Part shown: piece by piece, positions 1-64,000 of the stretch | Numbering within the stretch: position 1 is the first letter of the stretch | Layout: every line of letters begins with the position of its first letter | Assembly: GCA_029098305.1 (NCBI GenBank) | Contig: JAQXOB010000047.1 | Location: forward strand, 5,101-69,100 | Origin: Clostridia bacterium | GTDB taxonomy: Bacteria; Bacillota; Clostridia; Oscillospirales; Acutalibacteraceae | DNA: 64,000 bases | Reading direction: 5' to 3' | The notes under the pieces: generated by a model | What the model was told of the DNA's origin: nothing | The model's input: only the letters and a program-made list of their open reading frames with translations | The model's database searches: none | Position numbers and translations under genes: made by a program

Positions 1-347
1 AAATGGTACAAACTATGAACAAAGATGCTATCGTCTTTGCCATGGCAAACCCTGTGCCGGAAATTATGCCTGATATCGCCAAGCAAGGTGGAGCAAGGAT
101 CGTAGGTACAGGCAGAAGTGATTTTAAAAACCAAATCAACAACGTGCTTGCTTTTCCGGGAGTATTTAGAGGTGCTCTTGACAATTATATAACAACTATT
201 ACACGTGAAATGATGCTTTCGGCATCTTATGCTATTGCCAATCTTATCTCTGATGATATTCTGGATGAAGAGCATATCTTGCCGGATGTCTTTGACAAAA
301 GGGTTGTGGGTGCAATCGCAGATGCTATGAAAGGTTGTATCATATAA
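1..347 (+). CDS. NAD(P)-dependent malic enzyme, C-terminal fragment (gene starts upstream of window)
   Basis: The frame is open to the window edge. AMANPVPEI...GTGRSDFKNQINNVLAFPGVFRGALD is the conserved C-terminal NAD(P)-binding segment of malic enzymes. A hairpin terminator follows. Confidence 0.85.
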   Translation, partial: MVQTMNKDAIVFAMANPVPEIMPDIAKQGGARIVGTGRSDFKNQINNVLAFPGVFRGALDNYITTITREMMLSASYAIANLISDDILDEEHILPDVFDKRVVGAIADAMKGCII

Positions 348-351
348 CCAT

Positions 352-383
352 AACTTTCCTTATATAAATAAGGAAAGTTTTTA
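352..383 (+). terminator. Rho-independent terminator
   Basis: 11-bp inverted repeat aactttcctta/taaggaaagtt with a 6-nt loop, followed by a T-run, 5 nt after the stop codon. Confidence 0.7.
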
Positions 384-494
384 TATCAATCTATTGACAT
401 TATTCCTTATTTTGTTTAAAATAATAGTAATAAATCTAAGCACCATATGCGTAGCTTAAGATTATTATATTTTATTTTTATGGAGGTAATTACA

Positions 495-1667
495 ATGAGA
501 ATTTCCAAACTCACAACCAAGGCAATTTCTTGTCTTCTTGTTGCCCTTATGCTTGTAGGCACTATGGCAATTTCACCTGTTGCTTTCGCTTACGACGATA
601 GTAACATTGTTGCTAACGGCCTCAAAATAGACACTGACTCAGATTCAGATACTGATACAGATGTAAAGAAGCCTGTAGTAATTGGCACAAAGATAGGCAA
701 AGGTTCCACAGTACTTATTAAAAAGGACTCTATCGACTTTGAAACCAAAGAGGATATCAACAACTTCTGGACTCTATTTGAATTCACCGTAAAAGAAGTA
801 AACGAGGTTGACCGTACAGCTGAAATTGAATTTATCATTGATGGTGCTAATATTCAAAAGTATGGTCTTACATCAAAAAATATCATCTCTATCTTGAAAG
901 AATTAGGCGTTGATACGAGCGAATTTGATACTTTACTCACTATTGGCGGTGCGGTTCTTGACGCTGCTTTAATGGTTATTAAAATTCCTGTTAAGCGTAC
1001 CGTAGCTCTTGGCGATCTCGATCTTGTAAAAGGCGGTATAAACTCTACCAGAGAAGAGCGTAGATACATAGGTAGAACTGCACACATCAATGCAGATGCT
1101 GTAGATGCAGATGGCGAACCTATAAAGAGCATTTGGTGTGTAATGAACTTTACTATTACAACTGTTATTGGCAGAACAGCCCATCTTCAGGTAAGACTTA
1201 CACCTGAATACCTCGAATCAATGGGTCTCACAAAAGAAGCTTTCGGAAACATGATTGGCGTAAACACCAGTAATGCCTTCTTCAACATAGCTTATGATTC
1301 TATTATGAAAGCCGGCTACACAAAGAACTTTGATGTTGACCTCGATTACCTCACTGTAGAAGGTATTGAACCTGTTACAGATACAGACACAGAGACAGAA
1401 ACAGACACAGAAACTGAAACAGACACAGAGACTGAAACAGATTCTGAAGAAGAACTCCCAATGTATGGCGATGTAGACTGCAACGAGCGTATCAATATGC
1501 AAGACGTTACAACATTGCAGAAAATCATAGCAAACCTAACAACTCACAGAGCTTATGGTCCTCTTTCAATCGAAAACTCTGACTGCAACCACGACCGCAG
1601 AATCAACATGGAAGATGTTACACTTCTTCAGAAATACATTGCTGATTTAGTTTCATCACTTGGATGA
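495..1667 (+). CDS. Secreted dockerin-containing protein of unknown function
   Basis: GGAGG (482-486) lies 8 nt before ATG 495. Signal peptide MRISKLTTKAISCLLVALMLVGTMAISPVAFA. Possible internal duplication (TAEIEFIIDG...GVDTSEF versus TAHLQVRL...GVNTSNAF). TD/TE linker. C-terminal two-segment dockerin (GDVDCNERINMQDVTTLQKIIANL and SDCNHDRRINMEDVTLLQKYIADL). Confidence 0.85.
   Translation: MRISKLTTKAISCLLVALMLVGTMAISPVAFAYDDSNIVANGLKIDTDSDSDTDTDVKKPVVIGTKIGKGSTVLIKKDSIDFETKEDINNFWTLFEFTVKEVNEVDRTAEIEFIIDGANIQKYGLTSKNIISILKELGVDTSEFDTLLTIGGAVLDAALMVIKIPVKRTVALGDLDLVKGGINSTREERRYIGRTAHINADAVDADGEPIKSIWCVMNFTITTVIGRTAHLQVRLTPEYLESMGLTKEAFGNMIGVNTSNAFFNIAYDSIMKAGYTKNFDVDLDYLTVEGIEPVTDTDTETETDTETETDTETETDSEEELPMYGDVDCNERINMQDVTTLQKIIANLTTHRAYGPLSIENSDCNHDRRINMEDVTLLQKYIADLVSSLG
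1377..1442 (+). repeat. In-frame (ACA GAN)n Thr-Asp/Thr-Glu linker, microsatellite-like
   Basis: Encodes TDTDTETETDTETETDTETETD. Imperfect 6-nt periodicity is visible directly in the sequence. Confidence 0.9.
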
Positions 1668-1692
1668 TAGCTAGTTTAATCTAATTGTTTTT

Positions 1693-1726
1693 AAAGCCTT
1701 GTCACTATGAGTGGCAAGGCTTTTTC
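1693..1726 (+). terminator. Rho-independent terminator
   Basis: aaagccttgtcac / gtggcaaggcttt hairpin (one G-U pair) followed by TTTTT. Confidence 0.75.
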
Positions 1727-1871
1727 CTATTATATTTTAGTTATTTTGTCCTCAGCTATTGTATTTTTATTGATTTTATATTATACTAATTGATGTATTT
1801 ACAGATAAAGGCGATTATCGGTTTTTTCGCTTTTATGGTTTTCGTTTTAAGGGAGAACAAGTTTTACTACT

Positions 1872-3122
1872 ATGGCTAAGAAATTAAAGGTTATCCGTTT
1901 TGGTGGAATGTATGGCACAAAAAAGAAGAAAAAAACAGCGGCAATAATCATATTGTCAGCTGTTATTTGTGTTACCACTGCCACTTTGGGCGCGCTTTAT
2001 CCGTTTTATGGTGATTCACTCTGGAAGCTACTGCCCATAAAAGAAACTTCTTCAGCACCATCACAAATTGATATAAGCTCTGATGACAGTGAGAATAATG
2101 ATAACGCATCTTCACAATCAACGGATGATAACGAAACAGACACCTCGTCTGCTATTCCGGAACTTTCATACAGCAGTGATGCAGAAGGAGCCTTTGCAGA
2201 TGAAACGCAAAAGGTATATGTGTTTGACAAAGTGGCATATGAAGTCTTTTATGGTGACAACACCGGCGCCGATGCCTATGCAGACACCATAAACAATCTT
2301 ACAGTAAAACTAAAAAAATTACTTGGTGATGAAACAAAATTTTATGACCTTGTAATTCCCACACGTTCAGAGTTTACCCTGCCGGACCAACAAAAAATCA
2401 AAGCCGGCACCTACTCACAAAGAATAAATATCAACAGAATAGCTGAAAAACTTTCTGACGATATCAAATGCATAAATGTAATTGATACACTTATGCAACA
2501 TCGTGATGAGTACACATATTTTAACACAGACTCTGTGTGGACCTCTCTTGGAGCATATTATGGATATGAACATCTCATGCAAAGCATGGGACTAGAGCCT
2601 GTGGCACTTGACGAGCTCAAAAAAGGTGTCAACCGTGTAGAAGGAGATTATATTGGTCTCACAGGCAACAGCACCAGTGAAAACTCAGCGTTATATTCTC
2701 AGATAAAGAGTAACGCTGACACCGTAGAATATTATGACATTCCAGGTGAATACACTGTAAAAATCATTGCCAATGACGGCAGTGCAACTGTGGCTGATTT
2801 GTATTATCCATCTCCAACATCCACATATGCATATGCTGTGTTCCTTTTTGGTGGCGAATCACCGGTGATGACAATATCTGCTGATAACCCTACAGAATCC
2901 GGCAGAAATTTGCTCGTCATAAAAGACAGCAGTGCAAATCCATTTGTGCCATATCTCACCTGCAACTTCAACAAAGTAACTGTTGTAGACTACAGATATT
3001 TTGATGGCACTCTCGAAAACCTTTTAAAAGATGAAAAACCTGATGATGTGCTTTTCCTGAATGGAATTATGGACGCTAACACTGCCATCAGGAACAGCAG
3101 TATGAGCGCCCTGCTAAATTAG
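1872..3122 (+). CDS. Membrane-anchored DHHW-family-like (AlgX/AlgJ-type SGNH fold) protein with degenerate DHHW motif
   Basis: N-terminal TM segment and Ser/Asp-rich linker. VIPTRSEF...HRDEYTYFNTDSVWTSLGAYYGYEH...LLVIKDSSANPFVPYL matches my recollection of the DHHW family, but the name-giving motif reads DSVW. The start codon is uncertain because the SD is weak. Confidence 0.6.
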   Translation: MAKKLKVIRFGGMYGTKKKKKTAAIIILSAVICVTTATLGALYPFYGDSLWKLLPIKETSSAPSQIDISSDDSENNDNASSQSTDDNETDTSSAIPELSYSSDAEGAFADETQKVYVFDKVAYEVFYGDNTGADAYADTINNLTVKLKKLLGDETKFYDLVIPTRSEFTLPDQQKIKAGTYSQRININRIAEKLSDDIKCINVIDTLMQHRDEYTYFNTDSVWTSLGAYYGYEHLMQSMGLEPVALDELKKGVNRVEGDYIGLTGNSTSENSALYSQIKSNADTVEYYDIPGEYTVKIIANDGSATVADLYYPSPTSTYAYAVFLFGGESPVMTISADNPTESGRNLLVIKDSSANPFVPYLTCNFNKVTVVDYRYFDGTLENLLKDEKPDDVLFLNGIMDANTAIRNSSMSALLN

Positions 3123-3133
3123 GGTGATAAAGG

Positions 3134-3832
3134 ATGATAGGTTTTAGAGCAAATGTGGAGTTATATGGAATCTCCACAGATTCTGGCGTACACATGGCCA
3201 AACTAAAAAACAAAATTGCCGATTTTGATACCGGCATTGTGCTGATTAGAAACAAGTCAGATAAGAAAAATATAAATGTCATAGTCATAGCATTGGCTTA
3301 TGACAGCAGCAACAACGTTAAAAGGTTAATCATGGCTCCTGATTATGATGCTATATACTATGAGCCGGAAATAAGAAAACGCCTTGCTTCATTAAAGGGC
3401 TTTACATTCAGCAGACTAATGTGTCTATATGAAAAATCCTGCGGTGCAGTTGTATTTAACAGAATACACAAGGTGCCAAAGGTGCTTCTCGTAAAAAACA
3501 AAAACGGCAGATATTGGAGCTTTCCAAAAGGCCATGTAGAATATGGCGAAACCGAGCTGGAAACTGCAAAACGTGAGATAAAAGAAGAAACAGGACTTAT
3601 CGTAAGCAGTGTAGACGGATTTAGAGAGGTTACCACATATTCGCCATTTGGAAAAATCAGAAAAAGAGTAGTTTTCTTCTTAGCAGAAGCTTTCACAGAG
3701 AGAGTGATACTCCAAGAGGAAGAAATAGACTATTCCACATGGGTCAGCTTTAAGGAAGCAAGAAATATGTGTTGCTATGATAATGATAAAAAGCTTCTCA
3801 CAAAGGCGGAGCATATTGTAAAGCGTATGTAA
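3134..3832 (+). CDS. NUDIX hydrolase with uncharacterised N-terminal extension
   Basis: Nudix box GHVEYGETELETAKREIKEETGL fits GX5EX7REUXEEXGU. The first ~95 aa have no recognisable domain. Alternative in-frame ATGs lie at 3194, 3332 and 3419, so the start is uncertain. Confidence 0.8.
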   Translation: MIGFRANVELYGISTDSGVHMAKLKNKIADFDTGIVLIRNKSDKKNINVIVIALAYDSSNNVKRLIMAPDYDAIYYEPEIRKRLASLKGFTFSRLMCLYEKSCGAVVFNRIHKVPKVLLVKNKNGRYWSFPKGHVEYGETELETAKREIKEETGLIVSSVDGFREVTTYSPFGKIRKRVVFFLAEAFTERVILQEEEIDYSTWVSFKEARNMCCYDNDKKLLTKAEHIVKRM

Positions 3833-3899
3833 TTGAGATTTATACTTATGAAAGGGAAAGATGCATTTTTTTACAGACTGCATCGTTATATGTAATATT

Positions 3900-4907
3900 A
3901 TGTCTGAAGAAATTGAAAGAAAAAAACGAGTTTTTAGTGCGGTGCAACCAAGCGGAGGACTTACTCTGGGCAATTATCTTGGAGCATTGAAAAACTGGGT
4001 GAAAATGCAGGATGAGTTTGAGTGTATATATGCTCTGGCTGATCTGCACACAATAACTGTAAGGCAAGAGCCGGCAAAGATGCGTGCTAATATTATGGAG
4101 GCTTATGCGCTTTTTTTGGCATGTGGTGTTGACCCTGAAAAAAGTCCGTTCTTTATTCAGAGCCATGTGCATACACACGCAGAGCTCGCATGGCTTTTAA
4201 ATTGCTACACACAGTTTGGCGAGCTGGGCAGAATGACACAGTTTAAAGATAAGTCAGCCAAGCACGCTGACAACATAAACGCAGGTCTTTTTACATATCC
4301 ATCATTGATGGCAGCCGATATTCTGCTCTATCAGGCAGATATGGTTCCTGTGGGAGCAGACCAAAAGCAGCATCTTGAGCTTACAAGAGATATTGCACAG
4401 AGGTTCAATGGAATTTATGGCAACGTGTTTAAAATTCCGGAGGCTTATATTCCTAAGGCAGGCGCAAGGGTAATGTCTTTGCAAGAGCCAACCAGCAAGA
4501 TGAGCAAATCAGACACAAATGTTAACGGATGCATATATGTGTTAGACTCACCTGATGTTATTATAAAGAAATTCAAGCGCGCTGTTACAGATAGCGATGC
4601 CTGTGTGCGTTATGCCGATGGCAAAGACGGCATCAATAATCTTATGTCTATATACAGCTCTGTAACAGGAAAGTCATTTGACGAGATTGAGCGTGAGTTC
4701 GATGGCAAGGGCTATGGCGACTTTAAGCTTGCAGTAGGAGAAACTGTGGTTGAAGAGCTACGTCCTATACAAGAAAACTTCAAAAAACTTTCCGCCGACA
4801 AAGCTTATTTGCAGCAGTGCTATGCCAATGGTGCAGAGCTTGCACTCAGAATTTCTAAAAGAACTCTCGACAAAGCTATGAAGAAGATAGGCTTTGTTCT
4901 TAAATAA
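3900..4907 (+). CDS. trpS: Tryptophan--tRNA ligase
   Basis: Class I aaRS signatures: QPSGGLTLGNYLGAL N-terminal motif and KMSKS. Length and GADQKQHLELTRDIAQRFN are typical of bacterial TrpRS. Start moved to ATG 3900 (MSEEIERKK...). Confidence 0.92.
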   Translation: MSEEIERKKRVFSAVQPSGGLTLGNYLGALKNWVKMQDEFECIYALADLHTITVRQEPAKMRANIMEAYALFLACGVDPEKSPFFIQSHVHTHAELAWLLNCYTQFGELGRMTQFKDKSAKHADNINAGLFTYPSLMAADILLYQADMVPVGADQKQHLELTRDIAQRFNGIYGNVFKIPEAYIPKAGARVMSLQEPTSKMSKSDTNVNGCIYVLDSPDVIIKKFKRAVTDSDACVRYADGKDGINNLMSIYSSVTGKSFDEIEREFDGKGYGDFKLAVGETVVEELRPIQENFKKLSADKAYLQQCYANGAELALRISKRTLDKAMKKIGFVLK

Positions 4908-5098
4908 ATATGTATAATTAAAAGTCTATCTATTATATTTGTAGGTGGATACGGGTCATTTTTTGAAATTTAACAGCAAAAAAATGGCTCGATTTTTTCA
5001 TTCTAACAAAGTAAAGTTACCCAAAGATATAAAATCTAAAAACTTTATAATTCCTTTTACATAGTTAATTATTTGTTTAATATCGTTGCGAGGTGTGC

Positions 5099-5503
5099 AT
5101 GATGCAAAAGTTAAAAATTATATTATTTAGCATCCTTATATGTGCATTGTTTTTATCTGCTTGCTCTATAAAGGTTGATGACGATGCTTCGTCGGAACAC
5201 TTGATGAGCAGAGAATATGTTGCAGAGTGGTGCAAAACATCTAATTTTGGTTGGAGCAGTGACTCTATTCCTTATATAGCTTTAAACTATTTATACAACG
5301 ATGAAGAATTGAAAGAAAAATATGGAGAAACTTTTGTAGCGGATGATATTGGAGGAACTGCAGATTGGGATTTTAGATTATTTGATTTTTATAGTGGCAA
5401 AGCCACATATGTAGTCACCATCAAAGATGATAGATGGATTGTAGAATTATCTAAAGAATTTAGCAACAAATGGGAAATCACTAATTGTTATTATGACGAA
5501 TAG
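5099..5503 (+). CDS. Hypothetical lipoprotein
   Basis: GAGGTG SD lies upstream. Signal peptide with lipobox LSAC|S. No recognisable domain. Confidence 0.65.
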   Translation: MMQKLKIILFSILICALFLSACSIKVDDDASSEHLMSREYVAEWCKTSNFGWSSDSIPYIALNYLYNDEELKEKYGETFVADDIGGTADWDFRLFDFYSGKATYVVTIKDDRWIVELSKEFSNKWEITNCYYDE

Positions 5504-5683
5504 TAAAATGATATATCAGTATTATCTAGTATTACGAGAACAATAAACTGATAGGTATGAGCAGAGACGATGGAGAGGTTGTAAGCAAATACACCTGCAT
5601 TAAAAAATTACAGAGTAACACAATATATTTGGTAAAAGGATACATATTTAAAATAACTCGGTAGAGAGAGGATTAGTGTAATT

Positions 5684-7255
5684 ATGATAAAGAAAATTTC
5701 GATGATAGTTGTTATAATAACATTGTTTTCAGGCTGTACAGATATGCTCCATAATCATTTTGTTACAGATAATGAAAATGATCTTAAAATGCTTGATGCC
5801 ATACAGTATTCAAATTATGAAGCGTGCAAAGAAGCAATAAGCAGTGGTGCAAATATAGATCTTCTTTCGGGAAATATATGTGATAGAGTTGACAATCTCA
5901 TAGAGGAGAAAAACCCATTTATAATTACGTGCTTTTATCGCCAAACAAAAATATCTAAATTACTCATAGACATGGGTGCGTCGCCTGTTGCCTATGACGC
6001 AGAAGGATATCCATTAATTTGCTACACTATAAGAATGTGCGATATAGATTTATGTCAGTTTTTACTTGATAATGGAGCTGACATAAATCAAAAGAGTGAT
6101 AACGGTGTATTGCCTATAGAATGTTGTTTCCTCAATGATATTGTGCGTTCAGAAGAGCTTACACAGGATTACGCTGTTGAAAAAATGTTTGATTTTTTAG
6201 TTGCTAATGGTGCAATTGTAAATGAAGCCGTTCTTAACACTGCTATAAAAACAAACATTGAAACCGGCAATCATTATAAACTGATTAAAAAAATAGCTTC
6301 AATGCTGTCAGATGAGCAAATCCGGTCTATTGAGTCAAAGTTACTGTCATCTCTTTTGACCTCAGACTGGGAAACTGCTAATAAACTTATTCAAGATTCA
6401 AATAGCCTTAGCGATCAGGATATTGTTTATATTGCGGCATTCGGTAACACCGAGCAAATGCGTACATTAGGTGAATTAAACAACATAAAAGATGCAAAAG
6501 AAAACTCTTTAATGTCCATTGCTGCCACTACAGATAATTATGAAATGGTTTCATATTTGCTTAAAACCTTGACTTTAAGTGAATTTGAAGGCTATCACTC
6601 GTTAATGTCAGCGGTTCAGAATAATAGTTTTGACACAGTAAAAGTATTAATTGACAGTCATATTGATGTTTCATCATATAGACAGCCGAAACTATCTTAT
6701 GGTGTGCTGTCTTTTGCGTGTATTAATAATTCCGAAATAGCAAAATATTTGTTAAAGACAGAATTGTTTCAAGATGAATTGCAAGAAGCACTTATTCTGT
6801 CATCTAGGTGGGAAAAAACCAATATGATAGAAACATTATTCGAATATAAGGCAGATATTAATATGGATGTCGGCGGAAATACACCACTTATAGAGGCTAT
6901 CTTCTCAGGAGCAAAAGATAGCGTGAAAGTTCTCATAGAGCTTGGTGCTTCTACAAACGAGGAAAGCCCAATGGGTACACCTCTTGGCGAAGCTTGCTAT
7001 TGTGGTGAATATGAAATTGTTAAAATATTGATTGATAGTGGAAGCGACATAAATAAATGTGATGACTTAAATCAAACGCCGATGTACTACGCAACATATA
7101 GCGGGTCATTGGATATAGTAAAATATCTTATCGAAAAAGGATATAGGGTAACATCAGAAGATGTGGATAATGCAATAATGTTTCCATCTGATAACATAAC
7201 AGAATATCTTCGATCTAGCCTTGATGAAACAGCAGTAACAAATACTGCTGAGTAA
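5684..7255 (+). CDS. Ankyrin-repeat lipoprotein
   Basis: Lipobox LFSGC|T. Multiple ankyrin repeats, e.g. GNTPLIEAIFSGAKDSVKVLIELGASTNEE, GTPLGEACYCGEYEIVKILIDSGSDINKCD and NQTPMYYATYSGSLDIVKYLIEKGYRV. Confidence 0.85.
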   Translation: MIKKISMIVVIITLFSGCTDMLHNHFVTDNENDLKMLDAIQYSNYEACKEAISSGANIDLLSGNICDRVDNLIEEKNPFIITCFYRQTKISKLLIDMGASPVAYDAEGYPLICYTIRMCDIDLCQFLLDNGADINQKSDNGVLPIECCFLNDIVRSEELTQDYAVEKMFDFLVANGAIVNEAVLNTAIKTNIETGNHYKLIKKIASMLSDEQIRSIESKLLSSLLTSDWETANKLIQDSNSLSDQDIVYIAAFGNTEQMRTLGELNNIKDAKENSLMSIAATTDNYEMVSYLLKTLTLSEFEGYHSLMSAVQNNSFDTVKVLIDSHIDVSSYRQPKLSYGVLSFACINNSEIAKYLLKTELFQDELQEALILSSRWEKTNMIETLFEYKADINMDVGGNTPLIEAIFSGAKDSVKVLIELGASTNEESPMGTPLGEACYCGEYEIVKILIDSGSDINKCDDLNQTPMYYATYSGSLDIVKYLIEKGYRVTSEDVDNAIMFPSDNITEYLRSSLDETAVTNTAE

Positions 7256-7337
7256 ACGAGGACAACAAATATAAATAAAAAACTTAGAAATTCTTACAAT
7301 ATACGTATGTCATTTCTAGAGCTGAGGAGGTAAATGC

Positions 7338-7673
7338 ATGATAGATTTATTTAAATCTTATAATTTCGGTTGGTTTTGTTTTGGTTTGATAATGCTCATT
7401 GCGAATCTTACCCTGCTCATACTTAAAAATCATCTTATCAAGAAAAACAGTGTAGATAAGACCAATAAACTTGGTATACATAAAATTAAATTTCCGATTA
7501 TCAACATAGTATTTTTCGCAACTATATGTATTTCAAATATACTTGATTATTTCTTTTGCACTAACTTATTTATTGCTGATATAACTTTGTGGTTTTGTGG
7601 TTTTCTTGTGTTTTTGTTTATACGAATATTCTGTAAACGTTTTTTACTACCGGGTAACAAACATAGTAAATAA
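7338..7673 (+). CDS. Hypothetical small membrane protein (3 predicted TM segments)
   Basis: GAGGAGG lies 7 nt upstream of the ATG. Hydrophobic segments are visible. No known domain. Confidence 0.55.
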   Translation: MIDLFKSYNFGWFCFGLIMLIANLTLLILKNHLIKKNSVDKTNKLGIHKIKFPIINIVFFATICISNILDYFFCTNLFIADITLWFCGFLVFLFIRIFCKRFLLPGNKHSK

Positions 7674-7674
7674 C

Positions 7675-7857
7675 CATTCAAAAGCATTACCGAGTAATAT
7701 AGGTAATCCTAATCCCCTTAAAAACAAAAGTTATTGCTATGATAACGAAACTCGCTTGTATTATCTAGATAACAGATATTATGATCCAAAGACGTATAAG
7801 TTTGTTGATGAGAATAACCTGTTAATTGCAAATTTGGTATGGATGTGCAAACAATAA
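7675..7857 (+). pseudogene. Remnant of an RHS/YD-repeat-associated core (5'-truncated polymorphic-toxin fragment)
   Basis: Translation GNPNPLKNKSYCYDNETRLYYLDNRYYDPKTYKFVDEN fits the RHS core tail pattern NP[LF][RK]..G.YYD.ETGLYY...RYYDP..GRF...D. Only 12 codons follow before the stop. No YD-repeat body lies upstream, and the frame overlaps the preceding gene. Confidence 0.7.
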
Positions 7858-7940
7858 TCAAATGCTCAGTTAGATTTTCACACTAAAAAAATGACAAACG
7901 TATTATCTTTACCAAAATAAAATCTATTTCTTCCAAATGA

Positions 7941-7969
7941 TTGAAATTTGCAAAAAAAACATCTATAAT
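7941..7969 (+). promoter_or_regulatory. Sigma-A-type promoter (TTGAAA-N17-TATAAT)
   Basis: TTGAAA at 7941-7946 and TATAAT at 7964-7969 with a 17-nt spacer, ~70 nt upstream of ATG 8038. Confidence 0.6.
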
Positions 7970-7973
7970 ATAA

Positions 7974-8011
7974 CTACAAGATAAATTGTTGTAGGATAAT
8001 TTATCTTGTAG
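7974..8011 (+). promoter_or_regulatory. Perfect 14-bp stem-loop at the predicted 5' end of the transcript
   Basis: ctacaagataaatt (7974-7987) pairs with aatttatcttgtag (7998-8011) around a 10-nt loop, followed by TTTTGATTT and then the AGGAGG SD. Confidence 0.55.
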
Positions 8012-8037
8012 TTTTGATTTATTTAGGAGGTACTTAA

Positions 8038-10617
8038 ATGAAAAAGATTATTAGTTCAATAATAGCAATATCATTGCTTGCTAATGTTGCTACGGTAGGT
8101 GCATTTGCAAACGAAGGTTTGCAGAAAAGCACACCTGCAAATTCTTATGTTAAAAATGTAGACAAAGCAGATTCAGAACAAGATGATGAGCCGATATCAG
8201 AAAAAAACGATATAATTTATGGTGACTTAAACGGAGATAAAAAGGTTAATTTACAAGATGTTGTTGAGTTGCAAAAATATATTGCGGAGCTTGTAAAGCT
8301 TAGCGAAGACGCTCTAAAAGCATCAGATGTGAATCTCGATAGTAAATTAAATCTTGAAGATGTTACCACTATGCAAAGATATATCGCAGAGCTTATACCT
8401 CAGCTTCCGTATAACAACGGAAGTTCTTCTACAACAGACACAGAAGATACTTCATCTGATGCTGAAAATACAGATACAGAAGATACATTATCTGATAAAG
8501 TAAATACAGATACAGAAGATACTTCATCTGATACTGAAATTACAGATACTGAAAATACAGACACAGAAGATACTTCAGACGATGAAGTTGATTATAAGCT
8601 AAATTCTACACGCCGTTTATTAAGAACGCTAATAGAGACAATACAATCTGAAATAAATGATGAAATAGGCTATTATTACACAGAAGAATCCTATAAGTCA
8701 TTTAAAGAATATTATGATAAAGTGAAGGATTATTGCGATTCATATGATAAAGATGAGTATAAAGATTATGACATTAATCAATTGCTTTCACTCTATGCAC
8801 AGTTAAAATTATTATATGATGATTTAGAGCTTACAAAATTAGGTGAGCTTAGAAGATTGTTAGATGAAATCTATGTTTCTCAGGTATTAAACAATCCTTA
8901 TTGTGAGTACATATCACTACCAATGTATACCGAAGAAGCAATTAAAAATTTAAGTACCCGCTGGAACAAAGCAATGAGTGATTATGGTGCTTTTCAAGAC
9001 GGTAACTATGACGAAGATAAGGTCAACAAGGTTATAGAAGATCTGGAAGATGCTTATTATAATATGGAATATACTCCTCCGGCAGAGCTGTCTATGATGT
9101 TGTCAGATTTGGCAAATGAAACTGAGTGGGGTCACAAATATACAGATGATTCTTTTAAGGTATTTTCTGATACTTACAAAAAAGCTATGGATTTGATAAG
9201 CGATGATTCAAGAATTGTCCCAAGAGAAGAATATGACGCTATGTGGGAAGAATTATCAGAGGCTTACTATGATCTTGAGCCTAGTGCAAAAGGTAGAATT
9301 TCTGATATTTATGGAATGTTCATATACGGAGAAGATGATTTTTGCCATAGTTTCTATACAGAAGAGTCATTAGCGGTGTTAGAAAAATTGTGTTTATTTT
9401 ATAAAGACAATATGAATAAACTAACAGATGAACAGCTTGAAGAATTGGCTGATTCCATGGAGGAAGCATATTACAGCCTTGAACCATCAACATTCTCAAC
9501 AGCATTTGATATGGTTGATTATGGCAGATATACGCTAGATGAGCAGGATTACTATACAATAGAATCATTAGCTGCGTTTAAAACAGCATATTATGCATTG
9601 TATGATTTTATAGTAAATCCAGGCAAATACTCAGATGAAGAAGTAGAAATTTTAATTAGCGATCTTGACGAATGTTTAGGAAATCTTGAAGAAACACCAT
9701 TTGGTTTAATCGATACGTATTCTTCATATTTGCTTGCCTTTAAAGATCTTAACGAAGAAGAAATAGACATGTATACAAAGGATTACATAGAAAAGGTAAA
9801 CACTCTTACTGAAAAAATTGAAGCATACCTTGATGATCCTAGTAGTGTAAGCAAAGAAGATGAGAAAAAGCTTGCAGATGCTCTAGTAGAACTTATAGAC
9901 AATGAGGAATATTCACCATACGGTAATCTTTACAATGTACTCTCATATGTTGAAGGGTATATTCTTGACGAAAGTGAATCTAGTATTTACACAGAAGAAT
10001 CATATAAAAAGCTATGCGACTTATTTGAAGAAGCAAGCGGTATGATTTCAGATTATAAAAACTATACAGACGAACAGCTCACAGAAATGGAAGAAAAATT
10101 GCTCGAAGCTGTTGATAATCTTGAAGTTACACCAATAGGCAACTTGATGCAGCTTTGTTTTGCAGGCAATATGCTGATTGGTATGAACGCAATTGAGCCC
10201 ATTTGTGTAGAAGAATCTATGGAAAAGCTTATTGAGGTTCTTGAAGAAGCAGAAGAGTATCTAAACGGTGAATCCGAAATTACAGATGAAAAAACATCTG
10301 AGTTTGTAGAAAAAATAGAAGCTGCCATAAATGAAGTTGAATTTACAATGGAGTATGCACTTGCCATTGCACAAGAGTTTATTGATTCTGTTGAAGAGCA
10401 TTATGAAATAATGAAAGAAAGCGACTCTACAGAGTGGGTAGAAGCTTTTGATAAGCTAAAGGCTTTGCTTGAAGATCCTGAAAACACCACAAGCAGAGAG
10501 ATTATTGAGCTTGTAGATATTCTATATAACCTTACACAAGAATCAGGAATACTCGAAAATCTCACCGATTATACACCGGACAAAGCAATCGTTGAATTAA
10601 ACAAATTAGATTTGTAA
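8038..10617 (+). CDS. Secreted acidic protein with N-terminal dockerin, TD-rich linker and ~8-10 FIVAR-like helical repeats
   Basis: Signal peptide ...VGAFA. The dockerin (GDLNGDKKVNLQDVVELQKYIAEL and SDVNLDSKLNLEDVTTMQRYIAEL) follows the signal peptide directly. A repeating unit YT[ED]ES[YFL]K...(about 35 aa)...EEAYY.LEP[ST] recurs through the remainder. Confidence 0.85.
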   Translation: MKKIISSIIAISLLANVATVGAFANEGLQKSTPANSYVKNVDKADSEQDDEPISEKNDIIYGDLNGDKKVNLQDVVELQKYIAELVKLSEDALKASDVNLDSKLNLEDVTTMQRYIAELIPQLPYNNGSSSTTDTEDTSSDAENTDTEDTLSDKVNTDTEDTSSDTEITDTENTDTEDTSDDEVDYKLNSTRRLLRTLIETIQSEINDEIGYYYTEESYKSFKEYYDKVKDYCDSYDKDEYKDYDINQLLSLYAQLKLLYDDLELTKLGELRRLLDEIYVSQVLNNPYCEYISLPMYTEEAIKNLSTRWNKAMSDYGAFQDGNYDEDKVNKVIEDLEDAYYNMEYTPPAELSMMLSDLANETEWGHKYTDDSFKVFSDTYKKAMDLISDDSRIVPREEYDAMWEELSEAYYDLEPSAKGRISDIYGMFIYGEDDFCHSFYTEESLAVLEKLCLFYKDNMNKLTDEQLEELADSMEEAYYSLEPSTFSTAFDMVDYGRYTLDEQDYYTIESLAAFKTAYYALYDFIVNPGKYSDEEVEILISDLDECLGNLEETPFGLIDTYSSYLLAFKDLNEEEIDMYTKDYIEKVNTLTEKIEAYLDDPSSVSKEDEKKLADALVELIDNEEYSPYGNLYNVLSYVEGYILDESESSIYTEESYKKLCDLFEEASGMISDYKNYTDEQLTEMEEKLLEAVDNLEVTPIGNLMQLCFAGNMLIGMNAIEPICVEESMEKLIEVLEEAEEYLNGESEITDEKTSEFVEKIEAAINEVEFTMEYALAIAQEFIDSVEEHYEIMKESDSTEWVEAFDKLKALLEDPENTTSREIIELVDILYNLTQESGILENLTDYTPDKAIVELNKLDL
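8431..8590 (+). repeat. In-frame Thr/Asp/Glu/Ser linker containing a 36-nt tandem repeat
   Basis: aatacagatacagaagatac recurs at 8467 and 8503. Encodes TDTEDTSSD-type units. Confidence 0.85.
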
Positions 10618-10651
10618 GCTATTTGATCTATACAAGGTAAACAGTAAAAAC

Positions 10652-10692
10652 AAACTCTCCTATGCGATAATTCTTCGTATAGGAGAGTTTTT
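10652..10692 (+). terminator. Rho-independent terminator
   Basis: aaactctcctat / ataggagagttt 12-bp stem with a T-run. Confidence 0.7.
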
Positions 10693-10699
10693 GACTAAC

Positions 10700-10741
10700 A
10701 AAAAGACTTAAAGATGTTTTATGCATCTTTAAGTCTTTTTT
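10700..10741. terminator. Bidirectional hairpin terminator between convergent genes
   Basis: agacttaaagatg / catctttaagtct 13-bp stem flanked by an A-run and a T-run. Serves ackA on the minus strand. Confidence 0.7.
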
Positions 10742-10759
10742 ATTGTTAAGTTAATAATA

Positions 10760-11965
10760 TTACATATTCTCTACGATTTCCTTTGTATCTCTTGCGATAA
10801 CAAGTTCTTCGTTAGTAGGAATAACAAATACTCTGATCTTAGAATCAGGAGTAGATATCTCGTCACACTTACCTCTGATAGCTGCTTCGTTTTTAGCATC
10901 GTCTATCTTCACGCCGAAGCATGATAAATATTCGCAGATTGCCTTTCTGTGTGAAGCCTGATTTTCGCCTAGTCCTGCTGTGAACACCATAACATCGCAT
11001 CCACCCAAAGCTACATAATATCCGCCGATAAACTTGGAAATCTGATATCGGAGCATTTCATGAGCAAGCTTTGCTCTCTCGTTGCCTTCTGCAGCAGCCT
11101 TTGTAACATCTCTATCATCACTGCCAACGCCTGAGATACCGAGCAAGCCTGATTGTTTGTTGAGCAACTGGCTCATCTCACTTGGAGAAATGTTGTCTAG
11201 CTCTGCCATGTATGTAACAACAGATGGATCAAGAGTTCCTGAACGGCTACCCATCATAAATCCATCAAGAGGAGTGAGGCCCATGCTTGTGTCGATAACC
11301 TTGCCATCCTTAATAGCTGTGATAGAGGAACCATTACCCAAGTGACAGCTGATCATCTTTAGATCCTTAAGATCCTTACCCATAAATTCTGCACACTTAG
11401 AGCTAACATATCTGTGTGATGTACCGTGGAAGCCATATCTACGAATCTTGTTCTCCTCATAATATTTGTAAGGAATTGCATACATATAAGCCTTTGGTGG
11501 CATTGTAGAATGGAAAGCTGTGTCGAAAACAACAACCTCCGGAATATCTTTGCCAAATGCCTCTTGACAAGCATTAATAGCCTGAAGATGACCCTTATTG
11601 TGAAGTGGTGCAAGCGGAATGAGAGATGCTATACCCTCTTTTACCTTTTCGTCTACAAGCACAGACTTGCTAAAGATAGCTCCACCCTGCACGATTCTGT
11701 GGCCTACAGCAGAAATCTCGTCAAGGCTCTCTATAACACCAACCTCTTTATCAAGAAGTGCTGCCTTAACCTGATTAAATGCAGCTGTGTGGTCCGGCAT
11801 ATCTACATTTATTTCTTTAACACGGCCATCAGCTGTCTTGTGACCAAAAAGTCCATCTATACCAATTCTTTCGCAGTTTCCCTTTGCAAGAACAGACTCA
11901 TCTTCCATATTTATCAACTGATACTTAAGTGAAGAGCTGCCTGCGTTAATAACTAAAATTTTCAT
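10760..11965 (-). CDS. ackA: Acetate kinase
   Basis: MKILVINAGSSSLKYQL N-terminus, plus HRIVQGG, GFHGTSH and the TNEE C-terminal motif. Start moved to the MKILV ATG at 11965. Confidence 0.95.
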   Translation of the reverse strand: MKILVINAGSSSLKYQLINMEDESVLAKGNCERIGIDGLFGHKTADGRVKEINVDMPDHTAAFNQVKAALLDKEVGVIESLDEISAVGHRIVQGGAIFSKSVLVDEKVKEGIASLIPLAPLHNKGHLQAINACQEAFGKDIPEVVVFDTAFHSTMPPKAYMYAIPYKYYEENKIRRYGFHGTSHRYVSSKCAEFMGKDLKDLKMISCHLGNGSSITAIKDGKVIDTSMGLTPLDGFMMGSRSGTLDPSVVTYMAELDNISPSEMSQLLNKQSGLLGISGVGSDDRDVTKAAAEGNERAKLAHEMLRYQISKFIGGYYVALGGCDVMVFTAGLGENQASHRKAICEYLSCFGVKIDDAKNEAAIRGKCDEISTPDSKIRVFVIPTNEELVIARDTKEIVENM

Positions 11966-12123
11966 ATCATTCGCATATCGAAAAATAATTCCGACACACA
12001 ATCCTCCTTATCCAATTTATTTTTGCGTATTGCGTATTTTTCACACATAATATATAATAGTACAATACAGAGAAAATTTCAACTGTTTTTTCTACTAATA
12101 ATCAACTTGAGGTGCAAAAGAAG

Positions 12124-13308
12124 ATGAAATCAGCCGCTGTTATATGTGAATTTAACCCCTTGCATAAAGGGCATAAATTTTTGATAGACTCGATGCGCCA
12201 AAATGGCATAACTCATATCGTGGGGATAATGAGTGGCAACTTTGTGCAAAGGGGCGACTGTGCTGTGATGAATAAATTTCGCAGGGCAGAATGTGCCATA
12301 CGAAACGGAGTAGATATGGTGGTGGAGTTACCGGTGATGAGGGTGCTATCATCAGCAGAAGGCTTTGCAGATGGTGGAGTAGCACTTGCCGGTGCATTAG
12401 GCTGTGACGAGCTGTGGTTTGGTAGCGAGAGTAATGATATAGGTGTGCTGAGAAAACTGATTGAAATCCAAAACGATAAAAATGTAAAAAAATATATGGA
12501 ACAAGAGTTAAAAAAAGGAGTTTCCACTGCAAAAGCCCTTGGCAACTCTATAGCGTTCCTTTATGGCGAAAAGCTTAGTAACATACTAATGTCGCCTAAT
12601 AACATATTGGGTATAGAATATCTCAAAGCGTTAGACAGACAAAAATCAAGAGTGGTTCCAAAAACAATAAAACGCATAGCTGTGCAACACGACAGCATGA
12701 TTATATCAAACGGCTTTGCAAGTGCCAGCTGTATCAGAAGCAATATCGAAAACGACAATCTCAAATCATGTGCCGGGTTTATGGATGCATATAGCTATGG
12801 AATTCTAAGCAATGAGATCGAAAAAAAATATGCACCTGCAAATATAAAAAATGGTGAGAGAGCCATCCTTGCTGTGTTACGCAACATGACGAGAGAGGAT
12901 TTTGCAATGATTGCAGATGTAAACGAAGGCTTGGAAAACAGAATTTTCGAGGCTGTGCAAAACCTCTGCACCTTAGAAGAAATCACATCATATATCAAGA
13001 GCAAAAGATACACATTGGCTAGAGTACGCAGAATAATAATGTGCTCATATCTCGGCATAACAAAAACATTGCAGAAAAAACCTATCTCATATATCAGGCC
13101 TTTATGCTTTAATAATCAAGGAACAAGGTTTTTGTCAAGGAACACAAAATTGCCTATAATCACCTCCACCACAAGATCTGAGAATATTCTATCTGATGAT
13201 GCCTCCGAGCTTCTAAAGCTAGAGATAAAGGCATCAGAATTATGGGGACTACTCACACCGAATATTTATCCCTGTATGAGCGATCGACGCAATTTTTTAA
13301 AGAAATAA
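12124..13308 (+). CDS. tmcAL: tRNA(Met) cytidine acetate ligase (YlbM/UPF0348 nucleotidyltransferase)
   Basis: AAVICEFNPLHKGHKFLI...IMSGNFVQRGDCAV...VDMVVELP parallels B. subtilis YlbM/TmcAL (EYNPFHNGH...MSG.F.QRGEPA). GAGGTG SD lies before ATG 12124. Confidence 0.85.
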   Translation: MKSAAVICEFNPLHKGHKFLIDSMRQNGITHIVGIMSGNFVQRGDCAVMNKFRRAECAIRNGVDMVVELPVMRVLSSAEGFADGGVALAGALGCDELWFGSESNDIGVLRKLIEIQNDKNVKKYMEQELKKGVSTAKALGNSIAFLYGEKLSNILMSPNNILGIEYLKALDRQKSRVVPKTIKRIAVQHDSMIISNGFASASCIRSNIENDNLKSCAGFMDAYSYGILSNEIEKKYAPANIKNGERAILAVLRNMTREDFAMIADVNEGLENRIFEAVQNLCTLEEITSYIKSKRYTLARVRRIIMCSYLGITKTLQKKPISYIRPLCFNNQGTRFLSRNTKLPIITSTTRSENILSDDASELLKLEIKASELWGLLTPNIYPCMSDRRNFLKK

Positions 13309-13415
13309 AAACACAGATTGTTAACAAAAAATGTTAAATTTGTATTGAAACTCCAACAAATTAATGTTATAATAGTTATATAATTTTGTAGATTAATCAC
13401 AAGGAGAGATTTATA

Positions 13416-14615
13416 ATGAAATATTCTTTTTCACCTGCAAAAATTTTATTACCAAAGGGCAATTATGAGAAATGGGCTGTTATAGCTTGTGATCAATACA
13501 CCTCTGAGCAAAAATACTGGGATGAGGTAGAAAACATTGTTGGTGATGCACCATCTACATTACGCATCACACTGCCTGAGATTTATCTTGAAGGTGAAAT
13601 AGAAGAACGCATTAAAAACATAAACAAAACCATGATTGACTACATAAACAGCGGTGTTCTCGAAGAACATGACAACGCACTGATGTATGTAGAGAGAGCA
13701 TCATCTAATGGTAAAATACGCCATGGCATCGTAGGCATTATTGATCTTGAAGATTATGACTATCACAAAGGTAGCCATGCGCTTATACGTGCCACAGAGC
13801 AAACTGTTATAGAAAGAATTCCTCCACGTGTAAAGATTAGAAAAGATGCAGTGCTTGAGCTTCCTCATGTTATGCTCCTTATTGATGATCCTAAGCTTAG
13901 TGTAATTGAGCCATTAAAAGATAAAAAATCTGATTTTGTAAAAGCATATGATTTTGATCTAATGCAGGGTGGCGGTCACATTGAGGGATACCTCACAGAC
14001 GAAGCCACACAAAAGCAGATCGGCGAAGCTCTTAATGCATTGGTAGCAGATAAAGAAGATAAGCTTATGTTTGCTGTAGGCGATGGCAATCATTCTTTGG
14101 CAACTGCAAAAGAATGCTACAACCTCAATAAATCACCTGAAGCAAGATATGCGCTTGTTGAGGTAGTGAATATTCACGATGCATCTATCGAGTTTGAGCC
14201 TATATACCGTGTATTGTTCAACGTAGATTGTGAAAAAGTAATAGCAGATATAAAAGAAGCTCTTGGCGATGGATATTCCGGTGCAGATGCTCAAATAATA
14301 GATTATGTATCAAAGTCAATCAATGGCAAAATGAGCGTGAAACCTTCATCAAAGCTCCCTGTAGGCACGCTTCAGGCTTTCCTCGATGATTATCTCAAGT
14401 CACATCCGGAAATCAAGATAGACTATATTCATGGTGAAGACAGCGTGGCAGAGCTATGCAAACAAGATAACACTATTGGTTTTATCTTCAAAGGTATGCA
14501 GAAGGATGAGCTTTTCGATGCAATCAAGGCAGACGGCTCATTACCGAGAAAAACATTTTCTATGGGCCATGCTTACGACAAGAGATATTATATCGAGTGT
14601 CGCAAGATAAAATAA
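13416..14615 (+). CDS. DUF1015-like protein
   Basis: Length of ~400 aa and the GDGNHSLATAK segment (compare ADGHHR) resemble the DUF1015 family as I recall it. The assignment is not certain. Confidence 0.5.
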   Translation: MKYSFSPAKILLPKGNYEKWAVIACDQYTSEQKYWDEVENIVGDAPSTLRITLPEIYLEGEIEERIKNINKTMIDYINSGVLEEHDNALMYVERASSNGKIRHGIVGIIDLEDYDYHKGSHALIRATEQTVIERIPPRVKIRKDAVLELPHVMLLIDDPKLSVIEPLKDKKSDFVKAYDFDLMQGGGHIEGYLTDEATQKQIGEALNALVADKEDKLMFAVGDGNHSLATAKECYNLNKSPEARYALVEVVNIHDASIEFEPIYRVLFNVDCEKVIADIKEALGDGYSGADAQIIDYVSKSINGKMSVKPSSKLPVGTLQAFLDDYLKSHPEIKIDYIHGEDSVAELCKQDNTIGFIFKGMQKDELFDAIKADGSLPRKTFSMGHAYDKRYYIECRKIK

Positions 14616-14628
14616 GGAAGTGAAATAA

Positions 14629-15282
14629 ATGGATCCTAAAATTTTAAGAACGATAAATTATGGAATATATGCAGTAGGTGTTAAAGGCGATAACTATCCA
14701 TCCGCCTGCATAGTGAACACTGTATCACAAATAACAGCCTCTCCCCTGATGATCTCTTTAAGTGTGAATCGTGATAATTACACTAACGAGATGATAAAAA
14801 AACACGGTATCTTTTCTGTTTCTGTGCTATCCGAAAACACCTCAGGCACAGTGGTTGGAGCATTGGGCTTCACATCAGGCAGAGAAACTGACAAACTAAA
14901 AAATATAGGCTACAAGGTTCTCCGTGAGGGTGTACCTGTGCTTAGAGAAAACATATGTTGCTGGTTTTTGTGCAAGGTTGTCAGTAGCGTAGAAGCACAC
15001 ACTCACACCGTTTTTATAGCCGAGGTAATCGCAGGCAGCGATGAATACAAAGGCACGCCAATGACATACAGCTACTATCATCACGTTATTAAAGGTCGTG
15101 CTCCTGCAAATGCTCCTACCTTCCTCATCCAAAAGGAAGACACTTTTTCCCTTGCAGAAAAATACACATGCAAAATATGCGGATATGTTTATAGCAATTC
15201 TAACAAACCTTTTGACCAGCTTAACGAAGACTGGAACTGCCCTGTGTGTCGTGCATCAAAAGATGCTTTTGTGAAAAACTAG
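14629..15282 (+). CDS. Flavin reductase domain fused to rubredoxin (high-molecular-weight rubredoxin type)
   Basis: N-terminal flavin-reductase-like domain. C-terminal CKICGYVY...[14 protein letters not shown] gives the two CxxC pairs of rubredoxin. Confidence 0.85.
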
Positions 15283-15362
15283 TATAATATTATATACGTA
15301 AATAGAAAGGCGATATGAAATCCATTTGGAAATCATTTCGCCTTTTGTTTTGTCTTATTAAG

Positions 15363-15677
15363 TTACTTTTGATTGTCATTGTTTTCAGCAGGCTTCTGAA
15401 GTCTTTTTCTTTTCTCAATAGTTTTTGTCATTTTTATTATGGTGTAGATCACACCTGCAGAAACTATTATAGCTAAAATACTTCTGATTATATCCATCAC
15501 AATATTGTCAGGCCATATTCCCGAAACAATGTAGTTCACCATAGACCACACGCCTTCTAAGTAAAAAGCACCGCCTAAAAATCCGGTAGGAAACATTCTT
15601 CTAATATTTGGCTTGAGCAAAAAGAAACCTGCCACAAAGCACAAAAGAACTTCGATAACTACTAATACAAAATTCAT
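15363..15677 (-). CDS. Hypothetical small membrane protein
   Basis: Three hydrophobic segments and a basic C-terminus. GGAGG-like SD (ggaggcgat) lies upstream. Confidence 0.55.
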   Translation of the reverse strand: MNFVLVVIEVLLCFVAGFFLLKPNIRRMFPTGFLGGAFYLEGVWSMVNYIVSGIWPDNIVMDIIRSILAIIVSAGVIYTIIKMTKTIEKRKRLQKPAENNDNQK

Positions 15678-15765
15678 AAAATCGCCTCCAATAGAACTTT
15701 TTGGTTCAATCTTGTATTATCATAAATAAATTTTACAGATAAGTCAACATAAAACTGCAAATATT

Positions 15766-16722
15766 TCAATTAACCTTATTTACGATTTTACCTTCAATAA
15801 AGCCCTTGATATTGTTGTAAACTATATTTATCAGGCGTTCTCTTGTTTCTATAGGAGCCCAAGCTACATGAGGAGTAAATATTATATTTTTAGCGTTTTT
15901 AAGTGGACAATCACTTGCCATAGGCTCTTTTTGAAGAACATCCACAGCCGCACCGGCAATCGCACCGCTATTAAGAGCATCCGCAAGTGCTTGTTCGTTA
16001 ACAGTGCCACCACGTGATGTATTTATAAAAATGCAGTTGCTTTTGCACTTTTCAAACGCCTGCTTGTTAAACACCTCTTTGGTGTCATCAGTAAGTGGGC
16101 AATGCACGGTAATAAAATCTGAGCGAGTAAGAAGCTCGTCAAATTCCACATATTCAACATCGTTATCTTTTATAGTTCTTGTTGTTGCAATCACGTTCAT
16201 TCCAAATGCTTTGGCAATGCGTGCAACTCTTCTGCCGATGCTTCCAAATCCAAAAATACCTATTGTTTTACCTTCAAGTTCTTGCATAGAGTTATCTAAT
16301 ATGCAAAATATATCACTGTTTTCCCATTTTCCATCTTTCACACGCTTGTCAAATGATGCCACATTATTTGTATAATAAAGTATATAAGCAAATACTTGTT
16401 GTGCAACACTCGATGTGGAATATTCGCCAGCATTACACACTGTTATACCTCTTTCACTTGCTGCTTTGATATCAATATTATTGTAGCCTGTTGCCAGCAA
16501 GGTGATTAGCTTTAGATTTGGCATTTTGCTGATTGTATCGGCAGTGATGACCGTTTTGTTGCATACGAGTATATCAGCATCAGTAGCATGACTCGCCACA
16601 AGGCTTGAATCAAGATTGTCAAACATAACAACCTCGCCAAAATCTTTAAATCTGTCTAATAGGGTGCAATCACCTGATGTTACTGTTTTTGTATCTGTAA
16701 AAACAATTTTTATTCTATTCAT
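15766..16722 (-). CDS. D-isomer-specific 2-hydroxyacid dehydrogenase (glycerate/hydroxypyruvate reductase type)
   Basis: NAD-binding GIFGFGSIGRRVARIAKAFGMNV. Catalytic-region motifs ...NTSRGG...D and ...TPHVAW. Confidence 0.9.
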   Translation of the reverse strand: MNRIKIVFTDTKTVTSGDCTLLDRFKDFGEVVMFDNLDSSLVASHATDADILVCNKTVITADTISKMPNLKLITLLATGYNNIDIKAASERGITVCNAGEYSTSSVAQQVFAYILYYTNNVASFDKRVKDGKWENSDIFCILDNSMQELEGKTIGIFGFGSIGRRVARIAKAFGMNVIATTRTIKDNDVEYVEFDELLTRSDFITVHCPLTDDTKEVFNKQAFEKCKSNCIFINTSRGGTVNEQALADALNSGAIAGAAVDVLQKEPMASDCPLKNAKNIIFTPHVAWAPIETRERLINIVYNNIKGFIEGKIVNKVN

Positions 16723-16921
16723 AGTTATTCTTTTCCTTTCATAACGATTATAAATGTTATTATTGTATTGTTGTATTGCACAAAAAAACCTGCATTAGCC
16801 TAAAAAAATGTTTAAATAAACAATTTTTCTGTCACAGGTTTGACATTAACGGCGTTTGGTTATATAATAGCCGTGCTGTTGATTAATAAACAAGTATCAA
16901 ATTGAAAGAAGGTTCTAAAAA

Positions 16922-17209
16922 ATGCCAAAAGCAAAAAAGACAGACTCTACAGTAGCTAATGAAGTAGCAGTAGCAACTACCGCAAAAAAAACTACAAGAA
17001 AGCCATCAGCCAAGGTTGAATTGTTTATCGAGCACAATGGTATTCAGGCTTCAACAGATGTTATTGCAAAGAAAATTAAGGCTGCATATGCCGAAAAAGA
17101 AGGTGCAACTGTTGTTAAAACATTAAAAATTTATGTAAAGCCAGAAGAGAACACAGCATATTATGTTGTTAATGGTGAAGAAGAGTGCAAACTCGAAGGA
17201 ATATTCTGA
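16922..17209 (+). CDS. Hypothetical small protein (Lys/Thr-rich N-terminus)
   Basis: Clean 95-codon ORF with the SD-like gaaagaagg upstream and a terminator downstream. No domain recognised with confidence. Confidence 0.6.
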   Translation: MPKAKKTDSTVANEVAVATTAKKTTRKPSAKVELFIEHNGIQASTDVIAKKIKAAYAEKEGATVVKTLKIYVKPEENTAYYVVNGEEECKLEGIF

Positions 17210-17250
17210 TAATATTCTTATTCAAATAGCTTATATATCTCTTTAGAGTT

Positions 17251-17277
17251 ATCGCCGAAGTTTTTCGGCGATTTTTC
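17251..17277 (+). terminator. Rho-independent terminator
   Basis: atcgccgaa / ttcggcgat 9-bp GC-rich stem followed by TTTTT. Confidence 0.8.
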
Positions 17278-17558
17278 TTTTTCGCTTATATTACAAATCC
17301 ACATTCATAACAATATAAATTATTTAAAATATAAGGATTTTTGGAAAACATATTACCAAATATTATTTCTAAGCTATGACTATTATTCACATATGATATA
17401 TTACGCTATTTTGCTCGTTTAGTCAATGCTTTTCTGTCTTATACAGCCACTAACAATACCAACATCTTTCGTGTAAAAAACGCTTTACAATGCTGATAGC
17501 TTGTGATAGAATATGTATGTGTTATATTAAACATATTATTTTATGGAGGTATAATTTT

Positions 17559-17813
17559 ATGAAAAAAATATTAGCAGCCTTGGGAGCATGTACATTAATT
17601 TTTACCACTATGGCAACATCTTATGCTCTCGATCCTATCGTTAGTCCTGTTGCTCCGGTGTATTCTGACTCTGATTCAGCAACAGACTCAGACACACATA
17701 CAAATACATCACCTAACGCACCAATAACAGGTGACATTACACCTGTGCTTCTGCTTCTTGCAGGTGGCTCTGCTGTGTGTGCATTGGTTAGCAGAAAAAA
17801 AGCTGACAAATAA
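17559..17813 (+). CDS. Minimal sortase substrate: 84-aa secreted Asp/Ser/Thr-rich protein with APITG cell-wall sorting signal
   Basis: GGAGG lies 9 nt before ATG 17559. Signal peptide MKKILAALGACTLIFTTMATSYA. C-terminus is SPNAPITGD, then the hydrophobic ITPVLLLLAGGSAVCALV, then the basic tail SRKKADK. Confidence 0.8.
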   Translation: MKKILAALGACTLIFTTMATSYALDPIVSPVAPVYSDSDSATDSDTHTNTSPNAPITGDITPVLLLLAGGSAVCALVSRKKADK

Positions 17814-17862
17814 CACATTTTTTTAATCAAAAGGTTTATTTTCCTGAAGGGATGTAATTTTA

Positions 17863-18663
17863 ATGAATAATAAAAAAATTAAATCGCTTGTCGTTAAGCG
17901 TATTTTAAGCATAGCTTTAACGGCAAGCTTGGTTGCTTTGAGCTCTTTTGGGTTTTCCGGATGCAAATCTAATAAATCCACAGATTTTGTGAGCGATGTA
18001 AACACTGTTTCCCTTGATCCTATTGTTGATACAAGCGATGTTGATTCTGATGATACAGTGGTACTTGTAGAAAACCCTATAAACTTCGAAGATCTCCAGT
18101 CAAAGAACAGTGACCTTTATGCATGGATATATATTCCAAACACTTCTGTTGATTATCCTATAGCACAAAGTGCACCTGATGTAGATGATTCTTTTTATCT
18201 CCATCATGGCATCGATAAGAGTTACTTCTTTGCAGGCACTATCTATACAGAAAAGGCAAACAGCAAAGATTTTACCGATAGAAACACTTTGCTTTATGGT
18301 CACAATATGCTAGATGGCTCTATGTTTACAACTATACACAAGTTTGAGGACGAAAAGTTCTTTAACGATAATGAATATATCTACATATACACACCAGGCC
18401 ATATATTAACTTATAGAATCTTTGCAGCATATGAGTCTGACGATAGGCATATCCTCAATTCATATGATTTTTCAAAAGATGATGTCTGGGAAGAATATGT
18501 AAAGCAGGTGTCTAAGCCTGAATCAATATACACTTGCAACTATCGTGATGTTGGCTTGTCCACAGACAACACAATCATCACACTAAGCACCTGCACAAGC
18601 TACAGATCAAACAACAGATACCTTGTGCAAGCATATCTCTATAAAGACACACCCACAAAGTAA
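17863..18663 (+). CDS. srtB: Class B sortase (paralog 1)
   Basis: N-terminal membrane anchor (ends in the lipobox-like FSGC). DLYAWIYIPNTSVDYPIAQ, LYGHNMLDGSMF (catalytic His) and TLSTC (catalytic Cys) are typical of class B. Confidence 0.88.
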   Translation: MNNKKIKSLVVKRILSIALTASLVALSSFGFSGCKSNKSTDFVSDVNTVSLDPIVDTSDVDSDDTVVLVENPINFEDLQSKNSDLYAWIYIPNTSVDYPIAQSAPDVDDSFYLHHGIDKSYFFAGTIYTEKANSKDFTDRNTLLYGHNMLDGSMFTTIHKFEDEKFFNDNEYIYIYTPGHILTYRIFAAYESDDRHILNSYDFSKDDVWEEYVKQVSKPESIYTCNYRDVGLSTDNTIITLSTCTSYRSNNRYLVQAYLYKDTPTK

Positions 18664-18697
18664 TTTTTCCAAAGTTACTTGAAAGGAAGTGGAAACA

Positions 18698-19510
18698 ATG
18701 GGTAATAACAGTAAAAAAGCGAAAAAACAAGCAAACAAAACAAACGCCAGAGTTTCAGTGGTTGTAGCATGCATATTGATAGCGTGTTGTGTTGGTTTTT
18801 TTGGATATAACGGAGTAAAAAGCAAACAAACAGAGGATCTTATCAGCAGCGTAAAGAACACCTCTTTAGCTCCTTTGGATGATATAAACTCCTCTAATAA
18901 CAGTGATGTAAGCGTAACACTTCAAACCCCTATTAACTTTGAAGATTTGCAAGAAAAAAACAGTGATTTATACTCTTGGGTATATGTTCCAAACACATCT
19001 GTAGATTATCCGGTAGCACAGAGTGCCGATGATGGCTTTTATCTGCACCGTGGCACCGACAAAAGCTACTATTTTGCAGGCACTATCTACACAGAGAGCA
19101 CATACAACAGCACCGACTACAACGATAGAAACACTGTGCTATATGGTCACAATATGCTTGACGGCTCTATGTTTGCAACATTGCATAAGTTTGAGGGTGA
19201 GGAATTTTTCAACGAGAACGAATATTTTTACATTTACACTCCAGACCGTATCCTCACATACAGAATATTTGCTGCATATGAAGTGGATGATAGACATATT
19301 CTAAAAACTCATGATTTTTCAGATGATAGCGTATGGTCTGAATATCTTAATGAGATATCTAATCCTCAATCTGATTATACATGCAACTCGCGTGACGTAG
19401 AGTTATCCTTGGATAGCAAAATTGTAACTTTGAGCACCTGCACAAACTTCAGAGCCAATGACAGATATATTGTCCAGGGGGTGCTTATTGATGAACAAAC
19501 TACAGTTTAA
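18698..19510 (+). CDS. srtB: Class B sortase (paralog 2)
   Basis: Same motifs (DLYSWVYVPNTSVDYPVAQ, LYGHNMLDGSMF, TLSTC). Clearly paralogous to the upstream gene. An alternative GTG start lies at 18689. Confidence 0.88.
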   Translation: MGNNSKKAKKQANKTNARVSVVVACILIACCVGFFGYNGVKSKQTEDLISSVKNTSLAPLDDINSSNNSDVSVTLQTPINFEDLQEKNSDLYSWVYVPNTSVDYPVAQSADDGFYLHRGTDKSYYFAGTIYTESTYNSTDYNDRNTVLYGHNMLDGSMFATLHKFEGEEFFNENEYFYIYTPDRILTYRIFAAYEVDDRHILKTHDFSDDSVWSEYLNEISNPQSDYTCNSRDVELSLDSKIVTLSTCTNFRANDRYIVQGVLIDEQTTV

Positions 19511-20969
19511 TGATTTAAACAAAACCACAGATAATTTAAAGAAAACCACGGACAACGACGATCCTATACCACATTCTGAAAGGAAAGTAGTCAAAGTCAG
19601 GGTAGTAAAAAGAGTGACAAATTCTGAACCATCGCAAAGTCAAGCACGAATTGCAAAAGCAATGCAATCACCGTCAGATTCACAAGACAAAGAAAATTAT
19701 GAAGGATATCTTTTTGAATCTTCATATCAAAACAACCACGAAAGTAAATCTAAACGCAGTGAAAAAAAATCTGATTCGACTACACTGATAAGAGGTGATG
19801 TTCAAGGTGCAATACTTGAAGAAGCCGCACAGAGCGCCTCTAGTGACTATGATGATTATATATATTATAAAGAGCGCTATGACCTATCGAAACGTGGCAA
19901 GCACAAACACAGACACAATGATAAAAATGATGATAAAAACGGCAAAGTAAAACACAAGCTTCTTAGGTCTGTTTTGATTATAATGTTGTCTTTGATAGTA
20001 CTGGTTGTAGGTTGCTTTTTTTCACTAAGACAAATTGGTAAGGATGCTTTGTTAAAACAAAGTGAAAAAATAGAAACTCCTGATCTTGGCGGAGAGGTAA
20101 TCTCTGAAAACAATGGTCATATTATTAAATACAATGGTCACACCTATGAATATAACGAAAATATTACGAACATACTATTTATTGGAGTCGATAAAACCGA
20201 ATTGGGTGCTATTGACGGCGTTGTCGGAAAAGGAGGACAAGCCGATGCAATATATCTTGCAGCCCTAGATATTGAAGATGGAAGTATCATTACCTTTGCT
20301 ATACCGCGTGAAACAATGGCAGATATAGCTGTCTATTCAAGCTCCGGCTCATATTTGGGCATAGAAAACAAACAAATATGTCTGTCATATGCATATGGAG
20401 ATGGAAAAATAGAGAGCTGTAATAATCTTATAAGCTCACTTGAAAAACAATTTTTCGGAATAGAGATACAATCTTTTTTTGCCATGGACCTCATGGGCAT
20501 CAACGCCATGAACGACAATATCGGAGGCGTGGATGTTACACTGGACTATGATACCGTTATTAAAGGTCGTGAATTTAAGGCAGGAGTTCCTGTTCACCTT
20601 GCGGGCAGTATGGCAGAAGCCTTTGTGAGAACAAGAAGTCTAACAGAGGTCGATGCAAATATCAAACGTATGGAGAGACAAAAAATTTATCTAAATGCGT
20701 ACATTGATAAAGCTATTAAAATGACAAAAGAAGATATAAAAACTCCTTTGAATATTTACAATGCTGCAAGCGATTATTCTATAACAAGTATAGATGCGGC
20801 ATCAGTAACATATCTTGCCACACGCCTTATAGACAAAAATATTACTTTTCCAAATATTATGCGTCTGCCAGGCGAGGTAAAAATGGGAAAAGAATACGCA
20901 GAGTTCTATGTAGATGAGCAAGAATTCTACGAAATGTTTCTCGAAACATATTACAACCAAATTAATTGA
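19491..20969 (+). CDS. LytR-CpsA-Psr (LCP) family phosphotransferase with long charged cytoplasmic N-terminus
   Basis: ILFIGVDK...GGQADAIYLAALD...PRET is the LCP core. Single TM (LLRSVLIIMLSLIVLVVGCFF) after ~165 charged residues. ATG 19491 overlaps the srtB stop by 20 nt, with GGGGGTG SD upstream. Confidence 0.85.
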   Translation: MNKLQFNDLNKTTDNLKKTTDNDDPIPHSERKVVKVRVVKRVTNSEPSQSQARIAKAMQSPSDSQDKENYEGYLFESSYQNNHESKSKRSEKKSDSTTLIRGDVQGAILEEAAQSASSDYDDYIYYKERYDLSKRGKHKHRHNDKNDDKNGKVKHKLLRSVLIIMLSLIVLVVGCFFSLRQIGKDALLKQSEKIETPDLGGEVISENNGHIIKYNGHTYEYNENITNILFIGVDKTELGAIDGVVGKGGQADAIYLAALDIEDGSIITFAIPRETMADIAVYSSSGSYLGIENKQICLSYAYGDGKIESCNNLISSLEKQFFGIEIQSFFAMDLMGINAMNDNIGGVDVTLDYDTVIKGREFKAGVPVHLAGSMAEAFVRTRSLTEVDANIKRMERQKIYLNAYIDKAIKMTKEDIKTPLNIYNAASDYSITSIDAASVTYLATRLIDKNITFPNIMRLPGEVKMGKEYAEFYVDEQEFYEMFLETYYNQIN

Positions 20970-21021
20970 TTTATACCAACTATGTGGTCGATTATTGTTG
21001 TAAAATTATCAAGTGTTTTGC

Positions 21022-21050
21022 TTGACTTATTTTAAAAATACGTGTACAAT
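21022..21050 (+). promoter_or_regulatory. Sigma-A-type promoter (TTGACT-N17-TACAAT)
   Basis: TTGACT at 21022-21027 and TACAAT at 21045-21050. Confidence 0.55.
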
Positions 21051-21087
21051 AATGACATATTAAGCATTGAAAGGATTAACTAAAACT

Positions 21088-21402
21088 ATGATGAATGATT
21101 TAGAAATGGATTTTATCAGCTTGCTTGACGATGACGGCACTGAATATCAATTTGAAATTCTTGATGTAATAAACGAAGACGGAAGAAAGTTCTATGCACT
21201 AAGCCCTGTTATCGATGACGAAAACCAAGTTATCGAAGATAGTGGTGAGTATTACATCATGGAGGAAATCATCGAAGAAGGCGATGACTCTCCTATGTTG
21301 GTTGATCTTGAGGACGAAAAGCTTCTTGACCACCTCGCAGAGATTTTCGAGGCTCATTTCGACGAAATGTTTGAATACGACGAGGACGAGTCTGAGGAAT
21401 AA
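21088..21402 (+). CDS. DUF1292 family protein
   Basis: DDDGTEYQFEILDVINEDGRKFYAL plus an acidic C-terminus is characteristic of DUF1292. The start could be the TTG at 21067. Confidence 0.8.
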   Translation: MMNDLEMDFISLLDDDGTEYQFEILDVINEDGRKFYALSPVIDDENQVIEDSGEYYIMEEIIEEGDDSPMLVDLEDEKLLDHLAEIFEAHFDEMFEYDEDESEE

Positions 21403-21454
21403 TTTTGTTCACTTTCTGCCCGATTCGCTTATTGCATTGATATAACCCTACAAC

Positions 21455-21627
21455 TTATTTATAGGGAGCCGGACTCCTGAGATTGTGTGCAGACCTCCCG
21501 ATTTTTCGGAAGAAGGGAGCCTGAGGTCAAGGGGAGGCACCCACCTGTCGATTAGTAGGCAGGTTGTAAAAAATGCGCTACGGTCGGGCGGAATAAACAT
21601 ACTTTCCAAAACAAAAAGCCTTACACA
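21455..21627 (+). other. GC-rich structured non-coding element (candidate leader RNA, sRNA or REP-like repeat)
   Basis: Visibly GC-rich island in AT-rich intergenic DNA. Contains GGGAGCC twice and complementary blocks gacctccc / ggggaggc and acctg...caggt. The only ORF across it is an implausible N-terminal extension of the next gene. Confidence 0.5.
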
Positions 21628-21655
21628 GCGCTCGGAAATATCCGGGCGTTTTTCT
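21628..21655 (+). terminator. Rho-independent terminator or attenuator ~20 nt before the next start codon
   Basis: gcgctcgga / tccgggcg(t) 9-bp stem (G-U pairs), 4-nt loop aata, followed by TTTTTCT. Confidence 0.7.
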
Positions 21656-21673
21656 ATAAATTATATAAATGGG

Positions 21674-23908
21674 ATGATAAAAATGAACAAATTAAGAAAA
21701 ATCATTGCAATAGCTCTTGTTGCATCTGTGTTAGGAACAGCCGGTGTGTCTGCATCTGCTACTTCTATTGAAGCAGGCGAAACATCACACGCTGTAGTAA
21801 GCATTAAGAACAGTGATGCAGAAGTCAAGACAAAAACTATTGCTACAGAAAGCAACGAAATTATCATAAGTGAAGACTCCATAACAATCGATGGCGAAAA
21901 AGACGAGAAATCTTATGATATGTACATATTAAAAGGTGATTATAGCTCAGACCTAAAGATTGTTATTGATAGCGAAACAAAGCGAGATATAAACATTCAG
22001 CTTGAAGAATTTACTTTAGATAAAACAAACGAAGAAGCTTTGATTTCATCAGATGCAACATGTAACATCAATTTAGTTCTTGCTGGTATCGGAAGTACAA
22101 TCAAATCATCAGCAGAAAAAGCAACAGCTTTAATCTCTGCTCCAAATGCTTCACTTAACATTCAGCCAGATGTATATAGAGGTCACAATTCTATCCTCAG
22201 TGTAATCTCCACATCAGAAGCAATAGACGAAGACACCTCTGTAGGATGTCTTGCTGTTAAAAAACTGACATTTGTAGCAGGTGCAAAGGTAAATTTCGAA
22301 AGCAAAGCCAACTCTGCTATAATATCTGATGCAGTCACTGTTAACCCAGATGTAGAAATTCGTCTTAATGTAGCCTGCAGCAGAAAGATTATTACAAACG
22401 ATTATAAACAGCAGGGTGGTGGTGTTTTCTTTGGTCATGAAAATACCGGCTCTCTCATCTATCTCACATATATTAAAGAAACAAATAGTTTTGCAAACTT
22501 TAGAGTCATAGATGGTCATCTTGAAGGTAGTACAGATGGCTACTGTGTTGAAGGTGACGTTATAAACCAGGCATCAATTATCGGCGGAACAATACGCTTA
22601 GAGTCTAGCTCAAAACCGGTATTTTATGCAAGAAGAAAGTTTCAGGATTTCTTCATTAATGGCGGAATTGTTGAACTTTTAACGTCTGCCGCTCACACAG
22701 TAGAATGTAACACAACTGAATTTATCAAATTCAGCAATTCACACGCAGTTATACTTAACGACGGTAACACACACATAACTTGCACAGAGTATCCATTCGC
22801 AAAAAAGACCCCGAACGGTCACTTTGAGAAAGTTGATCCATACAATCTACTAGGTCAAAAAGTATATCAGCACCACATTGATCTTGAGAGCATTAGACTT
22901 AGCTTACGATATTTTAATCTCGTTGAAGTGCTCAAAAACAATGATTACAACCTAGGACATGTTCTATATAATGACGTGCTTGTAAGCACCAAAGATAAAT
23001 TTGATCTTGGTGGTGAAGGTCCTTATATCTGGCTTAGTGAGCCACAAAAGGGCGACAATGGTGCACTTATATTCACTAATATTGGATTGACCTTTAAACA
23101 TGTTGGAGCGTTTTCTGATTATATAGAAAATATAGATACGGTTCCTGCTGAGATGGCATATGACAACTCATCATTGTTTGTGTTTTTTGATAAGAGAAAC
23201 GGTATAAATGGAACTGATAGCGTAACACAAATTACCGACTACAAACTTCCTGCTAAAATCGATGTACCTGAAAAAGATGAAATATACGATGATAAATTCT
23301 TAGGCTACTATGATTCCACCGATTGGACAAAGAAGTATTATGATGAAAACGGCAATCTTGTAGCTGATGCAGATATCAGAGAAAATACATTCTTAGTTGC
23401 ACAGTGGCAAACTGATGTTAAGGTTGAGGCTGAGCGTATGGATGTTCACTTTGTTCTCAATGGTGGCACGTGCGACTTCCACAGCAACTTTATGGATAAT
23501 GACTTTAACTCTACCATACCGCTTAAAGAAGACTTTGTAATTCCTGATGCTGTAAAAGAAGGCAAAACATTCCTTGGATGGTATCTTTCACCTGATGGCA
23601 GTGGCGAGAGAATCTTAAATTCTGCTATGCTGATCGACCTACTCGGCACAGAGAATGTTACATTGTATGCTATTTGGGAAGGAGAAACCTACACTAAAGC
23701 AATGTATGGTGACGCCAACTGCGATGGTTTCGTAAATATGGAAGATGTAACTACGATTCAAAAGGTTATTGCAGAACTTATCACTCCTGAAAAGGCTGGA
23801 GATAATTATGCAATTAATTCAGATGTTACACATGACGAAAAAACAACAATGGAAGACGTTGTTCTTATCCAGAGATATCTGGCTAAGCTTGTGGATAGCC
23901 TCGATTGA
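21674..23908 (+). CDS. Secreted dockerin-containing protein (possible Cthe_2159-like beta-helix region, Listeria-Bacteroides-type repeats, C-terminal dockerin)
   Basis: Signal peptide MIKMNKLRKIIAIALVASVLGTAGVSASA. GKTFLGWYLSPDGSGERI...LYAIWEG repeat. Dockerin GDANCDGFVNMEDVTTIQKVIAEL and SDVTHDEKTTMEDVVLIQRYLAKL. The beta-helix call is tentative. Confidence 0.8.
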   Translation: MIKMNKLRKIIAIALVASVLGTAGVSASATSIEAGETSHAVVSIKNSDAEVKTKTIATESNEIIISEDSITIDGEKDEKSYDMYILKGDYSSDLKIVIDSETKRDINIQLEEFTLDKTNEEALISSDATCNINLVLAGIGSTIKSSAEKATALISAPNASLNIQPDVYRGHNSILSVISTSEAIDEDTSVGCLAVKKLTFVAGAKVNFESKANSAIISDAVTVNPDVEIRLNVACSRKIITNDYKQQGGGVFFGHENTGSLIYLTYIKETNSFANFRVIDGHLEGSTDGYCVEGDVINQASIIGGTIRLESSSKPVFYARRKFQDFFINGGIVELLTSAAHTVECNTTEFIKFSNSHAVILNDGNTHITCTEYPFAKKTPNGHFEKVDPYNLLGQKVYQHHIDLESIRLSLRYFNLVEVLKNNDYNLGHVLYNDVLVSTKDKFDLGGEGPYIWLSEPQKGDNGALIFTNIGLTFKHVGAFSDYIENIDTVPAEMAYDNSSLFVFFDKRNGINGTDSVTQITDYKLPAKIDVPEKDEIYDDKFLGYYDSTDWTKKYYDENGNLVADADIRENTFLVAQWQTDVKVEAERMDVHFVLNGGTCDFHSNFMDNDFNSTIPLKEDFVIPDAVKEGKTFLGWYLSPDGSGERILNSAMLIDLLGTENVTLYAIWEGETYTKAMYGDANCDGFVNMEDVTTIQKVIAELITPEKAGDNYAINSDVTHDEKTTMEDVVLIQRYLAKLVDSLD

Positions 23909-23952
23909 TAATCAAAATATCTAAAAAAACATAATGAAAGGAATTGATTACT

Positions 23953-24387
23953 ATGTTTAAAAAATTTGGAATTGTTATTTTTTCTGTTTTGATCGCAACT
24001 TCACTGCTTGCAGGATGTGGTGATAAAGACGATAAGAAGGTAAACAGCAATACATCCTCCGACACAACAAGTGCAGTAAGTTCCAACAGTTCAAATCCTG
24101 ATGTAAACACAGATGTTATCGAAATCGGTGGTGGTGATGACAAGGTTCTCACACCTGATATTGTCATTACACCGGGAATAGAAGACAGCACCGAATCAAA
24201 ATCTGATGCTCCTTCTTCGGGAGATTCCGGAAATTCTAGCACATCATCAAAAAGCACCTCTTCCACAAGCTCAAAGGGTTCTGATAGCTCATCAAGCAAA
24301 GCTTCATCAAGTGCCGAGTCCGATTCAGAGTACTATGATGATTGGGAAGGCGACAATGTTATAGATTTCTCTGAGCTTTTAGGATAA
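23953..24387 (+). CDS. Ser/Thr/Asp-rich lipoprotein
   Basis: Lipobox LLAGC|G. Low-complexity Ser-rich body and acidic C-terminus (EYYDDWEGDNVIDFSELLG). Confidence 0.7.
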   Translation: MFKKFGIVIFSVLIATSLLAGCGDKDDKKVNSNTSSDTTSAVSSNSSNPDVNTDVIEIGGGDDKVLTPDIVITPGIEDSTESKSDAPSSGDSGNSSTSSKSTSSTSSKGSDSSSSKASSSAESDSEYYDDWEGDNVIDFSELLG

Positions 24388-24406
24388 TCGAATTGAGGTA
24401 CACACA

Positions 24407-25111
24407 GTGAGCATATATAAAATAGCGGATTTGTATATTGATATCGATCCAAAATATGAATATACTAAAGAAAGATTGAAAGACTATATCTCTGATGACA
24501 ATGTCGCACCGGATTTTTCGGTGCGACTCACCAGAGATTTGATTTTGCAGGAAGTTTCTTATGCTCCCGGACTTCCGGAACCATGCTATGAAAGCACAGC
24601 AATCTATAGGCAGATTTGTCTTAAAGTACTTGAAAAATACAATGGATTCTTTTTTCATTGCTCTGCCCTCTCGGTAGACAATCAGGCATATCTGTTCACA
24701 GCACAAAGTGGCACAGGCAAATCTACACATACACGTATTTGGCGTGAGGTTTTTGGTGATAAGGTGGTTATGATCAACGATGACAAGCCACTACTTCGCC
24801 TTATAGACGGAAAATTTTATGTATATGGCACTCCATGGGATGGCAAACACGCCATTAGTAACAACATAAAGGTGCCTCTAAAGGCTATCTGCTTTTTGCA
24901 TCGTGGCGAAGAAAATAAAATCTCTAAGGTGGTTGGAATAGACCATCTTCACAATATTCTCAATCAGACTATTATGCCAAAGAGTTCTACTTCTATGATA
25001 AATCTGCTTGATATTTTGGAAAAAATGCTCACCGATATACCTACCTATGAATTATACTGTAACATTTCGCAGGAAGCTGCAAGGGTTTCATATATGGGTA
25101 TGATTGAATAA
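24407..25111 (+). CDS. HPr-kinase-related (PEPCK-like P-loop) protein
   Basis: GTG start 7 nt after GAGGT. FHCSALSVDNQAYLFTAQSGTGKSTHTRIW...INDDKPLL...DGKFYVYGTPW matches the HprK-like kinase pattern seen in Firmicute lasso-type clusters (HAxAV..G.a.lf.G.SG.GKST...DD). Confidence 0.65.
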   Translation: MSIYKIADLYIDIDPKYEYTKERLKDYISDDNVAPDFSVRLTRDLILQEVSYAPGLPEPCYESTAIYRQICLKVLEKYNGFFFHCSALSVDNQAYLFTAQSGTGKSTHTRIWREVFGDKVVMINDDKPLLRLIDGKFYVYGTPWDGKHAISNNIKVPLKAICFLHRGEENKISKVVGIDHLHNILNQTIMPKSSTSMINLLDILEKMLTDIPTYELYCNISQEAARVSYMGMIE

Positions 25112-25129
25112 ACGAAAGGACTGATAAAA

Positions 25130-25399
25130 GTGATAAAGTCTAAAGAAGGACTTCTCGTAAGAAAATTTGGAGACAAATATGTAATTGTAGCTATTGACGA
25201 TATGGCAGATGAATTTCATAGTCTTATTACATTGAATGATACAGGTCTTTTTATTTGGAAGCTTATCGAGAAAGGTACCGATGCTGACAAAATTCTAGAG
25301 AATATTTTGTCTACATATGATATTGATGAGGAGACAGCAAAAGCTGATATACAAAACTTTATTGAAAGTGCAAGAAAAGCAGGTATATTAAATGAGTGA
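25130..25399 (+). CDS. PqqD-family protein (stand-alone RiPP recognition element type)
   Basis: 89 aa. LLVRKFGDKYVIVAID...LITLNDTGLFIWKLIEKGTDADKILENILSTYDIDEETAKADIQNFIESARKAGIL is the PqqD winged-helix pattern. GTG start. Confidence 0.75.
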   Translation: MIKSKEGLLVRKFGDKYVIVAIDDMADEFHSLITLNDTGLFIWKLIEKGTDADKILENILSTYDIDEETAKADIQNFIESARKAGILNE

Positions 25400-25847
25400 T
25401 CTGCCATGCATAAAAGATATAATCGAACGTGACGGTGAGTATATAGGAACACCACATGGTGATAGTATGTACCCTTTGTTGCATAATAAACGTGACACTA
25501 TACACGTTGTGAAGAAGACAGACAAGCTAAAAAAACATGATGTAGCATTATACATACGAAAAAATGGACAATATGTGCTTCATCGCATAATGAAAATTGA
25601 AAATAACAGCTACACAATGTGTGGCGATAGCCAATATGTTTTGGAGAGAGGTATACAAGAAGATCAAATTATCGGAGTTTTAAAGAGCTTTTATAGAAAC
25701 GATAAATATTGCGACACAAATAAAATACGTTACAAAATTTACGTTTTTATGTGGTGTCTATCTCCAAAAATCAGAAGATTCCTTATGCGTTTTGTTGCAT
25801 ACGCAGAGAACAAAAAGAACAAGATTAAAACTAAAGGAAAAGCCTGA
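25392..25847 (+). CDS. S24/S26-family serine peptidase (LexA/signal-peptidase fold)
   Basis: GDSMYPLL Ser motif and a downstream VLHRIMKI Lys segment. The ATG overlaps the PqqD stop (ATGAGTGA). Confidence 0.75.
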   Translation: MSDLPCIKDIIERDGEYIGTPHGDSMYPLLHNKRDTIHVVKKTDKLKKHDVALYIRKNGQYVLHRIMKIENNSYTMCGDSQYVLERGIQEDQIIGVLKSFYRNDKYCDTNKIRYKIYVFMWCLSPKIRRFLMRFVAYAENKKNKIKTKGKA

Positions 25848-25849
25848 CA

Positions 25850-26230
25850 ATGAAGAAATGTGACTATTGTGGTAATCAAATATCATATAGCGAACAATAC
25901 TGCTGTGATGAATGCAGCGAGAAAGCATTAAAATATTATCACTTTGAAAGAAAATTTAAAAATATTTTTGGCTTTTTCAATATCATCTGCGTTATATCCG
26001 TTATGGCTGCTTGTTTTTTAGCTCTGCTCTTATCTGCTAAAATTGGTTATATAATATCAGGATCAGCTCTCACCCTTTTGGGAGCGACCGTGGTTGCTTT
26101 TCCAATGCCTACTCTAAATCAAATAAAAAAACAAAAAATTCAAAAAGCGGTGATTTCTACCAGAATTATTGGTGGGATTATTTCCTTTTCAGGTATTTGT
26201 TTGTTAATTGTAGGCTTGTTTGTCGTATAA
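25850..26230 (+). CDS. Zinc-ribbon membrane protein
   Basis: CDYCGNQI...CCDEC gives two Cys pairs, followed by 3-4 TM segments. Starts 2 nt after the peptidase stop. Confidence 0.65.
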   Translation: MKKCDYCGNQISYSEQYCCDECSEKALKYYHFERKFKNIFGFFNIICVISVMAACFLALLLSAKIGYIISGSALTLLGATVVAFPMPTLNQIKKQKIQKAVISTRIIGGIISFSGICLLIVGLFVV

Positions 26231-26292
26231 ATGAATAATTAATCTCCTTTTTGTCAATGATAAGATTGAAAAAACAAAAAGGAGGTTTTTTT

Positions 26293-26523
26293 ATGCTTGA
26301 TAAATTAGCACTTACATTATTGATCATCGGTGGTATCAACTGGGGATCAGTAGGTATATTTCAATTTGATCTTGTAGCATGGATATGCGGTGGTCAAACA
26401 GGCATTGTAAGCAGAATAATCTACACTCTTGTTGGATTGGCTGCTATCTGGTGTATTTCTCTTCTATTTAGAGATACAAGCGATGAACATGTCGATCGAC
26501 TTGAAACAGGAAGTACAATGTAA
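26293..26523 (+). CDS. DUF378 family membrane protein
   Basis: GGAGG SD upstream. LALTLLIIGGINWGSVGIFQFDLVAWI is the DUF378 signature. Confidence 0.8.
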   Translation: MLDKLALTLLIIGGINWGSVGIFQFDLVAWICGGQTGIVSRIIYTLVGLAAIWCISLLFRDTSDEHVDRLETGSTM

Positions 26524-26557
26524 ACTATTTGCAATTAATTTTTTCCAATAATTAAAA

Positions 26558-26600
26558 GAACGCTCTGTGATAAAATATGTGTCGCAGAGTGTTCCTTTTT
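26558..26600 (+). terminator. Rho-independent terminator
   Basis: gaacgctctgtga / tcgcagagtgttc 13-bp stem (2 G-U pairs) followed by CTTTTTT. Confidence 0.7.
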
Positions 26601-26844
26601 TCAGTGAATATTCTTTGTCTTCATTTCATATGCTGTTAAGGCACATTAATAAAAATGGTTTTGTAGCAAATTTTAAGGAAAAAATATGTAATATATTATC
26701 AATATACATTAAGATTTTCACCTAAATTAAGAATAATTTTATTAACAATTCCGTATTTTTGAAAAAATATTATTTTTTCTTTACATGGCAATTTTATTGG
26801 TGTATTATATATCTGTTATATTGTGAAATTGAGAGGCGATATGC

Positions 26845-28629
26845 TTGAAAAAAGTACGTGGCAACACTTTACCAAAGGAAAAGCAATCCGGTGATAAGGA
26901 TAAAAATGATATTAATTCCAACCCCAAGCTGGGTAAAAAAAAGATAATAATATTAAGTATTTGTTCGGTAATTGCAATAATAATAGCTATACTTCTGATA
27001 ACATTTACACAATTGCAAAACAATCCATATGTTGATGGCAAAACAAACTCTACAAGTTCTGAAGTAGACTTTTATAGTGAGCTTAGTAAGACTGATCTTT
27101 CCAAAATCAATATAACCGATAAGTCAAAAAGCTTTGTTAAAGGAATTAAAATTTCCGGTTATGACTTGAGCAGTAAGACATACAACGAGGTTTATTCACA
27201 TTTTGAAGCTAATATAAAAGACTTTGTGGAAGATATTGCATACATAATCGACTGTGAGGGCACAAAGAAAACCCTTACAAAAGAGGATTTTGTCTTTAAT
27301 GCCGATTATGCTTCTGTAGTAGATAAAGCATATGCTATCAGCACACTTGCCAGAAGTCTGCAAATAACTCAGCTTCCAAAAGACACAGATTTGGAGCTGA
27401 AATATGAGATGGAAGAAGAATCTATCTCTATGGCAATTGATAAAGTCGCTGAGCTTGTCGACGATGAAGCAACAGGCGTGGAGCTTGTTTCTTTTGATCC
27501 TTCTGCATCCGAAGGCAAACAATTCGTGTTTAAGGACAACGGCGGAGGAAAAGCCCTCGATAGGGAAGATGCTATAGCGAAGCTTACAAAGCTTATAAAA
27601 TCCGGAGAGAAGGAAGGCACAGTATCGTGCGTAAAATCTGTTCCCGAAGGCGGACTTATAGCCAATGACCTCAATCAGAAGATGAAGCTTATATCTACCT
27701 TTAGCACAACATCAACTAATAATTCTAACGCAAACCATAATATGGAACTTGCATTATCTTCTGTAAACGGAACTCTTTTAAACCCTGGTGATACATTCTC
27801 TTTTAATGCTTGTACAGGTGATAGTAACCTCACATCATTAGGTTATCTACCTGCAGGTGTAATAATGAACGGAAGAAGTGCTGTTGGTATTGGCGGTGGT
27901 ATATGCCAAGCTTCCACAACTATTTATAATGCCGGTCTGCGTGCAGGCCTTACAATAGTCGAGAGATATGCTCACGCATGGCCTTCAACATATGCACAGC
28001 AGGGTCTTGATGCTACAATCGACTATCCTAATCTTGACCTAAAAATGAAGAACAATAGCAGTTACCCTGTATATATAAACTGTTATATGTCAGGTGTTAC
28101 TCTCACTTGCAATATGTATAGTGTACCATCCACTGAATGGGATGAAATCACCTGTGATTCTTGGACCTCCGGTTATGGCGCCGGAGGTAGCTGGACAGTA
28201 GCCGCTTCAAGAACATTTTGGTTAAATGGCAAAGAAGTGAAGACCGAGGCACTGAAATCCTCCAGCTACTGTTATCCATCATCCTCGTCAGAGGATGACG
28301 ATGAAAGCTCATCATCAAAATCCTCTTCTAAGAAATCATCCAGCTCAAAACCAAATTCCAGCTCGGAAAGCAGTTCTGATTTAACATCTTCTGCCACATC
28401 ATCGGTAGATGTGCCCGTAAGCTCAGTGCCTGATAGTGATACATCTTCTATCGTTGATATCACCAGCGATCCTATCTCATTTGAGAGCGATGTGCCAATC
28501 ACATCATCAGAAGAGCCAATTACAAACAGTAGCAGGCCTACAGGAAACAGTTCAGATACAAACTCAGACATAAATTCAGATACTAGTTCAAACACCAGTT
28601 CAAGTAATACAAGCGCTGATGCACCATAA
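26845..28629 (+). CDS. VanW-family protein with N-terminal TM and Ser-rich C-terminal tail
   Basis: TTG start after GAGAGG. GGGICQASTTIYNAGLRAGLTIVERYAHAW is the VanW domain core. The C-terminal ~120 aa are low-complexity Ser/Asp/Thr. Confidence 0.85.
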   Translation: MKKVRGNTLPKEKQSGDKDKNDINSNPKLGKKKIIILSICSVIAIIIAILLITFTQLQNNPYVDGKTNSTSSEVDFYSELSKTDLSKINITDKSKSFVKGIKISGYDLSSKTYNEVYSHFEANIKDFVEDIAYIIDCEGTKKTLTKEDFVFNADYASVVDKAYAISTLARSLQITQLPKDTDLELKYEMEEESISMAIDKVAELVDDEATGVELVSFDPSASEGKQFVFKDNGGGKALDREDAIAKLTKLIKSGEKEGTVSCVKSVPEGGLIANDLNQKMKLISTFSTTSTNNSNANHNMELALSSVNGTLLNPGDTFSFNACTGDSNLTSLGYLPAGVIMNGRSAVGIGGGICQASTTIYNAGLRAGLTIVERYAHAWPSTYAQQGLDATIDYPNLDLKMKNNSSYPVYINCYMSGVTLTCNMYSVPSTEWDEITCDSWTSGYGAGGSWTVAASRTFWLNGKEVKTEALKSSSYCYPSSSSEDDDESSSSKSSSKKSSSSKPNSSSESSSDLTSSATSSVDVPVSSVPDSDTSSIVDITSDPISFESDVPITSSEEPITNSSRPTGNSSDTNSDINSDTSSNTSSSNTSADAP

Positions 28630-28645
28630 AGCAGTAAAAACATTC

Positions 28646-28682
28646 ATACCCACGTAGGATCAATTTCCTGCGTGGGTATTTG
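28646..28682. terminator. Hairpin between convergent genes
   Basis: atacccacg / cgtgggtat 9-bp stem. Confidence 0.55.
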
Positions 28683-29690
28683 TTAGTTGTTTTCTATTTT
28701 TGATTGAGATTCTGAGTAAAACTCCTTTGTTTCGCTATTTCTTATCACTGTAGATTGATGTTCGCTTAGCAATTTTGTCAGTGAATATAGGTTTATCCAT
28801 ATTTCATTGTTTCCCTCTTTTTGACTTTCATCAAAAATGAGTTGCACGCCAAAATGCAGATGACTGCTCTCTATGCCGTTTGTATTTTCGGTAGAGCTAT
28901 AGCCCGTTCTTCCTACATAACCTATCACATCACCTGCATTAACTTTTTTCCCTTCAAATAAATCACAGTGATATGGTCTGTTTTGACGCAAATGAGCATA
29001 GTAATAGTATCTTTTGCTGTCATTGCTCCTTATTCCAACTCTCCATCCTCCATACTGGTTCCATCCCAACACCTCTACAACACCTGATTCTATGGCAATA
29101 ACAGGAGTGCCGGTGAGTGCCATAAGATCATGTCCCAAATGCTGTCTCTTATAACCATATGTTCGTGATGCACCAAAATCGTCATAATCACTATAATAGA
29201 ATCCCGATGCAATAGGCGAATAAACCTTTAGTCCATATGTACCATCTTCTTTTTCACCTAAATACTCAGCTAATACTGACGAATATACCTCCCGATAGTA
29301 TCTATAATATTTCATAGAGCGTGTTATATCGCTCATTTTTTCGCCTTTGTTTAGTGAATCTATTACTTTATCAAGGTCGCCGGAGCGATATTTAGAAAAA
29401 TCACCTCCATATTTTGCACCCAAATATGCCAAAAGATCTATCCAGTTTATTTTAATTTCTTGATCATGCGATTCTATATCATATTTCATGGTATCTTTTA
29501 GTGCATTGTAGGTTATGTTAAATTCTGCATACTTTATATAGTCTTTGTTATCATTTGTGGTAAGCCCAAGCATAGCAAATATGGTGCCTACAAAAAGGAA
29601 CGTACAAAAAGCTGAGATTACTCTTCTTTTCAATGTTCTATCACCTCTTCCCTTTTGAATATATGGAGTTAGCGATGTAAAATATTCCAC
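28683..29690 (-). CDS. M23-family metallopeptidase (membrane-anchored)
   Basis: HLGHDL (HxxxD) and SSHLHFGV (HxH) motifs. N-terminal TM. Confidence 0.88.
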   Translation of the reverse strand: MEYFTSLTPYIQKGRGDRTLKRRVISAFCTFLFVGTIFAMLGLTTNDNKDYIKYAEFNITYNALKDTMKYDIESHDQEIKINWIDLLAYLGAKYGGDFSKYRSGDLDKVIDSLNKGEKMSDITRSMKYYRYYREVYSSVLAEYLGEKEDGTYGLKVYSPIASGFYYSDYDDFGASRTYGYKRQHLGHDLMALTGTPVIAIESGVVEVLGWNQYGGWRVGIRSNDSKRYYYYAHLRQNRPYHCDLFEGKKVNAGDVIGYVGRTGYSSTENTNGIESSHLHFGVQLIFDESQKEGNNEIWINLYSLTKLLSEHQSTVIRNSETKEFYSESQSKIENN

Positions 29691-29771
29691 AAAAATGATG
29701 ACAACCCTATTTTTTTATGATATAATATTTTGATAAAAGGTAATTATACTTTTACTAAGAAGGTTAAAAAA

Positions 29772-30128
29772 ATGTTAATTAATCCACTTGTTTTGCTTAT
29801 CACAACTGCCTTTATTGTGCTAATAATAATGTATTGCATTGTGAAAAAACCAGATTTTCCATTGCTCACGTTATCGTCTATGCTAATGTTTGGTTCATAT
29901 GTTTTTTTTGCATATTCAATCAATAGTTTAATGTATTCTAAAGACTATGTGTTAAGCGATAATTCTGCATACACAATTATAAAAATCATTACTACTGTTT
30001 ATGATTTTTCTTATACAAAGTTGGAATCAGCCTTTTCTCAATATATGATTATTATGATGATACTTGCTGTATTGAGCATTATTTCAATTTGTATTGACAT
30101 CAATAGAATATTCTTTAAAAACAAATAA
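29772..30128 (+). CDS. Hypothetical membrane protein
   Basis: Four hydrophobic segments. GAAGG SD lies 8 nt before ATG 29772. The ORF track extends to the TTG at 29730. Confidence 0.5.
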   Translation: MLINPLVLLITTAFIVLIIMYCIVKKPDFPLLTLSSMLMFGSYVFFAYSINSLMYSKDYVLSDNSAYTIIKIITTVYDFSYTKLESAFSQYMIIMMILAVLSIISICIDINRIFFKNK

Positions 30129-30144
30129 TTAAGGGACAAAATAA

Positions 30145-31083
30145 ATGAAAATTATAAATAAAATTACTTCATTGGGCTCGCCAACTTCTATCGCCTTAGG
30201 TTTTTTTGATGGCGTTCATCTGGGACATCAAAAGGTGATAACCTCTGCAATAAACTATGCAAAAGAAAATGATTTGAAGTCGGTTGTCCTGACGTTTGAC
30301 AAAAGTCCATCTATATTTTTAAATCTGCCTGAAAAAGAGCTTATCACTGAAAATCAGGAAAAATGTGAACTTTTTGAACAGCTTGGCATTGATGCCACCT
30401 ATCTGTTACCATTTGAGGAGCTGATTGATCTTTCTCCCGAAGATTTTGTAAAAAAGATTTTGATAAAAACTCTAAACGTAAAGCATATCTTTTGCGGATT
30501 TAACTATCGTTTTGGAAAAGATGGCAAAGGCACCTGCGAAGACCTTGCAAGAATCTGCGATGAAAGTGGAATAGGTCTCACAATCGTATCACCGGTGTCG
30601 TATGATGGCGAGATAATAAGTTCATCTCGAATCAGAGTATCGCTCGAAAAAGGCGATATCATATCAGCCAATGCAATGCTTGGCCATCCCGCAGCAATAG
30701 ATGCCAGAGTTAATACAGGCAGAAAACTAGGAAAACATCTCGGCTTTCCCACTGTAAATCAAAATATGTCAAAAAGTCATGTTTTGCCACTATTTGGCGT
30801 TTATGCTTCGGTTTTAGTTTACAAAGACAAAAAATATCCTGCAATTACAAACATCGGTATCAAGCCGACTGTGGGCGCAGATAGTCCGGTAGCAGAGACA
30901 TGGGCATTTGATGCTGATTTGGGTAGCCTTTACAACAAACGAGTGCTTGTTCAGCTAATAGACTTTGTGCGAATGGAGAAGAAATTTTCTAACCTAGACG
31001 AACTTAAAGATAATGTTTTAAGCGACACAGAAAAAGTCAAAAAAATGTTTAAAGAAAAATATTATCAATATATAGAGGATTAA
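30145..31083 (+). CDS. ribF: Bifunctional riboflavin kinase / FMN adenylyltransferase
   Basis: ALGFFDGVHLGHQKVI N-terminal nucleotidyltransferase motif. C-terminal riboflavin kinase segment (GFPTVN...GVYA...NIG.KPT). Confidence 0.92.
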   Translation: MKIINKITSLGSPTSIALGFFDGVHLGHQKVITSAINYAKENDLKSVVLTFDKSPSIFLNLPEKELITENQEKCELFEQLGIDATYLLPFEELIDLSPEDFVKKILIKTLNVKHIFCGFNYRFGKDGKGTCEDLARICDESGIGLTIVSPVSYDGEIISSSRIRVSLEKGDIISANAMLGHPAAIDARVNTGRKLGKHLGFPTVNQNMSKSHVLPLFGVYASVLVYKDKKYPAITNIGIKPTVGADSPVAETWAFDADLGSLYNKRVLVQLIDFVRMEKKFSNLDELKDNVLSDTEKVKKMFKEKYYQYIED

Positions 31084-31087
31084 AATT

Positions 31088-32770
31088 ATGACTATAAAAA
31101 ACAGAGATAAAGAAACAGTAAAATGGATTATGGCGGTCAGTAAAAAGTTTCTGCCGCATATGGTTATTCTAACTATAATCACTATGATTTCCTCTTGTTT
31201 TGGCGCAATATTTGCATTGTTATCAAAAAACTTTATAAACGCCGCTACAGCAAGAGACAAAAACGAGATGATTATGACATTTATAGAAATTGTGTCATTG
31301 GTACTGATACTTCTTTTGATAAGGATAGTAATAATGTACCTTCGTGATTACATATCATCTCGACTTGAAATAACGTATAAAACCTATATGTTTGATAAGA
31401 TTATAAGAAAAAAATATGCATTAATTTCACCTTATCATAGTGGTGATCTTTTAAACAGAATAACAAGTGACATTAGTGTTGCGTCCGGAACTGTGGCCAC
31501 CTTTATACCATCGGTTGGCGCATTAATAACGCAAATGGTGTCTGCTTTAATCGTTATCTATTCTATAGATTCCACATTTGCTATTGTTTTTGTTGTAGGT
31601 GGTATATTAGTATTCTTTTTAAGCAGAATATTCAAAAATTATTCTAAAAAGCTTTATAAACAAGGACAAGAAACAGAGGGTAAAACACGCTCTTTTATAC
31701 AAGAAGCAATAGAAAATATGCTTGTAATAAAAGTTTTTGCAGGCGAAGATAAGATAACTAAGAAAGCTGGAGATTTTCAAGAAGAAAACTATAAAATAAA
31801 AGTTAAACGTCGCTATCTGGGAATATTCAGAAGGATCAGCATGAATCTTTTGATGCAAGGTGGATTTATCTATGCACTCACATGGGGTGTAATCGGAATA
31901 TATAATGGCATGGACTATGGTACAGTGATTGCACTCACACAGCTTGTGGGTCAGGTTCAAACGCCTTTCTCTGGTCTTTCTTCTTTGGTGTCAAGCTGGT
32001 TTAATCTGTCAGCATCTGTAGAAAGAATACTCGATATATGCAACCTAAGTGAAGAAAACATAGATGGCAAGCTGATGACTAAAGAGGACGTAACAAAAAT
32101 CTATAACGATCTTGATAGAATTGAATTTAAAAATATCTCTTTCAAATACGATAGAAACAGTATATTTGAAAATGCCAATCTCACAATCAACAAAGGCGAT
32201 TTTGTTACAATAATGGGAATATCAGGAATTGGTAAAAGCACCTTGATGAAGTTGCTCTTAGGAGTTTATGATAGCGAAGGTGAAATTAAATTTAAGCTAA
32301 AAAACAAAGACTTAGATGCAAACTACTACACAAGACCTCTCTTCTCATATGTGCCTCAGGGCAATATGCTGTTATCAGGTACGATAAGAGAAAATATTGT
32401 TTTCACAAGTGAAAATATCACCGAAGATGATATTAACGAAGCTGTACGTCTTAGTTGCGCAGACGACTTTATCAAAGACTTTCCTCAAGGTCTTGATACC
32501 GTAATCGGTGAAAAAGGCACCGGACTCTCTGAAGGTCAAACCCAGCGAATTGCAATCGCACGTGCGCTTGTCACCAAGGCACCGATAATCCTTCTTGACG
32601 AAGCCACATCAGCACTAGATGAATACACAGAGGATAAGCTTCTCAAAAACCTGAAAAATCTCAACAACATGACTTGTATAATAATAAGCCACAAGAGAGC
32701 CGCGCTAGACATCTGCAATAGACACATAGCCATAGAAGATAAGAAAATTGTTGAGGTCGAGGATAAATGA
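31088..32770 (+). CDS. ABC transporter, fused permease/ATPase (exporter type)
   Basis: Six-TM N-terminal half. Walker A GISGIGKST, signature LSEGQTQRIAIARAL and Walker B ILLDEATSALD. No N-terminal C39 peptidase domain. Confidence 0.9.
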   Translation: MTIKNRDKETVKWIMAVSKKFLPHMVILTIITMISSCFGAIFALLSKNFINAATARDKNEMIMTFIEIVSLVLILLLIRIVIMYLRDYISSRLEITYKTYMFDKIIRKKYALISPYHSGDLLNRITSDISVASGTVATFIPSVGALITQMVSALIVIYSIDSTFAIVFVVGGILVFFLSRIFKNYSKKLYKQGQETEGKTRSFIQEAIENMLVIKVFAGEDKITKKAGDFQEENYKIKVKRRYLGIFRRISMNLLMQGGFIYALTWGVIGIYNGMDYGTVIALTQLVGQVQTPFSGLSSLVSSWFNLSASVERILDICNLSEENIDGKLMTKEDVTKIYNDLDRIEFKNISFKYDRNSIFENANLTINKGDFVTIMGISGIGKSTLMKLLLGVYDSEGEIKFKLKNKDLDANYYTRPLFSYVPQGNMLLSGTIRENIVFTSENITEDDINEAVRLSCADDFIKDFPQGLDTVIGEKGTGLSEGQTQRIAIARALVTKAPIILLDEATSALDEYTEDKLLKNLKNLNNMTCIIISHKRAALDICNRHIAIEDKKIVEVEDK

Positions 32771-33909
32771 ATCTTTATGAAGAAGTAAAAGGATATCTTA
32801 CTGATATATTGCCAATTAGAGATAAAATTCACTCTAATCCGGAATTAAGCTTTGAAGAACATAATACTACAAAAACAATTAAAGATTTTCTCTTAAATCT
32901 CGGTATTGAAGTAATAGATATCGGCATCAAAACCGGTGTAGTGGGTGTGTTACGTTGTAAAAGCAAGAATTCTAAAACCGTTGCTCTGCGTGCTGATATA
33001 GATGCTATTGCCACAGATAACGGTGCTATGCATTTATGTGGACATGACTATCATACTTCTGCACTTTTGTGTTGTGCTAAATACGCATCACAGAATATTG
33101 ACAGATTAAAAAATAATGCTATATTCATCTTTCAGCCGGCAGAAGAAACCACCACTGGTGCTAAATATCTCATAAACAATGGTCTTTGGGATAAGTTTCC
33201 ATTTGCACCTGATATGATATTCGGCATACATAATCGTCCGGAGATGGCAGATGGTACTGTGCGAGTGCAAAGCGGGCCATTGATGTCATCTAAAAGCGAT
33301 TTTACAATCACGGTGAAGGGAAAGACCGGTCATAGCGGTTCGCCACATCAGTGTATAGACCCTATCACTGCCAGCGCAAGCATAGTGCAGGCAGTGCAAA
33401 CTATAATTAGTAGAAATACTGATCCTTTTCAGCCATGTGTATGTGCCATATGCTCAATACACGGTGGCTCTCCTGCAAACTTTGCTCCTGAAAGCGTAAC
33501 AATGACCGGAAGCATACGCTCGCTTGACAGGGATGCTCATATTAATTGTGAAAGAAGACTTAGGGAAATTGTAATCAATACTTGCAACGCTTATGCTTGC
33601 ACTTGCGATATTGATATAGTATCACTTGTGCCGGTGCTAAATAACACAGAATTGATGACAGAAAAGGCTTTGAAAATAGCTCAAAACGCTGTATCAGATG
33701 ATAAAATTGTGACCACTACCCCATGCATGGGCAGTGAAGATTTTTCAGTATATGGCGAGCATATTCCGTATTATTTTTATTGGATAGGCAGTGGTAAGGC
33801 AGGATGTGATAATGCACCTTGGCATAGTGCTGACTTTTCAATTGGAGAAGAATTTTTGCCCACGGCTTCTTCTATATTTGTGAGCGCCTTGATGACAGAG
33901 CTTAATTAA
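32767..33909 (+). CDS. M20-family amidohydrolase (N-acyl-amino-acid amidohydrolase type)
   Basis: HLCGHDYHTSALL, FIFQPAEE and HNRP motifs. Start overlaps the ABC stop (ATGA). Confidence 0.85.
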   Translation: MNLYEEVKGYLTDILPIRDKIHSNPELSFEEHNTTKTIKDFLLNLGIEVIDIGIKTGVVGVLRCKSKNSKTVALRADIDAIATDNGAMHLCGHDYHTSALLCCAKYASQNIDRLKNNAIFIFQPAEETTTGAKYLINNGLWDKFPFAPDMIFGIHNRPEMADGTVRVQSGPLMSSKSDFTITVKGKTGHSGSPHQCIDPITASASIVQAVQTIISRNTDPFQPCVCAICSIHGGSPANFAPESVTMTGSIRSLDRDAHINCERRLREIVINTCNAYACTCDIDIVSLVPVLNNTELMTEKALKIAQNAVSDDKIVTTTPCMGSEDFSVYGEHIPYYFYWIGSGKAGCDNAPWHSADFSIGEEFLPTASSIFVSALMTELN

Positions 33910-33930
33910 TAAAAAATTTTTGGTGATCGT

Positions 33931-34815
33931 ATGAAAATATTTACTGTAAATGACTATGTAAAACAAAAGTACGGCAAAAAAATGTATAAGCTTGCGCTTA
34001 GTTGTTCAACCACCTGCCCGAACAGAGATGGAACTATCGGCACAGGTGGTTGTATTTTTTGCCCAAACGGTGCATCTGATGGCTTTGCACAGCCTGCAGA
34101 TATGCCTATATCTGAGCAAATTGAAAAAGCTAAAGCCTTAGTGGAATCAAAAAATAAAGGCGGTGGATATATTGCTTATTTCCAGACCTTTACCAGCACT
34201 CATGCACCGATATCGCATTTACGCAAAGTCTTCTTTGAGACCATAAACAGAAACGATATAGACATACTTTCAATAGCCACACGTCCTGATTGTCTAGGTG
34301 ATGATGTGTTATCTCTGATAGCTGAACTGAACAAAATCAAGCCTGTGTGGGTGGAGCTTGGACTTCAAACTATCCACAAAAAGACCGCAGACTACATAAG
34401 GCGTGGATATGAGCTTGATGTATATAACCATGCAATTAAGAAATTAAAAGACATTGGTGTGCATACAATAGTTCATCTTATAATCGGACTTCCCGGCGAG
34501 AGTGAGCAGGATATGATATCTTCTGCCAAATATGTAGCTCAAAGTGGCGCTGATGGAATCAAGCTTCAGCTTTTGCACATACTAAGAGGATGCGATCTGG
34601 AAAACGAATATAACAACGGCAAAGTGCACGTGCTTGGACTTGAAGAATACACCAATATTCTATGTAAATGCATTGCTGTATTGCCCGAAGATATTGTTAT
34701 ACATCGTCTTACAGGCGATGGCGCCAAATCTCAACTGATAGCTCCACTCTGGAGTGGCGATAAAAAGCGTGTAATGAATTATGTAAACAGAGCGATAGCT
34801 GAATATAATCCTTAA
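33931..34815 (+). CDS. TIGR01212-family radical SAM protein
   Basis: CPNRDGTIGTGGCIFC cluster motif. Length and YFQTFTSTH are typical of the TIGR01212/YhcC family. Confidence 0.85.
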   Translation: MKIFTVNDYVKQKYGKKMYKLALSCSTTCPNRDGTIGTGGCIFCPNGASDGFAQPADMPISEQIEKAKALVESKNKGGGYIAYFQTFTSTHAPISHLRKVFFETINRNDIDILSIATRPDCLGDDVLSLIAELNKIKPVWVELGLQTIHKKTADYIRRGYELDVYNHAIKKLKDIGVHTIVHLIIGLPGESEQDMISSAKYVAQSGADGIKLQLLHILRGCDLENEYNNGKVHVLGLEEYTNILCKCIAVLPEDIVIHRLTGDGAKSQLIAPLWSGDKKRVMNYVNRAIAEYNP

Positions 34816-34844
34816 TACACTTAAAATCCTTACACAACAACATA

Positions 34845-34886
34845 AAAGCGAGTATTTGCAATCAATTAAATGCAAATACTCGCTTT
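34845..34886. terminator. Bidirectional terminator (perfect 16-bp stem)
   Basis: aaagcgagtatttgca / tgcaaatactcgcttt with a 10-nt loop. Lies between the convergent radical SAM gene and giant gene 1. Confidence 0.8.
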
Positions 34887-34999
34887 CTATTTATTGTTTT
34901 TTTATGTACATATTAAAATGTACCTTTTGGCAAAAAACTATTTGCTTTTTCTCTATCCTTACTTCCTTTTGAAAAAAGGAAGCAAGGAATAGAAAGTAA

Positions 35000-37900
35000 T
35001 CATGGATAGTTTCCACCGTTTATTGGGCCATTAGTTGCAGGGAAGGTCTTGTCGTCAATGACTTCGTCATTTAAGATAGCATTTATATATCTCTCCAAAT
35101 ACTCACTCTGAGCTACTGCGCTGGAGTTGTGGGTGAGAATATAGTCTGCCACGTTCTTGAGGTTAGCTTTGTAGCCATATCCACAAGCCTTAGAACCTGT
35201 TTCTGTTACGTAATGATAACGCTCTATGCCACTAGCATCAGTGTAATTAACGTATGTTCTAGCAGCAAAGTCTGTGGAATAATCCGGAACCGCGATGTTA
35301 TTGATAACGGTTGAGAATACGTTGTAATTTGTACCTGCATAAAGCTTGTTTACAGCAGGTGACTTAATAACTTCATATTTGCCGTTAGCATCCGGAACGC
35401 ATCTTTCTGCCACAAGACCGCCATTCTCTGCTACATCTGCGTATGCAAGCAAATGACCATAGGTTACTGTTGTTGACGATACAGATTGAAGCTCGTTTAC
35501 AAGTGACTTGTTTATTCTTGATACAAATCTTAAGCCTGTACCACCATATGTAGGTGAATATACAGCTCTGATCTGAACGCCCATAAGTTCAAGTCCGCTA
35601 AGCTCTTTGTTTACATCTCCAAAACGAACAATGGTATCGTTTGGCTCCTGTGTTACTGTGTTTATCTTAGCCCAACCGGCATAAAGAACTGTATCTGAGC
35701 CTAAAACATCATTGATCTTGTAAGCATTATTCTTATCATTGCTCTGAGCTGCGCTTGCTGACTTGTACCAACCTGTAAATACATATCCATCTTTTTGTGG
35801 ATAGATTGGTTTATCGCCACTGTCTTTAAACACTGATGAATTAAGTGTAATGTTATCAGCAGAGTTGCACTCTATATCACTCAAGACAACAGTATTATGT
35901 GTCAATGAATCAACATAAGAAATGCTAGACCCATCAGGATTTTTAAATGAAACAGTGAATACATCTTCTTCCCATACTGCATAAAGAGTTACTGTTCCGT
36001 TGTTAGTAGCTGTGAGATTTGATACAGACTGTTTATCTGTGTAAACAACTTTTGTTGCTGTGCTTGCTGTATCCCATCCTGCGAATGTATAACCAGTCTT
36101 TGTAAATGCGTTGGCTGGGAGTACCTTATATACACCATATGTAAAGCTTTCGTCGCTCATAGTGCCTGAGCCACCATTTGCATCAAACTTTACTGTATAA
36201 GTGTTAGCTGTCCAGATTGCATACAAGGTATGTGCATTTTCATTTGTAACGCTTGTTGAAGATGTTACTGCTGTGCCATCTGTCTTTGCTGTTGACCAGT
36301 TCTTAAATGTATATCCTGTGCGTGTTGGTGTTGGAAGTGTGCCGTAGGTTGAACCATAAGTAACAGCCTTGCTCTGTGCCTCACATGAGCCACCGTTTGC
36401 ATCAAATGAAACTATGATATAACCTTTGGCCATCCACACAGCATAGAGAGTTACTGTTCCATTGTTAGTAGCTGTGAGATTTGATACAGACTGTTTATCT
36501 GTGTAAACAACTTTTGTCGCTGTGCTTGCTGTATCCCATCCTGCGAATGTATATCCAGTCTTTGTAAATGCGTTGGCTGGGAGTACCTTATATACACCAT
36601 ATGTAAAGCTTTCATCGCTCATAGTGCCTGAGCCACCATTTGCATCAAACTTTACTGTGTAGGTATTTGGTGTCCACACTGCATATAGATTTACAGTTGT
36701 ACCATTTGTGTCTGTAAGGTTAGATACAGACTGCTTATCTGTGTAAACAACATTTGTTGCTGTGCTTGCTGTATCCCAGCCTGCGAATGTATAACCAGTC
36801 TTAGTAAATGCATTTTGTGTGAGTGCTTTAGACTCGCCATATGTAAAGCTCTGATTATTCATGGTGCCTGAGCCACCATTTTCGTTAAACTTCACTGTAT
36901 AAGTATGTGCGGTCCAAATTGCATACAATGTATGTGCATTTGCATTTGTTACGATTGTAGTTGATGTCACTGTTGTGCCATTTGTTTTTGCTGTTGACCA
37001 GTTATTAAATGTATATCCTGTGCGTGTTGGTGTAGGAAGTATGCCATAGGTTGAACCATAAGTAACAGCCTTACTCTGGGCCTCACATGAGCCACCATTT
37101 GCATCAAATGTTACAATTATATTGTTTTTAGCTGTCCACACTGCATATAGGTTTACAGTTGCTCCGTTTGTATTTGTAAGATTAGATACAGACTGCTTAT
37201 CTGTGTAGACAACCTTTGTTGCTGTGCTTGCTGTATCCCATCCCGCAAAATTATAACCAGTCTTAGTAAATGCATTTTGTGTAAGTGCTTTAGACTCGCC
37301 ATATGTAAAGCTCTGATTATTCATGGTGCCTGAGCCACCATTTGCATCAAACTTTACTGTATAAGTGATTGGTGTCCAATGGGCATATACGGTAAGATTA
37401 TTAGCATATATCCATTTCTTGTCTGCATTGAAGTAACCTGTGTTTGGTACGCAATAATAATCGGCATCATAAACCTTTGTTCCGCCTGATGTTGCTGTAT
37501 ACCAACCTGCAAAGGTGTAACCATTTCTTGATGGCTTTAAATCACCATTATTAAGAGAATAATAGTTTGTTGTGTTGTATGTCATGGTTACTGATCTTAT
37601 TGTACTATAATTACCACCATTCGGATCAAGTGTAAGGGTGTAAGTTTTTGGTGTCCAATGGGCATATACCTTCAAATCATTATCATATATCCATTTATTC
37701 TCTGAATTGAAGTAAGCTGTGTTTGGCACGCAAATATAATCTTCGCCATAAACTTTTGTTCCTTGTGATGCTACTGCCGTTGTATACCAGCCTGCAAAAG
37801 TGTAACCATTGCGTGATGGCTTATAATCAGCACCTTGAAGAGAATGATACCCTGATGAATTGTATGTCATGGTTACTGATGTTGTTTTACTATAGATACC

Positions 37901-40900
37901 GCCATTTGGATCAAGTGTGAGTGTGTAAGTTTTTGCTGTCCAAATTGCATACAATGTATGTGCACTTGCATTTGCCACAATTGTTGAAGATGTTACTGCT
38001 GTGCCGTTTGTTTTTGCTGTTGACCAGTTCTTGAATGTATAACCTGTACGTGTTGGTGTAGGAAGTGTGCCATAGGTTGAGCCATAAGTTACAGACTTAC
38101 TTGTAGTTTCACATGAGCCACCATTTGCATCAAATGTTACAGTTATGTCGCTTTTTGCTTCCCACTTAGCTTGCAAGGTTGCATCCTCAAATACATCTTC
38201 ACAAAGGTCAGCTTCAAGGCTTCCGTCGGATTTTATAAATCTCTCTGTAGAATGTCCACCATGAACATCTGTGGTGTTATGATAGCCCTTGAAGGTATAA
38301 CCATCCCTTGTAGGAACTGTTATACTTGTAATCTCCTTGGTGCAATCTTTGTCACTATAATACTTGTTTGTACCATAGCTATACCATATATCGCTGGTGC
38401 CATTTGAACCGCTATTTTGATCAAGTGTGATATGAATTGTCTTTGGTGTCCAATGGGCATATGCTGTAGCATCGTTACCACAGCCTACGTCGTTAGCAAG
38501 ACCTCGGAATCCACCACCAAAGTTGGTTCCGCCTGACCAGGTAAGTTTTTTATCACTATCTGTATTATCTGCCTCTTTGAAATATCCCTCAAATGTATAG
38601 CCTTTCTTGGTTGGCGGTGTTATTTGAAGCTCTTTACCTTCATAACGTGGATATGGTGTAGTACATTCTTCGTCCTGATACCATTCTGCATCAATTTCAT
38701 ATAGAGCGTTCCACTTGATGTAAACAACATCGTCACCATCTGTACCGCCTTGCTTATCAAGAGTAATCTTAGAAACTCCTTTACCCCATCGTGCGTACAA
38801 TACATTGGCAGGTGCACTGGAATATACTGTGCCTGATGTCACCTTTTCTCCGCCATCCGGTCTGGTATACCAGCCTTTAAAAATGTATCCTTCACGAACA
38901 GGATCTTCCGGCAAGCTATAATTAGATGAGTAGCCTGCCTTTCTTGGAGCAGGTGTGTATACTTCGGAAGAAGAGTCTGTTCTCTCTATTTTAACCTTAA
39001 ACTGAAGGTTATTATAAACATCTGTGCCGTTCTTCCATGACCAAATTGTAAGGTGATCCACAGCTTTTGCCTGATCAGCAGAGAGCTTAAATGTTTTAGA
39101 AACACTGGTTCCATAATAATCCATTGATGTGCGGTTGTTAGTAGCATTTGAAATCATTTCCTGATTAGAATTATGCAACTCGAAAGCTATGCAGCCGTTA
39201 CCGCTTGTCTTAGAACCGCCTACAGTGGTTACAGTTAGAGTATAAGTACCTTTGCCAAGGTTCAATGGAATCTTCTTTATATCGCCACCTGTGCCTGTTA
39301 CTGTACCATTGAGTGTGTGCACCTCAGTTGTAGCATTGTAAGAATATTGTACTCCTGCTACAGTCGCAGAGGTTGTATCAGGCACATACTCGTTTATACC
39401 AATATCATCATAGTTTACATCGAAGAGAACATTATAAGTTCTGCTTGCATTAAAGTTTTTAACGGTTTGTGCTATTGGTTTCTCCTTAAAGCCATGGGCT
39501 TCATCCATATACATACCATAATTGCCATCATAAGAAGGGTCGTACAGCTTATAGATAAAGAGCACCTGCAAATATGGCAATTCCTTTGCATCTTCAAGCT
39601 CCCATGCCATCTGCTGTGCAGCGCTGTTTAATTGTGCCTGTGTTGGGTCGGTATTTACTGCTGAATCTTCAAATCCTGTTTCAGTCATAAACAAAGGCTT
39701 GCCATCGTCGCCGTGTCTTTGTGCCACTGCATAGATAGCGTTATTCATGTTTATCCAACCTCTATCTGATGAAGAGGAGATTTTGTGAGCATGACTTGCA
39801 GAGTATGGGTGCCAGTTGAGAACCTGGAAATAATCATCTGAATTCATGCTCTTTGTTCTTGCACCAAATGGATGTGCTCCTGATTCGATAGCGCTATACA
39901 CTGCTTCAAGCATATAATCTGATCTAGGAATATATACTGACGAGTTATCGAATTTTAATCCGGGAACACCATTTGCATCTTGACCACTCTTGGCATCATA
40001 AACAGAACACATAGATGGCAAAAGTATCTTTGCTTCTGAATTCACCTTGCGGGCTGCATCTGTAAAGTAGTAGCAAAGGTCAGCAAAAATATGGCCTTTT
40101 TCCTCAGTTGTATAGGTCTTTTCTTTATTGTATACTTCTTCTGACCAGCCTGGTTTAACGCAGTTTGAGTCTGCATCAAATTCATTAAATGGTTCTACAT
40201 AGTCGATCTCCGGGAATTCCTCCAGAATCATTCCTATTCCGGCTGAGTTAATCTCAAGCCAGAGCTTGTAGTTTTCAGGGTCTGCCTTATAATCCGGAAC
40301 TTCCTTCCAGTGTGTATATACATAACCATTAGGGTGGAGCAGTGCATCAAGTGTCAAGAGATATTCTTTTACGTTTGTATCGTCTTTAAAATAATTATTC
40401 AATACTCCCCTGATTATATCTTTTCCGCCCTCTTTCCATACAACAGTATTGTCAGGACGAACAGTGAGTACTGTACCAAGACCAAAGCCATTTCTGAACA
40501 CTTCTATATTAAGCTCTTTAGTATGCTTGATATGATTTGTCGAGTTCAAATGAGGCCATTTGTCAGTTCCGGCTCCAGATAAATCAGTAGCCTGATCAGA
40601 AATACCAATTGTGTAGTTTCCGTCTATTCTATCATATCCCTCTTCCACGTTTTCAATGCTTATAGTGTTACCGCTAATAGAAAGCACCTTATACATTGTG
40701 TGGCCTATATAGAAGGTTTCGCCTACTTTGACATAGGTATTAGTAGCTCTGTCAGTAACATTTCTAAATGTAAAAGCTGTAAAGTTGTGCGACCCACTAA
40801 CTGTGAGTGTGCAAGGATCGCCCACTGTAAATGTAGCACCGGTAAATGTTTGTGTAGATTTGGTGTAGGTGATATCTGCTACCTGTGCATATTTTGAATG

Positions 40901-42400
40901 ACTTGATGTCATACAGCTGTATGCAGATGTGGCACACACTTCGGAATAAATCACACGTGTTTCATTATTTTCATCTTTATAAGCTATATACCCCACCGCC
41001 ATATATGTTGTGGCTAAATCGGAATCGTCTACATTAATGGTTGCAGTGTATTTTGAATCACGAGAGGTACGCACAATCTTTTGAGCATTTGGGTCTAGTG
41101 AATCTAATCTTAAGTTAGATTCATCACTGTAAAGATCCTTGCTTGGCAGGATGAGTGTACCCATCTCTGTTATGCTGTCGCCAAGAGTAGTGTATATGTA
41201 TGGGTCTACAGTAAAACTAAAGTCTATGGCAACTTGTGAGCCGGTGTGAAGCTTCATTTCATTTTTGTAGATATATTCATCATGTGCTTCATACAAAGGT
41301 GCATTATGCAAGTTTTTACCTACAAGACCATTTGCATGATATACCATATATGCCGGTGAAACCTTAACGTCATTATATCCTATATAGCCACCGCTTGTCT
41401 GGTAAAAGTCGGTATAGAAAGGCTCAAACATATATTCGTCGTTAATCTTTACATAAACACAGTCTTTGCCGGCGTTGGGTCCTGCAACTACACGTATTCT
41501 AGCCATCTCTACCTTAGAATATTTATCTGAAGCCAATCTGGAGCCTGTCTTGTGCATTTCACTCCTACGGGAAGACTCTACTTCCCAGCCAAAGTGAGAG
41601 CTATCATCTTTAAACCATAGTGCAAAGCCTGAGCTCCAGTAAGAATCAAAGGCTATTCTGAATCCGGATTGATCACCATCATTTAGTCTGGTGTAGAAAG
41701 TGTATATTACAGAGTAGTATTTACTTGTGCCATCATATGAGTATGAATTTTCGCTCACATAGTTAAGGTCATGATGTGAGATGCGATCTATATCTTTTGT
41801 AAATCCATTATCGGAATATAAACCATTTTCAAAGCTACCTGTGTTAGAATAAAGACGGTTTGATGGGAAGGTAACACTTGCATCAGCAGCATTTGCCATA
41901 TATCCGTTTTCTACATCAAACAAATCTGTATAGAACGAATCTTTCAGCACATCGTTCATCTTGAGATATACATAATACTTGCCGGCATTTGGACCTGATT
42001 CTACATAGAGACGTCCCATTTCTACTAGAGTAGTAGTCGTAACTGCTTCAAGCTTGTTGCCATTGTTATCTTCATTTTGATAGCAGAAATAGGTGGCATC
42101 TTTTTGGAACCATACACCAAAAGGATGTCTCCATGTGTGGTCAAACGTCAACTGATATGACATATCGGCTGTCGGCACCACAAGATACTTGAATTTTACA
42201 GAATATGTAGGCGAAGTGCACTCATATGTTGTATTTTGCCTGTTTCCACTATTAGGTGCAAATTTTAGATCAGTTATAGTGATCTCATCCACCTTATCTG
42301 TGAAGACATCTTCTGCTGCGCTTGCGCTTATCGTGGTTGGAACAATCACAGATGTGACTATCATAACCATTGATAATAGCAACGAAAGCATTTTTTTCAT
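35000..42400 (-). CDS. Giant secreted surface protein 1 (2466 aa): two paralogous N-terminal domains, clan GH-A-like module, ~13 Listeria-Bacteroides-type repeats, shared C-terminal module
   Basis: AGGGGG SD upstream. Signal peptide ...[15 protein letters not shown] and FMTETGFED are candidate acid/base and nucleophile Glu motifs, with NWHPY between them. 13 repeats carry G[YF].F.G[WY]. The C-terminal segment ...LMGVQIRAV...GLRFVSRI...[12 protein letters not shown] is related to giants 2 and 3. Confidence 0.9.
35985..38160 (-). repeat. Near-identical in-frame tandem repeat array inside giant gene 1
   Basis: A ~210-nt block at 35990-36197 recurs almost base-for-base at 36452-36660 (462-nt offset), with variants at ~36700-36900 and ~37150-37360. 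A second block type lies at 36218-36420, 36920-37120 and 37945-38148. Confidence 0.9.
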
Positions 42401-42540
42401 AGTAATACCCCCTGTGTAATTACAGCTGTTTCAAACATAAACCTGAAACACCTTATAATACAATTTATTATACAATATATTATATTATATACTGTATGGT
42501 ATAGTCAAGCTTAAAACCGTAATTGAACCAATATTTAAAC

Positions 42541-42578
42541 AAAAAACAGCCCCAAGGCTTTTTATCACCTTGGGGCTG
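42541..42578 (-). terminator. Rho-independent terminator (11-bp GC-rich stem plus T-run on minus strand)
   Basis: cagccccaagg (42547-42557) pairs with ccttggggctg (42568-42578). The minus-strand read-out ends in TTTTTTGTTT. Identical to the copy at 49631-49668. Confidence 0.85.
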
Positions 42579-42607
42579 TTCATTATGAAAGATATTTATG
42601 AAAAATC

Positions 42608-42769
42608 TTATCTCAACGCACTAAATGCTCTGAAAGCGTTATCAACGTCTACTACAGTATCTGTATCACTCTCTGTTATTTCAGAATCTGTATCACCGGA
42701 TGCTGCCATAACGTCTTGTGCGAGAAGCATTTCATCTATCAATTCCGGAGTATTATATAATTTTTTCAT
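42608..42769 (-). CDS. Unannotated 53-aa acidic protein encoded immediately downstream of giant gene 2
   Basis: Order on the minus strand: stop of giant 2 (42791-42793), 4 nt, AAGGAGGT (42779-42786), 9 nt, ATG (42767-42769). Encodes MKKLYNTPELIDEMLLAQDVMAASGDTDSEITESDTDTVVDVDNAFRAFSALR, TAA at 42608-42610. A frame-preserving paralog lies at 49698-49859. Confidence 0.75.
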   Translation of the reverse strand: MKKLYNTPELIDEMLLAQDVMAASGDTDSEITESDTDTVVDVDNAFRAFSALR

Positions 42770-42790
42770 TGTAAAAATACCTCCTTAAAA

Positions 42791-45700
42791 TCAAGCTATT
42801 TTAGCAAGTTTATCGTAAGCATTGCTAACTGCTGACCAAGCATTATCGAAGCTTGTGCGGCAACCGCCTGCGAACTTACTGTCTGAATATGTGTGGTATC
42901 CACGACGTCCAAATCCGTTAGCGTCTGTGTAATCAACATATGCTCTTGCCTCTACAAGGTCACCCTTGTATGCTGCATCTGCGCCATCATACTTAATAAC
43001 GAGTGTAGACAAGCGATAATCGCCAAACATTCTGTGGTTCTGATCGCCTTCTTTTGTACAATCAATATCTACAGCGCCGGTTGTCTTCTTGTTAAGCTTT
43101 GTAAGATTTGCTATATCGGTCTTAGCATATGCTGTGTAACCATAAGATACGCTCTTGCCCTTCAAGCTCTGGAGCTCTTCGAGCATACCATTGCGATATA
43201 CTGTTACGAAACGAAGTGCGTCTTGATCTGTGTTGCTCATATCTGGCTGATACTTATCTGCAACTTCTTTGCTTCTGATCTGAACACCCTCGAGGCTAAA
43301 GCCCTTGAGTGATGATCCACCATAGCTGTTCTTATCTTTACCGTCCTTAGTAACTGTACCTACTGGTACCCACGCAGCATAGAGATTGAGGTTGCCATCT
43401 GCATCGTCATAATCGGCGATTGTGATGGTCTCTGGGAATGCTGTACCGTTTGTTGTGCCTACAGTAAGGTCTGTAGTGTACCATCCGGCAAACAGATATC
43501 CGCTTCTAACCGGTAGGCCATCCTCAACATTTGCGCCTGCCTCTGCAGATGTGATCGGTGCTTCTGTAAGAGTATGGGTTGTAGCACCATCATATATTAT
43601 TGACTCTTGCAATAATGTTGAACCGTCGTAATAACGAATGTAAGAAGCTTCTTCCTGGTTAGCACTAAGAATTGGTGTTTCTACTTCGTTTACTACTTCA
43701 TTGCCTCTAGCCATATCCATTACTCTAGCAATGCTGTTACCCTCTAATGATGTAGGATATGTTTCACTTGCTCCACGTGGTCCGCCTGATTCAGGGTTAG
43801 CCACAAGCTGAAGTGGAATTGTAATGTAATAAGGAGTAGATGCCTTTAGCTTTGATACATCCCATGTAATTACGTTATCTTTTATAGTAACTACAGAATC
43901 ACCATATTCACCACCACTAGCTGTAGTAGCTGATGTGGTAAAACGAGCTGTATCAATGCTTATTGAAATTTCGTTAGGATGTGCTGCTGAATAGAATGCA
44001 CTTGTGAATGCATCTAGGAGTTTGCTTTCATCGTTAGCACTATATACCATATCTGGGGTTGTGCTGATAGCATCAAGTTGTTCTCTACCATCACTACCTA
44101 GATTTCCCAAATAAACACTTGAGATAGGACAACCGAGTGCCTTTATAGCAGTAGCCTCTGCTCCACCATATATACCATTACTGTCCTTATTACCAAGGTT
44201 TGGATATCCATCTGAGAAGAAAAGAAGCATTGCATCTCTTGATTTATCTTTTCTGTCTCTAATAAAGTTGCGTGCCTGTTCTAAGCCTGCTGAGTAATCT
44301 GTGTTTCCTTCTGCTATTTGAGCGTTAAGATATATCAAAATCTTTTGTAAATCATCTGTAAAATCAAGGCTTGATTCTAAATCATCACCAAATGTTGTAA
44401 ATGCCACACGGCTACCCTTGATCTGTGTTAGAACAGAGGCTGACATTTTTTCGACAATATCAATCATTGTAGTAAATTTACTACCTGTCATACTACCACT
44501 TACATCAAGTACAAATACTACATCTTTTGGCTCGTATAGCGCATAGGAATAATCTACACGAATCTCAGCTGTAGTTTTGGATTCATCCATCCACCTAGCT
44601 GATTGCTTAATCCATGTATTGGAGTATTCTCCGTTTAACTTACCAATTTTAGTATCTTCGTAACCTTCTACGACATTGTTGTCACCTTCGTAGTAGAATG
44701 ATGAATCTTTAAAGACTTCGTCAAAAGCTACATCATCTGCCCAAATCGCATAAAGCTTATCTGTTACTTCAAAATTAAGAATATCAGAGTTAAAAATTCC
44801 ATATAGAGTATTATTTGTTGACCAACCAATAAATTCGTCATTATCCCTAGTCGGTGTTGGTAATGATGCAATAGGAGTACCTACGGTTTTTGTAATAGTT
44901 GTAGATGTACCCGCCGGTAATGTTCCACCATTCACATCAAGAGTTATATCATATGTAGCTCCAAATTCCATAAAACGTGATAAGGTGTTTGTTTCGCTAC
45001 AATAATCATATGCTTTTGATGGTTTTGGTGCTACTACAATAGTATAATCTGGAACAGCTGTTGCTCCCATACTTGTATTATCACCATAAATATAAACTGA
45101 TTTTAAGTGACTGCAATCTTTAAATGCGGAATCTGATATAGTTGTTACACTTTCTGGAATATCAATTGATGTTAATGTATTGCAGTATCCAAATGCTCCA
45201 CTTCCAATGGTTGTTACACTGTCTGGAATATCAACTGATGATAACATAGTACATCTTTCAAATGCTCTGCTTTCAATGGTTGTTACAGTGTCTGGAATAT
45301 CAATTGATGTTAATGAGCAAGCTTCTAAAAATGCAGAAGCAGGTATAGTTGTTACACCGTCTTCGATATCAATCGATGATAATGCGGTACAGTATGCAAA
45401 TGCAGCAACGCCCAGGCTTGTGACACTGCTCGGAATATTAACTGATGTCAATGCAGTACAGAATGCAAATGCATTATTTCCAATGCTTGTCACACTAGAT
45501 GGAATTTCTACTGATGTTAACGAATGACAACCGTAAAATGCTGTATTTCCTATGCTTTTTACACCATCTGGAATAACAAGTGGTGTTAATGATCTACATG
45601 AATGAAATGCACCATTTCCAATAGTTGTTACACTGTCTGGAATATTAATTGTTTTTAATAATTCACATGAACGAAATGCATTATCGCTTATAATTGTTAC

Positions 45701-48700
45701 ACCGTCTTCGATATCAACCGATGATAATGCAGCACAGTATATAAATGCTCTGCTTCCAATGGTTGTTACACTACCTGGAATATCAACTGATGCTAGTGAT
45801 GAGCAATCTTCAAATGCACTACTTCCTATAGATGTAACGCTATCCGGTATCTTTACTTTTTCTAGGTTTATACAGCGCTTAAATGCATCGTTAGAAATAT
45901 TTGTAACGCCATTATCTATTACCACAGATTTGATATCATTAATATGATAACTAAGCCATGGTTGTATTGAAATGCTACTCATATCTCCTTTGCCATAGAT
46001 ATAAAGTGTACCATCATCGGTAATATACCAATTGAGATTGTTACCATTTGCTCCTGTTTCGCCGGAATCTACTACTGTCTTTTCCCATACTGCATATATA
46101 ACTGTGTCATATTTGGTATCAAGGTCATAAACACTTGTAAACTCTGCATCACTCTGTGAATATCCATACTTACTTGTAGACCAACCCAAGAAATTTTGTT
46201 CACTGAGTGTAGGTGTTAGGCTTGAGAGTGAAATATCTTCGCCATATGTTTTGGTCATAGACTTCACTGTCTCATTATCTGCAAACTTACCACCGTTAGC
46301 ATCAAAAGATACTGTGTGATTTACAGGTGTTAGTGGAACAAAGGTGATTCCTTTTGATTTGCAATATTCCTCTGCAAAAGTATCATAATAACCATAAACT
46401 CTAAGTTCTTTAGGGCATTTTATGAAAGCATCATCTCCGATAGATGTAACATTCTCACGCATAATTACTTTTTTCAAGCTAGCACAATTTTTAAATGCTT
46501 GATCGCCTATAGATGTAACGCCCTCTGGTATCTCTATTGAGGTTAAGCCTTTACAATTGATAAATTGTTGAGTTTTTATAGCTTTCATAGAGCTTGGCAA
46601 TCTAACAGATATTAATCCTGTTGCACCTTCGAATAGGTAGTTACCCATAGATGTAACAGTATCCGGTATTTCTAGTGATATCTCTCCGCTGCAATAAGAA
46701 AATGCACCATAATCTATAGATGTAACACTATCGGGTATTTCTATTGATAGTTTTCCGCTGAAATAAGCAAATGCCTGACTACCTATAGATGTAACACTAT
46801 CTGGAATGCTAACTGAAGTTAAATTAGTACACTTGTAAAATGCTTTGTTGCCTATGCTGGTTATTCCATTTTCTATTTCTATTGATGTGATAGAACTTTT
46901 GTAAGAATACCATGGTGCATATTCACTAAAATCGGTCATATCGCCTGAGCCTGTGATAACAAGCTTTCCTTCTTCGGTAATATACCAAGTGATAGCACCA
47001 TTTTCCAAGGTACCGGAAACTATAGCACCAAATTGATTCTTAAATGTAATGTTATTAGCATTACAATAGCTCTCTGCCACTGAATTTGTTTCTCCAGATA
47101 CTACAAGATCAGCTGAACAATTCTTGAAAGCATCGGTTCCAATGCTAGTAACACTAGCTGGGATTGTTGCTGATGTCAGATTGCTACAGCCATAGAAAGC
47201 ACTTCTTCCAATGCTAGTTACAGTAGCTGGGATTGTTACTGAAGCCAAACTAGAGCAACTTTGGAAGCTGTAATCAGGAATTTTTGTAACAGCTGGGCCA
47301 AATGTTAAAGACTTTAAGGCACTAATGCCATTGAAGTAATTAGTATTAGTCATCTCACAGTTAATAGTAAGTTCTTCCAATCCATAACAAGAAGAAAATG
47401 CTCCACTGTTAAGGTTAGTAACACTAGCCGGAATTGTTAATGAAGGCAAATTAGGACAAGTTGAAAATGCTCCATAACCAATGCTAGTTACACCCTCTGG
47501 GATTGTTAACGAAGTCAGATTAATACAAGATCCAAAAGTTCCATCATTAATACTAGTCACGCCGGATGGAATTGCTACTGATTCTAAACTACGACAGCCA
47601 TTAAAAGCATACTGTCCAATGCTAGTAAGCTTAGATGGGAGTGTTGCTGTTGATAGATTTGAACAACCATAAAAAACATAACTTCCAATGCTAGTCAGAG
47701 TAGATGGGAATGTTACTAAAGTCAAGTTAGAGCAATTTTGGAAGCAATAATCAGAGATTGTTGTAACACCCTCGCCAAATGTAACAGACTTCAAGCTATT
47801 ACGATTACAGAAATAAGCAGTACCAGGGAGATTACAGTTTATATTAAGATTTTCCAGTCCATTGCAATTATTAAATGAATTAAAACTAATAGAAGTAGCA
47901 GTTTTTGGGATAGTTAGTGTTTTAATATTTGAACAACCATCAAATGCATAATCTGCAACATCTGTGATACCTTCCAAATATACAACTGATGTGATATCAT
48001 ACATATAATCGCGCCAGTTACCCAAGTCGCCACTGGAAGAACCTTTACCACTTAAAACAAATGTTCCATCCTCGTATAATGTCCATCTAAGGTTGCCGTT
48101 ATAATCACCTGAAGCTTTAACCTCACTGGTAGAACTCTCAAATGTAATACCCTTGCTGTTACAATAACTCTCTGCATATGAACCTGGTTCTCCAGATATC
48201 ACGAGATCGCTTGAGCAATATGAAAAAGCATTGCTTGCAATGCTAGTTACACTAGATGGAATCTCAACTGATGTGAGATTGCTACAACCATAGAAAGCAC
48301 CGTCCCCAATAGTGGTTACACCATCAGAAATCACTACTGATGTAAGTTTATCACTATAATAGAAAGCATCCTCTCCAATAGATTTTACACTACTTGGAAT
48401 TACTACTGATGTAACATTAGTATACTCAAATGCATAACCACGAATTGTTTCAACAGTATCAGGAATAGTTCCTGTTGACTGCACTGTGGCTTTTATCAGC
48501 TCTTTTCCATCTGCTGTAAGTAACAAGTTATCTTCTAATACAAAGGAAGTGTTTTGTGGGGATATTGTAATGGATGTAAGTTTTGCACCACCGGCAAGTT
48601 TATCCCCTATGCTCTGTAAACCACTACCAATAGTTAATGAAGTTAAAGAGTTACAACCGGAGAAGTTGTTAGTACCAATAGATGTAACACTATCCGGGAT

Positions 48701-49333
48701 TACAAAAGACTCTAAGCTACTACAACCACCAAAGTTATTATCACCAATAGTTTTTATATTATTTCCAAGTGTTACAGTTTTCAAACTGGTGCATCCACCA
48801 AACATAGCATTTGGCAATGCAGTAAGACCGTCACCTATTACAAAGGAAACCAATTTTTGACAGCCACCAAACAAACTGTCTGATAATGTTGTAACACCGT
48901 TACCCATGTCAACAGACACTAAACCAGTACATCCACCAAATGCACCACTACCAACCGTAGTAACAGTATCTGCAATAGTTAATGTTTCGATATTTGAACA
49001 TCCACCAAATGCCTGTGCTGCAATATCTGTGATACCGTCCTCAAATACAAGTGATGTGATATTGCCCATGTATTTACGCCAGGTTGCTTTATCGCCACTG
49101 GTGGTACCTGATGTTGCATTGGGTCCTTTTTTTACAATGAAACTTCCATCGTCATAATATTCCCATATGACACCAGTATCGTTATAGTCGCCACTCTCAA
49201 CTAAAGTTGCACCTCTGGCTTCCAAGTCTTTGACACCATTGCCAAAAACGTCTTTGATACCCTCAGCATTAACTGCTATTGCACTAGATAATGCCAGCAT
49301 TGCTACTAAGAGTATGCTGATAATTTTTTTCAT
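42791..49333 (-). CDS. Giant secreted surface protein 2 (2180 aa): four BspA-type leucine-rich-repeat cassettes, Listeria-Bacteroides-type repeats, vWA domain, shared C-terminal module
   Basis: Signal peptide ...AIAVNA. Many ~23-aa units of the type F.GC..L.S[VI].IP.SVT.IG..AF. vWA MIDAS motif VVFVLDVSGSMTG (about 44.5 kb). C-terminal ~190 aa are nearly identical to giant 3. Confidence 0.9.
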   Translation of the reverse strand: MKKIISILLVAMLALSSAIAVNAEGIKDVFGNGVKDLEARGATLVESGDYNDTGVIWEYYDDGSFIVKKGPNATSGTTSGDKATWRKYMGNITSLVFEDGITDIAAQAFGGCSNIETLTIADTVTTVGSGAFGGCTGLVSVDMGNGVTTLSDSLFGGCQKLVSFVIGDGLTALPNAMFGGCTSLKTVTLGNNIKTIGDNNFGGCSSLESFVIPDSVTSIGTNNFSGCNSLTSLTIGSGLQSIGDKLAGGAKLTSITISPQNTSFVLEDNLLLTADGKELIKATVQSTGTIPDTVETIRGYAFEYTNVTSVVIPSSVKSIGEDAFYYSDKLTSVVISDGVTTIGDGAFYGCSNLTSVEIPSSVTSIASNAFSYCSSDLVISGEPGSYAESYCNSKGITFESSTSEVKASGDYNGNLRWTLYEDGTFVLSGKGSSSGDLGNWRDYMYDITSVVYLEGITDVADYAFDGCSNIKTLTIPKTATSISFNSFNNCNGLENLNINCNLPGTAYFCNRNSLKSVTFGEGVTTISDYCFQNCSNLTLVTFPSTLTSIGSYVFYGCSNLSTATLPSKLTSIGQYAFNGCRSLESVAIPSGVTSINDGTFGSCINLTSLTIPEGVTSIGYGAFSTCPNLPSLTIPASVTNLNSGAFSSCYGLEELTINCEMTNTNYFNGISALKSLTFGPAVTKIPDYSFQSCSSLASVTIPATVTSIGRSAFYGCSNLTSATIPASVTSIGTDAFKNCSADLVVSGETNSVAESYCNANNITFKNQFGAIVSGTLENGAITWYITEEGKLVITGSGDMTDFSEYAPWYSYKSSITSIEIENGITSIGNKAFYKCTNLTSVSIPDSVTSIGSQAFAYFSGKLSIEIPDSVTSIDYGAFSYCSGEISLEIPDTVTSMGNYLFEGATGLISVRLPSSMKAIKTQQFINCKGLTSIEIPEGVTSIGDQAFKNCASLKKVIMRENVTSIGDDAFIKCPKELRVYGYYDTFAEEYCKSKGITFVPLTPVNHTVSFDANGGKFADNETVKSMTKTYGEDISLSSLTPTLSEQNFLGWSTSKYGYSQSDAEFTSVYDLDTKYDTVIYAVWEKTVVDSGETGANGNNLNWYITDDGTLYIYGKGDMSSISIQPWLSYHINDIKSVVIDNGVTNISNDAFKRCINLEKVKIPDSVTSIGSSAFEDCSSLASVDIPGSVTTIGSRAFIYCAALSSVDIEDGVTIISDNAFRSCELLKTINIPDSVTTIGNGAFHSCRSLTPLVIPDGVKSIGNTAFYGCHSLTSVEIPSSVTSIGNNAFAFCTALTSVNIPSSVTSLGVAAFAYCTALSSIDIEDGVTTIPASAFLEACSLTSIDIPDTVTTIESRAFERCTMLSSVDIPDSVTTIGSGAFGYCNTLTSIDIPESVTTISDSAFKDCSHLKSVYIYGDNTSMGATAVPDYTIVVAPKPSKAYDYCSETNTLSRFMEFGATYDITLDVNGGTLPAGTSTTITKTVGTPIASLPTPTRDNDEFIGWSTNNTLYGIFNSDILNFEVTDKLYAIWADDVAFDEVFKDSSFYYEGDNNVVEGYEDTKIGKLNGEYSNTWIKQSARWMDESKTTAEIRVDYSYALYEPKDVVFVLDVSGSMTGSKFTTMIDIVEKMSASVLTQIKGSRVAFTTFGDDLESSLDFTDDLQKILIYLNAQIAEGNTDYSAGLEQARNFIRDRKDKSRDAMLLFFSDGYPNLGNKDSNGIYGGAEATAIKALGCPISSVYLGNLGSDGREQLDAISTTPDMVYSANDESKLLDAFTSAFYSAAHPNEISISIDTARFTTSATTASGGEYGDSVVTIKDNVITWDVSKLKASTPYYITIPLQLVANPESGGPRGASETYPTSLEGNSIARVMDMARGNEVVNEVETPILSANQEEASYIRYYDGSTLLQESIIYDGATTHTLTEAPITSAEAGANVEDGLPVRSGYLFAGWYTTDLTVGTTNGTAFPETITIADYDDADGNLNLYAAWVPVGTVTKDGKDKNSYGGSSLKGFSLEGVQIRSKEVADKYQPDMSNTDQDALRFVTVYRNGMLEELQSLKGKSVSYGYTAYAKTDIANLTKLNKKTTGAVDIDCTKEGDQNHRMFGDYRLSTLVIKYDGADAAYKGDLVEARAYVDYTDANGFGRRGYHTYSDSKFAGGCRTSFDNAWSAVSNAYDKLAKIA

Positions 49334-49484
49334 AAAAAATTACCTTCCCTTCTAAAATTCTTTAAATTTTAAGGATATTTGCCAATTAATAAAAGCTTAA
49401 AAAAAACTGCCCTCCTTTACATTAGACAACCATGTCACTAGATAAAATACCTTTTTATCTAATAATCACAGTACTATTAGCATT

Positions 49485-49513
49485 ATTATACATAATGATT
49501 TATAAAATAGCAA
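49485..49513 (-). promoter_or_regulatory. Sigma-A-type promoter of giant gene 2 (TTGCTA-N17-TATAAT on minus strand)
   Basis: Plus-strand attata at 49485-49490 and tagcaa at 49508-49513 with a 17-nt spacer. A paralogous promoter lies at 55287-55315. Predicts a ~145-nt leader. Confidence 0.6.
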
Positions 49514-49630
49514 TATTATCATATTTTTATTTGTTTTTTCTATACATTTTACAAAAAAACGTGCTTTTAATAGCTTTATTTTTGTGCGGTTTTGCTAATT
49601 ATTAACCAAAACGCTTTCATGCAAAACATA

Positions 49631-49668
49631 AAAAAACAGCCCCAAGGCTTTTTATCACCTTGGGGCTG
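49631..49668 (-). terminator. Rho-independent terminator (copy 2, identical stem)
   Basis: Same cagccccaagg...ccttggggctg hairpin and T-run as at 42541-42578. Confidence 0.85.
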
Positions 49669-49697
49669 TTCATTATGAAAGATACTTATGAAAAATC

Positions 49698-49859
49698 TTA
49701 TCTCAACGCACTAAATGCTCTGAAAGCGTTATCAACGTCTACTACAGTATCTGTATCACTATCTGTTGTATCAGAACTTACATCGCCAGATGCTGCCATA
49801 ACGTCTTGTGCGAGAAGCATTTCATCTATCAATTCGGGAGTATTATATAATTTTTTCAT
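49698..49859 (-). CDS. Unannotated 53-aa acidic protein encoded immediately downstream of giant gene 3 (paralog of 42608-42769)
   Basis: Same layout: stop of giant 3 (49881-49883), 4 nt, AAGGAGGT (49869-49876), 9 nt, ATG (49857-49859). Encodes MKKLYNTPELIDEMLLAQDVMAASGDVSSDTTDSDTDTVVDVDNAFRAFSALR. Confidence 0.75.
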   Translation of the reverse strand: MKKLYNTPELIDEMLLAQDVMAASGDVSSDTTDSDTDTVVDVDNAFRAFSALR

Positions 49860-49880
49860 TGTAAAAATACCTCCTTAAAA

Positions 49881-52800
49881 TCAAGCTATTTTAGCAAGTG
49901 CGTCGTAAGCATTGCTAACTGCTTTCATAGTAGCATTGAAGCTTGTGCGGCAGCCGCCTGCGAACTTGCTGTCTGAATATGTGTGGTATCCACGACGTCC
50001 AAATCCGTTAGCGTCTGTGTAATCAACATATGCTCTTGCCTCTACAAGTGAATCCATGTATGCAGAATCTGCGCCATCATACTTGATAACGAGTGTAGAT
50101 AAGCGATAATCGCCAAACATTCTGTGGTTATGATCGCCTTCCTTTGTACAATCTACATCTTTAGCGCCACTTGTCTTATCATCAAGGCTTGTGAGAGATG
50201 ATATATTATCCTGAGCATATGCTCTATAACCATAAGATACGCTCTCGCCGTGCAAGCCCTGAAGCTCTTCGAGCATACCGTTGCGATATACTGTTACGAA
50301 ACGAAGTGCATCTTTATCAGTATTGCGGTCGCCATTCTGATACTTATCTGCTACTTCTTTGCTTCTGATCTGAACACCCTCGAGGCTAAAGCCCTTAAGT
50401 GTTGTATCTCCATAGTTGTTCTTATCTTTACCGTCCTTAGTAACTGTGCCTGTTCTTACAAAGCCTGAATAGAGGAATACAACATTTTCATATGTTGTAC
50501 CATCGATATCTGTGCTAGCTAATACATTACATGTTGAGAGATCAATCTCTTTACCAAATGCCTGAGTTGGATCTACATGGTGATTTGAGTAGCTATACTG
50601 TGATGCTTCCTTAGTCTTGAACCATCCTGCAAACAATAAATTATTATCATTATGGGATGGAACACCGTCTTTAACAAGGCCGGCATTTTGACCGTAAACA
50701 TGTGTGATTGGTGCAGATGTGAGTGTAAGAGGACTCTCTACATTCTCATCGATCTGATAGAACAACTCACCAGAATTGTTCTGGTTATTTGCATAAATTA
50801 CTGTGTAGGTTAGATCTTCTTCTTCGATTGCTTTTGAAGCATCAACAAAGATACCTGTTGCTACAACATCCTTTGCTGGCATTGTAAACTTACCATCTTT
50901 TACATATACATCATCGCTGATGTAACCGTCAAAGATATGTGTTGAAGGCACACCTGTGATTTCAGGAAGTGTAACTTCTTCGCCTGCTGCGTATACAAAT
51001 GTCTTTGTAGTTAAGTTCATGCTTGCAGGAGCGTTTCTGTAGTTTACAGTTACTGTGTAATAAACCGGAGTATCGCCTGATGTTTGGCCATCTGTTGCGA
51101 GTTTTACCCAGTTACCACGAACTACTGTATCCTTTGTGAGTGCTGGAGTTGTTGCGCCAGCCTCATATACTGTGCCGTCAATTGTCCAGCCCTGGAAGTA
51201 GTAACCTTCCACTGCTTCTGGATATGTTGCGATAGTTGTTGTGTTGTTGTATGCAACTGTAGTTGCTGTTGGCTCTGTTCCTACCTTTGCTGAAGGAACA
51301 TCTCCTGTAAACTCATAAGATACAACTACTTCTGTTGGAGTTGGTACTTCGTTTGCAGAATATGTACCAATTGCACGGAGGTTCTGATTTGGCATTGCGA
51401 ATGTTGAACCAGCCTCTGCACCACGTGCACCTCTTGGTGCTTCAATGCTGTCAAATACTTGACCATCTTCGCCATAGAAAGTCCAACCTTCGAAACGATA
51501 ACCGTCTACTGGTGTATGGTTTTCTACTGTTACAGTAGCATCAACATCATAAGAAGCTGCTGCTGGTGCAACTACACCAGATGGTACTGTACCAACATAC
51601 TGATAAGAAACGTTCTTAGGAAGGTTATCCTGATCTGCGTTCTTATCTACGTAATGATATGTTACATTACTTACCTTAACAACGTTCTGCTCCTGAATTG
51701 TTGCAGAGTTGTAGAAATCTCTGTGAAGAAGGCCATCAGGTAGAGTATCTACTGTACACTGGAATGTGATTATCATATAACCATGAGAATCGAGACCTAC
51801 AATCTTAACAACGATTGCGCCCTCAGAATCAATGCTATAATCCTTGCCGTCTTGCTTAACTATTTCGCCATGTGCCTTTGTGGTATTTTCAGGGTTTTCA
51901 GGATCATAATTTCCGAAAACTACTGCTTCTTGTGATACCTGAATAGAGTCTTCAATAAGTGTGAGGCCTTCTGGCAACTCATCTCTAATTGTAACTACAC
52001 CATGTTTAAAGTCGCTCTCTAATGAAGGAGCTCTTGGGCCCTTAATTTTAATTGTGTAGTCAATTGTAGCGCCCTCGTTTACTTGACCATACTCGATGGT
52101 CTCGCCTTCTCCACGGTCCACATCAAGAGTAGTAACTACTGCTGCATCTTTGCTATCATTAACTACTACATCAAGGTCAGCTGGTGTGTTAACAAGAGCT
52201 GTGCCGTGTGATGGTGTGTATGCAGGTGCCTCTGAAGCTAAACCCTTATAATAACTACTAAAGTTAGTTAAAAGATAATCAGGTCCATAAATGTTCTTTA
52301 AAGCAGTACATCCAGAGAAATAATTAGAGAAGCCTCCAGTGAAAACTGAAGAGGAATTTGGTGCTATAACTGTAGTAAGTGATGTACATTTATAGAACGG
52401 ACTTGCACCAATTTTATCTGATACCATAGACAGATCTATATATTCAAGTCCGGATTCAGAGAATCCATATTGTTCTATTTTGGTTGTAACTGGTGGCAAC
52501 TCAATATATTTTAATGCCTTACATTTTCCAAACATCGAATATGTTACGTAGAATGGATTTGAGTCTGTCTTACCCATTTCTATATTAACTTCTGACAAAT
52601 TTGTACAACCTACAAATAATTCACTTGCTACAGTAAGGGTTGTAACTGTTTCAGGAATAGTAATACTTGTAAGACTTGTACAATTTGCAAAAACCCTATT
52701 CCAAGGTGTTGTTACACTGGCTGGAATTGTAAATGATTCCAATGAGCTACAATTTTCAAACAATGATTGACCAAGTGTTGAAAATGTACTATTACTTCCA

Positions 52801-55136
52801 ACACCACATGTCTTCAATGAACTACAATTATAGAAAACACTGGCTCCAAGAGAGGTTATTTTTGCCTCACTCTCATTAAATGATACAAGGTTTTTGTTAT
52901 TATAAAACGCTTCATCTGCTATTGATAATGTATTACTGGAAACTATAGCAGTGCTAAGATTACAATTTTTAAATGCTTTAGCCTCAATAGTAGTTAAGCT
53001 CGGAGCATTTAAAGTTGCTAACTTCGAACAACTTTCAAATGCTGATATTCTAACTCTTGTACAATTTGGAAGTATTGCTGAAGTTAAACTTGTACATGAT
53101 CTAAATGCAGAAATTTCAACAGATGTAACTTTATCTGCATTTGGAATTGAGGTCAATGATGAGCAAAAAGTAAACCAATAATCACCTATATAACCTACAT
53201 CCTCATTAAATGTTACAGAGGTCAATGAAGTACACTCTGCAAACAAACCTTTATTCAAGGATGAGGTTACTCCTGTAATATTCGAAAGATCCATAGTTTC
53301 GAGAGAAGAACATCCAGCGAAAGGCACATAGTATTTAGAAGAATTTGGTTTCCACATTTTGGTTAATGAAGCAGGAAGCTCACATGATTTAAGATATCTA
53401 AGACCCTTAAAAACTTTTGTGGTATATGATATTGGTATAGATCCTTTACCACAATATAGAGCAAAACTGCTTCCATAAATGGTTTGTCCTTCTGGAAGAA
53501 CCTCAACTTCTGATAAATCGAGATGCTCCACATAATCTATCTCGTTAGTCCTGAACAAGCACATATCAATTTCTTGAATTTTTCCAAAGAACTGAATTGT
53601 TGTAAGTTGTGCAAGATCAATTGTTCCTGCAGTATGCAAGTTCTTTAATGTGTTTACCTCAGAATCAGCAAATGTAGCCCAAGTGTCAGTCACTCTGTTT
53701 CTTATATATAGAGTATCGCTACCTTCCAATTTATAGTCAAACTTAGTATCGCCAATTGGAAGCCAACCTGATGCTAGAGGATTAGTTGCCTTTGCTTCTA
53801 ACTCTACATTAGGTACTGTGCAGAAGTAAGACTTGAATTCTAGATCCACTGGTGGCATTTTAAATGTTTGTCCTGGATATTCAGGGAAATAATCGCTTCT
53901 AGTACAATCCCAACGTCTGAAAATAACATCGTCTGAAGGATTATCCTCTGCAATGTCAAGCAAAGTTACTGTTTCACCTGGCATATAGCCCTTGCTATCA
54001 ACCGGTGCTTCTCCGCATCCTGCGTCAACTGTATATGTAACATTGTATCTATATCTGTCTAATACAGGAGAGTCTACTCCAAGTGAACCGCCTGTATAAG
54101 AGAGAACAGCTTTTCCGTTGTTTGTTGGGAAATCACCCTCAGTTGAATCACTATGTGCAAAGGTTAACTCTGCAGAAAACATTTCTGAACCTGTCAAATC
54201 GCCTATAGTCCATTTTAATGTATTTCCAGACTCTGATACGTAACCTGAAGTTACTGACACATTAGAAATATTTGTAACATAGAAATCAGAGGATACTATG
54301 TCTGTAAGTACAACATTATTGAGGCAAGAATCAGGATCGTACTCAACCATAAGAGCACGAAGCTTTTCTGCGAATCCCTCTACAGAATCAAGTAAAGAAA
54401 TTTTATCTACTACTGCTCTAAAATCAGCAGAGAAAGCAGATCCTAGCATATACTGTAAGCCGTATACCTTACCGCCCATTGCGTTAATTGCAGATTTAAC
54501 GCTCTTTGCTGTTGCAGTACCTGCTGTTGGGAGACCATCACTGATAAATGCTACACGAATAGCATTAGTTGTATTAGTACGTGCATCAATAAGCTTCTTT
54601 GCTTCCATAAAGCCGGCACCATAGTTGGTGAGACCGTCAACTGACATTGCATCAACGGAAGCATTAAATGCAGCCAAATCATTTGTGAAATCACAAAGAG
54701 AACTTGCAGTAGAACCAAACTGTACAAGAGCAACTCTTGAACCATTATTACGATTGATAATATCTTGAGCTGTTGCTTTGATACCAGCTTTTTCCTGTGC
54801 AAGACGATCGCCTTCCATTGAGTCTGAAATATCGGCTATAAAAACAACATCAACCGGTAAATCAAGTACTGTAGGAGAAGCGTTCTTTGGAGCTATGTAA
54901 AAATCTACTCTTGCTTTTGTACGCTCCAAGTTTAACCATTCTGCATATTCTTCAATGCGTACAACATCGTTTTCGGTGTCTTTTCGATCAGCGGTTCCTC
55001 CTCTTTCAGAACCGTCGGCAGTTGTTTGAACATCATTGAGGTCTTTGTCAGCTACTTCTGCACCGGATACGCCGATACAAACGCTTGTGAGCAACAATGA
55101 CATTGTAAGAACAAGAGCCAAAATCTTCTTTTTCAT
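49881..55136 (-). CDS. Giant secreted surface protein 3 (1751 aa): N-terminal vWA domain, BspA-type LRR cassette, DUF11-like and Listeria-Bacteroides-type repeats, shared C-terminal module
   Basis: Signal peptide MKKKILALVLTMSLLLTSVCIGVSGA. MIDAS motif VVFIADISDSMEG. LRR units C.SL.S[VI]. The C-terminus matches giant 2. Start set at ATG 55136 (AAAGGAAG SD 6 nt upstream), not the track's 55142. Confidence 0.9.
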   Translation of the reverse strand: MKKKILALVLTMSLLLTSVCIGVSGAEVADKDLNDVQTTADGSERGGTADRKDTENDVVRIEEYAEWLNLERTKARVDFYIAPKNASPTVLDLPVDVVFIADISDSMEGDRLAQEKAGIKATAQDIINRNNGSRVALVQFGSTASSLCDFTNDLAAFNASVDAMSVDGLTNYGAGFMEAKKLIDARTNTTNAIRVAFISDGLPTAGTATAKSVKSAINAMGGKVYGLQYMLGSAFSADFRAVVDKISLLDSVEGFAEKLRALMVEYDPDSCLNNVVLTDIVSSDFYVTNISNVSVTSGYVSESGNTLKWTIGDLTGSEMFSAELTFAHSDSTEGDFPTNNGKAVLSYTGGSLGVDSPVLDRYRYNVTYTVDAGCGEAPVDSKGYMPGETVTLLDIAEDNPSDDVIFRRWDCTRSDYFPEYPGQTFKMPPVDLEFKSYFCTVPNVELEAKATNPLASGWLPIGDTKFDYKLEGSDTLYIRNRVTDTWATFADSEVNTLKNLHTAGTIDLAQLTTIQFFGKIQEIDMCLFRTNEIDYVEHLDLSEVEVLPEGQTIYGSSFALYCGKGSIPISYTTKVFKGLRYLKSCELPASLTKMWKPNSSKYYVPFAGCSSLETMDLSNITGVTSSLNKGLFAECTSLTSVTFNEDVGYIGDYWFTFCSSLTSIPNADKVTSVEISAFRSCTSLTSAILPNCTRVRISAFESCSKLATLNAPSLTTIEAKAFKNCNLSTAIVSSNTLSIADEAFYNNKNLVSFNESEAKITSLGASVFYNCSSLKTCGVGSNSTFSTLGQSLFENCSSLESFTIPASVTTPWNRVFANCTSLTSITIPETVTTLTVASELFVGCTNLSEVNIEMGKTDSNPFYVTYSMFGKCKALKYIELPPVTTKIEQYGFSESGLEYIDLSMVSDKIGASPFYKCTSLTTVIAPNSSSVFTGGFSNYFSGCTALKNIYGPDYLLTNFSSYYKGLASEAPAYTPSHGTALVNTPADLDVVVNDSKDAAVVTTLDVDRGEGETIEYGQVNEGATIDYTIKIKGPRAPSLESDFKHGVVTIRDELPEGLTLIEDSIQVSQEAVVFGNYDPENPENTTKAHGEIVKQDGKDYSIDSEGAIVVKIVGLDSHGYMIITFQCTVDTLPDGLLHRDFYNSATIQEQNVVKVSNVTYHYVDKNADQDNLPKNVSYQYVGTVPSGVVAPAAASYDVDATVTVENHTPVDGYRFEGWTFYGEDGQVFDSIEAPRGARGAEAGSTFAMPNQNLRAIGTYSANEVPTPTEVVVSYEFTGDVPSAKVGTEPTATTVAYNNTTTIATYPEAVEGYYFQGWTIDGTVYEAGATTPALTKDTVVRGNWVKLATDGQTSGDTPVYYTVTVNYRNAPASMNLTTKTFVYAAGEEVTLPEITGVPSTHIFDGYISDDVYVKDGKFTMPAKDVVATGIFVDASKAIEEEDLTYTVIYANNQNNSGELFYQIDENVESPLTLTSAPITHVYGQNAGLVKDGVPSHNDNNLLFAGWFKTKEASQYSYSNHHVDPTQAFGKEIDLSTCNVLASTDIDGTTYENVVFLYSGFVRTGTVTKDGKDKNNYGDTTLKGFSLEGVQIRSKEVADKYQNGDRNTDKDALRFVTVYRNGMLEELQGLHGESVSYGYRAYAQDNISSLTSLDDKTSGAKDVDCTKEGDHNHRMFGDYRLSTLVIKYDGADSAYMDSLVEARAYVDYTDANGFGRRGYHTYSDSKFAGGCRTSFNATMKAVSNAYDALAKIA

Positions 55137-55286
55137 ATACATCTTCCTTTCTAAAATTAATTAGATAAATTTTTAAGGATATTTGCTAATGATTATATTT
55201 AAAGCTGCCCTCCTTTACATTGGTCAACTGCGCCTAAAGTGAGAAAATACGCCATTTATGCTATTAAGCACAGTATTACTATGGTC

Positions 55287-55315
55287 ATTATACAAAATCA
55301 TTCATAAAATAGCAA
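55287..55315 (-). promoter_or_regulatory. Sigma-A-type promoter of giant gene 3 (TTGCTA-N17-TATAAT on minus strand)
   Basis: Plus-strand attata at 55287-55292 and tagcaa at 55310-55315 with a 17-nt spacer. Paralogous to 49485-49513. Confidence 0.6.
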
Positions 55316-55425
55316 GATTATCATATGTAGAATTATTTTTTCTACGTTTTGCACAAATTGATTGTTTTTTTATTAGGCATATTTTCGTTATAAGTTATAC
55401 TTTTTTGACTCATTCTTATCAAAAA

Positions 55426-55532
55426 CAGCTCCCTCTGACGAGGGAGCCGGTCGAGTGAAACGAGACTGAGAGAGAGAGAAAAACTGCTTTTTTGCAGGAT
55501 TTTTAGCTTTTCTCTCCCTCCGTCAAAACTTC
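55426..55532. repeat. GC-rich structured direct repeat, copy 1 (~107 bp)
   Basis: cagctccctctgacgagggagccggtcgagtgaaacgagactgagagagagagaaaaactgcttttttgcaggatttttagcttttctctccctccgtcaaaacttc. Internal hairpins include ctccct/agggag, ctgc/gcag and gagagagaaaa/ttttctctc. Confidence 0.85.
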
Positions 55533-55636
55533 CTCAGCCTCCCTTGTGTAAAGGGAGGTGGATTTTGCGAAGCAAAAGACGGAGGGATTGTAGAGTAAAT
55601 ATATCATAAAAACAACCCCTCAGTCAGCGTTGCTGA

Positions 55637-55742
55637 CAGCTCCCCTTTCACAGGGGAGCCTATCGAGCGAAACGAGACTGAGGGAGAGAAAATCTGCTTT
55701 TTTGCAGGATTTTTACCTTTTCTCTCCCTCCGTCAAAACTTC
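55637..55742. repeat. GC-rich structured direct repeat, copy 2 (~106 bp)
   Basis: Its 3' two-thirds are almost identical to copy 1 (…cgaaacgagactgagggagagaaaatctgcttttttgcaggatttttaccttttctctccctccgtcaaaacttc). gagggagagaaaa pairs perfectly with ttttctctccctc. Confidence 0.85.
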
Positions 55743-55775
55743 GTACATTTTTATTAAATTATATACATCAAATCA

Positions 55776-56714
55776 TCAATCTAGACGCTGACTCCATTCA
55801 CGCCAGCCCTCGCCTGTGACCTCATGTGCATCAGAAACCACTGTGAAAGCCCTGCTATCCACACTGTTTACTATCTTATATACAGTGTTCACCTGATTAG
55901 GCTTAACAGCGCACATCAGAGTGATCATATCAGCATTGCTATATCCACCTCTAGATTCAAACACAGTCACACTGCGGTCTATCTTTTTGAAAATTTCTGT
56001 TTTTATGCTGTTTTCATACTCCTGTTTTGTGACTATAAACATAATCTTTCCTGTGCCCGAATCGGTTATATACATTATAGCATCTATCATCTTTGTATAG
56101 ATAAATAGCACGATTATAGCATACATAGGGCTCTCTACACTGTGAAATACAAAAGCCGATGCAAGCACCACAAAGCCATCCACAGCCATCAACAGCTTTC
56201 CTATAGAAAAATGCGGAAACGATTTGTTTACCATTCGTGCCACAATGTCTGTACCACCGGTGGTGGCGTTCCTCGTGAGCACCAGCGCAAGACCTGCGCC
56301 ACCAATTACACCGCCAAACAATGCCGCAAGAAGTGGATCTTGCTTGTAATACCACTCGACGGGTATGACAGCCGGATTTTCAAAAATCGTAATCGCAACC
56401 GAAGTAACCAATGTGGCATATATGGTCTTTGCCAAAAACTTAAATCCCAACCCGATAGTTGCCCAAATAAGCAAAGGCAGGTTAAATATAAGCACAAGAG
56501 TACCGGTGCTAAGCACAGGGAAAAGCTTGTTTACTAATATAGATATACCTGTCACTCCGCCCGGCGCCATATTGTTAGGATCAATAAATATTGCGATTGA
56601 TATCGAATAAAGCAACGAGCCTATCGTCAACAATCCAACTTCCTTAAAAAAACTAAACACAGTTTTTATCGTTAATGGAGTTTTAGGCGTTTTATTCTGT
56701 TTTAATTTACTCAT
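55776..56714 (-). CDS. YitT-family membrane protein (with C-terminal DUF2179)
   Basis: Multi-TM N-terminal region with ATTGGTDIVARM. C-terminal soluble domain ...VTVFESRGGYS... Start set at MSKLKQNK (ATG 56714), overlapping the mrnC stop by 8 nt. Confidence 0.85.
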   Translation of the reverse strand: MSKLKQNKTPKTPLTIKTVFSFFKEVGLLTIGSLLYSISIAIFIDPNNMAPGGVTGISILVNKLFPVLSTGTLVLIFNLPLLIWATIGLGFKFLAKTIYATLVTSVAITIFENPAVIPVEWYYKQDPLLAALFGGVIGGAGLALVLTRNATTGGTDIVARMVNKSFPHFSIGKLLMAVDGFVVLASAFVFHSVESPMYAIIVLFIYTKMIDAIMYITDSGTGKIMFIVTKQEYENSIKTEIFKKIDRSVTVFESRGGYSNADMITLMCAVKPNQVNTVYKIVNSVDSRAFTVVSDAHEVTGEGWREWSQRLD

Positions 56715-57159
56715 CAGTCTCACCATCATTATTTTTGGAGTAAGAATACAGCTCACGTATTCTCTCAATATTATTTTGCAGATAAAGATACCCAAACAGT
56801 GCCTCCAAACCCGTTGCGCTGTGATAATCAGCGTTTGAGGCATTTTTAGGAGCCTTCACATGGGCGTTACGTCCACATTTATACACTTTCATTTCGTCTT
56901 CGGTCAAAATATTCTCTATAACGTGGAGCATCTCTGCCTGTGCCTTACAGCACACTCTTGATATTTTTTCTTTGTTTAGCTCTGCCACCGGACGATTACC
57001 GGCACACACCAGCTCTTCCCTTACAAGCAACTCAAACACGCTATCGCCAATAAAAGCAAGATTTAGCGGGCTGTATTCACGCACATTGCAGGGCAAATTA
57101 AGCAATCTTTCCATATGCGATATGTATAGGCATTGCACCCCGAAAAATTCAAAGTGCAA
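56707..57159 (-). CDS. mrnC: Mini-ribonuclease III
   Basis: SPLNLAFIGDSVFELLVRE matches the Mini-III signature (LAYIGDAVYEL.VR). The start is either TTG 57159 (preceded by AAGGAAAGGA) or ATG 57114. Confidence 0.85.
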   Translation of the reverse strand: MHFEFFGVQCLYISHMERLLNLPCNVREYSPLNLAFIGDSVFELLVREELVCAGNRPVAELNKEKISRVCCKAQAEMLHVIENILTEDEMKVYKCGRNAHVKAPKNASNADYHSATGLEALFGYLYLQNNIERIRELYSYSKNNDGETDE

Positions 57160-57182
57160 TATCCTTTCCTTTCTATGACGGA

Positions 57183-58454
57183 TTATTCTACGAAGTCAAA
57201 TTCTATATCGTATATTACCACCGTGTCACCCTCGCCACAGCCTCTTCTGCGTAGCTCATCTATGACGCCGCCGGTGATAAGCATTCTCTGGAAATACTGC
57301 ATTGACTCATAATCATCAAAATTGACAGATTTCATTATCTTGAGCAACCATTCACCCTCAACGAAATAAACATTATCGTTGTTTGTGATCTTAACTGCAT
57401 ATTTTTCGGTTCTATCCGGAATCACAACAGGCTCAGGATCAGGCTCATATTGCTTGATTGGAGGAAGCTTTGATAGCATCTCGACTATTTTGTTAAGCAA
57501 TGGGTCTACATCATATCTTATAGCCGCCATTATCGGGAAGAAGTGATAGCCTTTGCTTTCTACATAATTTTTGAAATTCTCTATCTGCTCATCAGTGGCA
57601 AGATCGCACTTATTACCTGCCACAAGCATTGGGCGTTTGCTTAGTTCTTCGTTAAACTTTGCCAACTCGTTGTTGATTATATTAAAATCTTCAATAGGAT
57701 CTCTGCCCTCACTGCCTGATATATCTACTATATGCACTAACATTCTGCATCTATCCACATGACGAAGGAATTGATGTCCTAATCCAACGCCTTGCCATGC
57801 GCCCTCGATGAGTCCCGGTATATCGGCAATTACAAACGAATTACCCTCTCCCATATTAACTACACCAAGGTTAGGTGTGATAGTAGTAAAATGGTAGTTA
57901 GCGATAACTGGCTTTGCCTCACTCACAACAGAAACGAGTGTTGATTTGCCCACATTAGGGAATCCAACAAGTCCCACATCTGCTAAAAGCTTTAGCTCTA
58001 GAGTAACGTCAAATTCCTCACCTGGCATACCCGGCTTTGAGAACCTAGGTGTCTGCCTTGTGGATGTGGAAAAGTGAGTGTTACCCCAGCCACCTTTGCC
58101 TCCTCGTGCGACTATTACAGGCTCTTTGCCTGAGATATCTGCCATCAATCTGCCGGTTTCGGTTTCTTTGATGATAGTACCAATCGGCACGTGTATCACA
58201 AGGTCTTTTGCACTTTTTCCTGTGCAGCGAGCAGCCTTACCATTTTCACCATTTGGTGCAACATATTTTCTTTTGTATCTAAAATCAGCCAGTGTGGAGA
58301 TGTTGGAGTCTGCCACGAAAACTATGTTTCCGCCTTTGCCTCCGTCACCACCATCAGGGCCACCTGATGCCACATATTTTTCACGGTGAAACGACACTGC
58401 TCCGTCGCCACCATCACCGGCTTTTATCTTAATTTTTGCTATGTCAACAAACAT
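57183..58454 (-). CDS. obg: GTPase Obg/CgtA
   Basis: MFVDIAKIKIKAGDGGDGAVSFHREKY Gly-rich Obg fold. G1 motif GFPNVGKST, plus DIPGLIEGA and NKCD. C-terminal TGS-like/OCT domain. Confidence 0.95.
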   Translation of the reverse strand: MFVDIAKIKIKAGDGGDGAVSFHREKYVASGGPDGGDGGKGGNIVFVADSNISTLADFRYKRKYVAPNGENGKAARCTGKSAKDLVIHVPIGTIIKETETGRLMADISGKEPVIVARGGKGGWGNTHFSTSTRQTPRFSKPGMPGEEFDVTLELKLLADVGLVGFPNVGKSTLVSVVSEAKPVIANYHFTTITPNLGVVNMGEGNSFVIADIPGLIEGAWQGVGLGHQFLRHVDRCRMLVHIVDISGSEGRDPIEDFNIINNELAKFNEELSKRPMLVAGNKCDLATDEQIENFKNYVESKGYHFFPIMAAIRYDVDPLLNKIVEMLSKLPPIKQYEPDPEPVVIPDRTEKYAVKITNNDNVYFVEGEWLLKIMKSVNFDDYESMQYFQRMLITGGVIDELRRRGCGEGDTVVIYDIEFDFVE

Positions 58455-58541
58455 TTATATTCCTCCTCGCTGTCACATCCGCTGTAAAATCAGATATGCA
58501 AAGAAAAAGTCCTTTTGCCTAATAATGCAAATCTACTGCTA

Positions 58542-59630
58542 TTATTTATCGGATAATTCGTAACCAAGCAATTCTTTTGGTAGCTTTGCGAAATTGTGGT
58601 AGCCGTCCTTTGTAACAAGCACTATATCCTCTATTCTCACGCCAAACTCGCCCGGTAGATAGATTCCCGGCTCGATTGTGATCACCATGCCCTCTTCGAG
58701 AACAGTGTCGCACGATGGTGACACACCCGGCTTCTCGTGGATTTCAATGCCTACACCATGGCCTGTGGAATGACGGAAATAATCGCCATAGCCTGCCTCG
58801 GTGATAATATCACGTGCGGCTTTGTCTATATCACTGCACTTTACGCCGGCCTTTACCATTTCAAGCGCTGTGAGCTGTGCCTCTAATACAATACTATATA
58901 TATCACACATTTTTTGGTTTACTTCGCCGATAGCTACTGTGCGTGTCATATCACTGTGATATCCATCATACACAGCACCTATGTCCATTGTGAAAAATGA
59001 GTTATTCTCTATCACGCTTTCGTCAGGCTCGCCATGTGGCATTGATGTCTTTTTGCCACTGATTGTAATTAAATCAAAAGACACCTCAGATGCACCTAGC
59101 TTTTTCATCTCATATTCAAGCTCCAGTGCAAACTCACGCTCTGTCATGCCTTTGTGGAGCTTTTCGAGAGTTTTGAGCATGGCTTCCTCTGAGATTTCTT
59201 GTGCTTTTTGTATTTTTAATTTTTCGTTTTCGTCTTTGATTAGTCTTAGCTCAGACAAAAGCTTGTCGAGAGTATTATCCGACACAGCCTTTACTCCTGT
59301 TTCCTCCAGCTTTGCACAAAATGCATTTGATGCACTCACGCAGAGATTATCCTGCTCAAAATAAACAGTAGTAATATTATCTGACTTTATTATTTCATTT
59401 ATGCTTTCAAAAAGCTTTGAGAAGCACACCACCTTGCAGTGCTTTACAGCAAGCTCGCAAGCCTCTATATATCTGGAATCTACCAACAGATAGGCATTGT
59501 TTTTATCAATTAGCAATGCACCATCAGTAGATTTAAATCCCGTGAGATAAAAGTTGTGCAATTCTGATATAATCAGGTATGCACTGCCATCTGCCAAACT
59601 GTTTTGTAGCTTTTTTATTTTATTTATCAT
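58542..59630 (-). CDS. Xaa-Pro aminopeptidase/dipeptidase (M24B family)
   Basis: DIGAVYDGYHSDMTRT, HSTGHGVGIEIHE, ITIEPGIY and RIED are the metal-ligand motifs. GGAGG SD lies before ATG 59630. Confidence 0.9.
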   Translation of the reverse strand: MINKIKKLQNSLADGSAYLIISELHNFYLTGFKSTDGALLIDKNNAYLLVDSRYIEACELAVKHCKVVCFSKLFESINEIIKSDNITTVYFEQDNLCVSASNAFCAKLEETGVKAVSDNTLDKLLSELRLIKDENEKLKIQKAQEISEEAMLKTLEKLHKGMTEREFALELEYEMKKLGASEVSFDLITISGKKTSMPHGEPDESVIENNSFFTMDIGAVYDGYHSDMTRTVAIGEVNQKMCDIYSIVLEAQLTALEMVKAGVKCSDIDKAARDIITEAGYGDYFRHSTGHGVGIEIHEKPGVSPSCDTVLEEGMVITIEPGIYLPGEFGVRIEDIVLVTKDGYHNFAKLPKELLGYELSDK

Positions 59631-59671
59631 AAATTTCAATCCTCCGATCAAAATACAACATTGCAATTACA

Positions 59672-60175
59672 TTAAAAAGGATTACTTCGGCTCATATTTT
59701 TATCATGAAAGCGTTTGAAAAGTCGTCTTCTAAATCCTACTGTACCCGCCTCGTTAGATGTGTCTATAGGCTCTATCAAAGCTGATTTTAAAAAGCTGAT
59801 ATTAGCACCGAGTATATCGGTGAAAATCTGATCACCGCACACAAGAACATTCTTTCTTTTTGACTTCGACTTTATGAGCGCTCTGGTATAGCCAAATGGC
59901 GATGGCTTGAGGCACATATGCACAAAGTCAATATCCACACGCTTTGCAAATGGCTCTACATTCTTTTTATAATTGTTTGAACACAAGATAATTTTAAATC
60001 CATTGCTTTTGATATCATCCAGCCACAACATCACATCCCCGCTCACGTTATCATCCGAAAACCTTTTGATAGTGTTATCGATATCGAGAAATAAAGTGTC
60101 TATATTCATTTTGCGAAGAATATCGGGCGTGATATCTGTAACCTTACTAAAATAACAATACGAGCGAAAAAGCAT
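59672..60175 (-). CDS. YqeG-type HAD-IIIA phosphatase
   Basis: LFLDIDNTI (DxDxT), CSNN and VCGDQIFTDILGAN motifs. Size of ~167 aa. Confidence 0.85.
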   Translation of the reverse strand: MLFRSYCYFSKVTDITPDILRKMNIDTLFLDIDNTIKRFSDDNVSGDVMLWLDDIKSNGFKIILCSNNYKKNVEPFAKRVDIDFVHMCLKPSPFGYTRALIKSKSKRKNVLVCGDQIFTDILGANISFLKSALIEPIDTSNEAGTVGFRRRLFKRFHDKNMSRSNPF

Positions 60176-60306
60176 TGTGTCATTCCTTTTTTAGCTTCGA
60201 TTGGTGATACGGACTGCATAAAGTTCAAAAGGAGCAACACAAAACCGTATGCGATCTTGCACTGCTCCCTTTTAATCCAAATCAATCCGAATAGATAAGA
60301 AGTCGA

Positions 60307-60483
60307 TTATTTAAATTTTCTCTTACGAGCTGCTTCAGACTTCTTTTTACGCTTTACAGAAGGCTTCTCATAAGCTTGTCTTTTGCGAACTTCTGCAATA
60401 ACGCCTTCTCTTGCATACTGTCTTTTAAATCTTCTCAAAGCACTTTCAAGAGACTCGTTGTCTTTAACTTTTACTTCAGCCAT
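60307..60483 (-). CDS. rpsU: 30S ribosomal protein S21
   Basis: [58 protein letters not shown] is a canonical S21 sequence. Confidence 0.95.
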
Positions 60484-60541
60484 TATAATTTCCCTCCCAT
60501 CCGCCGTACGGCAGGGGTTTAATTGCAAAACTGCTTTGCTG

Positions 60542-60571
60542 ATTATACTACTAAAGATATAGTTTTGTCAA
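60542..60571 (-). promoter_or_regulatory. Sigma-A-type promoter of rpsU (TTGACA-N18-TATAAT on minus strand)
   Basis: Plus-strand attata at 60542-60547 and tgtcaa at 60566-60571. Confidence 0.6.
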
Positions 60572-60756
60572 TAGTAAAAAGTGAAAAATGACGAAAAAAT
60601 ATTTATTTTTCTTATTATTTTGCCAAATCAGGTATTATTTATGTGCTAAAATCTGTAAAAATTTATTTTTTCTCGCATACACAAATATATTTTACTAAAT
60701 ATATTGAAAATATGCAACTTTTTGGTATAATAAATAGGTATGTATAAAAAAGCAAA

Positions 60757-60789
60757 GGAGGAAAGATGCGTTCTTAGCGCATCAAAAGT
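60757..60789 (+). promoter_or_regulatory. gltX translation-initiation region: SD, 3-codon mini-ORF and hairpin, then the start codon
   Basis: GGAGG at 60757-60761. ATG CGT TCT TAG at 60766-60777. Hairpin gatgcg (60765-60770) pairs with cgcatc (60778-60783). gltX ATG at 60790 has no SD of its own. Confidence 0.5.
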
Positions 60790-62247
60790 ATGAGCGAAAA
60801 AACAGTAAGAACCAGATATGCACCAAGCCCAACAGGCTTTATGCACGTAGGAAACCTTAGAACAGCATTATACGAATACCTTACCGCAAAATCACAAGGC
60901 GGAAAGTTTATTTTGAGAATAGAAGACACTGACCGTGAGAGATATGTCGATGGTGCTGTGGATATCATCTATAACACTCTTAGCCAAGCAGGATTAAAGC
61001 ATGATGAAGGTCCTGATATCGGCGGTGACTTTGGGCCATATGTGCAGAGTGAGCGCAAAGATATGTATTTGCCATATGCTATGAAGCTAATTGAGGATGG
61101 CAAGGCTTATCGTTGCTTCTGCAGCAAAGAAAGACTCGAACAGCTTCGTGAGAGTGAGGAGTTTGCTGCCGGTGGATATGATAGAAAGTGCCGTGATCTC
61201 TCTGAAGAAGAAATTCAGAAGTTGCTCGATGCCGGCACACCATATGTTATTCGCCAAAAGATGCCAATAGATGGCGAAACATCTTTCACAGATTCTGTGT
61301 TTGGCACAATCACAGTAGACAATAAAGAGTTACAGGACCAAATCCTGATAAAAGAAGACGGCTACCCTACCTATAACTTTGCAAATGTTATTGACGACCA
61401 CACAATGGGCATAACTCACGTGGTAAGAGGATGCGAGTATCTCTCCTCCACTCCAAAATATAATCTTCTTTATGAAGCATTCGGATGGGAAATACCCACT
61501 TATATCCATCTTCCACTTATCATGGGAAAAGATGCAGAGGGTACGGTTTCTAAGCTTTCTAAAAGACATGGCTCCACAGGTTTTGAAGACCTAGTTAAAG
61601 AAGGCTATCTGCCGGAGGCTATTATAAACTACATTGCTCTGCTTGGCTGGTGTCCTAAAGACAACCAAGAGATATTTACAATAGAAGAGCTTGAAAAGGC
61701 TTTCTTTATAGGTGGCATAAGTAAGTCACCATCTATATTTGACTATGACAAGCTGGCATGGTTTAACTCAGAATACATCAAAAATATGGAGCTTGAAAAA
61801 TTCGCAGAGCTATGCGCTCCTTACTTTGAGCAGGCAGGCTGTGGCAACCTTGATAAAGTAAAGCTTGCGTCTATACTGCAAAAGAGAGTATCTAAGCTTA
61901 CAGAGATACCTGAGATGGTAGAGTTTTTTGCAAACATACCGGATTATGACATAGAGCTTTTTGTAAACAAAAAGAGCAAAACCACACTCGAAAATGCACC
62001 TGTAATTCTCGGCAACGTTACAGAGGCACTCAGAGCTTTGGAGAGCTGGGATAGCGAGACTATTCACGACTGCTTTATGAAGCTTGCAGAGAAATACGAG
62101 CTCAAAAACGGCACAGTGATGTGGCCTGCAAGAATAGCTGTTTCGGGCAAAACTGTAACACCTGGTGGCGCTGTTGAAATACTTGATATTCTCGGAAGAG
62201 ATGAGTCACTCAAAAGACTGGAAGCAGGTCTTGCAAAATTAGGATAA
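60790..62247 (+). CDS. gltX: Glutamate--tRNA ligase
   Basis: RYAPSPTGFMHVGNLRTAL (HIGH region) and KLSKRHG (KMSKS). An in-frame TAG at 60775 excludes any upstream start. Confidence 0.95.
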   Translation: MSEKTVRTRYAPSPTGFMHVGNLRTALYEYLTAKSQGGKFILRIEDTDRERYVDGAVDIIYNTLSQAGLKHDEGPDIGGDFGPYVQSERKDMYLPYAMKLIEDGKAYRCFCSKERLEQLRESEEFAAGGYDRKCRDLSEEEIQKLLDAGTPYVIRQKMPIDGETSFTDSVFGTITVDNKELQDQILIKEDGYPTYNFANVIDDHTMGITHVVRGCEYLSSTPKYNLLYEAFGWEIPTYIHLPLIMGKDAEGTVSKLSKRHGSTGFEDLVKEGYLPEAIINYIALLGWCPKDNQEIFTIEELEKAFFIGGISKSPSIFDYDKLAWFNSEYIKNMELEKFAELCAPYFEQAGCGNLDKVKLASILQKRVSKLTEIPEMVEFFANIPDYDIELFVNKKSKTTLENAPVILGNVTEALRALESWDSETIHDCFMKLAEKYELKNGTVMWPARIAVSGKTVTPGGAVEILDILGRDESLKRLEAGLAKLG

Positions 62248-62270
62248 TAATTAAAAAGGAATGATAAAAT

Positions 62271-63935
62271 ATGGCAGATGAAATTTTCAGCAATTTTATA
62301 GAAGATTTTGTAAAAGAAGATATCGCTGAGGGTGGCAGAGTAGCAGGACAACAGGTGCATACACGTTTTCCGCCTGAGCCAAACGGATATCTCCACATTG
62401 GTCATGCAAAGGCTATCTGCATAGATTTTGGCATAGCAGAAAAGTTTAACGGCATATGCAATCTGCGCATGGACGATACCAACCCAACTAAAGAAGACGT
62501 GGAATATGTGGATGCTATCAAAGAAGATATCAAATGGCTTGGCTTCACTTGGGATGACAGATTTTATTTTGCATCAGAATATTTTGATAAGATGTATGAA
62601 TGTGCTGTAGAGCTGATAAAAAAAGGTCTTGCATATGTGTGCGAGCTTAGCCCTGAGGAAATGCGCTTAAACAGAGGCGACCTCTCTCATCCTGCTGTTA
62701 GTCCATATCGTGATAGACCAATGGAAGAGAGCCTAGACCTCTTCGAAAGAATGAAAAACGGTGAATTTGAAGACGGAAAAATGACTCTCCGTGCAAAAAT
62801 AGACCTCAATTCAGGCAACTTTAATATGCGTGATCCTGTAATCTACAGAATCAACAGAATCAGGCATCACCGCACAGGTGACAAGTGGTGCATATATCCT
62901 ATGTATGACTTTGCTCATCCTATCGAAGATGCTATGGAGTGTATCACTCACTCTCTCTGTTCACTAGAGTTTGAGGACCACCGTCCACTTTATGATTGGG
63001 TAGTAAACAATGTAACATTGCCATCAAGACCACGACAGATAGAGTTTGCCAGACTTGGCATAAACAACACTGTAATGAGTAAGAGAAAGCTGAGAAAGCT
63101 TGTGGAGGAAGGCTATGTAGATGGTTGGGACGATCCTAGAATGCCTACTCTTTGCGGACTTAGAAGACGTGGCTACACACCAACTTCTATTCGCAACTTC
63201 TGCGAGAGAATCGGCGTTTCTAAGGTAAACAGCATTGTAGAATACAGCTTTTTGGAGCACTGTCTGCGTGAGGACCTCAACGATAACGCAAAAAGAACAA
63301 TGGCTGTAATAAACCCAATCAAGCTTATTCTTACCAACTATCCTGAAGACCTCACAGAGGAATTTGAGGTAGAGAACAATCCAAACAGACCCGAAGACGG
63401 CACTCGCACTGTAACTTTCTCCAGAGAAAGCTATATCGAAGCCGACGACTTTATGGAAGAGCCTATTAAGGGTTATCACCGTTTTTATGTTGGAAATGAG
63501 GTTAGACTAAAAACAACATATGTTGTAAAATGCACAGGCTTCAAAAAAGATGAAAACGGAAAAGTTGTTGAGGTTTATGCTGAGTATGACCCTGAAACAA
63601 GAGGCGGAAACACACCTGACGGCAGAAAGGTAAGAGGAACAGTTCACTGGGTAGATGCCAAAAACTGTCTTGACGCAGAAGTGAGATTGTATAACAATCT
63701 GTTTACAGTGCCGGACCCAGACACAGGTGATAAAGACTTCCTTGATTATCTCAATGATGAGTCACTCGTAGTAATCAAAAACTGTAAGGTAGAGAAATCT
63801 ATGCGTGATGATGATGTTACATCATATCAGTTTATGAGATTAGGATATTTCTGCCGTGACAGCAAGCACAGCACACCTGATCACCTCGTTTATAACAGAA
63901 GCGTATCGTTAAAAGACGGCTTTAAAAAGAAATAA
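62271..63935 (+). CDS. glnS: Glutamine--tRNA ligase
   Basis: [17 protein letters not shown] (HIGH), VMSKRKL (KMSKS) and a C-terminal anticodon-binding beta-barrel region (HWV...). Confidence 0.93.
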
Positions 63936-63946
63936 TATAAAACTAT

Positions 63947-64000
63947 AAAGTCTTAAATGTCGTGTTTTATACCAAAGCGACTTTAAGACTTTGTTTTTTT
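63947..64000 (+). terminator. Rho-independent terminator
   Basis: aaagtcttaaa(t)gtcg / cgactttaagacttt stem followed by GTTTTTTT at the window end. Confidence 0.75.

Follow-up and report, generated by a model that had tools for sequence, protein, structure and literature searches.

Organization of the operon

Within the 64,000-nt stretch of genomic DNA analysed here (hereafter the window), four co-oriented genes code for a very small sortase substrate (mini-substrate), two class B sortases (SrtB1 and SrtB2) and a divergent LCP transferase. A sequence-only reading had proposed this operon, and all four genes were found at the coordinates that it gave. The features of the locus are as follows:

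17484-17555, + strand: promoter-like sites, from a consensus scan only (TTTACA-17-TAGAAT with TG; TAAACA-16-TATAAT)
17559-17813, + strand: mini-substrate gene, 84 aa, proposed glycan carrier (ORF with a GGAGG ribosome-binding site, conserved across three genomes from this genus)
17559-17627, + strand: signal peptide, residues 1-23 (MKK…TSYA, cleavage TSYA|LD), read from the sequence and alignable to those of 17 cassette substrates
17628-17669, + strand: conserved mature N-terminus, LDPIVSPVAPVYSD
17718-17810, + strand: cell-wall sorting signal (APITG, 17718-17732; hydrophobic segment, 17733-17792; RKKADK, 17793-17810)
17863-18663, + strand: SrtB1, 266 aa (TIGR03064, 158.0 bits; PF04203)
18698-19510, + strand: SrtB2, 270 aa (TIGR03064, 166.6 bits)
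19491-20969, + strand: divergent LCP transferase, 492 aa (PF03816, 67 bits; TagV alignment, clade alignment and AF2 model)

The GGAGG of the mini-substrate gene lies 9 nt 5′ of its ATG. Successive genes are separated by 49, 25-34 and −20 nt, and a site scan of the operon found no terminator-like site between the four genes; a terminator-like hairpin belonging to the upstream gene is located at 17251-17272. The negative value confirms the 20-nt overlap claimed earlier: the ATG of the LCP gene (19491), preceded by GGGGGTG, lies inside the SrtB2 gene, which ends at position 19510. The operon is surrounded by genes for DUF6465, a dehydrogenase, DUF1292, 6S RNA and a dockerin protein. No glycan-synthesis gene stands beside it, the glycan genes of this genome being carried by other contigs.

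A very small sortase substrate

The APITG motif, followed by a hydrophobic stretch and RKKADK, occupies exactly the position that had been read for it, and the interpretation of this signal as SrtB-type is supported by the same A/SPxTG-type signal in 17 substrates of neighbouring cassettes. The mature peptide is shorter than the ~45 residues first estimated. After both cleavages only 34 residues, LDPIVSPVAPVYSDSDSATDSDTHTNTSPNAPIT, would be anchored, among which are 11 Ser/Thr, 5 Asp and 5 Pro but no Lys and no Arg. The mature carrier of a sister species is 27 residues long.

Comparison of the mini-substrate gene with that of a relative whose LCP is 88% identical (L053) revealed 16 synonymous and 8 non-synonymous changes (dN/dS of 0.14), the mature peptide itself differing at a single position. 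This pattern marks the small ORF as a real gene. The 14 residues of LDPIVSPVAPVYSD are moreover identical in G022 despite an LCP identity of only 58%. They include Ser29-Pro30 (17643-17648), a family-invariant dipeptide whose Ser29 is invariant in alignment A2, and which is a candidate acceptor or recognition site.

One could argue that the mini-substrate gene is the decaying remnant of a larger surface protein, that the sortases are housekeeping anchors of the two other APxTG proteins of the genome (a cohesin scaffoldin and a large LRR/vWA adhesin), and that the linkage to the LCP gene is merely historical. This explanation would account for the tiny form being found only in this genus, for the existence of these two other proteins, and for a database search with the mini protein that matched only the protein itself. 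We nevertheless find it quite improbable given the low dN/dS, the near absence of change in the mature peptide, the strong ribosome-binding site, and the retention of the signal peptide, the sorting signal and the 14-residue N-terminus since the split from G022.

Two class B sortases

SrtB1 and SrtB2 were correctly recognized as paralogs: they are 58% identical, and both exceed the curated equivalog cut-off of TIGR03064 (153.75 bits). The class E sortase model remained far below its own cut-off (20.5 bits versus 160). The catalytic triad expected of class B enzymes (GH…, TLxTC and an Arg 8-10 residues past the Cys) is present in both proteins as YGHNM, TLSTC and NNR/NDR, which match the equivalent positions of 5b23 and 5gyj in the alignment. 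Among solved structures, the best matches are the SrtBs of C. perfringens (5b23) and C. difficile (5gyj/4ux7). SrtB1 carries a lipobox-like FSGC (17953-17964) ahead of its YGHNM (His, 18295-18309) and TLSTC (Cys, 18580-18594) motifs. SrtB2 has an N-terminal transmembrane helix, with YGHNM at 19142-19156 and TLSTC at 19427-19441, and likely starts at ATG 18698 (ribosome-binding site GAAAGGAAG) rather than at GTG 18689.

Three candidate sortase substrates were identified in the genome, bearing APITG, APITG and APKTG, whereas the substrates of orthologous cassettes mostly bear SPxTG. Besides the mini-substrate, the two SrtBs probably also anchor the scaffoldin and the large adhesin. Both the second sortase and the tiny substrate are specific to this genus, other genera having one sortase and a substrate of 129-248 aa. 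The earlier suggestion that one sortase polymerises and the other anchors gained no support, since the mature peptide lacks a Lys nucleophile and two other APxTG proteins are presumably served.

An unusual clade of LCP enzymes

The score of the window LCP against PF03816 is well above the cut-off of 24.6 bits. Residues 1-147 form a disordered cytoplasmic tail, followed by a transmembrane helix (~150-187) and the LCP domain. The AF2 model has pLDDT values >85 across the domain, with TM-scores (target) of 0.70-0.82 to LCP structures, and matches TagV, S. aureus LcpA, TagT and Cps2A with E-values of 1e-16 to 1e-11. In common with canonical LCPs (TagT/U/V, S. aureus LcpA and Cps2A), the enzyme has the fold (TM-score 0.73-0.82), the Mg-binding Asp, the IPR(D/E) Arg, RxR and RxxRQ, with R273, R380/R382, R393 and Q397 all retained. 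It differs from them by its long disordered cytoplasmic tail, a two-Cys insert (QICLSYAYGDGKIESC, 20373-20420) shared by its clade, and the replacement of the first conserved Arg (GRxD) by Gln250 (20238-20240), so that the three-Arg active-site criterion of LCPs is not satisfied. A constant linkage to sortase and substrate genes is likewise a feature of the cassette LCPs and not of canonical ones.

Cassette LCPs nearly always combine G-Q-A/S-D with a YAYGDG…SC insert. The exceptions at the first Arg position are a Met in two loci of the family (L047 and L048) and a Glu in L088. All of these enzymes keep the IPR Arg (R273) and the RxR Arg (R382); D234 and D252, invariant in alignment A1, are the Mg-binding Asp pair equivalent to Cps2A D234/D246, an equivalence established by motif (GxD, xxD). 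Canonical LCP paralogs, seven in five cassette genomes and one in the window genome, keep the Arg and have no sortase neighbour. The cassette LCPs form a distinct clade that tracks the sortase and substrate genes.

According to motif and spacing, without superposition, the replaced Arg corresponds to R128 of A. oris LcpA and R99 of S. aureus LcpA. The R128A mutant of A. oris LcpA still glycosylates GspA, while R149 and R266 are essential (PMC6381275); equivalents of these two essential residues are conserved in the LCP of the window. S. aureus R99 lies beside proposed peptidoglycan-sugar sites (PMC7831098). The change from Arg to Gln could, however, affect donor handling instead of acceptor choice.

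Conservation of the cassette across Clostridia

Orthologs of the LCP were found in 24 of the 150 other genera of this Clostridia family, roughly one in six. SrtB is encoded directly upstream in 19 of 20 fetched family loci, with an overlap of 17-29 nt between the LCP start and the SrtB stop in 18 of these 19, which supports the translational coupling that had been inferred from the window alone. Of the 20 loci, 17 also have an adjacent gene for a small sorting-signal protein, and the flanking genes vary from locus to locus. Among 151 genomes, LCP and SrtB occur together in 24, LCP alone in 1, SrtB alone in 9 (6 of them weak matches) and neither in 117. The related genomes behind these counts are not independent samples. 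Loss of synteny would have refuted the sequence-only reading; instead, we observed conservation of substrate, SrtB and LCP across genera and families, and what is not conserved beyond this genus is the four-gene form with its second sortase and tiny substrate.

In other families of Clostridia, the genes are shuffled (LCP-SrtB-substrate, SrtB-LCP-substrate, or SrtB-substrate with a convergent LCP) and are sometimes located inside capsule loci, with LCP and substrate linked in at least 9 loci. At L083, the substrate gene overlaps the LCP gene and adjoins Wzz and BY-kinase genes, with no sortase within 5 kb; L086 also has a substrate-LCP pair without a nearby sortase. These two pairs bear on the possibility that the coupling runs in reverse, namely that the sortase couples the carrier Thr to an amino group of either the polymer itself or its lipid-linked glycan precursor, after which the LCP moves the conjugate to peptidoglycan or the protein merely decorates a wall-bound polymer. 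The tight translational coupling of SrtB and LCP is compatible with this scheme, as is the reported use of a non-canonical nucleophile, diaminopimelate, by C. difficile SrtB (ref. 30 in PMC13121745). We regard it as highly improbable, given that it has no precedent, that L083 and L086 point to a direct relation between LCP and substrate, and that the altered Arg is by homology on the acceptor side.

The middle parts of the substrates are diverse, with an InlB-B-repeat domain in 6 of 18, a Gly/Tyr-rich region, or nothing. The N-terminal Ser-Pro dipeptide occurs in 16 of the 18 cassette substrates versus 2 of 104 other signal-peptide proteins of the window genome, and is less regular outside the family (about 6 of 10 loci). 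A variable middle combined with a constant Ser-Pro motif and sorting signal is, at the sequence level, what a linear acceptor would look like, rather than a folded functional protein.

A homologous cluster is required for capsule display in Mediterraneibacter gnavus

In M. gnavus, clean and complemented deletion of srtB4 and disruption of the LCP gene RGna_12040 both cause loss of capsule and gut fitness (PMC13121745). This 2026 study proposed no mechanism and did not tie the sorting-signal protein to the capsule. Contigs that match the srtB4 primer of the same study contain an SrtB gene overlapping a Gln-type LCP gene (SGQSD, YAYGDG…SC) and, two genes downstream, a gene for a 237-aa SPQTG protein; in L138, the latter gene is at 10040-10753 and the SrtB/LCP overlap is 14 nt. 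The RGna_12030-12060 cluster is homologous to the window operon: its SrtB is 44% identical to SrtB1, its LCP is of the Gln type with YAYGDG…SC and starts before the sortase stop (14 nt, compared to 20 nt in the window), and it includes a small sorting-signal protein whose counterpart is encoded at 17559-17813. The two differ in that the M. gnavus cluster lies within a capsule locus (Wzz, CpsB, CpsD and sugar genes), encodes a single sortase and has a downstream substrate of 200-237 aa, whereas the window operon stands alone. A need for both sortase and LCP in capsule display is known only from M. gnavus (PMC13121745), and the organism of the window is uncultured.

The authors of that study read the LCP as a canonical ligase acting on peptidoglycan (PMC13121745). 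The genes could be linked simply because all their products act on nascent peptidoglycan, the LCP ligating polysaccharide to it, the sortase anchoring proteins, and the small protein being an accessory wall component, such as a spacer, a scaffold or a piece of the capsule machinery, rather than an acceptor. MurNAc is the established default target of LCP chemistry (PMC7831098), and the window enzyme has an intact fold and an intact catalytic core (R273, RxR, RxxRQ, Asp234/252). Loss of capsule in M. gnavus would likewise follow from a sortase substrate that is a structural component of the capsule apparatus. We consider this explanation unlikely, although it cannot be dismissed, as it leaves unexplained the need for a sortase in capsule display and the persistence, under selection, of a 14-residue N-terminus in a substrate that has lost its entire passenger domain. 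In addition, only the Gln-type clade is linked to sortase and substrate, even though each cassette genome examined also has an Arg-type LCP.

A further explanation dispenses with glycosylation: the Asp/Ser-rich peptide would provide fixed negative charge to a wall lacking classical teichoic acid, and the LCP would be independent. The five Asp and the absence of basic residues in the mature peptide agree with this idea, and the genome contains one PF00953 member, read as MraY, so that no TagO-type enzyme was found. It is barely plausible, since orthologous substrates elsewhere have folded domains and vary in whether they are acidic, and since it would account for neither the LCP clade nor the loss of capsule seen with the homologous cluster.

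A probable protein handle for a surface polysaccharide

According to our results, the operon is the smallest form known so far of a cassette that is common among gut Clostridia and comprises a small wall-anchored protein, SrtB and an unusual LCP. The cassette probably attaches a surface polysaccharide to the cell wall via a protein handle. By analogy with GspA and LcpA of Actinomyces, we lean towards a pathway of two steps: a glycan is first attached to the small carrier by the LCP, which is inferred, and the carrier is then linked to peptidoglycan by SrtB. Once exported, the carrier would stay in the membrane by means of its sorting signal. The LCP, whose synthesis would keep pace with that of the sortase because their genes overlap, would transfer a polyprenyl-pyrophosphate-linked glycan, as glycan-1-phosphate, to a carrier hydroxyl, most likely in the Ser/Thr-rich stalk or in the invariant Ser-Pro near the start of the mature protein. 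SrtB would cleave APITG between Thr and Gly and join the loaded carrier to peptidoglycan, so that a protein handle, and no direct bond to MurNAc, would hold the polysaccharide on the wall. In this genus, the handle would have shed its passenger domain, and the sortase gene is duplicated in tandem. Plausible donors exist, as the genome encodes two polyprenyl-phosphate priming transferases and two LCPs. Direct evidence that any cassette substrate is glycosylated is lacking; the role of the carrier as LCP acceptor and the identity of the modified residue are both inferred. The GspA-like glycan-carrier pathway of the sequence-only reading is supported by synteny, the LCP clade and the M. gnavus phenotype, and remains an inference as to glycosylation of the peptide itself.

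In A. oris, the LCP glycosylates GspA, which the sortase then fixes to the wall, and the LCP gene is linked to that of the sortase-anchored protein as it is here (PMC6381275; reviewed in PMC7831098). The two systems also differ. The A. oris sortase is a class E housekeeping enzyme (LAxTG) encoded outside the locus, unlike the class B sortase translationally coupled to the LCP in the window, and GspA is a full-size protein compared to the 34 residues found here. The LCPs are distant, 5v8c being the weakest LCP match of the clade profile (E-value of 6e-4, TM-score of 0.70), and the disulfide pair of LcpA is not shared, the Cys pair of the window enzyme falling within the clade-specific insert. 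C. difficile SrtB is of the same class B type, and in its substrates, too, an xPxTG motif precedes a hydrophobic stretch and a basic tail (PMC4155245, PMC5569036), but the motif there is (S/P)PxTG, whereas Ala is the first residue in the genus of the window; no coupling to an LCP has been described, and its substrates are ordinary adhesins. CD0183 and CD2768 of C. difficile possess the motif and are not sorted in vivo (PMC5569036), hence an SPxTG signal does not guarantee anchoring.

Implications for gut Clostridia

We tentatively extend this hypothesis, at slightly less than an even chance, to many Clostridia including M. gnavus: the Gln-type LCP clade would phosphoglycosylate a small carrier, probably at the N-terminal Ser-Pro, and the cognate SrtB would anchor it without direct ligation of polysaccharide to peptidoglycan, the 34-residue peptide being a minimal natural acceptor. 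To our knowledge, LCP-mediated protein glycosylation is known from a single actinobacterium; if true, our hypothesis would extend it to a broad range of Clostridia from gut and rumen. The signature G-Q-A/S-D plus YAYGDG…SC, beside SrtB and a small [S/A]PxTG protein, separates putative protein-directed from wall-directed LCPs. A natural carrier of 34 residues, or 27 in the sister species, would delimit the minimal acceptor for use in in vitro assays and in the design of sortase-anchored glycoconjugates. The hypothesis also offers a testable mechanism for an unexplained published result, namely that M. gnavus depends on a sortase to display its capsule and to colonise the gut.

A four-gene operon opening with a minimal sortase substrate

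The sequence-only reading had described four co-oriented genes at 17559-20969 (+), an observation that proved correct, as did the exact position of the APITG motif (17718-17732) in the first of them. No terminator-like site was found between the four genes, and a terminator-like hairpin and promoter-like sites lie upstream of the first, the mini gene:

17559-17813, + strand: mini gene, preceded by a GGAGG ribosome-binding site and encoding 84 residues
Mini protein, in order: signal peptide (residues 1-23), the stretch LDPIVSPVAPVYSDSDSATDSDTHTNTSPN, APITG, a 20-residue hydrophobic segment and RKKADK

The product is a small sortase substrate as proposed, but its mature size had been overestimated at about 45 residues: cleavage by signal peptidase and sortase leaves 34. 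These include 11 Ser/Thr, 5 Asp and 5 Pro, with no Lys or Arg, and an unglycosylated acidic wall peptide is retained as a minor alternative to the glycan-carrier role considered below. A search of genome contigs with the window LCP returned a single close relative, L053 ('Clostridiaceae bacterium MAG143'), which has the same four genes and an LCP that is 88% identical. Comparing the two mini genes gave 16 synonymous against 8 non-synonymous changes (dN/dS 0.14), with just one change inside the mature peptide. G022, a more distant species of the same genus (LCP 58% identical), also carries a mini gene (83 aa, APKTG) plus two sortases, and the mini proteins of the window and of G022 agree in all of their first 14 mature residues, LDPIVSPVAPVYSD. 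Database searching with the mini protein matched its own cluster alone. Judged by these sequence comparisons, the small ORF is a genuine gene; that it is a decaying stub remains a minor alternative.

A lipoprotein was considered for the mini protein and rejected, as the NCBIfam LP_plasma score (20.2 bits) lies below the cut-off of 24 and the Cys is missing in G022. A riboswitch or c-di-GMP element was sought 5′ of the operon and not found, the sole nearby Rfam match being a downstream 6S RNA. Antisense ORFs across the operon are all short (≤84 aa) and were given no weight.

Two paralogous class B sortases

SrtB1 and SrtB2 are paralogs sharing 58% identity. With 158.0 and 166.6 bits, both score above the curated class B threshold of TIGR03064 (153.75), both retain the catalytic His, Cys and Arg, and among solved structures the SrtBs of C. 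perfringens and C. difficile are nearest to them. A small correction concerns SrtB2, which more likely starts at ATG 18698. In the sortase tree the duplication predates the split from G022, and the combination of two sortases with a tiny substrate is confined to this genus. The suggestion that one sortase polymerises the substrate in a pilin-like manner while the other anchors it was rejected: there is no Lys in the mature peptide, and SrtB2 arose as a tandem duplicate at genus level.

The N-terminal hydrophobic segment of SrtB1 ends in a lipobox-like FSG|C (17953-17964), with a Cys that both other genomes of the genus retain, and SrtB2 has a plain transmembrane helix (18752-18808); the paralogs may thus be held in the membrane by different means. 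An LDPIV match between the mature N-terminus of the mini substrate (17628-17642) and the SrtB1 linker (18013-18027) is probably due to chance because it is absent from the SrtB1 of the sister species, which reads VSLQTLTD at this position.

The source organism is uncultured, and its assembly (1.64 Mb, 99.6% complete, 37.6% G+C) encodes three sortase domains, those of SrtB1 and SrtB2 and that of a long fusion protein on another contig. The latter (C36:36535-38382, a 615-codon frame) is only about 26% identical to SrtB1/2; about 200 cytoplasmic N-terminal residues precede its transmembrane helix, and its C-terminal tail is acidic and Ser/Thr/Asp/Glu-rich. Besides the mini protein, just two proteins of this genome bear such a sorting signal: a 236-aa cohesin-domain protein on contig C9 with a C-terminal APITG, resembling the ScaE cell-surface anchoring scaffoldin for dockerin proteins, and a 994-aa LRR/vWA/Listeria-Bacteroides-repeat protein (C42:15821-18805, − strand) with a C-terminal APKTG. 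The mini peptide is thus probably not the sole client of the operon sortases. It should be kept in mind that in C. difficile an SPxTG signal by itself is no guarantee of anchoring (PMC5569036). The genome also contains two polyprenyl-phosphate priming glycosyltransferases.

Downstream of the operon, the 'GC-rich structured element' noted earlier 5′ of a dockerin-protein gene is explained by a non-coding RNA gene:

21410-21598, + strand: full-length 6S RNA (SsrS) gene (RF00013, 57.8 bits against a gathering score of 46.4, E 7e-10)

This makes the long ORF start at 21485 spurious, and the dockerin protein more likely starts near 21680.

The cassette is a patchily distributed unit

The comparison covered 150 other genera of the same family, each represented by one genome. 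The window LCP has an ortholog in 24 of them, and 20 of these loci were fetched for neighbourhood comparison. A single SrtB gene lies directly 5′ of the LCP gene in 19 of the 20; in 18 of these 19 the LCP gene, taken from its first possible start, overlaps the end of the SrtB gene by 17-29 nt, exactly 17 nt in 11 cases. The overlap reported for the window holds as well, its LCP starting at ATG 19491, 20 nt inside the SrtB2 gene. In 17 of the 20 loci the SrtB-LCP pair adjoins the gene of a small secreted protein of 129-248 aa, whose sorting signal is of the [S/A]PxT[G/S/N] type; this gene is upstream in 16 and downstream in one, so that the predicted conservation of synteny extends across genera. 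Flanking genes vary between loci. Of the 151 genomes, 24 have both a SrtB ortholog and the LCP, one has the LCP alone, nine have only a SrtB-like match (six of them weak) and 117 have neither. Although the family and class samples include related genomes and the counts are descriptive, the module clearly acts as one patchily distributed accessory unit.

The middle of the substrates is highly variable: a divergent InlB B-repeat domain is found in 6 of 18, some of the rest are rich in Gly/Tyr or Gly/Pro, and in the genus of the window this region is missing altogether. Both the signal peptide and the sorting signal are kept, as is a Ser-Pro dipeptide located 3-8 residues past the predicted cleavage site, Ser29 being the sole invariant residue apart from the two termini. 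The dipeptide occurs in 16 of the 18 substrates, compared with 2 of 104 other signal-peptide proteins of the window genome at that position. Loci from other families are less strict, most of ten showing SP, PS or TP. Such conservation fits a linear acceptor or recognition site, which can only be predicted here, better than a folded functional domain.

A Gln-type LCP clade

The window LCP matches PF03816 (67 bits) and is one of two LCPs in its genome, the other being canonical (136 bits). LCPs of the cassette nearly always read G-Q-A/S-D in place of G-R-S/T-D (Gln250 in the window); two family loci have Met instead, and locus L088 has Glu. They retain the IPR(D/E) Arg (R273), RxR (R382, invariant), RxxRQ and both Mg-binding Asp, and share the insert Q-x-C-L-A-Y-A-Y-G-D-G-x3-S-C. 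The Arg is kept in the canonical LCP of the window genome and in seven canonical paralogs from five other cassette genomes, and no sortase was found in the 1.5-kb flanks of these eight genes; the five Gln-type genes of the same five genomes all have one within that distance.

Judged by its motif and its position 21-23 residues ahead of the IPR Arg, the replaced residue corresponds to R128 of LcpA from Actinomyces oris and R99 of LcpA from S. aureus; these equivalences rest on alignment, motif and spacing, not on superposition. The A. oris R128A variant still glycosylates GspA, the sortase substrate of that LCP, while R149A and R266A do not (PMC6381275), and S. aureus R99 is near sites proposed to bind peptidoglycan sugars (PMC7831098). 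The AlphaFold model computed on the clade alignment shows a confident LCP domain (TM-scores of 0.55-0.82 against TagV, S. aureus LcpA, TagT, Cps2A and A. oris LcpA), a transmembrane helix at about 150-187 and disordered residues 1-147. The cytoplasmic tail of the window LCP (residues 1-156, 19491-19958) is Lys/Asp/Ser/His-rich, of low complexity and predicted disordered (pLDDT <50). Its length differs greatly between orthologs (whole proteins of 335-503 aa), and the L053 tail has a 24-residue insertion.

Rearranged cassettes outside the family

A profile of cassette LCPs recovered members of this clade from no fewer than seven further families of the class, with the genes ordered LCP-SrtB-substrate (L074), SrtB-LCP-substrate (L079, L080) or SrtB-substrate with a convergent LCP (L081, L084). 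CpsB/CpsC-type genes are present at other non-family loci. Linkage that persists through rearrangement is a classical mark of a functional tie, which the three genes, linked despite their shuffled order, therefore appear to have. In two other Clostridia families (L083, L086) the substrate gene abuts or overlaps a Gln-type LCP gene without any sortase within 5 kb; the L083 pair (4348-5025/4991-6037) is directly 3′ of Wzz and BY-kinase genes. In such pairs it is the LCP itself to which the small protein is tied. Both loci sit in a Wzz/BY-kinase capsule locus and have odd sorting motifs (PPVTG, QPPTG).

A homologous cluster in Mediterraneibacter gnavus

In M. gnavus, srtB4 (RGna_12035) was reported in 2026 to be needed for capsule display and competitive gut colonisation, on the basis of a clean, complemented deletion, and disruption of the adjacent LCP gene, RGna_12040, gave the same phenotype (PMC13121745). 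The sortase requirement was left unexplained, and candidate sortase targets were said to lie near sortase genes (PMC13121745). Using the srtB4 check primer of that study as a query, we recovered 59 human-gut metagenome contigs. The M. gnavus-type contig L138 encodes, in order, Wzz, SrtB, LCP, a short ORF, a 237-aa protein with SPQTG and a membrane anchor, CpsB and CpsD. Its SrtB is 44% identical to SrtB1, and its LCP has a start overlap of 14 nt and, as in the window clade, SGQSD and YAYGDG…SC. On gene order, SrtB identity and the Gln-type LCP, the srtB4 cluster is a homolog of the window cassette. The Wzz-type gene ahead of the sortase is at L138:6979-7710; the 148-codon Cys/Arg-rich ORF between the LCP and SPQTG genes (L138:9558-10004) has no family match and is possibly not a real gene.

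A proposed glycan-carrier pathway

LCP glycosylation of a sortase substrate is already known in one actinobacterium, as is a SrtB-LCP capsule cluster with a phenotype in one Lachnospiraceae species. Our literature search found no description of the three-gene module, the Gln-type LCP clade, the N-terminal SP motif or the minimal carrier. The most economical reading, already put forward in the sequence-only reading by analogy with A. oris, is that the LCP loads a small carrier that SrtB anchors; we favour it with only modest confidence since its biochemical steps are inferred. The main rival, less likely in our view, is that the LCP ligates the glycan directly to peptidoglycan and the small protein is an accessory; reverse coupling is a minor alternative. 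According to this glycan-carrier reading, the Gln-type LCP would transfer a lipid-linked glycan to the small carrier as a glycan-phosphate, and SrtB would then join the loaded carrier to peptidoglycan. Four things would thereby be accounted for: the three-way gene linkage, the dependence of the capsule on a sortase, the clade-specific change on the acceptor side of the LCP, and the shrinkage of the carrier to 34 or 27 residues with its N-terminus kept.

What the first reader, a model, noticed from the sequence alone, without database searches (positions are those of the whole stretch)
42608..42769. Hidden 53-codon acidic ORF with a strong SD, translationally adjacent to giant vWA/LRR surface protein 2
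This ORF is absent from the ORF track because it is under 60 aa. The track instead lists a spurious 72-aa antisense ORF. On the minus strand the giant gene's stop codon is followed by 4 nt, AAGGAGGT, 9 nt, then ATG. The ORF ends about 30 nt before a strong GC-rich terminator, so it is the last cistron of the giant-gene transcript. The product is MKKLYNTPELIDEMLLAQDVMAASGDTDSEITESDTDTVVDVDNAFRAFSALR. It is strongly acidic (12 D/E versus 4 K/R by my count) and has no Cys, signal peptide or TM segment. An identically organised paralog follows giant gene 3. From memory, the N-terminal MKKxYxxPxLxxxxL...DVxxxSG pattern resembles leader regions of clostridial radical-SAM/RRE-dependent RiPP precursors. 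However, the C-terminal half lacks the usual Cys-rich core and no maturase is adjacent. Alternative roles are a dedicated chaperone or secretion partner, a regulator, or an anchoring partner for the shared C-terminal module of the giants. I know of no described family of this kind.
Basis: partly seen in the sequence, partly recalled or inferred. Interest (0 to 1): 0.75.

Follow-up and report, generated by a model that had tools for sequence, protein, structure and literature searches.

The report
Conserved mini-gene trailing giant adhesin genes
The 53-codon reading frame is a real, evolutionarily conserved small protein gene that always sits directly behind a particular tail domain of giant surface-protein genes in a few uncultured gut-type Clostridia; it belongs to no described family, and what it does is inferred, not shown.

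Summary
The 53-aa ORF lies at 42608-42769(-), 21 nt after the stop of giant gene 42791-49333. It has an AAGGAGGT Shine-Dalgarno (SD) site 9 nt upstream and a strong terminator about 27 nt downstream. A paralog lies at 49698-49859(-).

It is a real gene. I found 13 instances (11 independent loci plus the 2 window copies) in 5 sequence lineages with 38-98% identity. Each lies 16-21 nt after the same C-terminal module subtype (…EARAYVDYxDANGFxRRGY…GGCR[TA]S[FY]) of a giant, mostly vWA/LRR_5/Flg_new, protein, and in four unrelated genomic neighbourhoods. Substitutions are mostly synonymous (7 syn : 1 nonsyn; 8:5; ω about 0.03-0.28).

The product is modelled as helix (8-23), variable S/T/D/E-rich linker (24-38), helix (39-52). 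The helices are under purifying selection. The linker takes only nonsynonymous changes between close paralogs.

Module, ORF and terminator form a roughly 830-nt 3' cassette shared by giants that otherwise differ.

No RiPP maturase occurs in the 64-kb window or in any other context. The lasso-like N-terminal hit is weak and not reproduced by the diverged homologs.

Most likely role, by inference: a 1:1 co-expressed binding partner or chaperone of the giants' C-terminal module. The family is very narrow: 2 of 185,579 species genomes.

The parts
42608..42769 (-). Small ORF copy A (53 codons plus TAA stop), a conserved protein-coding gene
   Evidence: Homologs in 5 lineages with ω 0.03-0.28. A local HMM finds exactly two copies in the window.
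42779..42786 (-). Shine-Dalgarno site AAGGAGGT, 9 nt before the ATG and 4 nt after the giant's stop codon
   Evidence: An AAGGAGG or GGGAGG site 4-10 nt before the start is kept in all lineages although the spacer sequence differs.
42701..42748 (-). Codons 8-23: predicted helix 1 (PELIDEMLLAQDVMAA), running into the most conserved motif, DV[MI][AT][AE]S[GS][DE]
   Evidence: AF2 helix 8-23. Invariant columns Y5 P8 L10 E13 L15 D19 V20 S24. Only synonymous changes between the two window copies.
42656..42694 (-). Codons 26-38: variable S/T/D/E-rich linker. Its length varies between lineages, and it takes only nonsynonymous changes among close paralogs.
   Evidence: 7 nonsyn / 0 syn in the linker against 0 nonsyn / 3 syn in the flanks, Fisher p = 0.008. 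No helix or strand assigned by DSSP at 24-38; pLDDT dips to about 56 over residues 31-40.
42614..42655 (-). Codons 39-52: predicted helix 2 with the conserved motif [VI][VL/E][DE]x[DN]N[AS/I][FIY]R.FS.LR
42535..42581 (-). Intrinsic terminator (15-bp stem, 8-nt loop, T-run) ending the giant + small-ORF transcript
   Evidence: Hairpin-plus-T-run sequences also follow the ORF in L003 and L009 and a GC-rich hairpin follows it in L007/L008, as read by eye; these were not scored with the terminator scan.
42794..43372 (-). C-terminal module of giant 2 (about 190 aa, β-rich plus a terminal helix, two conserved Cys). It is the conserved upstream partner of the small ORF and the first part of the shared 3' cassette.
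   Evidence: No Pfam or PDB family.
42791..49333 (-). Giant gene 2 (2180 aa; signal peptide, LRR_5 in 13 matched stretches, Flg_new, VWA)
49698..49859 (-). Small ORF copy B (53 codons plus stop), paralog with a different linker (DVSSDTTD against DTDSEITE)
49869..49876 (-). Shine-Dalgarno site of copy B
49634..49671 (-). Terminator of copy B
49881..55142 (-). Giant gene 3 (1753 aa; VWA, LRR_5, Flg_new_2) ending in the same module
35000..42400 (-). Giant gene 1 (2466 aa, Flg_new only). Its module is a distant relative (about 32-35% identity) with a longer tail and no small ORF after it. It serves as a natural negative control.
42570..42788 (+). 72-aa antisense ORF with a TTG start; judged spurious
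   Evidence: The antisense frame is interrupted in L003 and L007. The substitution pattern fits the minus-strand frame.

Best explanation
Shown: the ORF is a genuine, translated-type small protein gene of 47-58 aa. It is the second and last cistron of a bicistronic unit made of a giant vWA/LRR_5 surface-protein gene, a 16-21 nt gap holding a strong SD, the small ORF and a terminator. Together with the roughly 190-aa C-terminal module of the giant, it forms a roughly 830-nt 3' cassette that is shared and homogenised between otherwise different giants.

Modelled at modest confidence: the product has two short helices joined by a sequence-unconstrained S/T/D/E-rich linker, with no export signal.

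Inferred: it is a dedicated binding partner of the C-terminal module. It would be made in coupled, near-stoichiometric amounts on the same mRNA. Its two conserved helices would clamp the module, or the module's terminal amphipathic helix, in the cytoplasm. That would make it a cis-encoded chaperone or holdase-type accessory factor that keeps the last-made domain of a >1,000-aa Sec substrate export-competent, or otherwise controls it. It is not a free-standing bioactive peptide.
For: Real gene:
- Five lineages keep frame, SD and position.
- Nei-Gojobori counts: winA against L001, 7 syn: 1 nonsyn (ω 0.03). L007 against L008, 8:5 (ω 0.15). For the distant pairs where dS could still be estimated ω is 0.19-0.28.

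Strict linkage:
- All 13 instances follow the same module subtype.
- The giant is the only shared neighbour across four contexts: YitT/Obg, jag/YfhO, GGGtGRT/spoIIIA and dockerin/DUF3737.
- The reverse test holds. All three module-first hits of the subtype carry the ORF. The distant modules lack it: giant 1 with its near-identical fragment P0010, and P0009.
- There are no orphan copies in the 2 species genomes that have it.

Cassette: homology between giants 2 and 3 starts abruptly at about 43372 and runs through the terminator.

Stoichiometric coupling: the gap is 16-21 nt with an SD, and there is no room for a terminator or promoter between the genes.

Architecture: AF2 gives helices 8-23 and 39-52 at pLDDT 67. 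The helices are constrained and the linker is free. There is no signal peptide or TM segment.

No maturase, transporter or receptor gene co-occurs.
Against: - No physical interaction is shown.
- The module model is poor (pLDDT 48), so no binding surface can be named.
- A cytoplasmic peptide and a Sec-exported giant meet only before export. No precedent is known to me for a roughly 50-aa dedicated chaperone of a Sec adhesin.
- The pattern of conserved ends around a hypervariable middle, plus a very conserved DVMAASGD junction, would also fit a processed peptide (leader, cleavage site, variable core).
- With only five lineages, covariation between peptide and module cannot be tested.
Confidence: 0.4

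Rival explanations
1. RiPP precursor, lasso-like or another RRE-dependent class, or graspetide-like. Residues 1-24 would be a leader carrying the YxxPxL recognition motif. The variable S/T/D/E-rich middle would be the core. The maturases would be encoded elsewhere in the genome.
For: - YxxPxL is present and invariant (Y5, P8, L10).
- There is a weak NCBIfam lasso_cyano hit on residues 1-11 (E = 0.1).
- The leader-like part is conserved and the middle is hypervariable.
- If G25 is taken as core residue 1, an acid falls at position 9 in 4 of 5 lineages (sequences), and bulky F/R residues follow in the tail.
- The middle is rich in Thr/Ser and Asp/Glu, as graspetide cores are.
Against: - The hit is far below the cut-off (12.6 against 33 bits). 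The L003, L007 and L009 homologs do not reproduce it.
- With the canonical register (Y at -17, PMC10368454), residue -2 is Val, not Thr. Core residue 1 is Ala or Thr. The ring acid at positions 7-9 is absent in L003 and L007.
- With G25 as +1, the motif sits at -20..-15 and residue -2 is Ala.
- None of the following occurs in the 64-kb window or within 6-10 kb in three other contexts: lasso cyclase, B protease, PqqD/RRE, SPASM rSAM, ATP-grasp, YcaO, Lan enzyme, C39 transporter.
- The adjacent rSAM is tRNA enzyme MnmL.
- A RiPP reading does not explain the obligatory position behind the giants' module.
Confidence: 0.1
2. Exported signalling or surface-acting peptide of pheromone or AgrD/ComC type, with a tripartite precursor. 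It would be cleaved at the conserved …AASG|D junction to release a strain-variable middle segment.
For: - Tripartite layout with a variable middle and conserved flanks.
- Paralogs in one genome differ almost only in the middle.
- The junction motif DVMAASGD is the most conserved stretch.
Against: - No Sec signal and no double-glycine leader match: position -7 is Asp and position -2 is Ser.
- No AgrB, C39-ABC exporter, receptor or histidine kinase next to it in any context. The ABC transporter at 31088-32770 has no C39 domain and is absent from the other contexts.
- No NCBIfam or Pfam hit, at E up to 10, to any peptide-pheromone family.
- No Cys for a thiolactone.
Confidence: 0.1
3. Immunity or antidote-type protein of a polymorphic-toxin-like arrangement. 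The giant's C-terminal module would be harmful, and the small downstream product would neutralise it in the producer.
For: The gene order (giant secreted protein, C-terminal domain, tightly coupled small acidic ORF) is that of CdiA-CT/CdiI and of Rhs/LXG toxin-immunity pairs (established knowledge). CT and small ORF move together as a cassette.
Against: - The polarity of variation is reversed. Here the C-terminal module plus ORF is the conserved part, shared by paralogs whose N-terminal regions differ.
- The module is a β-rich domain with distant relatives that lack any partner (giant 1, P0009). It shows no toxin family signal.
- Acidity is not conserved.
Confidence: 0.05
4. The peptide as such has no function. 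The ORF would be kept because translating it matters, for example by protecting the 3' end of the very long mRNA or preventing premature Rho or RNase action before the terminator.
For: It always sits between the giant's stop and the terminator. The linker evolves as if unconstrained.
Against: The amino-acid sequence of both helices is under strong purifying selection across lineages whose synonymous sites are saturated. That is not expected if only the act of translation mattered.
Confidence: 0.05

Closest known systems
Dedicated small secretion chaperones encoded next to their substrate (class I type III secretion chaperones; flagellar FliS/FliT/FlgN, which bind substrate C-termini)
   Same: Small, mostly acidic, helical and cytoplasmic, with no export signal. 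Encoded directly beside a single secreted substrate and presumably acting 1:1.
   Different: Those proteins are 100-170 aa, dimeric and serve non-Sec pathways. This one is 47-58 aa, sits behind a Sec-signal-bearing giant in a Gram-positive organism, and has no sequence or profile similarity to them. Binding is not shown.
Lasso peptide precursors (YxxPxL leader recognised by the RRE/B1 protein)
   Same: Length of about 50 aa. N-terminal MKKxYxxPxL. A Gly followed by an acid 8 residues later. Aromatic and Arg residues in the tail.
   Different: Motif register and Thr(-2) are not met. The ring acid is not conserved in the canonical register. No B or C genes in any context. It is always coupled to a giant adhesin gene, which is not the case for lasso clusters.
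AgrD/ComC-type tripartite or leader-plus-variable-core peptide pheromone precursors
   Same: Conserved N-terminal helix, strain-variable middle and conserved C-terminal tail. Size of about 46-58 aa.
   Different: No Cys, no double-glycine site, no amphipathic membrane-binding leader, and no AgrB, ComAB or sensor genes nearby.
CdiA-CT/CdiI and other polymorphic toxin-immunity cassettes
   Same: A 3' cassette (C-terminal domain plus tightly coupled small ORF) that is exchanged between large secreted proteins.
   Different: Here the cassette is the conserved part rather than the variable part. There is no toxin signature, and the small protein is far shorter than typical immunity proteins.

Membership tests
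Lasso peptide precursor | YxxPxL motif in the leader, spanning positions -17 to -12 relative to the core (PMC10368454) | tested here: inconclusive
   The motif is present and invariant (Y5, P8, L10). The register that puts Y at -17 makes the core start at Ala22/Thr. The register with Gly as +1 puts the motif at -20..-15 (sequences; criteria).
Lasso peptide precursor | Thr (rarely Ile, Val or Ala) at leader position -2 | tested here: not met
   Residue -2 is Val20 in the canonical register or Ala23 with Gly25 as +1. It is never Thr in these registers.
Lasso peptide precursor | Core residue 1 is Gly/Ala/Ser/Cys, and Asp/Glu at core position 7-9 forms the macrolactam | tested here: inconclusive
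   In the canonical register the acid at 7-9 is absent in L003 and L007/L008. With G25 as +1, an acid falls at position 9 in 4 of 5 lineages, but the region is about 35% D/E, so this is weak.
Lasso peptide precursor | Adjacent lasso cyclase (Asn-synthetase-like C) and leader peptidase B/B1-B2 (RRE plus transglutaminase-like) | tested here: not met
   None in the Pfam-annotated 64-kb window, nor in L001, L002, L005 or L007.
Lasso peptide precursor | Significant match to a curated precursor model | tested here: not met
   lasso_cyano gives 12.6 bits against a cut-off of 33, on residues 1-11 only. The diverged homologs match nothing.
Radical-SAM/RRE-dependent RiPP precursor (sactipeptide, ranthipeptide and similar) | Cys-rich or otherwise modifiable core, plus a neighbouring SPASM/rSAM maturase with an RRE | tested here: not met
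   No Cys in any homolog. The only nearby rSAM is TIGR01212 MnmL/YtqA, a tRNA enzyme, at 305 bits.
Double-glycine leader peptide with a C39 peptidase ABC exporter | GG/GA/GS cleavage site with hydrophobic residues at -4, -7, -12 and -15, and a C39-ABC transporter nearby | tested here: not met
   The junction is A-S-G|D, with Ser at -2 and Asp at -7. The ABC transporter at 31088-32770 lacks a C39 domain and is missing from the other contexts.
AgrD autoinducing peptide precursor | Cys (or Ser) forming a thiolactone or lactone 5 residues before the cleavage site, and an adjacent agrB | tested here: not met
   No Cys. No AgrB in any context. No NCBIfam hit of any kind, at E up to 10, for the diverged homologs.
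Dockerin / EF-hand Ca-binding motif (helix-loop-helix) | 12-residue DxDxDGxIxxxE/D loop conserved between the helices | tested here: not met
   The window copy can be forced onto the pattern, but winB, L003 and L007 break it (alignment). No Pfam Dockerin or EF-hand hit at E up to 10.
Polymorphic toxin immunity protein | Variable C-terminal toxin domain on a conserved delivery protein, with a co-varying immunity gene | tested here: not met
   The C-terminal module plus ORF is the conserved part, and the N-terminal regions differ. No toxin family matches the module.
Dedicated secretion chaperone or cis-encoded binding partner (functional class, not a sequence family) | Direct binding to the adjacent substrate, here the C-terminal module | not testable with these tools
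Only genetic linkage is shown.
Dedicated secretion chaperone or cis-encoded binding partner (functional class, not a sequence family) | Obligate co-occurrence and co-transcription with a single substrate gene | tested here: met
   13 of 13 instances lie 16-21 nt behind the module, with an SD and no intervening terminator. No orphan copies were found.

The most novel reading that the evidence does not exclude
The peptide would be a new kind of trans-encoded C-terminal subunit or processed peptide. Its hypervariable S/T/D/E middle would be a specificity determinant, for example a leaderless-exported or post-translationally modified (ester- or lactam-linked, glycosylated or phosphorylated) tag that decorates or gates the giant adhesin. 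It would be matured by enzymes encoded elsewhere. That would define a new adhesin-coupled RiPP or pheromone-like class.
Probability: 0.12. Interest if true: 0.75.

Novelty: new variant of a known kind. Interest (0 to 1): 0.45.

Why it matters
Giant BspA-type LRR/vWA surface proteins are common in gut and rumen Clostridia, yet how they are exported, folded and held at the surface is largely unknown. These ones have no LPXTG, SLH or dockerin anchor. A conserved, strictly coupled 50-aa accessory gene that travels with their C-terminal module points to that module as a functional unit needing a partner. It also gives a small, tractable handle (deletion, pull-down, co-fold) on the biology of these giants. 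Finally, it is a clean case of a real gene that an ORF list cut at 60 aa leaves out, with an antisense decoy listed in its place. The family is very narrow (2 of 185,579 species genomes plus a few metagenome contigs), which limits its general importance.

Tried and rejected
1. Co-folding module and peptide. 

2. Fold of the module. AF2 gave pLDDT 48 on an 8-sequence alignment. Foldseek against PDB gave only generic β-sandwich matches: TM ≤ 0.33, none at E ≤ 0.001. No fold assignment is made.

3. Gene-fission idea, that the peptide equals the extra C-terminal tail of giant 1. Smith-Waterman against shuffles gave p = 0.13-0.68, not significant.

4. Read-through or fusion with the giant. The ORF is in frame in the window (21-nt gap, two stops). 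The gap is 16, 17 or 20 nt elsewhere, so the frame relation is not conserved.

5. EF-hand or dockerin reading of helix, acidic loop, helix. The loop pattern is not conserved and there is no Pfam hit.

6. SpyTag-like isopeptide strand (VVDVDNAF against IVMVDAYK). This is a resemblance recalled from memory only. The peptide has no export signal and AF2 models the segment as a helix. Dropped.

7. Wider homolog hunts:
- Exhaustive phmmer over 1.84 billion representatives gave only P0001 and P0006.
- The GTDB species scan gave 2 species.
- The JGI metagenome scan gave 1 locus.
- IMG/VR gave none.
- The PDB profile search gave none.
- PHROGs gave none.

8. Literature searches on BspA with small ORFs, and on the accession numbers, found nothing relevant.

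Full report

Yes. On the minus strand the giant gene 42791-49333 ends in TGA. It is followed by TTTT, AAGGAGGT, ATTTTTACA and then ATG at 42769. The ORF runs for 53 codons to TAA at 42608-42610.

A 15-bp, 8-GC stem-loop with a T-run lies at 42581-42544, about 27 nt after the stop. Its folding energy is -31.9 kcal/mol, z = -6.1 against shuffles.

The product has 12 D/E against 4 K/R, pI 4.05 and no Cys. No hydrophobic stretch could serve as a signal peptide or TM segment.

A second copy at 49698-49859(-) follows giant 49881-55142 with identical spacing, SD and terminator.

Both giants carry VWA and LRR_5 domains; giant 2 has Flg_new and giant 3 Flg_new_2.

The third giant (35000-42400, Flg_new only) has no such ORF behind it.

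**2. Is it a gene?**

Within the window the two copies sit in a near-identical duplicated block, so they say little on their own. I therefore looked outside the window.

- The indexed protein search found three near-identical called proteins.
- Reading every one of 1.84 billion representatives with phmmer added one diverged homolog, P0006 (47 aa, 63% identity), and nothing else credible.
- Scans of 185,579 species genomes and of JGI metagenomes added a Clostridiales MAG, RUI300 (L007, 55%), and L008.
- Searching with the giants' C-terminal module, rather than with the peptide, retrieved three short contigs. Each had the small ORF downstream. One was a fifth, more diverged lineage (L009, 58 aa, 38% identity).

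In total there are 13 instances in 5 lineages. The reading frame is open in all of them. An AAGGAGG or GGGAGG site precedes the start by 4-10 nt even though the spacer sequence differs. The gap to the giant's stop is 16-21 nt.

Codon-level counts show a coding pattern:

| Pair | Synonymous | Nonsynonymous | ω |
|---|---|---|---|
| window copy A vs L001 | 7 | 1 | 0.03 |
| L007 vs L008 | 8 | 5 | 0.15 |
| distant pairs where dS could be estimated | near saturation (dS 1.2-2.4) | dN 0.35-0.45 | 0.19-0.28 |

The antisense 72-aa ORF starts with TTG and is interrupted in L003 and L007.

None of them applies.

**3. Anatomy of the product**

Alignment shows three parts:

- A conserved N-terminal 25 residues, MKK.Y..P.L..E.L…DV[MI][AT][AE]S[GS][DE].
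- A middle of variable length and sequence, always rich in S/T/D/E.
- A conserved C-terminal motif, [VI]x[DE]x[DN]N.[FIY]R.FS.LR. It is recognisable but diverged in L009.

AF2 on the small alignment models helix 8-23, an unstructured 24-38 and helix 39-52, at mean pLDDT 67.

Among close relatives the partition is sharp. Between the two window copies the linker has 7 nonsynonymous and 0 synonymous changes. The helices have 0 nonsynonymous and 3 synonymous changes (Fisher p = 0.008). The linker's divergence is about that of silent sites. That fits an unconstrained sequence with a kept composition; positive selection cannot be claimed.

Strong acidity is not a family trait: L007 and L008 have net charge -1.

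**4. Context**

The ORF was found in four unrelated neighbourhoods:

- YitT/Obg … MnmL in the window and in L002.
- jag … YfhO/GT2 in L001.
- GGGtGRT/spoIIIA in L005.
- Dockerin proteins and DUF3737 in L007.

The only shared neighbour is the upstream giant. Every upstream protein ends in the same module subtype, …DYRLST.V..Y…EARAY[VI][DK]Y[TVI]DAN[GA]F.R.G[YF].T[YN]…GGCR[TA]S[FY]…, with two conserved Cys.

More distant relatives of the module lack the ORF. These are giant 1 with its near-identical fragment P0010, and P0009 at 31% identity.

Between giants 2 and 3, nucleotide identity jumps from about 30-48% to 72-100% at about 43372 and stays high through the terminator. So module, small ORF and terminator form a roughly 830-nt 3' cassette shared by giants whose remaining sequence differs. 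The MAG143 genome has three such giants.

The module matches no Pfam, NCBIfam or PDB family. Its AF2 model is poor (pLDDT 48), β-rich with a terminal helix. Foldseek gives only generic β-sandwich noise.

**5. The RiPP idea**

The only database signal is NCBIfam lasso_cyano: E = 0.1, 12.6 bits against a cut-off of 33, residues 1-11. The three diverged homologs match nothing.

The published lasso criteria are YxxPxL at -17..-12, Thr(-2), Gly/Ala/Ser/Cys at +1, and Asp/Glu at 7-9 (PMC10368454). Measured against them:

- The canonical register gives Val at -2, Ala or Thr at +1, and no conserved ring acid.
- The register with Gly25 as +1 gives an acid at position 9 in most lineages. It shifts the motif by three residues and puts Ala at -2.

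The whole window was annotated with Pfam. It contains no lasso cyclase, B protease, RRE/PqqD, SPASM radical-SAM enzyme, ATP-grasp, YcaO, Lan enzyme or C39 exporter. The same holds for the other contexts.

The radical SAM gene beside giant 1 is the tRNA enzyme MnmL/YtqA, TIGR01212, at 305 bits.

A precursor whose maturases lie elsewhere cannot be excluded without the full genomes. Even so, that reading would not explain the obligatory position behind the module. I put it at about 0.1.

**6. Most likely mechanism**

Shown:
- It is a bicistronic unit with tight SD-mediated coupling.
- Module and ORF are inherited together as a cassette.
- Two segments are under selection, and no export signal is present.

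Modelled (AF2, mean pLDDT 67): the two conserved segments are helices joined by an unstructured linker.

Inferred:
- The peptide is a dedicated partner of the giants' C-terminal module, produced on the same mRNA in matching amounts.
- It binds through its two helices.
- It most plausibly acts in the cytoplasm as a small holdase or chaperone for the last-made domain of a >1,000-aa Sec substrate.

This works like the small acidic substrate-adjacent secretion chaperones. It is not a member of any of their families.

Confidence that it is a real, selected gene is about 0.95. Confidence in the partner mechanism is about 0.4.

The rivals are a processed or pheromone-type peptide, an immunity-type protein, and a frame kept only for the sake of translation. 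Each is listed with its refuting experiment.

**7. Novelty and score**

No family in Pfam, NCBIfam, PHROGs or PDB, and no paper found, covers it. It is an undescribed small-protein family with a clear and unusual genetic linkage.

Its function is unproven and its distribution is extremely narrow: two species-level genomes and a handful of metagenome contigs.

I rate it as a new variant of a known kind (an operon-encoded accessory partner of a secreted giant), with interest 0.45.

Noticed in passing
window 42540-43372 and 49630-50462 (-): Giants 2 and 3 share a roughly 830-nt 3' cassette made of C-terminal module, small ORF and terminator. Identity rises abruptly from about 30-48% to 72-100%, and the last roughly 370 nt are nearly identical. 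This suggests recent gene conversion or cassette exchange between otherwise different giant genes.
   Followed up: partly
window 42767-42793 (-): In the window and in MAG143 the small ORF is in the same frame as the giant, separated by two stops (TGA … TAA). The gap is 16, 17 or 20 nt in the other lineages, so the frame relation is not conserved and read-through fusion is unlikely.
   Followed up: yes
window 42794-43372 (-); alignment A6: The C-terminal module has two Cys conserved across all relatives (…D[IV]DCTK… and …GGCR…; shifted in giant 1). They could form a disulfide stapling the terminal tail to the β-rich body, which would be unusual for a strict anaerobe's surface protein.
   Followed up: no
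window 447-1667, 8038-10617, 21485-23908 (+); L007 6296-8353, 9843-11423: Several proteins carry type I dockerin domains, so the host is a cellulosome-type fibre degrader. The giants themselves have no dockerin, LPXTG or SLH anchor detected, so how they are held at the surface is open.
   Followed up: no
window 17863-20969 (+): Two tandem sortase genes are followed by a LytR-CpsA-Psr family gene that overlaps the second sortase (19458-19510).
   Followed up: no
window 5684-7255 (+): A 523-aa protein with multiple ankyrin repeats (Ank_2, E = 5e-46), uncommon in free-living Firmicutes.
   Followed up: no
L009 1-45: The metagenome contig ERZ28019117:k141_1236209 begins with an Illumina adapter sequence (GTGACTGGAGTTCAGACGTGTGCTCTTCCGATCT). 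Its giant-gene reading frame is broken at about 546, so there are assembly artefacts upstream of the module.
   Followed up: no
L007 5636-5641; L008 1135-1140: These homologs start with ATGATG. The SD lies only 4 nt from the first ATG and 7 nt from the second, so the real start is probably the second ATG (MKTKY…, 52 aa).
   Followed up: partly
window 55776-56843 (-): The YitT-family ORF is 355 aa in the mechanical ORF list but 317 aa as called in the syntenic MAG143 locus. The first roughly 38 codons here are probably not translated.
   Followed up: no

What the first reader, a model, noticed from the sequence alone, without database searches (positions are those of the whole stretch)
49698..49859. 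Second copy of the small acidic ORF shows a coding-type substitution pattern with a variable central patch
Copy 2 follows giant gene 3 and has the same length, SD, spacing and terminator as copy 1. I count 10 nucleotide differences over the 159 coding nt. Three are synonymous third-position changes in the conserved part (Pro8 ccg/ccc, Ser24 tcc/tct, Gly25 ggt/ggc). The other seven fall in five codons, all within residues 27-33 (TDSEITE versus VSSDTTD). There are no indels or frameshifts. Residues 1-26 and 34-53 are identical. This pattern suggests purifying selection on the ends with a diversifying or specificity-determining centre. That fits a peptide in which each copy is matched to its own giant partner, or a leader/core/follower arrangement.
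Basis: seen in the sequence. Interest (0 to 1): 0.7.

Follow-up and report, generated by a model that had tools for sequence, protein, structure and literature searches.

The report
Small peptide gene trailing giant adhesin genes
The 53-codon ORF is a real gene from an unnamed, widespread family of tiny acidic peptides that gut and rumen Clostridia always encode directly after genes for huge secreted surface proteins, and its "variable patch" is a loosely constrained linker rather than a demonstrated specificity site.

Summary
The two minus-strand ORFs, 49698..49859 and 42608..42769, differ at 10 nt: 3 synonymous changes plus 7 changes in codons 27-33.

The ORF is only part of what is duplicated. 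It sits in a ~0.82-kb cassette made of the last ~190 codons of a giant surface-protein gene, a 21-nt SD spacer, the ORF and a terminator. Differences across the cassette are clumped and the non-coding flanks are almost identical. Identity of the ORF ends between the two copies therefore cannot be credited to protein-level selection alone.

Wider sampling shows a real family of 31-87 aa peptides. Each has a conserved 24-residue head (M-K-x-h-Y-x-x-P-x-h-x-x-E-x-L/F-x-x-x-D-V-h-x-x-S; pN/pS ~0.3) and a variable acidic tail (pN/pS ~0.7) that carries nearly all the indels. Every locus with readable upstream DNA lies 5-71 nt after a large protein, Sec-secreted where the N-terminus is present. No modifying enzyme recurs nearby, and no Pfam, NCBIfam, PHROGs, PADLOC or PDB match exists.

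The patch does not co-vary with the adjacent giant domain.

My best guess, inferred only, is a docking or escort peptide for the giant's C-terminal end. A leader/core (RiPP-like) precursor is the main rival.

The parts
49698..49859 (-). Small acidic ORF, copy 2 (53 aa + stop); GenBank MDD5924515.1 / PUC88_06985, annotated 'hypothetical protein'
   Evidence: AAGGAGG lies 10 nt upstream of the ATG. The frame is conserved in all homologues.
42608..42769 (-). Small acidic ORF, copy 1 (53 aa + stop); MDD5924513.1 / PUC88_06975
49788..49859 (-). Conserved 24-codon head of copy 2 (MKKLYNTPELIDEMLLAQDVMAAS); the copy-1 equivalent is 42698..42769
   Evidence: Invariant M1 K2 Y5 P8 E13 L15 D19 V20 S24 in the 22 HMM-retrieved sequences. 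Head pN/pS 0.26-0.34. Extended conformation, pLDDT 72-76 in AF2.
49761..49781 (-). Variable patch, codons 27-33 of copy 2 (VSSDTTD); the copy-1 equivalent is 42671..42691 (TDSEITE). It is the low-complexity D/S/T/E linker at the start of the tail.
49701..49760 (-). Clade-specific C-terminal part of copy 2 (SDTDTVVDVDNAFRAFSALR), with a predicted short helix at residues 43-52
49860..49880 (-). 21-nt spacer with the Shine-Dalgarno sequence between the giant-gene stop (TGA) and the small-ORF ATG. It is identical at 42770..42790 and in three MAG143 loci and L019.
49634..49671 (-). Intrinsic terminator after copy 2 (15-bp stem, 8 GC pairs, T-run); its twin lies at 42544..42581
49884..50477 (-). C-terminal ~198-aa domain of the 1753-aa giant protein (motifs GVQIR, ALRFV, YGY, DC, ARAYVDYTDANG, GGCRTSF). 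It has no Pfam or PDB match and ends 1 residue before the stop.
42794..43387 (-). The same C-terminal domain in the 2180-aa giant protein
49881..55142 (-). Giant secreted surface protein gene (1753 aa; signal peptide, VWA, BspA-type LRR_5, Flg_new_2), upstream cistron of copy 2
42791..49333 (-). Giant secreted surface protein gene (2180 aa; signal peptide, LRR_5 x13, Flg_new, VWA), upstream cistron of copy 1
35000..42400 (-). Third giant gene (2466 aa, Flg_new x13). It has a related C-terminal domain (35129..35689) followed by a 42-aa helical extension, and no small ORF follows it.
42544..43363 (-). Duplicated cassette (gapless, offset 7090 to 49634..50453): domain + spacer + small ORF + terminator

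Best explanation
SHOWN.
- The feature is a genuine 53-aa protein gene. It is the last cistron of a two-gene operon whose first cistron encodes a giant Sec-secreted surface protein.
- It belongs to a large, unnamed family of 31-87-aa peptides in gut and rumen Clostridia.
- Each member has a conserved 24-residue head (M-K-x-h-Y-x-x-P-x-h-x-x-E-x-[L/F]-x-x-x-D-V-h-x-x-S) joined to a fast-evolving, mostly acidic, low-complexity tail. In this clade the tail ends in a short conserved helix.
- The window holds two copies because paralogous giant genes share a ~0.82-kb 3' cassette (C-terminal domain, SD spacer, small ORF, terminator). Its mosaic identity points to gene conversion.
- The 7-codon patch is the low-complexity start of the tail. 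It exists as at least two alleles plus an in-frame deletion variant, and it is not matched to the neighbouring domain.

INFERRED (mechanism).
- The head is an extended docking motif that folds only on binding and recognises a partner common to the whole family.
- The peptide is made next to, and probably in step with, the C-terminus of the giant. I propose it acts as a dedicated escort or assembly cofactor for the giant's C-terminal end, for example by holding, targeting or retaining that end during export or surface attachment.
- In this model the clade-specific tail contacts the giant and the head contacts shared cell machinery.
For: Real gene:
- A strong SD and a conserved frame are present in all homologues.
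- Purifying selection acts on the head.
- The head pattern has 0 expected chance matches in the window.
- All 42 hits of the metagenome pattern scan are SD-preceded small ORFs.

Operon:
- The spacer is 21 nt, a terminator follows each small ORF, and a promoter-like site lies before each giant gene.

Obligate linkage:
- Every locus with readable upstream DNA has a large same-strand ORF ending 5-71 nt before the small ORF.
- Wherever an N-terminus is present it carries a Sec signal peptide.
- The only gene clusters shared across head types are the upstream large surface-protein genes.

Link to the giant's C-terminal end:
- All 21 ORFs in which the C-terminal domain reaches the protein end are followed by a head-motif ORF.
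- The 3 domain copies that carry a 20-42-aa helical extension have none.
- Tail classes track upstream domain classes.

Docking-peptide character:
- AF2 gives no fold, but an extended head with the highest confidence in the model.

Patch as linker:
- Nearly all indels fall in the tail and tail pN/pS is ~0.7.
- The patch is uncoupled from the domain.
- The cassette is mosaic and its non-coding flanks are near-identical.
Against: - No direct evidence of binding exists. No complex prediction was possible, and the domain model failed (pLDDT 31).
- The peptide has no signal peptide or TM segment, whereas the giant is exported. Any interaction would have to be cytoplasmic and transient, or the peptide would need an unknown export route.
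- The same head follows at least two unrelated C-terminal domain types (hhalign not significant). The head therefore cannot be reading the domain itself.
- The correlation between tail class and domain class is confounded by shared ancestry.
- The 3 extension-bearing exceptions are only 2 independent cases.
- There is no systematic charge complementarity between the peptide and the domain.
Confidence: 0.4

Rival explanations
1. Leader/core precursor of a RiPP-like or signalling peptide. The conserved 24-aa head is a leader recognised by a maturase, RRE protein or exporter encoded elsewhere in the genome. The variable tail is the released product. Co-transcription with the giant gene only couples its expression to that gene.
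For: - The head is conserved while the tail is hypervariable in length and sequence.
- MKKxYxxPxL matches the YxxPxL motif of lasso and RRE-type leaders (PMC10368454; weak NCBIfam lasso_cyano hit at E=0.1 over residues 1-11; weak thiopeptide-precursor hit at E=0.026 for one relative).
- The peptide is extended and disordered when alone.
- There are several copies per genome: 2 here and 4 in MAG143.
- From my own knowledge, dispersed precursors far from their enzyme are known, for example the prochlorosins.
Against: - No maturase, RRE, protease or peptidase-type ABC exporter gene recurs in the loci examined.
- There is no Thr at -2. Some tails are only 8-11 aa, without Asp/Glu at positions 7-9 and without Cys.
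- This model does not explain the strict position directly after a giant secreted protein.
- It also does not explain why the ORF is absent exactly where the giant carries a C-terminal extension.
Confidence: 0.2
2. The central patch is a specificity determinant under diversifying selection, and each small peptide is matched to its own giant partner.
For: - Seven non-synonymous and no synonymous changes are packed into 21 nt. Patch pN of 0.43 exceeds the background pS of ~0.20.
- A diverged fourth pair in MAG143 (L006) has both a diverged peptide (64% identity) and a diverged domain (48%).
Against: - Patch type and adjacent domain type are uncoupled in L019. They are also uncoupled between L004 and L005.
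- The patch tolerates in-frame deletions.
- Family-wide tail pN/pS is below 1.
- Adjacent double substitutions may be single events, and the window was chosen post hoc.
- The composition is low-complexity D/S/T/E.
Confidence: 0.1
3. Immunity or antitoxin protein for a C-terminal toxin domain of a polymorphic-toxin-like giant protein.
For: - A small acidic ORF lies immediately after the C-terminal domain of a giant secreted protein.
- The domain and the ORF move together as a cassette.
Against: - The C-terminal domain is conserved, not polymorphic. It occurs in several paralogues in one genome and also, in giant 3, without a partner ORF.
- It has no toxin-family match.
- The same head follows unrelated C-terminal domains.
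- The peptide can be 32 aa and is predicted to be unfolded.
- There are no PADLOC or PHROGs hits.
Confidence: 0.04
4. Small cytoplasmic regulator. An acidic peptide would report or feed back on giant-gene expression, for example by titrating a DNA-binding or envelope-stress regulator.
For: - Its expression is coupled one-to-one to the giant transcript.
- It has no export signal.
- It is acidic and disordered.
Against: - No regulator gene is consistently nearby.
- This model does not explain the link to the exact C-terminal architecture of the giant.
Confidence: 0.1

Closest known systems
Lasso-peptide and other RRE-dependent RiPP precursor peptides (leader with YxxPxL motif)
   Same: - The N-terminus MKK-x-Y-x-x-P-x-L.
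- A conserved ~24-aa leader-like head followed by a hypervariable C-terminal part, often starting with Gly.
- Small size, extended conformation and multiple copies.
   Different: - No B1/RRE, B2 protease or C cyclase genes appear in any examined neighbourhood.
- Position -2 is Val rather than Thr if the lasso spacing is applied.
- Many tails are too short or lack an acidic residue at positions 7-9.
- The ORF is always the cistron directly after a giant surface-protein gene, which is not a feature of RiPP clusters.
Dispersed precursor families served by one remote enzyme (e.g. prochlorosins ProcA/ProcM; recalled from my own knowledge)
   Same: Many paralogous precursors per genome, each with a conserved leader and a hypervariable core, located away from any enzyme gene.
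   Different: - The leader type is different (Nif11 there).
- Those cores are Cys/Ser/Thr-rich for lanthionine formation.
- They have no obligate partner gene.
Polymorphic toxin / immunity cassettes (CdiA-CT/CdiI, Rhs, LXG, WapA/WapI)
   Same: - The gene order is giant secreted protein, C-terminal domain, then small ORF.
- The cassette is shared between paralogues.
   Different: - The C-terminal domain is conserved and non-toxin-like.
- The small peptide has a head shared across unrelated domains.
- It is probably unfolded and does not co-vary with the domain.
Operon-encoded partners that assemble next to the ribosome, and dedicated secretion chaperones (recalled from my own knowledge: LuxA/LuxB co-translational assembly; small acidic type III chaperones)
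   Same: - The adjacent downstream cistron has a conserved N-terminus, placed to meet the just-finished C-terminus of the upstream product.
- The peptide is small and acidic.
   Different: - Known chaperones are folded dimers of ~130 aa serving T3SS substrates.
- Here the partner is a Sec substrate in a Gram-positive-type lineage, and the peptide can be only 32 aa.

Membership tests
Lasso peptide precursor | YxxPxL motif in the leader, about 17 to 12 residues before the core (PMC10368454) | tested here: met
   Y5-N-T-P8-E-L10 is present. Y5 and P8 are invariant, and position 10 is L/I/M in nearly all family members.
Lasso peptide precursor | Thr (rarely Ile/Val) at the penultimate leader position, and a core starting with G/A/S/C with Asp/Glu at core position 7-9 | tested here: inconclusive
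   With lasso spacing the -2 residue is the invariant V20 and the core would start at A/C/T22. The window copies have D or E at 7-9, but that is expected in a D/E-rich tail. The 32-33-aa relatives have 11-aa 'cores' without an acidic residue at 7-9.
Lasso peptide precursor | Clustered with B (RRE + transglutaminase-like protease) and C (asparagine-synthetase-like cyclase) genes | tested here: not met
   No such genes were found in the window flanks, in the called-gene tables of related loci or in the neighbour clustering. A genome-wide search was not possible.
Double-glycine-leader bacteriocin / peptide pheromone | Leader consensus L(-12)xxxE(-8)L(-7)xxI(-4)xG(-2)G(-1), with an adjacent C39-peptidase ABC exporter | tested here: not met
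   The spacing L10-E13-L15-V20-S24-G25 does not fit (my inspection). The nearby ABC protein is 560 aa, with only ABC_membrane and ABC_tran domains and no C39 domain.
Polymorphic toxin + immunity pair | A recognisable or highly polymorphic C-terminal toxin domain, with an immunity gene that co-varies with it | tested here: not met
   The domain is conserved among paralogues at 76-79% identity. It has no Pfam or PDB hit. The peptide's variable patch is uncoupled from the domain.
Any curated protein family (Pfam-A, NCBIfam, PHROGs, PADLOC) or solved structure | Score above the family threshold | tested here: not met
   No hits for the window copies or 10 diverse relatives. A profile search against PDB gave 0 hits at E<=10. 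GenBank names are 'hypothetical protein'.
The head-motif small-ORF family defined here | A 24-aa head M-K-x-h-Y-x-x-P-x-h-x-x-E-x-[LF]-x-x-x-D-V-h-x-x-S at the N-terminus of a 31-87-aa ORF with its own SD, located 5-71 nt after a large secreted protein gene | tested here: met
   Both window copies meet all points. The same holds for the related loci from genomes and metagenomes that have readable upstream DNA.

The most novel reading that the evidence does not exclude
The head-motif peptides are a previously unrecognised class of trans-acting cofactor for giant surface proteins of gut Clostridia that lack LPXTG, SLH or other known anchors. One possibility is a cytoplasmic peptide that captures the last-made C-terminal end and so retains or positions the adhesin at the membrane. 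Another is a new leader-dependent peptide system whose products are co-released with the adhesin. Either would be a new piece of Gram-positive-type surface-protein biogenesis. The most common member, the 32-aa peptide of Anaerotruncus sp. CAG:528, is seen on at least 1000 contigs.
Probability: 0.3. Interest if true: 0.8.

Novelty: new variant of a known kind. Interest (0 to 1): 0.55.

Why it matters
How the multi-thousand-residue, anchor-less surface proteins of abundant gut and rumen Clostridia are exported, retained and assembled is not known. These include proteins with BspA-type LRR, InlB B-repeat or VWA domains, and proteins found alongside cohesin/dockerin genes.

A tiny gene that invariably rides behind such genes is a concrete, testable handle on that problem. 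It has a 24-residue motif conserved across different giant families, and it is very common in human-gut assemblies. It is also an example of a conserved small protein that current family databases miss.

Within-genome paralogue comparisons can mimic the pattern of conserved ends and a diversifying centre. This happens when a low-complexity linker sits inside a cassette that is being homogenised by gene conversion.

Tried and rejected
1. Structure of the C-terminal domain. 
3. A protein database search with the C-terminal domain returned a single hit, so no deep MSA was available.
4. A single-sequence exhaustive search with the peptide found only 3 relatives. The family became visible only through a profile search and a degenerate DNA pattern scan.
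The pattern scan replaced it.
6. Gene fission from a C-terminal extension. hhalign of the peptide profile against the 60-aa C-terminus of giant 3 showed no similarity.
7. Homology between the two upstream C-terminal domain types was not significant.
8. Read-through fusion. In the window the ORF is in frame with the giant, but two stops intervene (TGA, TAA). Spacer lengths elsewhere fall in all three frames.
9. Charge complementarity between the peptide and the domain was absent.
10. An RNA element in the region: only a sub-threshold chance hit.
11. Phage or defence origin: 0 hits in viral contigs, PHROGs and PADLOC.
12. The 72-aa antisense ORF at 49660..49878 (+) is open only in close relatives.
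13. DGR-type mutagenesis of the patch. The substitutions are not adenine-specific, judged by inspection.
14. Literature searches for the motif and for similar gene pairs found nothing relevant.

Full report
**1. The observation.**

The finding lies on the minus strand. The ORF at 49698..49859 (copy 2) and its twin at 42608..42769 (copy 1) both encode 53 residues.
- Three synonymous third-position changes, at Pro8, Ser24 and Gly25.
- Seven changes in codons 27, 28, 30, 31 and 33, giving TDSEITE against VSSDTTD.
- Residues 1-26 and 34-53 are identical.

Both copies are preceded by the same 21-nt spacer carrying AAGGAGG. Both are followed by the same 15-bp-stem terminator. Packing 7-8 of 10 differences into 21 nt is unlikely by chance: P ~7.5e-5 at nucleotide level and 0.011 when counted as codons.

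**2.

The two ORFs sit in an 820-nt gapless repeat, 42544..43363 against 49634..50453. The repeat also covers the last ~190 codons of the two upstream giant genes, the spacer and the terminator.
- The repeat has 88 differences and they are strongly clumped. Identical tracts of 80, 75, 63 and 51 nt occur, and their summed length was never reached in 20,000 permutations.
- The non-coding parts are at least as similar as the coding head: 0/21 differences in the spacer and 1/66 in the 3' UTR and terminator, against 3/78 in codons 1-26.
- The giant C-terminal domain differs at 77/570 nt, with pN/pS 0.57.

Within this pair, identity of the ORF ends therefore cannot be credited to selection on the peptide alone. 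A mosaic, gene-conversion-like history of the whole cassette fits better.

A related metagenome contig, L019, supports this. It is the orthologue of the copy-2 locus, since its sequence beyond the terminator is the same. Yet it combines a copy-2-type patch (VNSDTTD) with a copy-1-type domain tail (94/99 identical to copy 1, 85/99 to copy 2).

**3. It is a real gene and belongs to a family.**

- No Pfam, NCBIfam, PHROGs, PADLOC or PDB entry matches it.
- GenBank calls both copies "hypothetical protein" (MDD5924515.1 and MDD5924513.1, MAG Clostridia bacterium).
- Single-sequence searches found only a handful of relatives. A profile search found 22.
- One MAG, "Clostridiaceae bacterium MAG143", has four copies at four loci.
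- The 22 sequences share nine invariant residues: M1 K2 Y5 P8 E13 L15 D19 V20 S24.

I back-translated these invariants into a degenerate DNA pattern and scanned the metagenome collection. This gave 42 matches. All 42 are ATG-initiated ORFs of 31-87 codons with a GGAGG-type ribosome-binding site in front. The pattern has no chance matches in shuffled window sequence.

The commonest member, MKEVYTKPVVEVEQFLSVDVITTSTEEGYIEF, is recorded from Anaerotruncus sp. CAG:528 and from at least 1000 contigs.

Across 31 distinct DNA sequences the sense frame is always open. The two other sense frames always contain stops, and the antisense frames are open in only 3-26% of sequences. The 72-aa antisense ORF at 49660..49878 is therefore an artefact.

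**4. Anatomy of the peptide.**

The family has two parts:
- A 24-residue head: M-K-x-[LIVM]-Y-x-x-P-x-[LIM]-x-x-E-x-[LF]-x-x-x-D-V-[LMI]-[ACT]-[AST..]-S.
- A tail of 8-63 residues. It is net acidic in all but one member and is low-complexity.

In two clades with codon alignments, summed pairwise pN/pS is 0.34 and 0.26 for the head, against 0.72 and 0.68 for the tail. Apart from one single-residue deletion at head position 4 in one sequence, every indel column lies in the tail.

In the window's clade the tail ends in a conserved motif, [EV]-V-D-N-x-[FI]-x-x-F-S-[AT]-[LF]-R. The Ruminococcus clade has a different end, GLGGMTNVI or GLGDLANIL.

AF2 with the 22-sequence alignment predicts no fold. 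The head is extended and has the highest confidence in the model (pLDDT 72-76). The linker has low confidence, and a short helix forms at residues 43-52. There is no signal peptide or hydrophobic segment.

Close relatives show:
- a second allele (TDSEITE in three loci across two genomes; VSSDTTD or VNSDTTD in the window and L019);
- a two-codon in-frame deletion in L005.

**5. Genomic association.**

In every locus with readable upstream sequence, the small ORF lies 5-71 nt after a large same-strand ORF.
- Where the N-terminus is present it carries a classical Sec signal peptide.
- Recognisable domains are those of surface proteins: BspA-type LRR_5, VWA, Flg_new and Flg_new_2, with cohesin/dockerin proteins in the same cluster.
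- An all-against-all clustering of neighbouring ORFs found no other gene shared across head types. The only shared clusters are the upstream large surface-protein genes.
- The window's own flanks are housekeeping genes: FAD synthetase, an ABC exporter without a C39 domain, M20 peptidase, a TIGR01212-like radical SAM protein, YitT, Obg, prolidase and GltX.

In the window's clade and the Ruminococcus clade, the upstream protein ends in a ~190-aa domain with two invariant cysteines and no database match.
- Among all ORFs in hand, the 21 in which this domain ends 1-8 residues before the stop are all followed by a head-motif ORF.
- The three in which it is followed by a 20-42-residue helical extension are not. 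These are giant 3 of the window, its MAG143 orthologue and a second MAG143 protein.

The short "DVITTS"-type peptides follow proteins with a different C-terminal domain. Profile-profile comparison finds no relationship between the two domain types.

**6.

Coding-type evolution with a constrained N-terminus is supported, and in this clade so is a constrained C-terminal motif.

A diversifying or partner-matching centre is not supported:
- Patch type is uncoupled from the adjacent domain in L019. It is also uncoupled between L004 and L005, which have identical 99-aa domain tails but different patches.
- The patch tolerates deletions.
- Family-wide tail pN/pS stays below 1.
- For the window pair, 7 non-synonymous and 0 synonymous changes over 16.2 and 4.8 sites is compatible with neutrality (0.77^7 = 0.16).
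- Patch pN of 0.43 does exceed the background pS of ~0.20. However, the window was chosen post hoc, and four of the seven changes are adjacent doublets that may be single events.

The simplest reading is a weakly constrained low-complexity linker whose alleles are shuffled among paralogues.

**7. How it probably works.**

The established facts are these:
- The operon is bicistronic.
- The peptide has a head under purifying selection and a loosely constrained tail.
- It is obligately placed behind giant secreted proteins.
- No enzymes accompany it.
- It is linked to whether the giant ends flush with its last domain.

The rest is inference. A head conserved across different upstream domains should bind something common to all these bacteria. 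A tail that changes class with the upstream protein could contact that protein. The gene order places the peptide's N-terminus next to the giant's just-completed C-terminus.

I therefore favour a docking or escort peptide for the giant's C-terminal end, acting in holding, targeting or retention. My confidence is about 0.4.

Weaknesses of this view:
- No binding evidence exists.
- The peptide lacks an export signal while the giant is exported.
- The correlations are confounded by shared ancestry.

The main rival, at about 0.2, is a leader/core precursor.
- For it: the head contains the YxxPxL motif that defines lasso and RRE-type leaders (PMC10368454), and the conserved-leader, variable-core layout fits.
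- Against it: no maturase is nearby, lasso-specific features are missing or uninformative, and the model leaves the giant-gene linkage unexplained.

Toxin/immunity, regulator and partner-specificity models are less likely, for the reasons given in their entries.

**8. Novelty and verdict.**

- The specific finding, two copies with a variable patch, is real but has an ordinary explanation.
- The gene behind it belongs to an apparently undescribed small-protein family. No curated family, solved structure or paper in the searched library mentions it.
- The family has a striking and consistent genomic association and high prevalence in gut metagenomes.
- I cannot file it under any known family. 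Functionally it most resembles leader-type docking peptides or operon-coupled accessory factors.
- I rate it a new variant of a known kind, with moderate interest (0.55).
- I put the chance at about 0.3 that it is a new component of surface-protein biogenesis.

Noticed in passing
window 35000..42400 (-), domain 35129..35689, extension 35003..35128: The third giant gene has the same type of C-terminal domain but continues for 42 more residues (…[35 protein letters not shown]). No small ORF follows it. The last 75 residues of its MAG143 orthologue are identical (L001 10304..17053). A second MAG143 protein (L006 3861..7541) has a 20-aa helical extension and also no small ORF. The extension may substitute for the peptide, but no sequence similarity to the peptide was found.
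   Followed up: partly
window 49250..49333 and 55050..55142 (-); L003, L004, L005, L015, L021 upstream ORFs: Paralogous and orthologous giants share nearly the same signal peptide and first ~20 mature residues (MKKIISILLVAMLALSSAIAVNAEGIKDVF…) as well as the same 3' cassette. Their middles differ in domain content and length (707-2180 aa). This looks like a family with conserved ends and exchangeable middles.
   Followed up: no
L007 3404..3940; L018 5379..6116; also directly downstream of the small ORFs in L048 and L054: In the Ruminococcus clade a conserved multi-pass membrane protein gene follows the small ORF by 15-57 nt. The protein is 166-245 aa, has no Pfam match and has a C-terminal ERGESGR-VR-SD-FF acidic tail. 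L008 and L009, the window clade and the other head types lack it.
   Followed up: partly
L012 3855..5154 and L013 3300..4599 (opposite strand): A radical-SAM/SPASM gene with a Target_ACGX precursor lies ~2.7 kb downstream of the small ORF in two Ruminococcus contigs. It has its own precursor and is absent from other loci, so the proximity is probably coincidental.
   Followed up: no
window 49860..49883 and 42770..42793 (-): In the window the small ORF is in the same reading frame as the giant gene, separated by TGA-TTT-TAA-GGA-GGT-ATT-TTT-ACA. Spacer lengths in other loci (5-71 nt) fall in all three frame classes, so read-through fusion is unlikely.
   Followed up: yes
L017 1..1383 and 1560..1742: A weak family hit (P0022, E=0.16; MKKIYQTPQTECYKVTLQQMIAASGD…) lies 176 nt after a protein that ends …KKGLYIMDGKKVLVK. 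From memory, that ending looks like a Bacteroidetes T9SS C-terminal sorting domain. If the relationship is real, the association with large secreted proteins would extend beyond Clostridia.
   Followed up: no
window 49660..49878 (+) and 42570..42788 (+): A 72-aa antisense ORF overlaps each small ORF. It is interrupted by stops in diverged homologues and is an artefact of the codon composition.
   Followed up: yes
L020 6154..7317 and neighbouring ORFs: The commonest 32-aa family member sits at the end of a cluster of surface-protein genes. One is a 387-aa protein with both cohesin and dockerin domains, which suggests a cellulosome- or amylosome-like assembly.
   Followed up: no
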